Made by a program: the position numbers and the translations under genes. The notes beneath the pieces were generated by a model. The model did no database searches and was not told the DNA's origin. It worked only from the letters and a program-made list of their open reading frames with translations. Shown here one piece after another: positions 1 to 64,000 of a stretch of 64,000 nt of DNA (the first letter of the stretch is position 1; each line of letters starts with the position of its first letter). The DNA comes from Sphyrna mokarran. Its lineage: Eukaryota. The stretch spans positions 84,568,001 to 84,632,000 of the forward strand of contig JAGIQG010000013.1 of NCBI GenBank assembly GCA_024679065.1, given 5' to 3'.

Positions 1-3000
1 CAATGTGGGACCCAGGGACCACAGGGCAATGTGGGACCCAGGGACTATAGGGCAATGTGGAACACGGGGACCATAGGGCAATGTGGGACCGGGGACCATA
101 GGGCAATGTGGGACCGGGGACCATAGGGCAATGTGGGACCCGGGGACTATAGGGCAATGTGGGACCCAGGGACCACAGGGCAATGTGGGACCCGGGGACT
201 ATAGGGCAATGTGGGACCTGAGGACTATAGGGCAATGTGGGACACGGGACCACAGGGCAATGTGGCACCCGGGGACTATAGGGCAATGTGGGACACGGGA
301 CCATAGGGCAATGTGGGACACGGGACTACAGGGCAATGTGGGACCCAGGGACCACAGGGCAATGTGGGACCCGGGGACTATAGGGCAATGTGGGACACGG
401 GACCATAGGGCAATGTGGGACCCGGGGACTATAGGACAATGTGGGACCCGGGGACTAGAGGGCAATGTGGAACACGGGGACTATAGGGCAATGTGGGACC
501 CGGGACTATAGGGCAATGTGGGACCCGGGGACTATAGGGCAACGTGGACCGGGGACTATAGGGCAACAGGGACCCGGGGACTATAGGGCAATGTGGGACC
601 CGGGGACTATAGGGCAATGTGGGACCGGGGACTATAGGACAATGTGGGACACGGGACTATGGGCAATGTGGGACACGGGACTATAGGGCAATGTGGGACC
701 GGGGACTTAGGGCAATGGGACCCGGGGACTATAGGCAATGTGGCACGGGACTTAGGGCAATGTGGACCGGACTATAGGACAATGTGGGACCGGACTATAG
801 GGCAACGTGGGACCGGGACTATAGGGCAATGTGGGACAGGGGATATAGGGCAATGTGGGACCTGGGGACTTAGGGCAATGTGGGACCCTGGGACTATAGG
901 GCAATGTGGGACACGGGGACTATAGGACAATGTGGGACCCGGGGACTATAGGGCAACATGGGACCTGGGGACTATAGGACAATGTGGGACTCGAGGACTA
1001 TAGGGCAATGTGGGACACGGGACTATAGGACAATGTGGGACACGGGACTATAGGACAATGTGGCACCCGGGACTATAGGGCAATGTGGGACCCGGGACTA
1101 TAGGGCAATGTGGGACACGGGACCATAGGGCAATGTGGGACCGGGGACTATAGGACAATGTGGGACACGGGACTATAGGGCAATGTGGGACACGGGACTA
1201 TAGGGCAATGTGGGACCCGGGATAGGACAATGTGGGACCGGGACTATAGGGCAATGTGGGACACGGGACCATAGGGCAATGTGGACAGGGACTATAGGCA
1301 AGTGGGACACGGGGACTATAGGGCAATGTGGGACACGGGACTATAGGACAATGTGGGACATGGGACTATAGGGCAATGTGGGACATGGGACTATAGGACA
1401 ATGTGGGACCCGGGACTATAGGACAATGTGGGACCCGGGACTATAGGACAATGTGGGACACGGGACCATAGGGCAATGTGGGACCGGGGACTATAGGGCA
1501 ATGTGGGACACGGGACTAAAGGACAATGTGGGACACGGGACCATAGGGCAATGTGGGACACGGAACTATAGGGCAATGTGGGACACGGGGAGTATAGGGC
1601 AATGTGGGACACGGGACTATAGGACAATGTGGGACCCGGGGACTATAGGACAATGTGGGACCCGGGGACTATAGGGCAATGTGGGACCCGGGGACTATAG
1701 GACAATGTGGGACATGGGACTATAGGGCAATGTGGGACATGGGACTATAGGACAATGTGGGACCCGGGACTATAGGACAATGTGGGACCCGGGACTATAG
1801 GACAATGTGGGACACGGGACTATAGGGCAATGTGGGACCGGGGACTATAGGGCAATGTGGGACCCGGGACTATAGGACAATGTGGGACACGGGACTATAG
1901 GGCAATGTGGGACACGGGCTATAGGGCAATGTGGGACCCGGGGACTATGGACAATGTGGGACACGGGACTATAGGGCATGTGGGACACGGGACTATAGGG
2001 CAATGTGGGACATGACTATAGGACAGTGGGACATGGACTATAGGGCAATGTGGGACACGGGACTATAGGACAATGTGGGACATGGGACTATAGGACAATG
2101 TGGGACCCGGGGACTATAGGGCAATGTGGGACATGGGACTATAGGACAATGTGGGACCCGGGGACTATAGGACAATGTGGGACATGGGACTATAGGACAA
2201 TGTGGGACACGGGGACTATAGGGCAATGTGGGACCCGGGAACTATAGGACAATGTGGGACATGGGACTATAGGGCAATGTGGGACACGGGACTATAGGGC
2301 AATGTGGGACCCGGGGACCAAAGGGCAATGTGGGACCCAGGGACTATAGGGCAATGTGGGACCCGGGGACTATAGGGCAATGTGGGACCCGGGGACCAAA
2401 GGGCAATGTGGGACGCAGGGACTATAGGGCAATGTGGGACCCGGGGACTATAGGGCAATATGGGACCCGGGGACCAAAGGGCAATGTGGGACACGGGACT
2501 ATAGGACAATGTGGGACCCGGGGACTATAGGGCAATGTGGGACACGGGACTATAGGGCAATGTGGGACCCGGACTATAGGACAATGTGGACATGGGACTA
2601 TAGGGCAATGTGGGACCCAGGGACTATAGGGCAATGTGGGACATGGGGACTATAGGGCAATGTGGGACACGGGACTATAGGACAATGTGGGACCTGGGGA
2701 CTGTAGGACAATGTGGGACCCGGGGAGTATAGGGCAATGTGGGACCCGGGACTATAGGGCAATATGGGACACGGGACTATAGGACATGTGGGACCCGGGA
2801 CTACAGGCAATGTGGGACATGGGACTATAGGACAATGTGGGACCCGGGACTATAGGGCAATGTGGGACACGGGACTATAGGGCAATGTGGGACCCGGGGA
2901 CTATAGGGCATGTGGGACCGGGGACTATAGGACAATGTGGGACCTGGTGACTATAGGGCAATGTGGGACCCGGGGACTATAGGGCAATGAGGGACCTTGG

Positions 3001-4830
3001 GACTATAGGACAATGTGGGACACGGGACTATAGGGCAATGTGGGACCCGGGGACTATAGGGCAATGTGGGACCCGGGGACTATAGGGCAATGTGGGACAT
3101 GGGACTATAGGGCAATGTGGGACCTGGGGACTCTAGGACAATGTGGGACATGGGACTATAGGGCAATGTGGGACACGGGACTATAGGACAATGTGGGACA
3201 TGGGACTATAGGGCAATGTGGGACATGGGACTATAGGACAATGTGGGACCCGGGACTATAGGACAATGTGGGACCCGGGACTATAGGACAATGTGGGACA
3301 CAGGACCATAGGGCAATGTTGGACCGGGGACTATAGGGCAATGTGGGACCGGGGACTATAGGACAATGTGGGACACGGGACTATAGGGCAATGTGGGACC
3401 TGGGGACTATAGGACAATGTGGGACATGGGACTATAGGGCAATGTGGGACACGGGACTATAGGACAATGTGGGACATGAGACTATAGGGCAATGTGGGAC
3501 ATGGGACTATAGGACAATGTGGGACCCGGGACTATAGGACAATGTGGGACCCGGGACTATAGGACAATGTGGGACACGGGACCATAGGGCAATGTGGGAC
3601 CGGGGACTATAGGGCAATGTGGGACATGGGACTATAGGACAATGTGGGACACGGGACCATAGGGCAATGTGGGACACGGGACTATAGGGCAATGTGGGAC
3701 ACGGGACTATAGGGCAATGTGGGACACGGGACTATAGGGCATGTGGGACCCGGGGACTATGGGCAATGTGGACCCGGGACTATAGGGCAATGTGGGACCC
3801 GGGGACTATAGGGCAATGTGGGACACGGGACTATAGGACAATGTGGGACCCGGGGACTATAGGACAATGTGGGACCCGGGGACTATAGGACAATGTGGGA
3901 CCCGGGACTATAGGACAAGTGGGACATGGGACTATAGGGCAATGTGGGACATGGGACTATAGGACAATGTGGGACACGGGACTATAGGGCAATGTGGGAC
4001 CCGGGGACTATAGGACAATGTGGGACACGGGACTATAGGGCAATGTGGGACACGGGACTATAGGGCAATGTGGGACATGGGACTATAGGACAATGTGGGA
4101 CATGGGACTATAGGGCAATGTGGGACACGGGGACTATAGGACAATGTGGGACATGGGACTATAGGACAATGTGGGACCCGGGGACTATAGGGCAATGTGG
4201 GACACGGGACTATAGGGCAATGTGGGACATGGGGACTATAGGGCAATGTGGGACATGGGACTATAGGACAATGTGGGACCCGGGGACTATAGGGCAATGT
4301 GGGACATGGGACTATAGGACAATGTGGACCAGGGGACTATAGGACAATGTGGGACATGGGACTATAGGACAATGTGGGACACGGGGACTATAGGGCAATG
4401 TGGGACCCGGGGACTATAGGACAATGTGGGACATGGGACTATAGGGCAATGTGGGACCCAGGGACTATAGGGCAATGTGGGACATGGGGACTATAGGGCA
4501 ATGTGGGACACGGGACTATAGGACAATGTGGGACCTGGGGACTGTAGGACAATGTGGGACCCGGGGAGTATAGGGCAATGTGGGACCCGGGACTATAGGG
4601 CAATATGGGACACGGGACTATAGGACAATGTGGGACCCGGGACTATACAATGTAGGACTATAGGACAATGTAGGGCAATGTGGGACACGGGACTATAGGA
4701 CCGGCAGGCAATGTGGGACCTGGGGACTGTAGGACAATGTGGGACACGGGGACTATAGGGCAATGTGGGACACGGGGACTATAGGGCAATGTGGGACCCG
4801 GGGACTATAAGGGCAACATGGGACCTGGAT
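1..4830. repeat. Tandem minisatellite, ~24-25 bp unit (gggactatagggcaatgtgggaccc)
   Basis: Directly visible array of roughly 195 units; runs into a tRNA-SINE head at ~4821-4864 (ggacctggatttgaatcccgccacagcagatggtgaaatttgaa). Confidence 0.97.
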
Positions 4831-4873
4831 TTGAATCCCGCCACAGCAGATGGTGAAATTTGAAGTATAGCAC

Positions 4874-5697
4874 AGAACATAGAACAATACAGCACAGAAA
4901 CAGGTCCCTCAGCCTATTACAGCACAGAAATAGGCCCTTCAGCCTATTACAGCACAGACCAGGCCTTTCAGCCTATTACAGCACAGAAACAGGCCCTTTG
5001 GCCCATTACAGCACAGGAACAGGCCCTTCAGCCCATTACAGCACAGGAACAGACCCTTCAGCCTATTACAGCACAGAAACAGGGTCTTCAGCCTTTTACA
5101 GCACGGAATCAGGCCCTTTGGCCCATTACAGCACAGGAACAGACCCTTCTGTCTATTACAGCACAGGAACAGGCCCTTTAGCCTATTATAGCACAGAAAC
5201 AGGGTCTTCAGTCTTTTACAGCATGGAATCAGGCCCTTTGGCCCATTGCAGCTCAGGAACAGGCCCTTTGGCCCATTACAGCACAGGAATAGACCCTTCA
5301 GCCCATTACAGCACAGGAACAGACCCTTCAGCCTATTACAGCACAGGAACAGGCCCTTCAGCCCATTACAGCACAGGAACAGACCCTTCAGCCTATTACA
5401 GCACAGAAACAGGCCCTTTGGCCCATTACAGCACAGGAACAGACCCTTCAGCCTATTACAGCACAGGAACAGGCCCTTCAGCCCATTACAGCACAGGAAC
5501 AGACCCTTCAGCCTATTGCAGCACAGAAACAGGCCCTTCAGCCCATTACAGCACAGGAACAGACCCTTCAGCCTATTACAGCATGGAAACAGGCCCTTCG
5601 GCCCATTACAGCACAGGAATAGACCCTTCAGCCTATTACAGCATGGAAACAGGCCCTTTGGCCCATTACAGCACAGGAACAGACTCTTCGGCCCATC
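4874..5697. repeat. 30-bp tandem repeat derived from a CR1/SINE 3' end (tacagcacaggaacaggcccttcagcccat)
   Basis: Starts with the CR1 tail microsatellite (agaacatagaac); the unit matches the reverse complement of CR1 3' ends elsewhere in the window (e.g. ~24770-24810). Confidence 0.93.
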
Positions 5698-5930
5698 ACT
5701 GAGTGGCTCGCTAGAGCCCCTTCAGGGGGCTGTGTGGGGTCTGGCCATGTGTAGGCTGGGTAAGGACGGCAGATTGCCTTCCCTAAAGAGACATTAGGGA
5801 ACTAGATGGGTTTTTACAAAATTGACAATGGCTTTATCATTAGATTCTTAATTGCAGATTTCTATTAAATTCAAATTTCACCATCAGCTGTGACGGGATT
5901 CGAACCCCAGTCCCTAAGTCATTGACCACA
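5698..5930 (-). mobile_element. tRNA-derived SINE (non-V type)
   Basis: Reverse-complement B-box head (gggattcgaacccc) and body shared with copies at ~29372-29650, 37272-37500, 49830-50155. Confidence 0.75.
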
Positions 5931-6022
5931 AAACTATTGTTGTGAAAGCCTGGTTCTCTGATATCCTTTAAGATGGAAAATCCACCGTCCTATCCCCAGT
6001 TTGAGGGTTAGGCTGATTGATT

Positions 6023-6790
6023 AGAACAAAGAACAAAGAAAATTACAGCACGAGAACAGGCCCTTCGGCCCCTCCAAGCCTGAGCCAATCATGATGCCCT
6101 ATCTTAAATAAACCTTCTGGCCTTACTCAGTCTGTATCCCTCTATTCCCTCCCTATCCATGTCCCCATCCAGACGCCTCTTAAATGTTGCTAACGTTCCT
6201 GCTTCCACCCACTCCTCTGGCAGCGCGTTCCAGGCACCCACCACTCTCTGCGTGAAAAACTCCCCCACACTTCTCCCCCTTAAACTTTCCCCCCTCTCAC
6301 CTTGAACCTCCCGTGTAACTGACACCTCCACCCTGGGGGAAAGCCTCTGACAATTCACCTGTCTGTGCCTCTCATCATTTTAGAGATCAGGTTCCCCGAC
6401 TTTTCAATGAAAATAATCCTCGTTTATTCAACCTCTCCTCGAGACCAGGCAACATCCTAGAGAACCTTTTTTGCACTCTCTCCAAAATTTCCATGTCCAT
6501 GTGGTGGAGTGGCGTTAGAACTGCACGCAATGCTCTGAATACAGCTTAACCAAGGTTTTATATCGCTGCAACATGATTTCCCAACTCTTATACTCAGTGC
6601 CCTGGCTGATGAAGACAAGCAGGCCATATGTTGCCTAAATCACCTTGGTCGCCTATGTTCCACTTTCGGGAATTATGCACCTGCACGCCCAGATCCCTCT
6701 GTAGTTAATGTTCCTGAAAGTTCTGCCAGTTACAATAAAATTCATGCCTAAATTTGATCCTCCAAAATCCATCAGCTTGGATTGAGATGG
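6023..6790 (-). mobile_element. CR1 LINE 3' fragment, decayed
   Basis: Translation FFTQRVVGAWNALP; agaacaaagaac tail. Confidence 0.9.
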
Positions 6791-7611
6791 AGAGAAATTT
6801 CTCCACTCAGGGAGTTGTGAATATTTGGGAAATCTTGGCCCCAGATTCACCATGATGGTGTTGAATACTGGAGCCAGCTCGATGGGTCGAATGGCCTACT
6901 CCTGCTTGTATTTCTGGAGTGCTAACTTCACCTTGGTAGTGTGGAAGAGATTGGACACAAGCTAGGGCTGGATTTCCCTGGAATTCCAAAGCGGGAGATT
7001 TGAGGAGAGTTTTTGGGATATTCAGGGAGGTGGCGGGTCGATGGACAGAACGGACTTCCTACTATTTGGTGGGTCTCTCACTCAATGCGCAGAATCTGAA
7101 GGTGTGAGGCTGATCTTCGAGCTGCACAGACAGAAAGAGCAGTGGGGATAGGGGGGTAGGGGAAGCCTGCTGGTGAAATGGGTGGCATTCCTGTCGATCT
7201 GGGAGTTCCAGGTTCGAATCCCTGTCCAATATTCACTGCCCCAAGATGGTGTGCTTGTAACCCAGCCTGATAGTGTGGTTATTAACCCATAATCCATCTA
7301 TTATGCCAGTGGCAAGTGGGTGGGGGAACTCTGGGCCAGATGTGCTTATCGTGGATCTCCTGCCTCCAACAACACATCCCAGAAATGGACTGAAGTCTGT
7401 GCACCTCATGTATCACCAGCCCTGGGAATTCCATGCATAAAGATGGATAGGAACTCACTTCTACAAATGACAACTAATATTAGCTGAATGGGCTCCTCCT
7501 GTTCCTGTGTAACAGACTGGAGAGAAGCTGACGGCTCTTTCAAACTCTGAACTGAGTTAAGTAGCAATGACTGTGTGTGGAGTCCATACTGTGGTGAGAG
7601 TGAGAGCAGGA

Positions 7612-8540
7612 GCTAAAGGGTGGGTTAGTAAATTTACTGATGACACCAAGATTGGTGGAGTAGTGGATGAGGTGGAGGGCTCCTGCAGGCTGCAAGGAGA
7701 CATTGATATGATGCAGAGCTGGGCCAAAAAGTGGCAGATGGAGTTTGCTCTGATAAATGCGAGGTTATTCATTTTGGTAGGACAAAATTAAATGCAGATT
7801 ACAGGGTCAACTGCAGGATTCTGAGGAATGTGGAGGAACAGAGAGATCTTGGGGTTCATATCCACAGATCTCTGAAGGTTGCCACTCAAGTGGATAGGCC
7901 TGTGAAAAAGGTTTATAGTGTGTTAGTGTTTATTAACAGGAGGTTTGAGTTTAAGAGACGTGGGGTTATGCTACAACTATACCAGACCTTGGTGAGACCA
8001 CATTTGGAATATTGTGTGCAGTTCTGGTCACCTCACTATAGGAAGGATGTGGAAGCATTGGAGAGAGTGCAGAGGAGATTTACCAAGATGCTTCCTGGTT
8101 TGGAAGGTAGGTCTTATGAGGAAAGATTGAGGGAGCTGGGGCTTTTCTCTTTAGAGCAGAGGAGGATGAGAGGTGACTTAATAGAAGTTTATAAGATGAT
8201 GAGGGGGATAGATAGATTGGATGTGCAGCAACTATTTCCTTGGGTGGATGTAGCTGTTACTAGGGGGCATAGCTTTAAGATTCATAGTGGGAGATATAGG
8301 AGGGATGTCCAAGGTAGATTCTTCACTCAGAGAGTAGTTGGGGTTTGGAATGCGCTGCTTGCTGTGCTAGTGGAGTCGGACACTTTAAGAACTTTCAAGT
8401 AGTTATTGGATAGACGCATGGAGCACTCCAGAGTGATAGGGAGTGGGATAGCTTGATCTTGGGTTCAGACATAACTCAGATCAATATCAAGGACTGGAGG
8501 GCTTGTATTGTGCTGTACTGTTCTCTGTTATAATGTTCTA
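7612..8540 (+). mobile_element. CR1 LINE 3' fragment (RT C-terminus)
   Basis: [39 protein letters not shown]. Confidence 0.95.
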
Positions 8541-8557
8541 ACTGTGTCTGTGCTTAG

Positions 8558-8839
8558 TTTCTCCTTCAGTGACCATCTCCTTCATTGACTTGGAAGCTAC
8601 TGAGCATCCCAGCCAGCTGCAGTGCACTGTGGCTGGCTTCTACCCACGGGCTCTCAATGTGAGCTGGCTGAAGGATGGTAGGAGCATTGAGCAGCATATA
8701 ACACACACTCCGATCCTGCCTAACAGTGAGAACACCTTCCAGACTGCTGCATACATCAATATTGAGCCCAGCACAGGGAACAACTACACCTGCCTTGTGG
8801 AGCATGTCACCTTTCCCCAGGGGCACCGCATTAACTGGG
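8558..8839 (+). CDS. Gene A: MHC C1-set Ig domain exon (class I alpha3 / W-category beta2-like)
   Basis: tgcttag|TT TCT CCT...AAC TGG G|gtaggt, 282 bp, phase 1-1; xSPSVTIS...LQCTVAGFYPRALNVSWLKDG...ILPNSENTFQT...YTCLVEHVTF...INW. Confidence 0.93.
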
Positions 8840-8943
8840 GTAGGTAACCTTACCCTCCTCAAGACACACATTGCACAGGAGCCTACTGCTGTGTTTGAGC
8901 TAGAGGCAAATAGATTTACAATGCATACCGACAGTGCAGCAAG

Positions 8944-9850
8944 AGCTTTAATCTGTATCTAACCTCATGCTGTACCTGTCCTAGGAGTGTTTGATGGGGA
9001 CAGTGTAGGGGGAGATTTACTCTGTATCTAACCCCATGCTGTACCTGTCCTGGGAGTGTTTGATGCGGGGACAGTGTAGAGGGAGCTTTATTCTGTATCT
9101 AACCCCATGCTGTATCTGTCCTGGGAGTGTTTGATGGGGACAGTGTAGAGAGAGCTTTATTCTGTATCTAACCCCATGCTGTACCTGTCCTGGGAGTGTT
9201 TGATGGGGACAGTGTAGAGAGAGCTTTACTCTGTATCTAACCCCGTGCTGTACCTGTCCTGGGAGTGTTTGATGGGGACAGTGTAGAGGGAGCTTTACTC
9301 TGTATCTAACCCCGTGCTGTACCTGTCCTGGGAGTGCTTGATGGGGGGACAGTGTAGAGGGAGCTTTACTCTGTATCTAACCCCGTGCTGTACCTGTCCT
9401 GGGAGTGTTTGATGGGGGACAGTGTAGAGGGAGCTTTACTCTGTATCTAACCCCGTGCTGTACCTGTCCTGGGAGTGTTTGATGGGGGACAGTGTAGAGG
9501 GAGCTTTACTCTGTATCTAACCCCGTGCTGTACCTGTCCTGGGAGTGTTTGATGAGAGGACAGTGTAGAGGGAGCTTTACTCTGTATCTAACCCCGTGCT
9601 GTACCTGTCCTGAGAGTATTTGATGGGGGGACAGTGTAGAGGGAGCTTTACTCTGTATCTAACCCCATGCTGTACCTGTCCTGGGAGTATTTGATGGGGG
9701 ACAGTGTAGAGGGAGCTTTACTCTGTATCTAACCCCGTGCTGTACCTGTCCTGGGAGTGTTTGATGGGGGGACAGTGTAGAGGGAGCTTTACTCTGTATC
9801 TAACCCCATGCTGTACCTGTCCTGGGAGTGTTTGATGGGGGACAGTGTAG
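8944..9850. repeat. ~58-60 bp tandem repeat (ctttactctgtatctaaccccgtgctgtacctgtcctgggagtgtttgatggggacagtgtagagggag)
   Basis: About 15 visible units in the gene A intron. Confidence 0.95.
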
Positions 9851-9996
9851 AAGAAATTGGTTGCTGGTTTATCTGGAAAAGGGCTGGTGTATAATTCTGT
9901 AGGCTGTAGGAGTCGAGGTTTGGAGAAATGCTGAATTGGAAGATTTTTATTATCATTCCCTGTTTGTTTTTCCTTCATTTTCGGCCTGTGTGGAAG

Positions 9997-10107
9997 TCCC
10001 CCCACATCGCAGCTCAGTGTCGCCTGCTGCCATTGTTGGAATTGTGTTCGGAATTGTGGGAATCATTGCAGCTGTAGTTGGAGGTCTAGTTCGGATGAAG
10101 CGTCAAG
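9997..10107 (+). CDS. Gene A: connecting peptide/transmembrane exon
   Basis: Long polypyrimidine tract then aag|TC CCC...CAA G|gtatgg, 111 bp, phase 1-1; VPPHRSSVSPAAIVGIVFGIVGIIAAVVGGLVRMKRQ. Confidence 0.88.
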
Positions 10108-11090
10108 GTATGGTGGGGTGAGGGCGGGGAGTGGGTTGGGACAGGGAGTGAGGGGGTGGATGTGGGGTGGGATGGGAGTGAGGAAGGAGATGTACGCAGG
10201 GAGGAGAAGGGTGTGGGGTGGGAATGGGTATGGTGGTGGGAGTGGGTATCGTGATGAGAGTGGGTGGGGGTGGTGGGTGTGGAGGTGGGTGTGAGGATGG
10301 GGTAGGAAATGGGGGTGGAGAGGAGCAGGGTGCGGGATAGGAGTGGGTATGGGGGTGCGGGTGTGTGGTGGTGGTGGGTGTGGAGGTGGGGTGGTGGTTA
10401 GGATGGGGTGGGGTTGAAAGTGCAGATGAATATAAGGTGGGTCGGGGTACTGAGGATGGGTATGGTGGTGGGGTAAAGATGGGGGTGTGGGGGTAGGGTG
10501 GAATGGTGGTTGGGGGAATGTGGAGTGGGTGAGGGGTGGGGAAAGTGAGTGTGGGGTGAAGGGGTGGGTATGGAGGTATGTGTGATTGTGGGTGTGGGGA
10601 GAGGGTGAGTGTGTGGGGAGTGGTGACGTGGGGATGGGGTGCTGGCAGTGGGGTTGGGAGTATGGGTGGAGTGTGCGCTGACGGTCAGGCAGTGGGATAT
10701 AGATGAGGTATGGGGGGAGAGGGGGCAGTGGGGGTAGGTGTGAATGTGGGTCTGGGGGTGGGGGTGTGGATGGTGTGAACGTGGGGGTGGGGGTGGTGTG
10801 GGGATGGGAGGTGGGAGTGTGTCTGCAGGTAGTGGGTGTGCAGTGCGAATGGGGGGTGGGAAGGTTGGCGTGCAGTGTGGGTGGGATAGGGGTGTGGATG
10901 GGTATGAGCGTCGGGGTGGGGGTGATTGTGGGGGTGGGGAAGTGGGTGTGGTTGTGAGGATGGGGAGGTGGGGGTGTGTCTGAGGGTAAGGTAGTGGATG
11001 TGCAGTGTGGGTGGAGGAGTGGGAAGGTGGAGGTGGGGCATGTGGATGTATTAGGGCTGTGAGGGGGGGGGGGGAAGGGAGGCGTGGAAC
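10108..11090. repeat. G/T-rich low-complexity intron segment
   Basis: Direct composition; source of spurious Pro/His-rich ORFs. Confidence 0.9.
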
Positions 11091-11364
11091 TCAGGGCTGC
11101 TGAATTCCTCTGATCTTTCCCTTTGGGGTTTAGCACTGTTGCTGCTGCCTCTGTCCAGTTAGATGGTAATCAGTGACATTATTAACAACATCACCCTCTC
11201 CTGAGGATGTTGGAGGATCAAAGAGTAGCTGAGACTTAATATTGTCCTCTGAAAACTCAAGCATCCTTCAGGAAGGAGTGTGCCATCCCTGCTCCATCAC
11301 CCACCATTTCCGATGCCAATAACTGATATCAGGCTCACCGGTCTATAATTCCCTGGAAGTCAGT

Positions 11365-11460
11365 AAGAGGTCTGGTAACACCAATTTTAAATCCAACCGA
11401 TTTATTTGATAGTAAATCTGCAAGCTTTCGGCGTTTGTGCCTTTGTCAGGCGAATGAGGA
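11365..11460 (-). mobile_element. Penelope LTR fragment with decayed hammerhead
   Basis: Same sequence as the terminal repeat attached to the Penelope ORF at 38383-38480; core reads CUGACAA. Confidence 0.75.
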
Positions 11461-11479
11461 AGGTTCCTGGAAGGTCATG

Positions 11480-12580
11480 TCCCATGAGATCCGGGGAGAA
11501 CCAGCTCAATGACTTCCCATTGTCTGGATGGGAGAAAGCAGAGGGTGATAGTGGTAAGTTGTTTCTTGAACTGGAAGCCGGTGTCTAGTAATGTGCCTCA
11601 GAGGTCAGTGTTTAAATCCTTGTTATTGATTATTTATATAAATGATTTGGGTGTGAATGTACAAGGCATGGTTAGTAAGTTGTGGATGATACGAAATTAG
11701 GAGGTATCATTAATAGCAAAGAAGAGTATCACAAATTACAGGGGGATCTTGATCAGTTTAGGGAAGTGGGCTGAGGATTGGCAAATGGATTTCAATGTAG
11801 CTCAGTGTGAGATGTTGCATTTTCGAAAGTCAAACCAGGATAGGACTCGTACAGTGAATGCTCGGGTCTTGGGGAGTGTTGAGGAGCTGATGCTCCTAGA
11901 AATACAACTGCACTGTGTGTTGAAAGCGGCATCACACGTTGACAGGTCGGTGAAGAAAGCATTGAGCACACTGGCCTTCCTCAGTCAGGGCACTGAGTAT
12001 CAGAGTCGGGTCATTATTGTACAAATCTTTAGTGAGGCCAAACTTGGGGTACTGAGTACAGTTTTGGTTCCCCTGTTATTGGAAAGACACTGCTAAACTG
12101 GACAGAGTGTGGAGGAGATTTCCGAGGATGTTGCCAGGGCCACTGGGGCCTGAGTTATAGGGAGAGGTTGGCCAGGCTGCTGCTTTATTCCTCGGAGTGT
12201 AGGAGAATGAGGGGGGACATTACCAAGGTGGATAAACTCACGAGGGACAGTGATAGGATGAACGCACAGAGTCTTTTTCCCAGGGAAGGGGAATGGAAAA
12301 CTAGAGGGCAGAGGTTAAAGGTGAGAGGGGAAAGATTTCAAAGGGACACGAGGAGCAACCTCTTCACCCAGAGGGTGGTGTGAATGTGGAATGAGCTTCC
12401 AGAGAAAGTGGTTGAGGCAGGTTTAATAACAACATTTAAAAAGCATTTGGATAAGTACATGGATGGGAAAGGGTTAGAGGAATATAGACCAAACACGGGG
12501 AATTGGGACAGGCTGGAGGGGCAGCATGGATTGGAAGGGCTGAAGGGCTTTTCCTGTTGTATTACTCTGGGACTCTGCAT
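11480..12580 (+). mobile_element. CR1 LINE RT fragment, decayed
   Basis: WLDGRKQRV-like, VPQ, IYINDL, LFTQRVV, WNELPEKVV. Confidence 0.9.
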
Positions 12581-14541
12581 GCCCCAACATCTATGGTAAT
12601 CAACCGCCCCTTAATCATCTGGGAGAAGCGAGGAACTGGACCTAATTGGGGGAGAAAATCCAGAAGGTTGTTTTAGAGTCATGGAGTTCTACATCACAGC
12701 AACAGGCCCTTCCACCCATCGTGTCTGTGCCTATCCATCAAATACCTATCCATTCTCATCATTTCCTGATACTTGCTCTGCAGCCTTGCACCCTGTGGTA
12801 TTTCAAGTACTCATCAAAATGCTTAACTATAGTGAGGGGTCCCATCTGCATTCAGGAAAGAAAAGGTTGGTGTGCAGATGCAGCGAGTGGGAAAGCAGAT
12901 GGAATCCTGGTCTTTATTGCAAGGCCGGTACAGTATAAAGGTAAGGATATCGTGCTCCTCCATTACGTGGATTTACAGGCTGCCCATAGCTCTGTGCACA
13001 GTTTTGGGCAACTTACTTCTGAATGCATCTCATTGGAGACAGTTCAGACAACGTTCCCTCGGCTGACCCTTGGTACCATCACAGTTGATCTACTTGTCGC
13101 CTCAATGCCACATTTCCTGTCCATTCCCCCATATACCTCAACCCCTTTGTCAATCAAAAACCTGCCCAACTCTGCCTTGAATATATCCAATGAGACAAAG
13201 CCCATCTCTCCCTTGCTGTCTGGGAGAGCTGGGGGGTGGGGAGAGAATCCTGCAAACTAATTGCTCTCTGAGCAAAGAAATTCCTCCTCATCTCTGTCTT
13301 TAATGGAGACCCCTTGTTGCAAAACAATGCCCCCTCCACAGTTCTAGCAATCCCAACACCCCCCCCCATCTCCGAAGAGGGAAATTCCTCTCAGCATCCT
13401 TGTTAAGCACCTCCCCACTCTTAGAATCTGATCTGCTCCAATAAGATCACCTTTCTTTCTTCTAAACTCCAAATGGATACAGGCCTTGGAAACATAGAAC
13501 CACAGAACATTATAGAACAGAAACAGGCCTTTTAGCCCTTCTTGTCTGTGCTGAACCATTTTTCTGCCTAGTCCCACTGACCTGCACCTGGACCACACCC
13601 CTCTCATCCATGCATTTATCCAAGTTCTTCTTAAATGTTAAAAGTGACCCCGCATTTACCAGTTTGTCCGGCAGCTCATTCCACACTCCCACCACTCTCT
13701 GTGTGAAGAAGCCCCCTAATATTCCCTTTAAACCTTTCCCCTTCACCCTTAACCCATGTCTTCTAGTTTTTTTTCTCCCCTAGCCTCAGTAGAAAAAGCC
13801 TGTTTACATTCACTCTATCTATACCCATCATAATTTTATACACCTCTATCAAATCTTCCCTTATTCTTCTACATTCCAAGGAATAAAGTCCTAACCTATT
13901 CAACCTTTCCCTGTAACTCAGTTTCTCAAGTCCAGCAACATCCTTGCAAACTTTCTCTGCACTCTTTCAACCTTAATAATATCCTTCCTGTAATCAGGTG
14001 ACCAAAACTGCACACGATATTCTAAATTCAGCCTCACCAATGTCTTATACAATCTCACCTTAACACTCCAACTCTTATACTCAATATTTTGATTTATAAA
14101 GGCCAATGTATCAAAAGCACTCTTTACGACCCTATCCACCTATAATTTTAGGGAATTATATATCTGTGTTCCCAGATCCCTCTGTTCTACTGCACTCTTT
14201 AGTGTTCGAGCATTTACCTTGTATGTCCTACCTTGGTTTGTCCTTCCAAAGTGCAATACGTCATACTTTTCTGCATTAAACTCCATCTGCTATTTTTTAG
14301 TCCATTTTTCTAGTTGGTCCAAATCCCTCTGCAAGCTTTGAAAACCTTCCTCACTCCACTACACCTCCAATCTTTATAACATCAGCAAACTTGCTGATCA
14401 ATTTACCATATTATCATCCAGATCATTGATATAGATGACAAAGAACAATGGACCCAGCATGATTCCTGCAGCACACCACTAGTCACAGGTTTCCACTGAG
14501 AGAAGCAATCCTCCACCACCGCTCTCTGGCTTCTTCCATTG

Positions 14542-14799
14542 GTGTAGAGATGCCAGTGTTGGACTGGGCTAAACACAGTAAGAGGTCTGACAACACCAGT
14601 TTTAAATCCAACCAATTTATTTGATAGTAAACTTGCAAGCTTTCAGCTTTATAGCCTTTGTCAGGCGAATGAGGTGTTCTGCTATTGCAGACCAGAATAC
14701 TTCATTCGCCTGACGAAGGCTATAAAGTCGAAAGCTTGCGAGTTTACTATCAAATAAATCGGTTGTATTTAAACTGGTGTTATCAGACCTCTTACTGTG
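14542..14799. mobile_element. Penelope LTR inverted-repeat insertion with 11-bp flanking duplication
   Basis: Arms ~14573-14681 and ~14694-14801 are reverse complements; ttcttccattg at 14531-14541 and 14800-14810. Confidence 0.85.
14705..14742 (+). ncRNA. Minimal type I hammerhead ribozyme motif (Penelope-type)
   Basis: UUCGC-CUGACGA-A-GGC-UAUAAA-GUC-GAAA-GCUU-GCGAG: intact core, stems I and II, palindromic helix III. Confidence 0.75.
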
Positions 14800-15279
14800 T
14801 TCTTCCATTGAACCAGTGTCTAATTCAGTTTGCTACCTCTCCATGTATACCTAGTGACTGAACTTTCCTAACCTCCCATGAGGGACCTGCTCAAATCTTT
14901 CCTTGTGAGATGAACCCCCCCTTATCCCAGGAATCAGCCTAGTGATCTTTCTTTGAACACAGAGCCAGTGCCCATCAGCATTCTAAACATGAAAGTCAGG
15001 CTTTTACCATGCTTTTGACCACAGTTCCTGTCTCCCTCACTGGGTTACTGTCTGAGTCCAGAAACTCAGGCCTTTGTGCCTGGACTGAAAACCTTGGCTT
15101 GATTTTCCATAGGTATTGGCAACAGATCACATGGGCCTGTCTCCAAGCAGAGTTCAGACGATAGGCATTCCCTCTCTCTCCAGGTCAATGAATTTTACCT
15201 TGAATTGAAAGAGGCAACTTAAAACAATGGGCTCCACATTGAGGGAATTAAAGAATTAGGGCATAGAATGTGAAAGGGA

Positions 15280-15570
15280 GGATAGCACAGTGACACAGTG
15301 ATTAGCACTACTGCCTCATAGCGACAGGGACCTGGGGTCAATTCCCGGTTTGGGTCACTGTCTGTGTGGAGTCTACACATTCTCCCCGTGTGTGCGTGGG
15401 TTTCCTCCGGTTTCCTCCCCACAATCTGAAAGACGTGCTGGTTAGGGTGCATTGGCCGTACTAAATTCTCCCTCAGTGTAACCCAAACAGCCACCAGAGT
15501 GTGGCCATGAGGGGATTTTCACAGTAACTTCATTGCAGTGTTAATGCAGCTACATTACTTTTAAACTTTA
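15280..15570 (+). mobile_element. V-SINE (tRNA head + V core)
   Basis: A/B-box head and core tctccccgtg...gggtttcctccggtttcctccc. Confidence 0.88.
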
Positions 15571-15710
15571 AAAACTTTTAAGATCAGCCATAATCTTGTT
15601 GAAAGATAGAGCAGGTTAAAGAGCTGAATGCCCTCCCTTCCCACTGCCTCTCTCTTGTGTTCTAAATGGTCAATTGTCAAGATTTTAACCCTGATTTATC
15701 TTCCTTTCAG

Positions 15711-15740
15711 GCCACCAATCCAGACTGATGGAACCCAAAG
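15711..15740 (+). CDS. Gene A: cytoplasmic exon 1 (GHQSRLMEPK)
   Basis: cttcctttcag|GC...AAA G|gtaatt, 30 bp, phase 1-1, in frame with the TM exon. Confidence 0.7.
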
Positions 15741-15820
15741 GTAATTATAAACACAAATGTCTGCGCTTCCCATAGTGTAACCCGCTCCCATACTCACAGC
15801 ACACTCTGCTTTCCCCACAG

Positions 15821-15907
15821 TGCTTTTCCAGAAATGTCAAGAACGACAATCAAACCGGAGTCAGACAAGCATGCGTTCGAATGTCTCGGCCTCCAGCGCA
15901 ACTTCAG
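15821..15907 (+). CDS. Gene A: cytoplasmic exon 2 (VLFQKCQERQSNRSQTSMRSNVSASSATS)
   Basis: ttccccacag|TG...TCA G|gtaatg, 87 bp, phase 1-1; Ser-rich end parallels gene B exon 46588-46662. Confidence 0.72.
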
Positions 15908-16379
15908 GTAATGCAGCTGGTGGGAGGGCAAGGTCACCAAACATCTCTTTCCTATCCTTCCCAGGCCCTGCGCTCAAGGGCAGCATCTATCTAGCATTCA
16001 GAGAGGATCGTTGTGTCCATTTGATAGAATGAGCTCCATTATGTGGCTAATAGTCACCAGACAGTACAGAAGTTGGGCTCTGCTGCGTAAAGAGATAGGC
16101 TGTAGAAGTTTTTAATCTTGAACCCATCAGAGCAAGAATCCCAAATTTCAGAGCAAACTATAATTTATGCTGCAGGAAAACCAGTTAAATAAAGGCAGTA
16201 CTCCTTTGCCTGTTGTAAACAGCCGAACGATCATGCTATTTGATATGATCTGCCACCAATCATTGCGACGTACAGAGCTGGCAACACATGATCATTGAAA
16301 TTCATATATTCTGCATTAGTTATGTTTGCAATACATAGAATAAAGACCAGATCTATTACAGGGTTTAATCGCATAGAAA

Positions 16380-16670
16380 GTAGCATAGTGGTTAGCACTG
16401 CTGCCTCACAGTACCAGGGACCTGGGTTCGATTCCGGCCTTGGGTCACTGTCTGTGTGAAGTCTGCATGTTCTCCCTGTGTCTCCATGGGTTTCCTCCAC
16501 GTGCTCAGATTTCCTCCCACAGTTCGAAAAATGTGCTGGTTAGGTGGATTGGCCATGCTAAATTCTCCTGAACAGGTGACAGAGTGTGGCCACTAGGGGC
16601 TTTTCACAGTAACTTCAATGCAGTGTTAATGAAAGCCTACTTGTGGACACTAATGAATAAACTTTAAACT
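16380..16670 (+). mobile_element. V-SINE
   Basis: Same family as 15280-15570. Confidence 0.88.
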
Positions 16671-16998
16671 AATGTGGCGTGGAGGGACCAGGACAGGTTG
16701 TTGGTGATCTGGACACCTACAAACTTGAAGTTCTCGACCATTTCTACTCGGTCCCTGTTGATGTAGACAGGGACATATTCTTCACTACATTTCCTGAAGT
16801 TGATGACTATCTCCTTCATTTTATGGACAGTGAGATTGTCTGTGTGATAGGGGCAGGAGGGCCAAACTTGGCAAATGTCTGAATGTTCTTCAATATCTGT
16901 TGGACAGTTTCACTGTAGATCGTGCCGGTGGATTGAAAATGTGGTAGCTCAGAGTCCAGCTCCATGTTGCTGATTTTGAATTTTGTTCCCTTTTCCAG

Positions 16999-17027
16999 GA
17001 GATGGCCTGACAACGCACACAGTGTAA
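16999..17027 (+). CDS. Gene A: last coding exon (GDGLTTHTV*)
   Basis: ccttttccag|GA GAT...GTG TAA g|gtgagc; phase 1; a donor right after the stop implies a separate 3'UTR exon (candidate acceptor at 24439). Confidence 0.6.
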
Positions 17028-17057
17028 GGTGAGCAGCAGATGGCTCTTTTTGCTCAT

Positions 17058-20000
17058 CCCTGTAACCTCCTACAACCCCTACACCCCCTCCCTATCTCTG
17101 TAACCTCCTCCAGCCCCTACACCCCCCTCCCTATCTCTGTAACCTCCTCCAGCCCCTACACCCCCTCCCTATCTCTGTAACCTCTCCAGCCCCCTACACC
17201 CCCTCCTATCTCTGTAACCTCCTCAGCCCCTACACCCCCTCTATCTCTGTAACCTCCTCCAGCCCCTACACCCCCTTCCTATCTCTGTAACCTCCTCCAG
17301 CCCCTACACCCCTCCTATCTCTGTAACATCCTTCAGCCCCTACAACCCTTCCTATCTCTGTAACCTCCTCAGCCCCTATAACCCTTCCTATCTCTGTAAC
17401 CTCCTTCAGCCCCTACAACCCTCGCTATCTCTGTAACCTCCTCCAGCCCCTACAACCCTCCCTATCTCTGTAACCTCCTCCAGCCCCTACAACCCTCCCT
17501 ATCTCTGTAACCTCCTCCAGCCCCTACAACCCTCCCTATCTCTGTAACCTCCTCCAGCCCCTACACCCCTCCCTATCTCTGTAACCTCCCCAGCCCCTAC
17601 ACCCCTCCCTACTCTGTAACCTCCTCCAGCCCCTACACCCCCTCCCTATCTCTGTAACCTCCTCCAGCCCCTACACCCCCTCCCTATCTCTGTAACCTCC
17701 TCCAGCCCCTACACCCCCTTCCATATCTGTAACCTCCTCCAGCCCCTACACCCCCTCCCTATCTCTGTAACCTCTCCAGCCCCTACACCCCCTCCCTATC
17801 TCTGTAACCTCCTCCAGCCCTACACCCCCTCCCTATCTCTGTAACCTCCTCCGCCCTACACCCCCCCCTATCTCTGTAACCCCTCCAGCCCCTACACCCC
17901 CTCCCTATCTCTGTAACCTCCTCCAGCCCCTACACCCCTCCCTATCTCTGTAACCTCCTCCAACCCCTACACCCCTCCCTATCTCTGTAACCTCTCCATC
18001 CCCCTACCCCCTCCCTATCTGTAACCTCCTCCAACCCCTACACCTCCTCCCTATCTATAACCTCCTCCAACCCCTACACCTCCTCCCTATCTACAAACTC
18101 CTCCAAACCCTACACCTCCTCCCTATCTATAACCTCCTCCAAACCCTACACCCCCTCCCTATCTATAACCTCCTCCAAACCCTACACCTCCTCCCTATCT
18201 ATAACCTCCTCCAAACCCTACACCTCCTCCCTATCTATAACCTCCTCCAAACCCTACACCCCCTCCCTATCTATAACCTCCTCCAAACCCTACACCCCCT
18301 CCCTATCTCTGTAACCTCCTCCAACCCCTACACCCCTCCCTATCTGTAACCTCCTCCAACCCCTACAACCCTCCCTATCTCTGTAACCTCCTCCAGCCCC
18401 TACCACCCCCTCCCTATCTCTGTAACCTCCTCCAGCCCCTACACCCTCCCTATCTCTGTAACCTCCTCCAGCCCTACACCCCTCCCTATCTCTGTAACCT
18501 CCTCCAGCCCCTACAACCCTCCCTATCTCTGTAACCTCCTCCAGCCCCTACAACCCTCCCTATCTCTGTAACCTCCTCCAGCCCCTACAACCCTCCCTAT
18601 CTCTGTAACCTCCTCCAACCCCTACNNNNNNNNNNNNNNNNNNNNNNNNNNNNNNNNNNNNNNNNNNNNNNNNNNNNNNNNNNNNNNNNNNNNNNNNNNN
18701 NNNNNNNNNNNNNNNNNNNNNNNNNCCTATCTCTGTAACCTCCTCCGGCCCCTACACCCCTTCCTATCTCTGTAACCCCCTCCGGCCCCTACACACCATC
18801 CTATCTCTGTAACCTCCTTCGGCCCCTACACACCATCCTATCTCTGTAACCTCCTTCGGCCCCTACACACCATCCTATCTCTGTAACCTCCTCCGGCCTC
18901 TACACCCCTTCCTATCTCTGTAACCTCCTCCAGCCCCTACACCCCTCCCTATCTCTGTAACCTCCTCCAGCCCCTACACCCCTCCCTATCTCTGTAACCT
19001 CCTCCAGCCCCTACACCCCCTTCCTATCTCTGTAACCTCCTCCAGCCCCTACACCCCCTTCCTATCTCTGTAACCTCCTCCAGCCCCTACACCCCTCCCT
19101 ATCTCTGTAACCTCCTCCAGCCCCTACACCCCCTCCCTATCTCTGTAACCTCCTCCAGCCCCTACACCCCCTCCCTATCTCTGTAACCTCCTCCAGCCCC
19201 TTACACCCCCTCCCTATTCTGTAACCTCCTCCAGCCCCTACACCCCCTCCCTATCTCTGTAACCTCCTCCAGCCCCTACACCCCCTTCCTATCTCTGTAA
19301 CCTCCTCCAACCCCTACCCCCCCTTCCTATCTCTGTAACCTCCTCCAGCCCCTACATCCCCTTCCTATCTCTGTAACCTCCTCCAGCCCCTACATCCCCT
19401 TCCTATCTCTGTAACCTCCTCCAGCCCCTACACCCCCTTCCTATCTCTGTAACCTCCTCCACCCCTACATCCCTCCCTATCTCTGTAACCTCCTCCAGCC
19501 CCCTACACCCATCCCTATCTCTGTAACCTCCTCCAGCCCCTACATTCCCTCCCTCCCTATGTCTGTAACCTCCTCCAGCCCCCTACACCCCCTCCCTATC
19601 TCTGTAACCTCCTCCAGCCCCCTACACCCCCTCCCTATCTCTGTAACCGCCTCCAGCCCCTACACCCCCTCCCTATCTCTGTAACCTCCTCCAGCCCTAC
19701 ACCCCTTCCTATCTCTGTAACTCCTCCATCCCCTAGCCCCTCCCTATCTCTGTAACCTCTCCAACCCCTACACCCCCTTCCTATCTCTGTAACCTCCTCC
19801 AAACCCCTACCCCCCCTTCCTATCTCTGTAACCTCTCCAGCCCCTACATCCCCTTCCTATCTCTGTAACCTCCTCCAGCCCCTACATCCCCTTCCTATCT
19901 CTGTAATCTCCTTCAAGCCTACACCCCCTTCTTATCTCTGTAAATTCCACCAACCCTTACACCCCTCCCAATCACTGTGGCCTCCTCCAGCCCCTACATC
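17058..20000. repeat. ~33-35 bp tandem repeat (cctatctctgtaacctcctccagcccctacacccct), contains N gap 18626-18725
   Basis: Directly visible; a further degenerate unit at ~24321-24350 lies beyond the CR1 insertion. Confidence 0.96.
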
Positions 20001-20004
20001 CATT

Positions 20005-23000
20005 GAACCATAGAACCATAGAACACTACAGCACAGAAACAGGCCTTTTGGCCTTTCTTGTCTGTGCTGAGCTACTTTTCTGCCTAGTCCCACTGACCTG
20101 CACCTAGACCAGATCCCTCCACACCCCTCTCATCCAAGTACCCATCCGAGTTTTACTTAAATGTTAAAAGTGAGCCCGCAATTAGGTAATCTGTAATTGG
20201 ATGACCAAAACTGCACACAATACTCTAAATTCGGCCTCACCAATGTCTTATACAACCTCACCATAACGTTCCAACTCTTATACTTAGTACTTTGATTTAT
20301 AAAGGTCAGTGTACCAAAAACACTCTTTACGACCCTATCTACCTGTGATGCCACTTTTAGGGAATTATGTATCTGCATTCCCAGATCCCTCTGTTCTACT
20401 TGCACTCTTCAGTGTCCTGCCATTTACCCTGTATGTTCTTCCTTGGTTTGTCCTTCCAAAGTGCAACACCTCACACTTGCCTGCATTAAACTCCATCTGC
20501 CATTTTTCAACCCATTTTTCTAGTTGGTCCAAATCCCTCTGCAAGCTTTGATAACCTTCCACACTGTCCACTCCACCTCCAATTTTTGTATCATCAGCAA
20601 ATTTGCTGATTCAATTTACCGCATTGTTATCCAGATCATTGATATAGATGACAAACAACAATAGACCCAAACTGATCCGCGTGGCACTCACTGGTCACAG
20701 GTCTCCATTCAGAGAAGCAATCCTCCACAACCACTCTCTGGCTTCTTCCATTGAGCCAGTGTCTAATCCATTTATACCTCTTCACATATACCTAACGACT
20801 GAACCTTCCTAACTAACCTCCCATGCCAGACCTTGTCAAAGGCTTGCTGAAGTCCAGGTAGATAACATCCACTGCCTTCCCTTCATCCACTTTCCTGGTA
20901 ACCTCCTTGAAAAACTCTAATAGATTGGTCAAACGTGACCTACCACACACAAAGCCATGTTGACTCTCCCTAATAAGTCCCAGTCTATCCAAATATTTGT
21001 AGATCCTATCTCTTAGTACTCCTTCCAATAATTTTGATGTCAAACTTACGACTTATAATTTCCCAAATTATTTTTTGAGCCTTTTTTAAACAACGTAACA
21101 ACACGAACCATTCTCCAATCATCTGGCACCTCACCTGTGGATACCAACATTTAAAATATATCTGCTGGGTCCCTGCAAGTTCAACACTAGTCTCCTTCAA
21201 TGCCTGTGGGAACACCCTGTCCAGTCCTGTGGATTTATCTATTCTGATTTGCCAAAAACAGCAAGCACCTCCTCCCCTTTAATCTGCATAGGTTCTATGA
21301 CCTCTCTACTTGTTTGCCTTATTTTCATAGACTTCATGCCAGTTTCCTTAGGAAATACAGATACAAAAAACCATTTATTATCTCACTCATTTCTTTTGGT
21401 TGCATATAAAGCCAACCACTCCGATTTTCAAGTGGACCAATTTTATCCCTTATTATCATTTTGCTCTTAATAGAACATAGAACATTACAGTGCAGAACAG
21501 GCCCTTCGGCCTTCGATGTTGCGCCGAGCAATTAGGAACAAGGAGTGACCCTCTAACCTAAACCATTCCCTTTTTGTCCATAAACTTATCTACTAACCTC
21601 TTAAACGCCACCAAACTTGGCGCATCTACAACTGACGCAGTCAGTATATACCTGTAGAAGCTCTTAGGATTATCCTTCACCTTGACTGCCAAAGCAACCT
21701 CATGTCTTCCTTTAGCCCTCCCGATTTCCTTAAGTAGTTTCTTGCACTTTTTATACTCCTCGAGCATCTTATTTGTTTCCTGTTACCTATACATGTCATA
21801 CCTATCTCTTCTTCTTTATCAGAGTTGCAATATCCTTTGAGAACCAAGGTTCCTTATTTTTATTCACTTTGTCTTTAATCCTGACAGGAACATACAAACT
21901 CTGCACTCTCAAAATTTCTCTTTTGAAGGCCTCCCACTTACCAATCACATCCTTGCCAGAGAACATCCTGTCCAATCCATGCTTTTTTAGATCCTTTCTC
22001 ATTTCTTCAAATTTGGCCTTTTTTCCAGTTCACAACCTCAACCCAAGGACCAGATCTCTCTTTATCCATGATCAAGTTGAAACTGATGGCGTTATGATCA
22101 CTGGAACCAAAGTGTTCCCCTATACACACTGCAGTCACTTCTCTTAACTCATTTTCTAATAGGAGATCTAATATTACATCCTCTCTAGTTGGTACCTCTT
22201 TATATTGATTTAGAAAAATTTCCTGAATTTTACAAACTCCAACCCGTCTAAACCTTTAACAGTATGGGAGTCCCGATCTATATGTGGAAAACTAAAATCC
22301 CTACTATCACAACTTTGTGTTTCTTGTAGTTGTCAGCTATCTCTCTGCAGATTTGCTCCTCCAATTCTCGCTGACTATTGGGTGGTCTATAATATAACCC
22401 CATTAATGTGGTCATACTTTTCCTGTTTCTCAGCTCCACCCATATGGCCTCTGTAGACAATGCTCCCTAATCTATTCTGCCTGAGTATCACTGTAACATT
22501 TTTCCTGACCAACAATGCCACCACCTCACCCTTTATTCCTCTGCCTCTATCACATCTGAACACTGGAATCCTGGAACATTGAGCCGCCAGTCCTGCCTCT
22601 CCTGTAGCCAAGTTTCACTAATGGCTATAATGTCATATTTCCACATGTCAATCCACGCCTTCAGCTCATCTGCCTTCCCCACAATACTCCTGACATTGAA
22701 ATAGACACACCTCAAATTATTACCACCACACTCAACCCTTCTATTTGTGATCTTGCATGAACTATTAACATCATTTATTTTCAACCCCACTCCGCTATCT
22801 GCTCTGGCACCCTGGTTCCCATCCCCCTGCAAATCTAGTTTAAACACTCCCCAATAACACTAGCAAATCTCCCTGCAAATATATTGGTCACCTTGTAGTT
22901 CAGGTGTAACTTGTCTTTCTCTTGTAAAGATCCCACCTGATCCAGAAGAGGTCCCAATGATCTAGAAATCTGAAACCCTGTCCCCTACACCAGTTCCTCA

Positions 23001-24310
23001 GCCATGTGTTCATCTGCCTGAGCATCCTACTCTTACCCTCACTGCCACGTGGCACAGGTAGCAATCCTGAGATTACTACCCTCGGGGTCCTGCTTTTTAA
23101 TTTCCTACCAAGCTCTTTATACTCTCTCTTCAGGACCTTCTTACCCTTCCTTCCTACGTCATTGGTACCACAACATCTGGCTGATCACCCTCCCACTTTA
23201 GAACACTGTGCACACCATCAGAGACATCCCTGACCTTGGCACCCAAGAGACAACAAACCATCCAAGAGTCTCTGTCACGACCACAGAACCTCCTGTCTGT
23301 ACCTCTGACTATCGAGTCCCTATCACTACCACTCTCATCTTCTTCCTCCTCCCTTCTGAGCTGCAGAACCAGACTCAGTTCCAGAGATCCAGCTGCTGCA
23401 GCTTGTCCCAGGTAAGGCATCCTCCACAACAGTATCCAAATCGGGATACCTATCTTGGAAGGGGCATGGCCATCCTGCTCTGCCTGCCCTTTCCCCTTCC
23501 CTCGCTTGATGGTAACCCAATTACCTCTGCTCTGTCCTTTGGAGTAACTACCTCTCTGAAGCTACTATCTATAAACTCCTCATTCTGTTCTGGAGATTAT
23601 CCAGCTCTCTCACACAGTTTGTTAGCAACAGCAGCTGGATGCACCTCCTGTAGATGCTGTCTCCCTGACTTCCCACATCCTGCAAGAGGAGCACTCCAAC
23701 ATCCTGCCTGGATTCTTTCTACACTAAAGAATCAAAAAAATACTTACTGGACCCTCCCCTCACCTCTGCCTGTTCACGCCAAAGCCTGTTTGAGCCTAAC
23801 TTGTCCCACTCTGCTCCCTCTCACTCTGTTCTCGCTGGATAGAACGGCCTTCTTTTCAAACCTTCCACACACTATTAACTAACAGCACAGGCCTGTGCAG
23901 TCTCGCCTTCCACTCGCTGCCTCCTTTGCTCCGACTTTTTATTTACCTGCTCTCACCCGAGACTTTTTTTTTGGTTAGCGGAGGGGGGAGGGTGGGAGAC
24001 TCTACACGTGTAGTGTCTTGGGAATCCTTCCCGTTCAAATTTATTGTGCAGAAACGTTCCCAGGCCACTTTACAGCCTACTTCCAGTTTACTGATTTAAT
24101 TTAAAAAAAAACTCCACTAAAAAGTAAGGTAGAAAAAAAATCAATCTCTTACCCTCAGCATTCCTGACCCAAATCGTTCCCTCCCTGCTTTGCTCCACTC
24201 AAACAATCAGGTCGATCTTCCCAGGTAAGTAACATTAAAAAAAACCTTCCGGCCTATTTCCGGTTTACTGATTTAACTGAAAAAAAAACTCTGATAAAAA
24301 ATAAGGCAGA
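20005..24310 (-). mobile_element. Near full-length decayed CR1 LINE (5'UTR, esterase-like ORF1, endonuclease + RT ORF2), with a nested short CR1 3' fragment at ~21470-21640
   Basis: ORF1 DSIVRGTDRRFCG; EN YFNVRSIVGK, IAISETWL, GLYYRPPN; [29 protein letters not shown]; many frameshifts. Confidence 0.92.
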
Positions 24311-24756
24311 GAAAGAATTCTTCCCTATCTTTGTAACCTCCTCATTCCCCAATGGGAGAGATGATGGAGAGAAGGAGGATATTATCGATACACAGAAGAA
24401 ACTTTACTGACCAATCTCCTTTTCATTTTTCACCCCCAGAACATCAGCCAATGTGGAAACTGCTAGACTGTGTGCTGAACATGGACCCTCTGATCTTCAT
24501 GGAATTCCAGCATTCTTACAGCACAGAAACAAGCCATTCGGCTGTCATGTCTTCACTGATTCTCCGAATAAGCAATTCACTCAAACAAACTGTCTGGTGT
24601 GTTCCATGTGTCTATCCAATAACCGTTTGAAAGTTCCACCTGAGGAAATAGTCTCTGAATATCCACTCTATCAATCCCCCTCATCATCTTATAAACTTAA
24701 GTTACCTCTCATCCTCCTCCGCTCTAAAGAGAAAAGCCCCAGCTCCCTCAACCTTT

Positions 24757-38382: not shown

Positions 38383-39645
38383 TGAAGTTTCACAACACCA
38401 ATTTTAAATCCAACAGATTTATTTGATAGTAAATTTGCCAGCTTTCGACACAATGGCCTTCGTCAGGCAAATGCAGTGTTCTGGTCTGCAATAGCACTCA
38501 TATCAACACAGTCACAGATTGCTGATTAGAATGCGAATCCTTACATCTAACCTGCTATTCAAGTGTTAAAGTGGCTAACAATGTGTGTGAAGGAATCCTG
38601 AGCATTGGTTAGAGAATTGTGTATTTTCTCCAGACAGCACAGTAAGTGAGGTTTTTTGCTAACCCAGGCAAGTTACGGGGGTTACAGATAGTGTGTCATG
38701 AAGCCAAGATCCCTGTTAAGACCGTCCTCATGTGTGCGGAACTTGGCTATCAGTCTCTGCTCAGCGACTCTGCGCTGTCGTGTGTCACGAAGGCCCCCTT
38801 GAAGAACATTTACCCGCAGGTCGGAGGCCGAATGCCCATGACTGCTGAAGTGTTCGCCCACAGGAAGGGAACTGTTTTGCCTGGTGATTGTTGAGCGATG
38901 CTCATTCATCCGCTGTTGTAGTGTCTGCATGGTCTCCCCAATGTACCATGCTTCGGGACATCCTTTCTTGCAACGTATTAGGTAGACAACGTTGGCCGAG
39001 TTGCAAGAGTATGTACCGTGTACCTGGTGAATGGTATCCTCACGTTTGATGATGTCGTCCATGTCTATGATCTGGCATGTCTTGCAGAGGTTGCTGTGGC
39101 AGGGTTGTGTGATATTGTGGTCACTGTTCTCCTGAAGGTTGGGTAGTTTGCTGCGAACAATGATCTGTTTGAGGTTGTGCGGTTGTCTGAAAGCAAGAAG
39201 TGGGGGGGTGGGGATGGCCCTAGCGAGATGTTCATCGTCATCAATGATATGTTGAAGACTCCGGAGAAGATGTCGTAGCTTCTCCGCTCCGGGGAAGTAC
39301 TGGACAACAAAGGGTACTCTGTCCACCGTGTCCCGTGTTCGTCTTCTGAGGAGGTCAGTGCGGTTTATCGTTGTGGCACGTCGGAACTGTCGATCGATGA
39401 GTCGAGCACCATATCCTGTTCTCACGAGGGCATCCTTCAGCGTCTGGAGGTGTCTGTCACGATCCTCCTCATCTGAGCAAATTCTGTGTTTACGGAGGGC
39501 TTGTCCATAGGGAATGGCTTCTTTAACGTGTCTAGGGTGGAAGCTGGAGAAGTGGAGCATTGTGAGGTTGTCTGTCGGTTTGCAGTACAGTGAGGTACTG
39601 AGGTGACCGTCCTTGATGGAGATGCGTGTGTCCAAGACACACATT
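38383..39645 (-). mobile_element. Penelope-like element, 3' part: RT thumb + GIY-YIG endonuclease + LTR
   Basis: Open frame ~39640-38682: TSLYCKPTDN, HPRHVKEAIPYGQA, CKTC, NVVYLIRCKKGCPEAWYIGET, RMNEH, VGEHF, GLNRDLG. Confidence 0.95.
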
Positions 39646-40064
39646 GTCCCACCTAGTGGACAATGGTGTGATTGTGGTGTCCAACTCCCTTCATTCGAAA
39701 CAGATTCCTTTCTATAGAACCATGATAGGAAGTCACATGGGACAGGTTCCAACAAAGCCTGACACCCCCAAGACACATAAGATTGAGATAAGCTCCAGGA
39801 TTGCATGTGGAATCACTGATTGAGCTCTCTGTCGCATCATTCTTTATTCATTCATGAGACATGGGCGTCACTGATTGGCCAGCATTTACTCATAAAATGC
39901 TGCAGTGCAGAATGAGATCATTCAGCCCATCGAGTCTGTCCCAACCACAAACCCACCAAGGCCCAAGCCCCATAACCCCCATGCATTCACCCTCCTAATC
40001 TCCGTCACTAAGAGACAATTTAGTACAGCCAATCCACCTAACCTGAACATCTTTACATTTCATC

Positions 40065-40795
40065 TGATTTGAATTATTTGATTTATTATTGTAACATATA
40101 TTGGGATACAGTGAAAAGTATTGTTTTTTGCACGCTATACAGACAAAGCATACCATTCATGAAGTACACAGGGGAGAAGGAAAGGACAGAGTACAGAATG
40201 CAGTGTTACAGTCATAACAAGGTGCAGAAAAAGATCAGCTTAATGCGAGGTAGGTCCATTCAAAAGTCTGACTGCAACAGGGAAGAAGCTGTTCTTGAGT
40301 CAGTTGGTACGTGACCTCAGATTTTTGTATCTTTTTCCCGACGGAAGAAGGTGGAAAGGAGGACGTCCGGGGTGTGTGGGGTCCTTAATTATGCTGGCTG
40401 CTTTTCCCGAGGCAGTGGGAAGTGTAGACAGAGTCAATGGATGGGAGGCTGGTTTGTGTGATGGATTGGGCTACATTCATGACTCTTTGTGGTTTCTTAT
40501 GGTCTTGGGCAGAGCAGGATCCCATACCAAGCTGTGATACAACCAGAAAGAATGTTTTCTATGGTGCATTGGTAAAAGTTGATGAGGGTTGTAGTGGACA
40601 TGTCAAATTTCCTTAGTCTTCTGAGAAAGTATTGTTGGTGTGTTTTCTTAACTATAGTTTCAGCATGTGAGGGGACCAGGACAGGTTGTTGGTGATCTGG
40701 ATACTTAAAAACCTGAAGATCTTGACCGTTTCGACTTCATCCTCATTGATAGACAGGGGCATGTTCTTCACTACGCCTCTTGAAGTCAATGACTA
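40065..40795 (-). mobile_element. Rex1/Babar-like LINE 3' fragment
   Basis: Reverse complement of the 29745-30160 family, extending further 5'. Confidence 0.7.
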
Positions 40796-43241
40796 TGAGA
40801 TGCTTGCAGTGGAAGCGGTTGTAAGGTATTGGGCCTAGTTAGAGTGACAATGTTGAGTCAGGAGTGTGACGGAATACTCTCCACTTGCCTGGATGGGTGT
40901 GGCTCCAACAACACTCGAGAAACTTGCCGCCATCCAGGACACAGCAGCCCGCCTGATTGTTTGTTGATGTGGTGCCATTCACTCACTCCATCACTGATGC
41001 TCAGTAGCAGCAGGGTGTATTATCCACAATCACTTCCATCTAGAAGGCAGCAGATAAATGGGAACACCACCACCTGCAAGTTCCCCTCCAAGCCACTCAC
41101 CATCCTGACTTAGAAATTTATCACCATTCCTTCCCAGTCACTGGGTCAAAATCCTAGAATTCCTTCCCTAATAGCATTGTGGGTTAACCCACAACACATG
41201 GACTGCATCGATTCAAGAAAGTAGCTCACCACCACCAACTCGGGATGAGCAATAAACGCTGCCAGCTAGTGACTCCCAGGCTTAGGTAATTTAACAGTAA
41301 ATGCTTATTTATATTTTTAAAATACTTATTTACGACTGGACCCTCTACACATAGATACAACAGAAATCCAAGTGAGAAACTGTGTCCAAGCTTGCTTCTA
41401 CACACTTCTCTGTCCAACACTACACTGACCCCATTGAGAGTGAGAATGGAAATTTTTTAGCATTCCTGGCAAAACTCCTTTCAAAGGCCTTGGAAAATCC
41501 CAGCTCAGGAGCGAAGATGGAAGACAATGGGTGGAAATTTCCAGCCTCAGTCGCCCTGAAACTGGAAAATTCCGCCCGAGGTCCCCATGTCTTTCCGTGA
41601 CCTGCCCCCTTACCCACTCCGATTCCAGTGGTGGGCAGAATGGGAACATTTGCCCCAACTGATACAGTTTTCCTTCACGGGAATTGGAGTAGGCCAGGGA
41701 TGGACCATGGGAATGTCTGTTGACCTTGGATACAGTTTTCTGGTTTCAGGGTGAACGAGGTTGCCCCTAATGTCTAATACTGGAGGCCACACACTGAAGG
41801 TGAGAGGGGCAAGTTCAGAGGAGATGTGAGGGGCAGGGTTTTTTTTTAACACAGAGAGGGGTAGGGGTCTGGAACGTGCTGCTGGGGGTGGTGGTGGAGG
41901 CAGATACAACAGGGGTGTAAGAGGGCTTTTAAATAAGCATAGGAACATTCTCTTCTACACCCTTCCCAAAGCCTCCACATCCTTTCTGTAATAGGAGAAT
42001 ATGGACAAAGGCAGGCAGAAGGGATATGTTTTGTTTAATGTCAACTTCAGCACAACACCATGAGCTAGGCACTTGAGAAAGTGGTGGGGTGAACCTGCTG
42101 AATTCCCATGTGGTGTAGGTACACCCACAGTGCTGTTAGGCCGGGAGTTCCAAGATTTTGACCCCAGTGATAATGAAGGAATGGCTGATATATTTCTAGT
42201 GGCACAGTGGTCCAAAGATGCGCGGATTAAGTGGATTGGCCACGCTAAATTACCTCAAGGGGGCAAGCGAGGGCAAACGCATGAGGTTACAGGTATAGAG
42301 CCTGATTGGGATTGTTGTCAATGTAGATTTGATGGGTTGAGTGGCCTCCTCCTGCACTGTTTGGGACTTTATGATACAATGATTCCAAGTTGAGATAATG
42401 AGTGACTGAGAGGGGAACCTCCAGGTGGGGGTGTTCCCAGGTATCTGCTGACCTTGCCCTTCTAGATGGTAGAGGTGGTGGGTTTGGAAGGTGTTGCCTA
42501 AGGAGCCTTGGTGAGTTGCTGCAGTGTGTTTTGTAGATGGTACACACGGCTGTCACTGTGCGTCGGTGATGGAGGGAGTGAGTGTTTGTGGTTAGTGTGT
42601 CGATCGAGCGGGGCTGCTTTGTCCTGGATGGTGTCGAGTTTCTGAGTATTGTTGGAACTGCACTTGTCCAGCCGAATGGGAGAGCAGAGAATAGAGCAAA
42701 AAGGTGACATCCTGAAAAAAGGAAAATCAGTATTCTGAGCAACAGGGATGTGGAGGGAGCACGGCTAACAGAGGAGTCAACTCAGGAGAACTTGGGTTGG
42801 CGATTTGACAAGGCAGGCAGAGTGGATGTGAGAGGATATCGTGAGACAGGCTCAAGTAACATGCAAATCTCCTGGTTGCATTAAACATTGCAGACATTGA
42901 TATTGTATTCTGGGTGTAAAATAATCAGAAAGGGGTAACATTCTCCCGGGAAACGTTTTTCTCATCTACTAACAGAATTAAATAAACTGAGCAGCTGGCA
43001 GAATTTCCCATTCAACAATTGCGTCTCTGAACCAATTGATGGGACTAAATTCCCATTCCTGATTTCAGGGGACACGAGACGACTGGAGTCATCTGAGGTC
43101 TTATGGTCTTGCAATGCCCCAGGCAGGGGAGGGGTGGGAGGGGGTAGGAGATAGTGGGAGGGTGCCAAGGCCTTCTGGTTTCGATGGTCAATCTTGAGTG
43201 GATGCGGGGCTGAGAGTCCATTCATTTTCCACGTACATCTG

Positions 43242-43267
43242 TTAAGCCTCTCCTTGTGTCCACATTC
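43242..43267 (-). CDS. Gene B: candidate last coding exon (GMWTQGEA*)
   Basis: tctgactgcgttttgcttcccag|GA ATG TGG ACA CAA GGA GAG GCT TAA; phase 1; size and position parallel to the gene A last exon. Confidence 0.45.
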
Positions 43268-43329
43268 CTGGGAAGCAAAACGCAGTCAGATCATATTGAC
43301 AGCTAACAATATTGCAGTACTTACATCCC

Positions 43330-43597
43330 TGTGGCACAGTAGTTAGCACTGCCCCTCACAGTGCCAGGGACCTGGGTTTGATTCCCAACTTATCTCACTG
43401 TCTGTTCTCTCCGTGTCTTCAGTTTCCTCCCACTATCTGAAAGACGTGCTGGTTAGGCTGCATTGGTCGTGCTAAATTCTCCCTCAGTGTACCCGAACAG
43501 GGTACCGGATTGTGGCAACTGGGGGATTTTCACAGTAACTTCATTGCAGTGTTAATGTAAGCCTGCTTGTGACACTAATAAATAAACTTTAAACTGA
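43330..43597 (+). mobile_element. V-SINE, internally deleted
   Basis: Head and tail as in 15280-15570. Confidence 0.8.
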
Positions 43598-43614
43598 ATA
43601 ATAGGAATGAAACG

Positions 43615-44150
43615 AAGATTGGCCACATGGTTAACATTAAGGTGGAGTGTCTTGGATTACAAGAAGATATAAACAGAATGGTCAAATGAGCAGATAAATG
43701 TCGGATGGAATTTAACCCCGAAAAGTGTGAGGTGACACACTTTGGAAGAAGTAATTTGACAAGGAAGAACTCAATGAATGGTAGGACACTAAGAAGATCA
43801 GTGGAGCAAAGGGATCTTGGCGTGTTTGTCCACAGATCTCGGAAAGCGGAAGGGCATGTTAGTCGGGTGGTGAAAAAGGGCAGATTGGACACTCGCCTTT
43901 ATCAATCCAGGCACAGATTACAAAAGCAGAGAGGTCATGTTGGAGTTGTATTGAATTTGGTGAAGCCCCACAGCTGAAGCACTGTGTGCAGTTCTGGGTC
44001 ACCACATTATAGGAAGGATGTGATTGTACCGGAGCGGGTGCAGGGGAGATTCACCAGGATGGTGTCTGGGATGGAACAGTTACGTCATGAAGAGAGGTTG
44101 GATAGACTTGGGTTGTTTTCAGTGGAGCAGAGAAGATTGAGGGGCAACCG
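43615..44150 (+). mobile_element. CR1 RT fragment, decayed
   Basis: MEFNPEKCEVTHFGR, SPHYRKDV. Confidence 0.88.
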
Positions 44151-45724
44151 AGCCTCAACCAATTAGGGTCAATTTGCCAGCAGCTTTTCTGATTGGATAT
44201 TGCCAATGCCATCTCATCCAGAAGAACAAAGGCAGCAGATAGCTGGGAACACCCCCGCCTGCAAGTTCCCCTCCAAACCATTCACCATCCTGACTGAGAA
44301 ATATATCCGCCATTCCTTCACTGTGGCTGGGGTCAAAATCCTGGAATTCCCCCCCTTGCAGTGCTGTGTACTTACACCTCCTAGATTGCAGTGGGTTCAA
44401 GATGGCAGCTCACCTACCACCTTGGGTTTGATAAAGTAAACACAGACCAAATGTTTCCTATTCATAGAATTACAGATTCCCTACAGTGTAGGAGGAGGCC
44501 ATGTGTCCCATTGAGTCTGTACCAAACACAATCCCACCTAGGCACTATTCCCGTAATCCCTCATATTTACTCCGCTAATCCCCCTGACAATAAGAGGCAA
44601 TTTAGCTTGGCCAATCAACTTAACCCACACATCTTTGGACTGTGGGAGGAAACTGGAGCACACAGAGGAAACCCACACAGACACAGGGAGAATGTGTAAA
44701 CTGCACACAGACAATGACATTGACAGTGACAGGGGCAATCTGGAACCAGAGATCACAGCAATAGGTTGCGAGGCAGTATTCAACATTCAGAGGATAAAGA
44801 ACTACTTCTCGCAGAGGGTGGTAAATGAGCGTCCCAGAGCTACAGAGTCTGAATCATTGAATGGTTTCAAGAAGGAGATAGACATATTTCTAATAAAAAA
44901 AGGATATGGGGAACAGGTGGGGAGAGATGGATTTGAGATCAGAGAGAGATCAGCCATGATCTGATTGAATGGTGGAGCAGGCTCAAAGGGCTGGATTTGC
45001 CAACTTCTGCTCCTGAATCCTACGTTCCCGTGTTCCATCTTCTCAAGAGACAATTAGGGATGGGCAATAAATGCTGGGTCTAATCAACCACGCCCACATC
45101 CTATAAACGAAGAAAGGAAGAAAGGAATTGTTGTGATGGGTTTGAAATTTGGCGTTCTGGTGTTGGGGCTTATGAGTGGGAGTCACAAAGTTTCAGCAAC
45201 TCGTCTCTATTTAACCTCTCTCAGTGTTCATCTCCAATCCATTTCTCCTGCAATCCATTGTGGGATGCTGGTGGAGCTACTGGACTGGGATTGGGAAGAT
45301 GACAGAAGCCCAAGAGACGAAACAGGTTGGGTGGAACCCTCCAAGTGTGGAGAAGGGATTACAATCAGCAGCAATACAGACCCTCTCCCCCACTGCACGC
45401 ACCCCCCCCCGCCATAAACCACACATTCCACCACCCCGCCCCTCATCCCATTCTGAACTTGGCTGCAAATTTATAAATATAATTCAGAGAGACAGAGGTT
45501 TAATGGTTAAGGCCACCGGCCTTGTATTAATACTCTGGGAGACAAGGGTTCAAATCCCACCACTGCAGCTTGTGGAATTTAAATTCAATTCCTAACAGCT
45601 GGAATATTCAAAAAGCAAATCTTAGTGTTGATAATTGTTGATTTCCTTTTGGAATTAATTATTACAAAAAATTGCCTAAAAAAACCCATCTGGTTCACAA
45701 AAGCCCCTTTAGAAGAATGAATCC

Positions 45725-46300
45725 AGCACAGGAGCAGGCCCTTCAGCCCTCCATGCTACCTGAACTAAACTAAAAAACCTTTCTGGCCTTACTCAGTCCG
45801 TATCCCTCTATTCCCTCCCTATCCATGTACCCATCCAGATGCCTCTTAAAATGTTGCTAATGTGTCTGCTTCTATCACCTCCTCTGGCAGCATGTTCCAG
45901 ACACCTACCATTCTCTGTGTGAAAAACTCCCCCACACTTCTCCCCCTTAAATTGTCCCCCTCTCACCTTGAACCTGTGCCCCCTTGTAATTGACTCTTCC
46001 ACCCTGGGCAAAAACCTCTGACTATCCACCCTGTCTGGGCCTCTCATCATTTTGTAGATCAGGTTCCCCCCTCAGCCTCTGTCTTTCCAGTAAAAACAAT
46101 CCTAGTTTATCCAACCTCTCCTCATAGCCAACACCCTCGAGACCAGACAACATTCTGGTAAACCTTCTTTGCACTCTCTCCAAAACTTCTCCATACTTCT
46201 GGTAGTGTGGCACCCAGAACTGTACACAATACTCCAAATTCTTCCCAACCACGGTTTTATATAGCTGCAACATGATTTCCCAACTCTTGTACTCAATGGA
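45725..46300 (-). mobile_element. CR1 3' fragment, decayed
   Basis: [23 protein letters not shown]. Confidence 0.88.
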
Positions 46301-46587
46301 AGAGAGTTCCAAACTCCCACCACCCTACCCAAATGCGAGCTAACCAAGGTTAGGGAAGGAAATCTGCTGTCTTTACCTAGTCTGACCTACAGGTGACTCT
46401 CGACCACACACACAGCAATGCAGTCAACTCCTAACTGCCTCCCCTGAAATGGCTGTAGCATTACACTTGGGTCAGTGGGAAATTAGGGATGGGAATAAAT
46501 ACTGCCTCTCCCTGGTTCCCATATCCCATGTGAAATAAAGGGCCAATGCTGTGTGGCTATATGTCGGCTATTGAGCTCGTCTATTAC

Positions 46588-46662
46588 CTGAATCTGCTGC
46601 AGAGGAATCGGGATTGACCTGTCTCTGGTTTGGCACAGCTTCAGAGCCATAGGCAGAGAATC
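46588..46662 (-). CDS. Gene B: cytoplasmic exon (GFSAYGSEAVPNQRQVNPDSSAADS)
   Basis: tttctttcccag|GA TTC...TCA G|gtaatag, 75 bp, phase 1-1; ends like gene A exon 15821-15907. Confidence 0.65.
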
Positions 46663-47529
46663 CTGGGAAAGAAATCACCAACGCACGCTCTGAATACATG
46701 GCTGACACGCCTCACTGCCAAACTTCCAGCACCCCCTAATCTCTCAGAGCTCCGTGAGAGCTGTTCCCAAGTGAAATGCAATATGGAACTGTTTGTCTTT
46801 AACAGGAGAAAGATGGAAGGAACAGCGAACCATTGAGCCAAATGCTCCTGTTTGCATCTACCGTCCTTGGCTACACACACAGACACACACAGACACACAC
46901 AGACACACACAGACACACACAGACAAAACACAAACCTGTCACTTCTGCCTCACACGAGGCTTACATTAGATAATGGAATGTAGACATGGCTGGAAAGAAC
47001 AGCACTTATTGTCCTGTAGTAGTACATGTTTGCATGGTAGCCTCAAACAGACAGAATACACATTGCATTTTTCACTCCATCACAGTTATATGTTTCAGAC
47101 AGTCAGAAGGTGCATAACAATATAGAAATTAAGAACAGAAGTCGGCAAATTCAGCCCTTTGAACGGTGGAGCGGGCTCAATCAGATCATGGCTGATCTCT
47201 CCCTGGTTTCAAATCCACTTCCATACCTGTTCCCCATATCCTTCTTTTCTTATTCAAAATATGTTTATCTCCTTCTTGAATCCGTTCAATGATTCAGACT
47301 CCACCGTGCTCTGGGACAGTGAGTTCCACACATTCATCACCCTCTGCAAACAGTTCCTCCTCCTCTCAGTGTTAAATCTACTGCCTCTTACCCTATCTCT
47401 GTGATCTCTGCTTCCAGATTGCTCCTGAAGAGAAAACACTTAGTCTACATTGACTTTATTGATTCCTGATAGAATTTTATATATCTCAATCAGATCCCCT
47501 CCCATCCTTGTAAACTCCAGTGACTCTGA

Positions 47530-47990
47530 GAATGCAGCCAAGGCGGCCTTCATGACACACGACAGTGCAGAGTCACTGACCAGAGATTGATAGCCAAGTT
47601 CCACACACATGAGGACGGTCTTAACAGGGATCTTGGGCTCATGTCACACTATCTGTAACCCCCATGACTTGCCTGGGCTTGCAAAATCTCATGAACTGTC
47701 CTGTCTGGAGACAATACACATCTCTTTAACCAGTGTTTAACCCTCTCTCCACTCACATTGTCTGCACTTTTAAGACTTGATTAGCTGTAAAGACTCACAT
47801 TCCAACCATTATTTTGTAAATTGAGTTTGTGTCTTTATATGCTCAGTTTGTGAACAGAATTCCAACTCACCTGACGAAGGAGTAGCGCTCTGAAAGCTAG
47901 TGGCTTTTGCTAAACCTGTTGGACTTTAACCTGGTGTTGTGAAACTTCTTACTGTGTTTACTCCAGTCTAACACTGGCCTCTTCACATCA
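47530..47990 (+). mobile_element. Penelope 3' end + LTR
   Basis: Encodes a decayed LIAKF.THEDGLNRDLG end followed by the terminal repeat. Confidence 0.88.
47868..47902 (+). ncRNA. Minimal type I hammerhead ribozyme motif (Penelope LTR)
   Basis: CAC-CUGACGA-A-GGAG-UAGCG-CUCU-GAAA-GCUA-GUG. Confidence 0.78.
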
Positions 47991-48062
47991 TTACTAACCC
48001 AGTGACATGATCACTGCACCACCAGGCAAAGGGTTTATTATAACTTGCATCAATACTTTTAC

Positions 48063-48167
48063 CTCTGTACCTGCCGATGCCTCCAGCCAGGGCAATGATG
48101 ATTCCAGCAACCCCGATTACAATCCCAGCCACATATCCGTGAGTTGGCCAACTTTTCACCTTGACAG
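48063..48167 (-). CDS. Gene B: connecting peptide/transmembrane exon
   Basis: gatccacag|CT GTC...AGA G|gtaaaa, 105 bp, phase 1-1; AVKVKSWPTHGYVAGIVIGVAGIIIALAGGIGRYR (not in the ORF track). Confidence 0.88.
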
Positions 48168-48354
48168 CTGTGGATCAAGTTAGAATTAGAGTTGGAAGAT
48201 GTCACAATTCTGGGTGGGATTGAAGTCTGCTTTGTATCCTTCCTGGGCCCTGTGCTACCTCACATTGTGGGTCACAGTGAGGCCCAGATAGTGGGCAGCC
48301 ATGCCCATATCTACACCCTGGCATCTTGCTCCTAGAAAGTGCCAGAAATCAATC

Positions 48355-48785
48355 AAAGAACAAAGAACAAAACAGCATGGGAAACAGGCTCTTCGGCCCA
48401 ACGAGCCTGTGCCGCTACCCCGATGTTCCCACCTCTACCTGTGATCCCTGTCTATGTTTATAGATCTATGGATTAAAAACGATATTTGAGACAATTTAGG
48501 GAGAATTTGTTTTGCCAATTAGCCTAAGAGCATATGTGTGTGGGATGTGGGAGGAACCGGGGAGCACCCAGAGAAAACCCATGCAAGCACGGGGAGAATG
48601 TGCGCAAACTCCACAGACACAGGCCCAAATCCATGTATCTGCACAGCACAGCGATAGTCACTGAGCTGTCATGTTGCCCATCAAATGGTCCAGGTCAAGT
48701 GTACACTAACGACGTGAAGCACTAGGAAAAAATCCAAGAGCAGCCCTCTCATGACCCATTGCGTGTATGCTCCTTGTTAGACATT
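48355..48785 (-). mobile_element. Composite CR1/V-SINE element, fourth copy (3' unit only)
   Basis: Highly similar to 32250-32700. Confidence 0.85.
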
Positions 48786-49350
48786 GTTAGAATCAAGTGA
48801 CATTTCCATTCCAGTTATCCCTGTGCATCACCACTCCCACCAGAAATGTGAGTAAGCTCACCAACAGAGAGAGATTACACATGCATCCAAGGCACCAGCG
48901 CTCTCTATCGTTAACAGATATCAATGCCATTACCTTCCCAAAGCTGACCCTGAACACCCATCCTTGCCTAAAAAACCCATCAATCACAGAATTCAAATAG
49001 CCTGGAATCTCCCTTTGTATCTCAGAGGCACTGAAACCCATTCAAGAGTCTTTGGTGAGACGGAAGGACATTTAGTTTAAATGCAATGTGAGCACCCTGT
49101 GAATCAGAGCCTCTACCTGTACCCACACCCTGACGACTGACACACTAACAGTTACCCGTTGCTTGTAAATGAACCACTGTTTGACCTTAAAATAACATAG
49201 GTAAATCACCCTGTTTGCTAAAGTGGTTAGATTTATTTATGTGTAAGATTATACAGAGCAATAATCAATGCAAGTGGCTAATTCTCCTGAAGCAGTAAGG
49301 AAGCAGGTAATGTTTCTTTATGTCTCAAGTGATTGTGGGAGAGGGCTTAC

Positions 49351-49632
49351 CCCAGGTTGCAGTTAGCTTGTCGGTGCTGCTACTGTGCTCCACTTGGCAG
49401 GTGTAGATATCTCTGCTCTGGGGAGTGATGCTGATTTGCAGGGTCGTCTGGAAAGTCCCGTCTGAATTTGGTAAAATCCTGCTCCTCAGCATCTCCTGCT
49501 GGACACTGCCAGTGTTGTGCAGCCAGGTTGCGTTGATATCACTTGGATAGAACCCGTTCACGTGACAGATAAGAAGTAAAGGGTCATCCTCTCTGTGCAG
49601 GCGATGTGCAGTTATGTTGACAGAGGGCTTGG
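49351..49632 (-). CDS. Gene B: MHC C1-set Ig domain exon (class I alpha3 / W-category beta2-like)
   Basis: ctctacag|CC AAG...ACC TGG G|gtaagc, 282 bp, phase 1-1; AKPSVNIT...LLICHVNGFYPSDINATWL...ILPNSDGTFQT...YTCQVEHSS...TATW. Confidence 0.94.
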
Positions 49633-51589
49633 CTGTAGAGAGGGAAGGACAGCCAGATAACGTACAACGATATACTGGGAGATCCCCCTGCCCGCCTGCG
49701 CCCCTGCAGATATTACTCCCTCCACCATTACCACACTGCTTGATTGCCCCTTCTACCTGACCGTCACCATGGAATGATTGCCATCCCCACCCTCACTCCC
49801 ACCTCGTTATCCCGAATGATTAACTTATCCCTGGGACCTGGGTGTCACTGGTTGGGCCAGTATTTATTGCCCATCCCTAGTTGCCCCTTGGAGGGCAGTT
49901 GAGAGTCACCCACTTTGCTGTGACTCTGGAGTCACACGTAGGCCAGACCAGGGCTAAGAACAGCAGATTTCCTTCCCTAAAGGGAACCTAATAGTTTTTT
50001 CCGATAATAGGTCATCATAGATTCTTAATTCCAGACTTTTTTAAAATTGTATTCAAATTCCACTATCTGCCGTGGTAGGATTCGAACCCGGGTCCCTGGG
50101 ACATTCGTTGAGTTTCTGGTGTAATAGTCTAGCGATAACACCACTAGGCTATTGGCTCCTCTCCCCTCTTATGGACCAAACCGCACCCCCTCCCTCATCA
50201 GATCCCACCCCATCAAGCTCCATCCCCTCAAGCTGTGCCCTCAGGGCCATCCTGTCTTCACCCATCAGGCCTCATCCCCTTGGCATGTCATGTCATGGCA
50301 GCAGAGACAGAGTGCTCAATTGGCAATGCCATGGTGGCATGTTGGCACTGCCCCATGGGAACCACCTAGAGGGTTCAATAGGCTGTGGTTCCGCTGATGA
50401 AAGATTATAACATCATGCCTGGCCCCTGTTGGTGGGGTCCATCTGTGATTCTCACCAGTGAGCATCTTCCTGGGCACAAGGCGGGTAGTTGGTGGTGGTT
50501 ATGGCAAGGAAGACTGGCCAAAAGTGTCTGATGCTTGTTAATGACATTAAATATTGAAATTAGGAAGGGGATGAGGCTGATTTTGCTGGAAAAATGAGGC
50601 CAGCAAGATCATGCGAGGTGAGAAATCGGTGGTGAGCCACTCGGCCTATCTTACTGGGTGCCAGGCCAGTCAATTGATTGATTGTGCCTGGAGTGTTTGT
50701 TTTAAGCTGAACTAATGCAGAGTTCTGTTGTTTGATGTTTTCCTCTGGTATATTGCAGAGTGGGGTTTGATTGGATTGATTGACAGGTAAAGTTATAGGA
50801 CAGGGAGGGGTTAGGCTTTCACAGAGAACTCAAGCAAGTCTGCTTATGAACCTTCAGAGGAGGTCACTTTCTCTAGATTCTCTTGATCTGTCTGACATGG
50901 AGACTGGAATCAGCCAAGAAATGGCTACCATTTGTGGGAGTGGGGGTGGTTTTCTCTGGAGGGTTTGGTCTGAGAATTAGAAGACAGGTATCCGTCTGGA
51001 TCATTTTCCAGAGGGGTTAAAATGTTGGAAATCTAGTATCCCAGTAAGCATCTTAGGTTTCTGTGCTAACTGGCTCTAAAGAACATAGAACAATACAGCA
51101 CAGAACAGGCCCTTCGGCCTTCGATGTTGTGCCGACCAAAATAAAAAGCAATGCCCCTCCTAACTAAACCATTCCCTTCTCATCCATATACTTATCAACT
51201 AACCTCTTAAACAGCACCAAACTTGGCGCATCTGGCCAAAAGTGTCTGATGCTTGTTAATGACATTAAATATAAAAGAAGAGGTTTGTGTCTGTGGGGAA
51301 CACTGCTACATTGGAACAACAGAGAGAGCTAGTTGTTAAATGTTATACTTTGTCCTGTTTAATCACGTTTATTGATAAATGTTATGCTCATTCTTTGTTA
51401 TATTATAACTGTCTTCTTAAATAAACTTGATTTGATAAAAGTGCCTAGTAGTCACTGGAATCACACATGATACTCACCCAAATGCCAAAATCAAATGTAA
51501 AATTCGGGGTCTTGGCTAACTCCATAAAACACATTGGAGTTTTTGATCTGCTCCTTACTGCTCCATCTAGCACTGTTTCCCTTTGCCTG

Positions 51590-52830
51590 CCTCTCGCTCT
51601 CTCTCTCTGTCCCATTCTGTCCATCTCGCTCTCTCTCTCTCTGTNNNNNNNNNNNNNNNNNNNNNNNNNNNNNNNNNNNNNNNNNNNNNNNNNNNNNNNN
51701 NNNNNNNNNNNNNNNNNNNNNNNNNNNNNNNNNNNNNNNNNNNNNNNNNNNNNNNNNNNNNNNNNNNNNNNNNNNNNNNNNNNNNNNNNNNNNNNNNNNN
51801 NNNNNNNNNNNNNNNNNNNNNNNNNNNNNNNNNNNNNNNNNNNNNNNNNNNNNNNNNNNNNNNNNNNNNNNNNNNNNNNNNNNNNNNNNNNNNNNNNNNN
51901 NNNNNNNNNNNNNNNNNNNNNNNNNNNNNNNNNNNNNNNNNNNNNNNNNNNNNNNNNNNNNNNNNNNNNNNNNNNNNNNNNNNNNNNNNNNNNNNNNNNN
52001 NNNNNNNNNNNNNNNNNNNNNNNNNNNNNNNNNNNNNNNNNNNNNNNNNNNNNNNNNNNNNNNNTCTCTCTCTGTCCATTCTCTCTCTCTCTCTCTCTGT
52101 CCCATTCTGTCCATCCTCTCTCTCTCTCTCTGTCCCATCTCTGTCCCATCTGTCCATCTCTCTCTGTCCCATTCTGTCATCTCTCTCTCTCTGTCCCATT
52201 CTGTCCATCTCTCTCTCTCTGTCCATTCTGTCCATCTCTCTCTCTCTGTCCCATTCTGTCCATCTCTCTCTCTCTGTCCCATTCTGTCCATCTCTCTCTC
52301 TCTGTCCCATTCTGTCTCATCTGTCCATCTCTCTCTCTCTGTCCCATCTGTCCATCTCTCTCTCTGTCCCATTCTCTGTCCATCTGTCCATCTCTCTCTC
52401 TCTCTGTCCCATCTNNNNNNNNNNNNNNNNNNNNNNNNNNNNNNNNNNNNNNNNNNNNNNNNNNNNNNNNNNNNNNNNNNNNNNNNNNNNNNNNNNNNNN
52501 NNNNNNNNNNNNNNNNNNNNNNNNNNNNNNNNNNNNNNNNNNNNNNNNNNNNNNNNNNNNNNNNNNNNNNNNNNNNNNNNNNNNNNNNNNNNNNNNNNNN
52601 NNNNNNNATTCCATCCGTCTCTCTCCCTCTCTCTTTCTATCTGATTGTCTTTCCCTCACTTTGTCTGTTTGTCTATCCCTGTTTTAGTCTCTCCCCTTCC
52701 CTCTCTCCCTGATCTCTCTCTGTTCCAGTCTTTCTATCTCCCTCGCTCCCCCCTCCGTCTCAGTCTCGCTCCCCCCTCCGTGTCTCCCTCTTTCTTTATC
52801 TCTTTCATTGTGTGTGTGTCCTCCTCCCCC
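51590..52830. repeat. (CT)n/ctgtcccatt simple repeat with two N gaps
   Basis: Direct composition. Confidence 0.9.
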
Positions 52831-52917
52831 TCTCCCTTTCTCAGTGTATTCTTTTCAAATGCTCATTGAATCTAATCTTATTATTGGCCACATGTCCCTG
52901 TAATTTGCCTCAGGCAT

Positions 52918-54008
52918 GGAGATGCCGGTGTTGGACTGGGGTGAACACGGTAAGGAGTCTCACAACACCAGGTTAAAGTCCAATACGTTTCTTAGGTAGC
53001 AAACGCCACTAGCTTTTGGAACGCTGCTCCTTCATCAGGGCAGATAAAAACAGAAACTCAATTTACAAAATAATGGTTGAAATGCGAGTCTTTACAGGTA
53101 ATCAAGTCTTAAAGGTACAGATAATGCGAATGGAGAGAGAGTGTTAAGCACAGGTTAAAGAGATGTGTATTGTCTTCAGACAGCACAGTAAGTGAGGTTG
53201 TTTATTAACCCAGGCAAGTCATGGGGGTTACAGATAGTGTGACATGAAACCAAGATCCCGGTTGAGACCGTCCTCATGTGTGCGGAACTTGGCTATCAGT
53301 CTCTGCTCAGCGACTCTGCGCTGTCGTGTGTCACGAAGGCCCCCTTGAAGAACATTTACTCGAAGATCAGTGGTTGAATGCCTGCGACCGCTGAAGTGTT
53401 CGCCAACAGGAAAGGAGTAGTCTTGCCTGGTGATTGTCGAGCGATGTTCATTCATCCATTGTCGTAGTGTCTGCACAGTCTCCCCAATGTACCATGCCTC
53501 AGGATATCCATTCCTGCAGCGTATCAGGTAGACAATGTTGGCCGAGTTGCTTGAGTATGTGCCATGTACCTGGTGGATGGTGTTCTCACGCGGAATGATG
53601 GTATCCATGTCGATGATCCGGCATGTCTTGCAGAGGTTGCTGTGGCAGAGTTGTGTGGTGTCGTGGTCACTGTTCTTCTGAAGGCTGGGTAGTTTGCTGT
53701 GGACAATTTCTGCTTGAGGTTGTGCGGTTGTTTGAAGGCAAGAAGTGGTGGTGTGGGGATGGCCCTGGTGAGATATTCGTCATCAATGACATGTTGAAGA
53801 CTCCGGAGAAGATGTTGTAGCTTCTCCGCTCCAGGGAAGTACTGGAAAGGTGAAGGGTACTCTGTTCTCTGTGTCCTGTGTTTGTCTTCTGAGGGAGGTC
53901 GATGCGGGTTTTCGCTGTGGTGCATCGGAACTGTCAATCGGTGAGTCAAACGCCATATCTTGTTCTTATGAGGGCATCTTTTAGTGTCTGGAAGTGTCTG
54001 TTGCGATC
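52918..54008 (-). mobile_element. Penelope 3' part (GIY-YIG + LTR), inverted partner of the adjacent copy
   Basis: NIVYLIRCRNGYPEAWYIGET...GLNRDLG; LTR hammerhead decayed (GAAA to AAAA). Confidence 0.92.
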
Positions 54009-56460
54009 TACAAGAACACGCTACTATCTACGTGTACACCAAGAACAGAAAACTTGAGAAACTTGACATCACCAGCAGCAGCAACCAAGCCTCCTGAGAT
54101 ATCACACTGAAAACAGTACCACTGCAGGGAAGTCCATCGTTAACTTGTCAGACTATACATTTCAACCAGATGAAATCAAAGTTCTCAGCTGAGGGCTCAA
54201 TTTCTGCCCCACCATCAAAACAGACCTCATCAGTCTCGCAGCAGACGCAGAGGAATTCATCAGGTGAATGAGGCTGTGGGAGTTTTTCCACAAACCCCAA
54301 GAGGCCAACAGCGAACACAATGAAACAGCCAATGAAGCAGAACGGCCGACAGAGAAATCTACAGTGCAGCAACCAAAGAGGAAAGAGTCCAATTGGACTC
54401 CTCCGGAAGGCTACTGCCCTTGACTTGACGTATGCCCAAGCCATTAGGACATGTGTCAATACCAGATTCATCAACCACACTTACAAGACAGCCCTGAGCA
54501 TCACCAAAGCACCACGCAACATCATCCGTGCTCTCGAGACGAACCGCAACATTGTCATCAAACCAGCAGACAAAGGAAGGGCCATCGTCATACTGAACAG
54601 AATAGATTACTGCAAAGAAGTGTACCGACAACTGAACAACAAGGAACATTACAGACAGATCCGATCAAAGAACACACTTGTCAACTCAACACTCTGATCA
54701 AGACCTTTGATCCGGACCTTCAGACCATCCTCTGTGCTCTTATCCCACGTGCTCCCCACATTGGAGATCTCTACTGCCTCCCAAAAATACACAAGGCAAA
54801 CACACCTGGCCGTCCCAATGTATTGAACAATGGTACCCTGTGTGAGAACCTCTTCAGCTACGTCAAGGCCATCCTGAAACCCACTGTACAAAAAACCTCC
54901 AGCTTTTATTGTGAAACTACAGACTTCCCTCAGAAACTCAGCAGTTAAACCAGGATCACTTCTAATTGCAATGGATTTAGATAGTTTCATGGGTACAATG
55001 GGTATAGAGGGATATGGGCCAGATGTGGGCAATTGGGACTAGTTTAGGGGTTTAAAAAAAAGAGTGGCATGGACAAGTTGGGCCAAAGGGTCTGTTTCCA
55101 TGCTGTAAACCTCTCTGACTCTATTCTGGACCACAATGTCTTCACCTTCAACAACCAGTTCTTTATCCAAACACATGGAACAGCCATGGGGACCAAATTC
55201 ACACTTCAGTATGCCAACATCTTCACGCACAGGTTCGAACAAGATTCCTTCACCGCACAGGACCTTCAACTGATGCTATACATCAGATACACTGATAACA
55301 TTTTCTTCCTTTGGACTCATGGTGAGCAATCGCTGAAACAACTATATGATGACATCAACAAACTCCATTCCACCATCACACTCACCATGGACTATTCTCT
55401 AGAATCGGTTGCATTCTTGGACACACACGTCTCCATCAAGGACGGTCACCTCAGCACCTCTCTGTACCGCAAACCCACAGATAACCTCACAATGCTCCAC
55501 TTCTCCAGCTTCCACTCTACACACGTTAAAGAAACCATCCCCTATGGACAAGCCGTCCGTATCACAAGATCTGCTCAGATGAGGAGGATCGTGACAGGTA
55601 CCTCCAGAGGCTGAAAGATGCCCTCATGAGTACAGGATATGGTGCTTGCCTCATCGATCAACAGTTACATGTCACAGCAAAAAACCGCACCAACCTCCTC
55701 AGAAGACAAACACGGGACACGGTGGACAGAGTACCCTTCATCATCCAGTACTTCCCCAGAGCAGAGAAGCGACGACATCTTCTCTGGAGTCTTCAACATG
55801 TCATTGCTGAAGACGAACATCTCGCCAGGGGCATCCCACACCCTCAATTCTTGCCTTCAGACAACCGCACAACCTCAAATAGACCATTGTCCACAGCAAA
55901 CTACTCAGGCTTCAGGAGAACAGTGACCACAATACCACACAACACTGCCACAGCAACCTCTGCAAGACATGCCAGATCATCGATCATCATTTCACGTGAG
56001 AACACCATCCACCAGGTACACGGTACATGCTCTTGCAACTCGGCCAACGTTGTCTACCTGATACGCTGTAGGAATGGATATCCTGAGGCATGGCACATTC
56101 GGAAGACCATGCAGAAACTACGACAATGGATGAATGAACATCGCTCGACAATCAGCAGGCAAGACTGTTCTCTTCCTGTTGGCGAACATTTCAGCGGTCA
56201 TGGGCATTCAGCCTTTGATCTTTGGGTAAATGTTCTCCAAAGCAGCCTTCACTTCACAACAGCGCAGAGTTGCTGAGCAGAGACTGATAGCCAAGTTCCG
56301 CACACGTGAGAACGGCCTCAACTGGGATCTTGAGTTCATGTCACACTATCTGTAACCCCCCATGACTTGCAACATCTCACTAACTGTCCTGGCTGGAGAC
56401 AATACACATCTCTTTAACCTGTGCTTAACGCTCTCTCCCCTCACATTGGCTGTACCTTGA
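54009..56460 (+). mobile_element. Penelope-like element, long decayed ORF (RT + GIY-YIG), with a CR1 tail insertion at ~54965-55120
   Basis: IVIKPADKG, LYCLPKIHK, QTHGTAMG, YIRYTDNIF, SLYRKPTDN, NVVYLIRC. Confidence 0.93.
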
Positions 56461-56592
56461 GAGTGTGAGCAAGGGTGTGAACGTGAGCGAGTCTGAATGT
56501 GTGAGCGAGTGTGTGTGTGTGTGTGAGTGTACGCTTGTGTGTGTGTGTGTGTGTGTGTGCAAGCGAGTGTTATTCACTTTAATGTCACTTAC

Positions 56593-56850
56593 CAATCAGC
56601 CTGTGAGCTACCTGTATAACATTCTCTGCCACGAGGGGTGCGAATGAGCCATAACGGATATACCGTTTGACCATCCTCTCATTCGCATTGAGACTCTGGA
56701 TGAATGGTTCTGCTACTGGTTTAGTGGCCACGAACTGATTGGTGGAATAGTTGAATCGGATAAACTCTGTCCCGTCGTAGGCAGCACTCAGCTTTGTGGC
56801 TGGGGTTTGGGAATTATCAAAGGTGAGCTTTAACTGGATGATGTGTGTCC
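56593..56850 (-). CDS. Gene B: MHC membrane-distal domain exon (class I alpha2 / class II beta1-like, no Cys)
   Basis: ttttctcatccag|GG ACA CAC...ATT G|gtaagt, 258 bp, phase 1-1; GTHIIQLKLTFD...AAYDGTEFIRFNYSTNQFVATKPVAEPFIQSLNAN...AHRLI. Confidence 0.88.
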
Positions 56851-56984
56851 CTGGATGAGAAAAGCAGGGCAATTAATCTGAGTAACCATTCCGAATCCAA
56901 CAACTGCATCTGACCTTTCCCTCTGGAAACCCCCTCCCCCACAAATTCCTTCCCTTCATCGACTACGTTGGCCCACGTTTAGTT

Positions 56985-58970
56985 TGCAGATCACAGTAAG
57001 ATTGGCCGTGTGGTTAACAGTGAGACGGAATGTCTTGGGCGATAAGAATTTATAGACGGAACGGTCAAATGGGTGAATAAATGGGCGGATGGGATTTAAC
57101 CCTGAAAAGTGAGGTGACACACTTTGGAAGGAGTAATTTGACAAGGAAGAACTCAATGAATGGTAGGACACTAGGAAGATCAGTGGAGCAAAGGGATCTT
57201 GGTGTATTTGTCCACAGATCTCGGAAAGCGGAAGGCATGTTAGTCGGGTGGTGAAAAAGGGCAGATTGGACACTCGCCTTTATCAATCCAGGCACAGATT
57301 ACAAAAGCAGAGAGGTCATGTTGGAGTTGTATTGAATTTGGTGAAGCCCCACAGCTGAAGCACTGTGTGCAGTTCTGGGTCACCACATTATAGGAAGGAT
57401 GTGATTGTACTGGAGGGGGGCAGAGGAGATTCACCAGGGATGGGACGGAACATTTAAGTTATGAAGTGAGGTTGGATAGACTTGGGCTGTTTTCATTGGG
57501 ATACCAGAACACCTCATTCACCTGACAAAGGCCATAGAGCCGAAAGCTTACGAGTTCACTATCAAATAAATCGGTTGGATTTAAAACTGATGTTCTCAGT
57601 CTTTTAACTGTTTTCATTGGAGCAGGGAAGACTGAGGGATGATCTGATCGAGGTGTACAAGATTATGAGGGGCACGGACAGAGTGGATAAGGAGCAGCTG
57701 TTCCCTTTAGTTGAAGAGTCAGTCACGAGGAGGACACAGGTGAGGGGCAGGAGGTTTAGAACATAGAACATTACAGCGCAGAACAGGCCCTTCGGCCTTC
57801 GATGTTGTGCCGACCAATTAAGAAAAAGCAATGACCCTCTAACCTAAACCATTCCCTTTTCATCCATAAACCTATCTACTAACCTCTTAAACGCCACCAA
57901 ACTTGGCGCATCTACAACTGACACAGGCAAGGCATTCCATACCCTTACCACCCTCTGGGTAAAGAACCTACCTCTGACATCCGTCCTAAAACCACCACCC
58001 TTAATTTAAAGCTATGTCCCCTCGTGCTAGTTTTCTCCATCCTAGGAAAAAGGCTATCACCGTCCACCCTATCTAAACTTCTAATCATCTTATATGTTTC
58101 AATAAGGTCTCCTCTTAGCCGCCTCCTTTCTAACGAAAACAACCTCAAATCCCTCAGCCTCTCTCATAAGACCTGCCCTCCATACCAGGCAACATCCTGG
58201 TAAACCTCCTCTGTACCCTCTCCAATGCCTTCACATCTTTCTTATAATGCGGGGACCAGAACTGCACACAATACTCCAAGTGCGGCCGCACTAGAGTTTT
58301 GTACAGTTGCAACATGACGTTGCGGCTCCGAACTTCAATCCCCCTACCAATAAAAGCTAAGACTCCATATGCCTTCTTAACAACCTTATCGACTTGATTG
58401 CCAACTTTCAGGGATCTATTGACATATACACCAAGATCCCTCTGTTCGTCAACACTGTTGAGAGTCCTACCATTAGCCCTATACTCTACACCTTTGTTAT
58501 TCCTGCCAAAGTGAATTACCTCACACTTTTCCACATTAAACTCCATTTGCCACCTCTCGGCCCAGCTCTGCAACTTGTCCAAGTCTCTCTGCAAACTATA
58601 ACACCCTCTTCACTATCTACCACTCCTCCGACTTTGGTGTCATCCGCAAATTTACTAATCCATCCTTCAATACCCTCATCCAGATCATTTATAAAAATTA
58701 CAAACAGCAGTGGCCCCAAAACAGATCCCTGAGGGGGGATGTGAGAAGAAGCTTTCTACCCAGAGGGTGGTAGAATGTGCTGCCTGGGAGGGTGGAAGAG
58801 GCAGGGTGCCTCACATCCTTTAAAAAGTACCTGGAGAAGCACTTGGCACATCATCACATTTGGGGCTCTGGGCCAAGCGCTAATGGATGGGATTAGGTGG
58901 GAGACGATGTGTTTTAATGTGTCAGTGGAAACTCGATGGGCTGAAGGGCCACTTCTATACTATAAGATTT
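56985..58970. mobile_element. Nested cluster: decayed + strand CR1, interrupted by a Penelope LTR fragment (~57500-57600) and a younger - strand CR1 (~57758-58730)
   Basis: CR1 RT translations on both strands; LTR motif cctgacaaaggccatagagccgaaagctt. Confidence 0.88.
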
Positions 58971-59182
58971 GATGATTCACAATATTCAATATCCTCTATC
59001 ACCCCCCCCCCACCACCACCACCGCACCCCCCACCCTCCCAACCCGCTACCCTCTGGCCCCCTCCCAGTCGTCCTTACCCACCCACACACTCCCCCATCC
59101 CCTGGCAACTCAAGCAAACTTCCTCTCTCGGGGGCAGTGAGAGGGTGAGGAGGAGGCAGCTCTGAACACTCCCCAGACCGGG

Positions 59183-59231
59183 ATGCTCGGAAACGCCATG
59201 CTCCTACTGCTGGGACTCTTCCAGACTGCAG
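59183..59231 (+). CDS. Intact signal-peptide exon MLGNAMLLLLGLFQTA (inverted copy; probably the true gene B leader sequence)
   Basis: ATG CTC GGA AAC GCC ATG CTC CTA CTG CTG GGA CTC TTC CAG ACT GCA G|gtaagc; phase 1 joins in frame to GTHIIQ, but on the wrong strand as assembled. Confidence 0.65.
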
Positions 59232-61756
59232 GTAAGCGGTGGAGAAGGAGGGGGGCGGAGAGAGGGAGGAAGGAGTGGGGGGGGAAATGAGATGGAGAAG
59301 GAGGGGGGGGAGAGAGGGAGAAGGAGGTTGGGGAGAGAGGGGAGAAGAAGGAGGGTGGGGGGACGAGAGAGGGAGACGGAGGGGGGAGGAGAGAGGGAGG
59401 ACGGATGGTGGGGGGGAGAGAGGGAGAAGGAGGTGGGTGGTGAGAGAGGGAAAGGAGGGGGGAGGGAGAGGGAGAAGGAGGGGGGAGGAGAGAGGGAGAA
59501 GCGAGGGGGGGGGAAAGAGAGGGAGAAGGGGGGGGAGGAGAGGGGGAGGAAGAGGGGGAGGAGAGAGGAGAAGGAACGGTAGACACACACAGGGGGGCGG
59601 GGGGAGTAGAGGGGAGGGGGGGGCGAGAGGAGGGANNNNNNNNNNNNNNNNNNNNNNNNNNNNNNNNNNNNNNNNNNNNNNNNNNNNNNNNNNNNNNNNN
59701 NNNNNNNNNNNNNNNNNNNNNNNNNNNNNNNNNNNNNNNNNNNNNNNNNNNNNNNNNNNNNNNNNNNNNNNNGAGAGGGAGGGGGGGAGAGCGGGAGGGA
59801 GGGGGGGTGGGGGAGAGAGAGGGATGGGGGGGGAGAGAGGGGAGGGGGGGGATGAGATGGAGGGGGAGGAGAGAGAGGAGGGGGGGGAGAGAGAGGGAGG
59901 GGGGGGAGAGAGAGGGAGGGGGGGGAGAGAGAGGGAGGGGGGGGGAGACGAGAGAGGGAGGGGGGGAGGAGAGAGAGGGAGAGGGGGTGGGAGAGAGAGG
60001 AGGGGGGGGAGAGAGGAGGGAGGGGGGAGAGAGAGGGATGGGGGGGAGAGANNNNNNNNNNNNNNNNNNNNNNNNNNNNNNNNNNNNNNNNNNNNNNNNN
60101 NNNNNNNNNNNNNNNNNNNNNNNNNNNNNNNNNNNNNNNNNNNNNNNNNNNNNNNNNNNNNNNNNNNNNNNNNNNNNNNNNNNNNNNNNNNNNNNNNNNN
60201 NNNNNNNNNNNNNNNNNNNNNNNNNNNNNNNNNGGGGAGAGAGGGGGGGGGGAGGGGGAGGGGGGAGGGGTGGGATGGGGGGGAGGGAGGGAGGGGGGAT
60301 GTGGGGGCGGGGGGAGGATGGGGGGGAGGGGGGATGTGGGGGGGGAGCGCGGAGAAGAGGGAGGGGGGAGAGAGGGAGGGGGGGCGGAGAGACGGAGGAG
60401 GAGAGGGACGGGAGAGAGAGAGAGAGACGAGGGGAGAGAGGCGGGAGGGAGGGAGACGGCGGGAGGGAGGGAGGGAGGGGAGGGAGGAGAGGGGGGGGGT
60501 TGGCAGAGATAGGAGGGAGGGGGCCTGTGGAGAAAGGAGGGAGGTGGGGCTGTGAAAGAGAGAGGAGGAGGGGGGCTGTGGAGAGAGAGGAGGGGGGGGC
60601 TGTGAGAAGAGGAGGGAGGGGGGCTGTGAGAGAGAGGAGGGAGGGGGGCTGTGAGAGGAGGAGGGAGAGAGATGGGCGGCAGAGAGAAAGAGAAGGAAGG
60701 AGGGTGCAGAGAGAAGAAAGAGGAGGGGGGGGCGCAGAGAAGAGAAAGAGAGAGGAGGGGTGCACAAAGGACAGAGGGGGGAGCTGAGAGAGAGGAGTGG
60801 GGTCAGCATGTGTGGTGGTGGGTGGTGTGTGAGGGGGGGGGGGGGGGGGTGGGGCGTATGGGGGGTGGGTGGGGGGGTGGGGTGGGGTGTCGGAGGGGGC
60901 AGGGTGGGGGGGGGAGGGGGGAGGGGGGGGGTGGACGGGGGAGGGTGGAGGATTGGAATGGAGGTGGAGTAGGGGGGGGGTGAGGGGTGGGGGGGGGGTG
61001 AGGGGTGGGGGGTGGTGGGGTGGAAGTTATCACAAATTACCTCACACCCGCCATACCTCCATGCTCCAAAACCAAAACCCCCCACCACCCCCAAATCCCT
61101 GATCCCTTCTACACCACACACCCCCCCCCATTCACCCTACACCACCACCCAACCCCAAACCCCCCAAAAACCATCCCCCACCCCATCCCCCACTCACCAC
61201 CCTCAACCACCATCAGCACCCCCTCAACTCCCCACCACCATCCAGCACCCCAGCTCCCCCTTCCACCAACCCTAGCAACCGCCTCCTCACCATCTAATCC
61301 CATCCACCACACTTGATCCCAACTTTCCCCAAGGGGTCAACCAACACTACACCACCCCCCCAACCCCCACCCCACCACAACATGCTGACCCCCACATCCT
61401 CCCTCCCTCCCACTCCTTCCCCTATCTCCCTCCACACCTCTCCCTCTCTCCCACCCCACTCCTCTCTCACCTCTCCCCTCCCCGCACTCCTTCTCCCTCT
61501 ACCCTTCCCCCCACACTCTTCTCCCTCTCTCCCTCCCCCAACTCCTTCTCTCTCTCACTTCCCCCATCATTCTCCCATCTCTCCCTCCCCCACTCTTCTC
61601 CCTCTCTCCCTCCCCCCAACTCCTTCTCCCTCTCTCCCTCCCCCCACTCCTTCTCCCTCTATCCCTCCCCCCCACTCCTTTCCTCTCTCCCTCCCCCCCC
61701 CCGCCTTATCCCTGTCTCTCTCTCCTCCCCCCCCCCCCCCCTTCTCCACCGCTAAC

Positions 61757-61804
61757 CTGCAGTCTGGAAGAGTCCCAGCAGTAAGGAGCATGGCGTTCGA
61801 GCAT
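61757..61804 (-). CDS. Gene B leader exon in the correct orientation, frameshifted as assembled
   Basis: Reverse-complement copy of 59183-59231 with small indels and a gttagc donor; surrounded by error-prone homopolymer sequence. Confidence 0.6.
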
Positions 61805-61953
61805 CCCGGTCTGGGGGAGTTGTTCAGAGCTTGCCTCCTCCCTAACCCTCTCACTGCCCCCGAGCCAGAGGAAGTTTGCTTTGAGTCGAGAAAATGCACC
61901 TTTCCTTACTCGCTGCTTCCTGCTTCTGCTTCCAGCTGCGATCTTTCAGAGGG

Positions 61954-62051
61954 ATGAGATTTCATCCCAATTACAGCCGGCGCTGTGCACAGAGTCACTC
62001 CTCCTCCTCCTTCCTCCTCATCACAACGGGAACAGGCGCACCCAGCAACCG
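61954..62051 (+). other. Candidate leader exon of a third, divergently transcribed gene
   Basis: gggATGaga..., (ctc)n Leu-coding run then FLLITTGTGAPSN, strong donor cg|gtgagt followed by a G-rich intron like that of the gene B leader; frame ambiguous. Confidence 0.4.
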
Positions 62052-62052
62052 G

Positions 62053-62930
62053 TGAGTGAAGGATGGGAGGAGGGAGAGGGAGAGGGAGAGGAGAGAGGGG
62101 AGAGGGAGAACGGGCAGGGGAGGGGGGGGAGGCGGGAGGAGGGGGAGGGGAGGGGGGAGGGGGAGGGGGGGTGGAGGAGGGGGGAGGGGGGGGGATTTTT
62201 GAGGGAGGGGGGGGAGGGGGGGGGGGAGGGGGGGGAGGGGGGGGGAGGGGGGGGGAGGGGGGGGGGGAGGGGGGGGGGTCCGTGAGACGGGCGGGGGGAG
62301 AGTGGAGAGCGGGATGAAAAAAGGGGAGGGGTAAGGAGGGGAGGGGGGAGGGGTTAAGGAGGGGAGAGGGGGGAGGGAGTTAAGGAGGGGGGGGTAAGGA
62401 CGGGGGGGAAGGAGGGGGGGGGGGGAAGAAGGAGGGGGGGGGGAGGGAGGGAGGGGGGGGGCGGGAGGGAGGGGGGGGGGAGGAGGGAGGGGGGNNNNNN
62501 NNNNNNNNNNNNNNNNNNNNNNNNNNNNNNNNNNNNNNNNNNNNNNNNNNNNNNNNNNNNNNNNNNNNNNNNNNNNNNNNNNNNNNNNNNNNNNNNNNNN
62601 NNNNNNNNNNNNNNNNNNNNNNNNNNNNNNNNNNGGGGGAGGGGAGGGAGGGGGGGGGGAGGGAGGGGGGGGAGGGGAGGGATGGGGCGGGTGAGGAGTG
62701 AGTGGGGGAGGGGAGGGGGGGGGAGGGGAGGGGGGGGGAGGAGGTGGGGGGGGGGGGGAGGGGGGGGGCCGGGAGGGGGGAGGGGATGGAGGGGGGAGGG
62801 GAGGGAGGGGGGGGGGAGGGAGGGGGGGGTAATGCCTTTTTAATACAAACGATTAGTGGGGGGGGGGGGGGAGGGGGGGGCCGGGGGGGTTGGGGTAGGG
62901 GCGGGGGGGGGGGGTGGCCGGGGGGGGGCT

Positions 62931-62995
<65 letters not shown>

Positions 62996-64000: not shown

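Follow-up and report, generated by a model that had tools for sequence, protein, structure and literature searches.

The locus analyzed here, a window of 64,000 nucleotides from the genome of the shark Sphyrna mokarran, carries a gene (gene B) which combines the two-ectodomain architecture of MHC class II with residues of the class I interface. The question raised is whether gene B belongs to the W category of MHC genes, to a related lineage not described before, or to the three-domain class I heavy chains, the alpha1 exon being hidden in a poorly assembled intron. The sequence-only reading had favored a W-category beta chain, and in this it was right, according to the per-exon identity to WB DS1, the clade formed with DS1 proteins and the two-domain layout: gene B almost certainly encodes the WB DS1 beta chain of a W-category MHC molecule, about 264 residues long.

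Exons, domains and relatives of gene B

The five exons expected for the distal, C1, transmembrane (TM) and cytoplasmic parts are all present and in frame (Table 1). AG acceptors are found at each of them, from 56850-56593 to 43267-43242, and GT donors at the four internal exons, which remain in phase 1 because their lengths are divisible by three. The beta2 exon matches the Pfam C1-set with an E value of 1.4e-19, and the banded houndshark WB DS1 protein finds the exons in order by tblastn, with E values from 1.7e-52 (beta2) to 3.4e-5 (last exon). Gene B is thus no chance match but a real gene. The beta1 exon features sub-threshold Pfam matches only (MHC_I, E 4.5e-4; MHC_II_beta, E 0.017); used alone to search PDB, it gave no significant match, the best being an unrelated helicase subunit (E 0.044), with MR1 at 0.13.

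The residues by which the gene had been recognized, H3, Q6 and AYDGxE in the distal domain, LPNSDGTFQ in the C1 domain, are all in place. Beta1 has Q6, A32 and G35, and at position 37 the class I D is replaced by E, as in all the DS1 rows seen of Dataset S1 (PMC8713811). The cysteine pair carried by the examined rows of class I alpha2 and class II beta1 has no counterpart in the beta1 of gene B, which is free of cysteine. Beta2 features P57 and G61, and lacks the W61 invariant in conventional class II beta chains. The hydrophobic TM segment is identical to that of houndshark DS1 and has class II beta-type glycines; GxxxG is reported in W beta chains (PMC13399432).

Table 1. Features of the W-category genes in and around the window. 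Fractions are identical residues; P0007 is the reference houndshark WB DS1 protein; L numbers denote loci fetched from the genome.
Feature	Position	Strand	Remarks
Locus window	84568001-84632000 of JAGIQG010000013.1 (scaffold label C335)		gene B on minus strand
WB DS1 5' UTR and leader exon, correct orientation	61757-61886	-	ATG 61804; frame-broken as assembled
WB DS1 5' UTR and leader exon, accurate copy	59107-59231	+	ATG 59183; 16 residues, phase 1; contig match; 13/17 to houndshark leader
WB DS1 beta1 exon (membrane-distal domain)	56593-56850	-	Q6, A32, G35, E37; no cysteine; 68/85 to P0007
WB DS1 beta2 exon (Ig C1-set)	49351-49632	-	P57, G61; 81/93 to P0007
WB DS1 connecting peptide (CP) and TM exon	48063-48167	-	GxxxG glycines; 32/34 to P0007; Dataset S3 rows
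WB DS1 first cytoplasmic exon	46588-46662	-	20/24 to P0007
WB DS1 last cytoplasmic exon	43188-43267	-	early TAA ending 43242; second stop near 43188
WA DS10 leader exon (probable)	61985-62052	+	garbled as assembled; GTGAGT donor; by eye
WA DS10 alpha1 exon	L002:1830-2080, about 12 kb beyond the right edge of the window	+	81% to houndshark DS10
WA DS10 alpha2 exon	L003:2365-2646, beyond the window	+	83/95 (about 88%) to houndshark DS10
WA DS10 TM exon	L003:5268-5460, beyond the window	+	tblastn
Gene A (WB DS3 ortholog), beta1 exon	L011:8934-9208	+	
Gene A, C1 exon	8558-8839	+	matches WB DS3 rows
Gene A, TM exon	9997-10107	+	matches WB DS3 rows
Gene A, further exon	about 15724-15907	+	
WA Nds3-like gene	L012:3460-8150; probable leader L011:2575	-	head-to-head with gene A
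WB Nds5-like gene (third pair)	L022 (C335:83.83 Mb)	-	
WA DS5-like gene (third pair)	L022:9778 to L023 (C335:83.83 Mb)	+	

The reference used, P0007, was matched by eye to the row 'banded houndshark WB DS1 n1 01' in Datasets S1-S3 of PMC8713811. Per-exon identity to this protein ranges from 80 to 94%, and a hand count against the blue shark WB DS1-like rows of the same datasets gave 71/86 residues for beta1, 85/94 for beta2 and 33/35 for CP/TM. The first cytoplasmic exon has no counterpart in the shorter houndshark proteins P0003 and P0006. A protein search with the beta1 domain singled out one protein among 37 candidates, a Mustelus model 81% identical to it, which clusters in a group of seven including four Triakis scyllium proteins (BBJ00831-BBJ00834) and the class I alpha3 homolog Q7M2H2. 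The expectation that annotation would mislabel such a gene as class I proved true only of an isolated houndshark C1 domain, named class I alpha3; at NCBI the Mustelus ortholog goes under the name of a class II DR beta-like protein.

Among 27 C1 domains placed in a tree, gene B and two DS1 proteins form a clade supported at 100/97, found in 100% of 200 bootstrap trees, within which gene B has a branch length of 0.098. The tree includes 18 of the 20 C1 loci fetched from the genome (L041 and L053 were missed by the extraction pattern and dropped), labeled class I-like or class II beta from motifs and location rather than annotation, and holds no identified beta2-microglobulin row; its deep branches are unresolved, and WB Nds5-like is placed, with weak support (84/66) and on long branches, next to a class I-like row. 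Beta2 identity to the other 24 rows, sampled MHC class I and II domains of the S. mokarran genome among them, does not exceed 40/93. By the per-exon identities and the DS1 clade, gene B is an ortholog of the DS1 subgroup, which Datasets S1-S3 (PMC8713811) record in several sharks and one skate.

Compared with banded houndshark WB DS1 (BBJ00831-BBJ00834; PMC8713811), gene B has the same exon layout and agrees in the leader, in beta1 and beta2, in the TM part and in the first exon of the tail, along with E37, the cysteine-free beta1 and the head-to-head WA partner. It differs in the duplicated and inverted leader of the assembly, and in a tail shorter by 18 residues (43188-43244, minus strand), an early TAA replacing a glutamate codon so that, as assembled, the protein ends after 8 residues of the last exon. 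The gene had been predicted to end at 43242, and the early TAA is indeed there; homologous codons run 17 residues further, 10 of 17 still matching houndshark. The blue shark DS1-like row in Dataset S3 also ends near the early stop, but may be partial (PMC8713811). DS1-like genes are also listed for catshark, great white, bullhead shark, dogfish and skate, besides blue shark (PMC8713811).

Two ectodomains, the TM glycine motif and a paired alpha-chain gene are common to gene B and the class II beta chains, represented by nurse shark class IIB and HLA-DRB1; unlike these chains, gene B has G61 in place of W, P57, the class I-type A32 and G35 and no beta1 cysteine pair, and lies outside the MHC scaffold. 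The class II-like loci L044-L046 of this genome carry W at beta2 position 61. With class I heavy chains (alpha2/alpha3) gene B shares Q6, A32, G35, an acidic residue 37, P57 and G61, but its chain has no alpha1 domain and a class II-type TM, and the partner proposed is a membrane-bound WA chain rather than beta2-microglobulin. WB DS3 and WB Nds5-like, on the same scaffold, likewise belong to the W-category beta chains and each face a WA gene head-to-head, yet their beta2 domains are identical to that of gene B at 36/93 and 27/93 positions only, and DS3 has N61.

Leader exon and rival readings of the locus

The layout of gene B consists of a leader, one distal domain, one C1 domain and the CP/TM/cytoplasmic part, the leader being intact only in an inverted copy. 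Four of nine listed public runs were mapped on 56570-59245. In one of them (X1), a contig (record 1) of 1314 letters and depth 14 places its letters 518-774 on 56593-56849 with 0 differences, and letters 775-902 on the leader copy at 59107-59232, on the other strand, with nothing in between. The switch falls at the predicted splice sites, and leader and beta1 are therefore joined with nothing between them, as predicted from direct splicing of the leader to 56850. The join occurs in one contig of one of the four runs, the RNA status of which is a guess, and was read from the placement table, not being among the 15 joints printed, to which 88 unprinted ones are to be added. Run X2 covers beta1 with 1-15 differences per piece and has no listed join; runs X3 and X4 have no beta1 coverage, and their small word shares are no evidence. 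The claim that no alpha1 exon lies between leader and 56850 held as well: a tblastn search of 56851-62100 with two WA alpha1 domains and the DS1 beta1 domain found no alpha1-like exon (best E 0.33), and the two-domain layout recurs in 4/4 full-length houndshark ortholog proteins. The two short gaps reported in intron 1 correspond to two N stretches (59636-59772 and 60052-60233), which may or may not be assembly gaps.

These data weigh on both alternatives to a DS1 ortholog. Gene B might be a three-domain, non-classical class I heavy chain the alpha1 exon of which disappeared into the N stretches or into the misassembly at 59100-61750, a reading that could draw on the class I-type G61 and P57, on the weak, below cut-off MHC_I Pfam match of the distal domain, on top PDB matches that include class I and MR1 chains, and on the visibly poor assembly of intron 1. 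Against it stand the direct join in the contig, which leaves no room for a hidden alpha1 exon, the layout of the four houndshark proteins, a beta2 domain with 87-88% identity to DS1 but no more than 43% to the 11 class I-like domains sampled from the genome, the class II-type TM and the WA gene set head-to-head with gene B. The class I three-ectodomain layout is absent according to contig join, ortholog proteins and tblastn alike; the three-domain reading is largely refuted, and its probability is negligible. Hardly more probable is that gene B represents a W-related but undescribed lineage, as had been suggested. The sole difference in kind from houndshark DS1 is the shortened tail, and such a lineage is at odds with 80-94% identity per exon, with the short branch inside the DS1 clade and with the finding that the three described W pairs are all present once in the genome searches made. 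Judged by sequence, the lineage is the one already described as WB DS1 (PMC8713811), not a new one.

The leader itself is less plain. As assembled, no intact leader lies upstream of beta1 on the strand of gene B. The exon starting at 61804 is 48 nt long, in phase 0 and encodes no hydrophobic peptide; the copy at 59183-59231, on the opposite strand, is 49 nt long, in phase 1 and followed by a GTAAG donor. The statement that the leader splices in frame to the distal domain thus fails for the copy at 61804 and holds only for the inverted one. The houndshark leader matches part of the 61757-61886 copy, but in a different frame. One substitution and 8 internal indels (9 counting an end gap), mostly single letters added to runs, separate the two copies over about 130 nt; the copies belong to an inverted repeat of about 490 bases (59108-59569 vs. 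61397-61886) with 79% identity. The contig has 0 other letters and 2 gap letters against the inverted copy; its coding part agrees with this copy, its 2-letter UTR insertion with the copy at 61804. It then runs 412 letters past 59107, exactly where the leader copies stop matching, and none of these letters is placed on the sequence flanking the inverted copy. Since a plus-strand exon is of no use to a minus-strand transcript, either the true leader lies near 61804, or the haplotype differs from that of the run.

The frame break at 61804 is probably the outcome of long-read errors, and the duplicated, inverted leader is very likely an assembly artefact, a fold-back giving two noisy renderings of one locus. 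The alternative, that both the inverted copy and the broken leader are real and the haplotype has an inverted duplication in intron 1, in which case gene B may be a null allele, is improbable. It has in its favor that both copies are present in the assembly as a 79% inverted repeat. Yet the copies differ nearly only by single-letter indels in runs; the contig mixes the coding letters of one with the other's 2-letter insertion, which is what two noisy renderings of one locus would give; its 412 further letters are absent from the flank of the inverted copy; and the adjoining probable WA DS10 leader is garbled as well. The area around the duplicated leader is G- or C-rich noise with N stretches, and the Mustelus model likewise lacks a leader, its two genes residing on different contigs. 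Slightly less probable still is that the inverted copy is real DNA of a living haplotype with an inversion or duplication at the head-to-head WA/WB junction. It is by an event of such kind and place that the class I heavy chain has been proposed to have arisen out of a W pair (PMC8812513, PMC8713811). If real, the inverted leader would show that WA/WB junctions rearrange; here, though, no alpha1 exon has moved with it.

The WA DS10 partner and the proposed dimer

The gene facing gene B is WA DS10, the probable leader of which, not found by tblastn, was located by eye. Only about 180 bases, which include a CCAAT, separate the start codon of DS1 (61804) from the probable one of DS10 (61985). The spacing is far wider in the other two W pairs, at about 3.1 kb (gene A and WA Nds3-like, probable start codons) and about 2.15 kb (WB Nds5-like and WA DS5-like). 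By length, the 412 unplaced letters of the contig approximate the DS10 leader region plus the alpha1 exon, which would fit overlapping 5' ends. DS10 alpha2 carries L37, L55, Y57 and W61, while position 8 is F and not Y, as in houndshark DS10. With E37 in DS1 and F8 in DS10 alpha2, two class I-type contacts are therefore altered, as in houndshark.

A complex of the DS10 and DS1 ectodomains, with the houndshark orthologs as stand-ins, was modeled without alignments of our own and scored 0.75 (0.74-0.75 in three runs), against 0.16 for the best of three controls, with a contact agreement of at least 93% and a partner pLDDT of 84 or more. Of the microbial pairs, 51/78 solved and 2/108 mismatched ones reached the mark, and of the eukaryotic pairs 39/65 and 2/126, respectively. 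Similar MHC complexes have already been solved, and the pass may therefore reflect likeness only; as a model, it cannot say which WA chain binds DS1. DS10 residue 164 (W61) touches DS1 residues 22 (Q6) and 40 (A32) in the model, a contact of beta2-microglobulin type.

WB DS1 would pair with WA DS10 to form a class II-shaped heterodimer. The chains may be held together through the alpha1/beta1 sheet, through alpha2 W61 docking on Q6/A32 of beta1 in the class I manner, and through the two TM helices packing at their glycines. By analogy with salamander WA and WB, which mature and reach the surface only together (PMC8713811), both chains would be needed to reach the cell surface. The dimer may well act as a non-classical surface molecule of low polymorphism, offering to a lymphocyte receptor either one fixed ligand or no ligand at all, rather than diverse peptides; this role is favored because beta1 lacks cysteine and the locus lies outside the MHC. 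Presentation of diverse peptides to T cells in the classical manner is unlikely. The MHC fold has an intact-looking heterodimer interface in the model, and the groove profile is conserved in the W subgroup of teleosts (PMC8713811), but W genes are described as lacking a complete set of peptide-anchoring residues or high polymorphism (PMC8713811, PMC8812513), the beta1 cysteine pair is missing, and the locus resides on C335 whereas the class I/II cluster is found elsewhere, on C1548. A literature search with most subscription journals outside its coverage returned no paper on the ligand or structure of a W molecule.

Other W pairs and genomic setting

Searches of the 2.77 Gb S. mokarran genome located two more W pairs on C335. 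Gene A, the WB DS3 ortholog, is tail-to-tail with gene B and has N at position 61, as houndshark DS3; its last exon was not found. The third pair lies about 730 kb from the other two, which may reflect either a real rearrangement or an error in scaffold order. Three W pairs are reported in the great white shark (PMC8713811). Several RefSeq models from great white and basking shark (P0010, P0011, P0013-P0016; 391-439 residues) have the WA DS10 ectodomains fused to part or all of WA DS5, and may be either read-through transcripts or annotation merges. No such fusion is possible in the S. mokarran genome, as DS5 is about 810 kb upstream of DS10. C1 exons of class I-like and class II-like type form a large cluster at C1548:85.8-95.8 Mb (the L041 match carries a stop codon), which presumably corresponds to the MHC; the location of the W genes on C335 is in line with reports that in elasmobranchs these genes are located outside the MHC (PMC10751288).

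The window is rich in repeated DNA. Long tandem arrays at 1-5800, 17400-20000 and 34839-36035 give spurious long open frames, and CR1-like LINE pieces are numerous. Several retroelement fragments at 38685-39812 and 53231-56273, which we take to be Penelope-type, have reverse-transcriptase-like and GIY-YIG-like stretches.

W-category genes have been put forward as the intermediate linking MHC class II with class I (PMC8812513). Since houndshark clones of the DS10/DS1 pair exist, the locus neither changes the picture of the W category nor makes the open question of function newly testable. It adds one more shark with all three described W pairs, and supplies a WB DS1 gene model that corrects the leader exon, broken in the assembly.

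Follow-up and report, generated by a model that had tools for sequence, protein, structure and literature searches.

We asked whether a small island of complex sequence near the right end of a 64,000-nt stretch of the Sphyrna mokarran genome (the window) holds the first exon of a gene lying head to head with a minus-strand gene, gene B, and what chain such a partner would encode. Positions follow window numbering, extended past 64,000; adding 84,568,000 gives the contig position. Partner exons were sought in the window, in 120 kb to its right and in 50 kb to its left. Gene B starts at CAT 61802–61804, that is, with an ATG on the minus strand, and a plus-strand ATG stands at 61954, both where an earlier note on this DNA had placed them. 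The peptide FLLITTGTGAPSN reads in the frame of ATG 61954 and is followed by a plus-strand donor, CG/GTGAGT, with its GT at 62052 (slashes mark exon borders), again as the note had described. The same holds for the setting, a small island between two low-complexity tracts, and for a G-rich intron start mirroring that of the gene B leader, G-rich tracts being present on each side. A Leu-coding (ctc)n run stood in part: the run encodes Leu in another frame, whereas the frame of ATG 61954 reads SSSS. Most likely, the island is the first (leader) exon of a shark W-category MHC alpha-chain gene that lies head to head with its beta-chain partner.

Exons and lineages of the two genes

The other exons of the partner had been expected past the window, and alpha1, C1 and CP/TM/CY exons were indeed found on the plus strand (Table 1), with the distal-domain and C1 exons 14 and 24 kb past the donor. 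The alpha1 and alpha2 exons have canonical splice sites and phase 1/1. Three proteins were found among 187 candidates in the alpha1 protein search: Mustelus P0001 and P0002 and Triakis P0003. By eye, P0003 agrees with the ‘banded houndshark WA DS10 01’ rows in Datasets S1–S3 of Okamura et al. 2021 (PMC8713811), and the WA exons are 81–87% identical to this houndshark sequence. For alpha2, identity is 63% to a Carcharodon homolog, as compared to 87% to P0003, a pattern that indicates a ground shark. Pfam at E 0.1 returned no family for the WA alpha1 exon or the TM exon.

Residues of the C1 domain were compared with beta2-microglobulin, which is contained in 58 of the 60 best of 128 matched PDB rows for WA alpha2. 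The alpha2 segment LWYGEDWRF aligns to LSFSKDWSF of beta2-microglobulin, and W61 occurs together with L55 and Y57 (RLWYGEDWRF, aligned also to P0003). The check suggested earlier for beta2-microglobulin-like F56 and W60 thus gave Y at the F56 position and W60, corresponding to Y57 and W61 in the numbering of PMC8713811. Alpha2 has L37 (TITITLQ) in place of the immunoglobulin W37, while beta2 has W there (ATWLH). Two W-category marks are missing by eye, with F8 instead of Y8 in alpha2 and E30 instead of V30 in alpha1. The houndshark WA DS10 type rows carry the same F8 and E30, and Y8 and V30 are common, not universal, in the family. Because the family's own DS10 member lacks Y8 and V30, F8 and E30 do not exclude W-category membership. 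WA alpha2 (L005:2367–2645) also has one more Cys (QSVCRAH), presumably without a pairing partner, at a position occupied by Arg in Triakis, Mustelus and blue shark (QAVRRAH). In Carcharodon, protein P0005 joins a DS10-like leader, alpha1 and alpha2 to a DS5-like partial alpha1, alpha2 and TM; two WA genes have probably been fused in its annotation.

The five downstream exons of gene B resemble Mustelus P0004 (Table 1) and also match the WB DS1 rows in the PMC8713811 datasets. Its beta2 domain (SRILPNSDGTF) combines P57 and G61 and lacks W61. By eye, beta1 has Q6, A32 and G35, and has E at position 37 where the mark is D37; E37 likewise appears in the DS1 rows of houndshark, blue shark, catshark and white shark. 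In the last WB exon, a TAA lies 18 codons before the end of P0004. Mustelus and Triakis read through at this place and the codons downstream still resemble theirs; the early TAA may be a real tail shortening or a base error. Open-frame copies resembling a mobile element, about 85% alike, lie in or near the WB gene at 38685–39812 (−) and 53112–56458, with two of them inverted around 54–55 kb. Their frame appears to resemble the GIY-YIG end of a Penelope-type element. Long minisatellite arrays occur at 1–5693, 8943–9851, 17056–19998 and 34862–35854 (units of 25, 30, 71, 37 and 33 bp).

Exon sets, phases and W-category residues, all read directly from the data like the lineage identity and one spacer-crossing contig, place the pair in the MHC W-category (WA/WB). 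Each chain follows a class II-type plan of leader, one distal domain, one C1 domain and CP/TM/CY, with the frame of the WA leader broken in the assembly. The head-to-head alpha/beta arrangement proposed earlier was confirmed, with WB on the minus strand, WA on the plus strand, ATGs 149 bp apart and the same adjacency in contig X1/3. Very probably, the partner is a WA gene of lineage DS10 and gene B a WB gene of lineage DS1: the island would hold the WA signal-peptide exon, with the WA alpha1, alpha2 and membrane exons 14–27 kb further on the plus strand, head to head with the WB leader on the minus strand.

Table 1. Coordinates of the most likely WA (DS10)/WB (DS1) pair and of associated features
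Feature	Position	Strand	Remarks
WB last coding exon	43242–43267	−	69% to P0004; TAA after ...QGEA
WB cytoplasmic exon 1	46588–46662	−	88% to P0004
WB connecting peptide/transmembrane exon	48063–48167	−	88% to P0004
WB beta2 C1-set exon	49351–49632	−	87% to P0004; P57 and G61 (ILPNSDGTF)
WB beta1 exon, 258 nt, phase 1/1	56593–56850	−	80% to Mustelus P0004; 0 differences over 257 nt in X1/3
Putative inverted rendering of WB leader and its G-rich intron start	59108–61020	+	Intact ORF 59183–59231, donor GTAAGC
WB leader exon, proper place and strand	61757–61804	−	Small indels break the frame; GTTAGC is a misread donor
Spacer between ATGs	61805–61953		149 bp in the assembly, about 141 calculated from X1/3, which spans it
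WA leader exon, coding part from upstream ATG	61954–62051	+	98 nt, phase 2 as assembled; homolog alignment, donor rank, contig X1/3
WA donor GTGAGT	62052–62057	+	Followed by G-rich start of intron 1 (13.8 kb in all)
WA intron 1, part inside window	62052–64000	+	Downstream of donor GTGAGT
WA alpha1 exon, 252 nt	75829–76080 (L004:1829–2080)	+	81% to P0003, 83% to P0002
WA alpha2 C1-set exon, 282 nt	86365–86646 (L005:2365–2646)	+	87% to P0003; L37, L55, Y57, W61
WA CP/TM/CY exon	89269–89462 (L005:5269–5462)	+	81% to P0003 over 54 aa
Second pair, WB DS3-like	8558–8839 and about 10032–10100; leader L019:5684; beta1 L019:8935–9210	+	
Second pair, WA Nds3L-like partner	Left of window (L018)	−	Leader without confident identification
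Third pair, WA DS5-like/WB Nds5-like	83,826,881–83,839,798 of same contig (L021–L023)	WA +, WB −	
Contig X1/3 (1314 nt, depth 14), positions in contig	beta1 518–774; WB leader 775–902; 61902–62051 at 914–1061		Then 253 nt

Probable leader exon of the WA gene

In the unmasked sequence between 61887 and 75828, the donor at 62052 is the only plus-strand NNG/GTRAGT. Four shark WA DS10 leaders were aligned in a frameshift-tolerant manner, anchored at the 375 GT[AG] sites between the WB beta1 and WA alpha1 exons that had no N upstream. Donor 62052 ranked first (score 76), followed by an overlapping site (30) and the next independent site (18), the mean being −72 and the s.d. 35. Used alone, the Triakis P0003 leader scored 32, which none of 391 random windows and none of 200 shuffled sequences attained. 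When the 37-aa Mustelus leader was used whole, from its upstream Met, the score was 17, attained by 20 of the random windows and 15 of the shuffled sequences.

This ranking bears on whether the island is instead the leader of a conventional MHC class II alpha gene or of some other gene, with the WA first exon hidden in masked or low-complexity sequence. Databases label the homologs class II-like, and several N stretches in 62495–63563 lay outside the scoring. Conventional class II A/B pairs share with the present pair two chains, each with leader, distal domain, C1 domain and a TM with glycines, and their A and B genes are likewise reported in opposite orientation. However, class II has an invariant alpha2 W37 and beta2 W61, where WA and WB have L37 and G61, WA alpha2 moreover carries W61, and 62052 resembles WA DS10 leaders best among the 375 donors. 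We therefore consider a class II or unrelated leader the least probable of the readings weighed here, and highly improbable in itself, and retain the assignment to WA.

The WA leader exon is thus well supported, with more than one candidate place for its start codon. The first residues of the Mustelus leader, MRF, match at ATG 61954. Three of the four homolog leaders begin at MSR(D/E), and that Met aligns to CTG 61983; together with the weak Mustelus score, this suggests that translation may start elsewhere than at ATG 61954, perhaps further in. An upstream in-frame ATG near 61894 (MHLSLLAASCFC...) was not adopted as the start, being among the least reliable bases. Read from ATG 61954, the assembled exon reaches the donor in phase 2, while the alpha1 exon needs phase 1 (3n+1), so that the assembled frame cannot be the real one. 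At the exon end, the Triakis homolog has GTGLSAT/D; the window gives GTGAPSN in one frame and ...HPAT/G in that of phase 1, consistent with an indel close to this end. The assembled frame breaks would represent long-read errors, and donor 62052 would splice to WA alpha1 in phase 1.

Read and contig evidence across the island

Four sequencing runs were compared with 56000–62051: X1, from one sample and guessed to be RNA, and the DNA runs X2, X11 and X12. For the alpha1 exon, none of the runs listed with matches was recorded as RNA. Contig X1/3 follows beta1 over 56593–56849 without a difference, passes straight into the WB leader and, after 11 letters, into 61902–62051. Along these last 150 nt it departs from the assembly at 3 letters and by 4 gaps, in line with the earlier suggestion that indel errors hide the frame. 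Among the differences listed, an A to C change at 62020 is found in X1 and not in X2.

Beyond 62051, the contig runs for 253 nt, similar to the length of the WA alpha1 exon, and X1 contains 24 of 24 sampled alpha1 words. Every candidate next exon has A as its first letter, while the intron starts with G. The simplest reading is that this part represents the WA leader spliced to alpha1, a junction we infer from length and homology. At the beta1 border, DNA run X2 (record 8) reads into the intron where X1/3 jumps to the leader, which argues that X1 is spliced RNA.

An inverted copy of the WB leader

A genome search with the WB leader returned two matches only, the minus-strand copy in the island (about 61755–61886) and an intact plus-strand copy at 59108–59242 (MLGNAMLLLLGLFQTA, ending in CAG/GTAAGC) that is 92% identical to it. 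The copies belong to an apparent inverted duplication of 59108–61020 (+) against 61020–61886 (−), 1.9 kb versus 0.85 kb, folding near 61030. Most of their differences are indels of one or two bases in short runs, and an intron landmark common to both lies at a different distance in each. Contig X1/3 matches the plus-strand copy letter for letter apart from 2 gaps, yet continues into 61902, so that this spliced contig has the sequence of the plus-strand copy with the neighbors of the minus-strand copy. Together, the shared landmark, the small-indel differences and this combination argue for two renderings of one locus, and we consider it probable that the inverted leader is an assembly artefact in a poorly polished G-rich region.

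The same data can be read as real frameshifts in the leaders, making WA and/or WB null alleles, along with a real inversion-duplication of the WB leader at 59108. The breaks are present in the assembly as given, the last WB exon has its early TAA, and X1 comes from a sample other than X2, the possible source. Runs X11 and X12, of each of which about 3 in 100 were sampled, have a depth of 0–0.3 over 61858–62051, too shallow for polishing the island or testing the inversion, and hence provided no correction. Against null alleles, the WB leader copies differ mostly by small indels at short runs, every other WA and WB exon is open with canonical splice sites, and X1/3 carries an intact leader joined to beta1 and running into the spacer. 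We judge null alleles very improbable and continue with an intact WA/WB pair.

The spacer as a candidate two-way promoter

The divergent geometry fits a bidirectional promoter, which by definition has its start sites within about 1 kb of each other and under one element. The spacer, of about 140–150 bp, likely serves as a shared two-way promoter and contains the 5′ UTRs of both genes. Contig X1/3 spans it without a break and covers both first exons, irrespective of strand and start sites. A contig over two genes demonstrates neither a single transcript nor a start site; it shows that spacer sequence is present in X1. As X1 holds sequence across the whole spacer, this is most simply explained by RNA covering it from both sides, and overlapping 5′ ends are likely, rather than an untranscribed gap.

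With the gene assignment kept, the spacer could alternatively have been bridged by genomic DNA or stray upstream transcripts, the two genes having separate, non-overlapping start sites. X1 is RNA by guess, its contigs come without strand or start, and few reads easily bridge so short a spacer. Genomic carryover is countered by the intron beside beta1 (56850–57038), unique sequence covered by DNA run X2, over which no X1 piece occurs among the records listed, and by an X1 depth of 0 in bins 61050–61453. Separate start sites remain a minority view in our estimate, doubtful although by no means negligible; this alternative touches the promoter detail alone and is compatible with the WA/WB assignment. 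Returning to overlapping 5′ ends, we lean, with modest confidence, toward a spacer of ~140 bp with overlapping 5′ UTRs and no untranscribed gap as a minimal two-way MHC alpha/beta promoter.

Motif counts added little. The spacer has no TATA and no CCAAT. GGAA, the ETS core, occurs 4 times versus 2.2 expected, a count reached in 17% of 5000 null sequences, and its enrichment was for this reason rejected as promoter evidence. Our literature search found no published promoter work on W-category genes. The main text of PMC8713811 mentions neither the length of the spacer nor a promoter (‘promoter’ has 0 matches) nor an overlap of the 5′ ends, and its SI Appendix may cover them. The very short spacer, likely covered by RNA from both sides, is the only new detail of the locus.

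Relation to other W-category loci

Head-to-head WA/WB order was published for shark pairs by Okamura et al. 2021 (PMC8713811), whose main text reports three W-category pairs in great white shark and whose Dataset S1 gives the catshark DS10L and DS1L rows a common label, 159K. Elasmobranch W-type genes are reported as multicopy and outside the MHC. The pair described here is a further shark ortholog of this published family. It is like the banded houndshark and other shark WA DS10/WB DS1 genes of PMC8713811 in lineages, exon plan, diagnostic residues and head-to-head order, as far as its main text and datasets go, and unlike houndshark DS10/DS1 in being from another species or allele, with a WB tail 18 codons shorter and an extra Cys in alpha2.

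The contig carries three head-to-head pairs: DS10/DS1, its immediate left neighbor Nds3L/DS3, and DS5/Nds5 at a distance of about 790 kb. Their lineage names were assigned by eye against the PMC8713811 datasets. In the latter two, as in DS10/DS1, the alpha and beta genes point apart. The candidate leader ATGs of DS5/Nds5 are 2153 bp apart, roughly 15 times the length of the DS10/DS1 spacer. The C1 exon at 8558–8839 (+) was rejected as belonging to the partner of gene B, as it is WB DS3 of the neighboring pair. At position 61, the DS3-like beta2 carries E in place of G (ILPNSENTF), and so do the DS3 rows of the datasets. On contig C1548, eight further C1-set exon matches, 32–40% identical to WA alpha2 and all on the minus strand, lie at 89.6–90.9 Mb.

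TAP1 and PSMB9 are divergent genes of one pathway that share one short bidirectional promoter. The present pair resembles them in having head-to-head genes on one short spacer. It differs in that WA and WB would encode two chains of one receptor, and an interferon or other element is not established here.

Proposed role and implications

In the model we propose, polymerase would start both ways from the spacer, giving matched expression of the WA and WB chains, which would enter the ER by their signal peptides. By analogy with salamander (PMC8713811), the chains may form an alpha/beta heterodimer at the cell surface, shaped like class II but with interfaces of the class I type, in which alpha2 W61, Y57 and L55 would lie under the platform and beta2 would contribute P57 and G61. 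The main text of PMC8713811 shows such a surface heterodimer for recombinant salamander WA/WB chains and finds the full set of classical peptide anchors in no W subgroup. Because of this latter finding, a non-classical role, probably not that of presenting classical peptides, appears most likely by analogy.

For genomics of the family, the DS10/DS1 locus illustrates how, in an assembly left unpolished and inverted in places, both leaders can be hidden and an intact pair can look broken. The function and regulation of W-category molecules are an open field according to the literature, and a ~140 bp spacer common to both chains is an inexpensive and well-delimited subject for reporter assays and start-site mapping. 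If the proposed promoter is real, it could be dissected base by base, and one could ask whether the proposed class I/II intermediate follows the regulation of class I, that of class II (SXY/CIITA) or neither.
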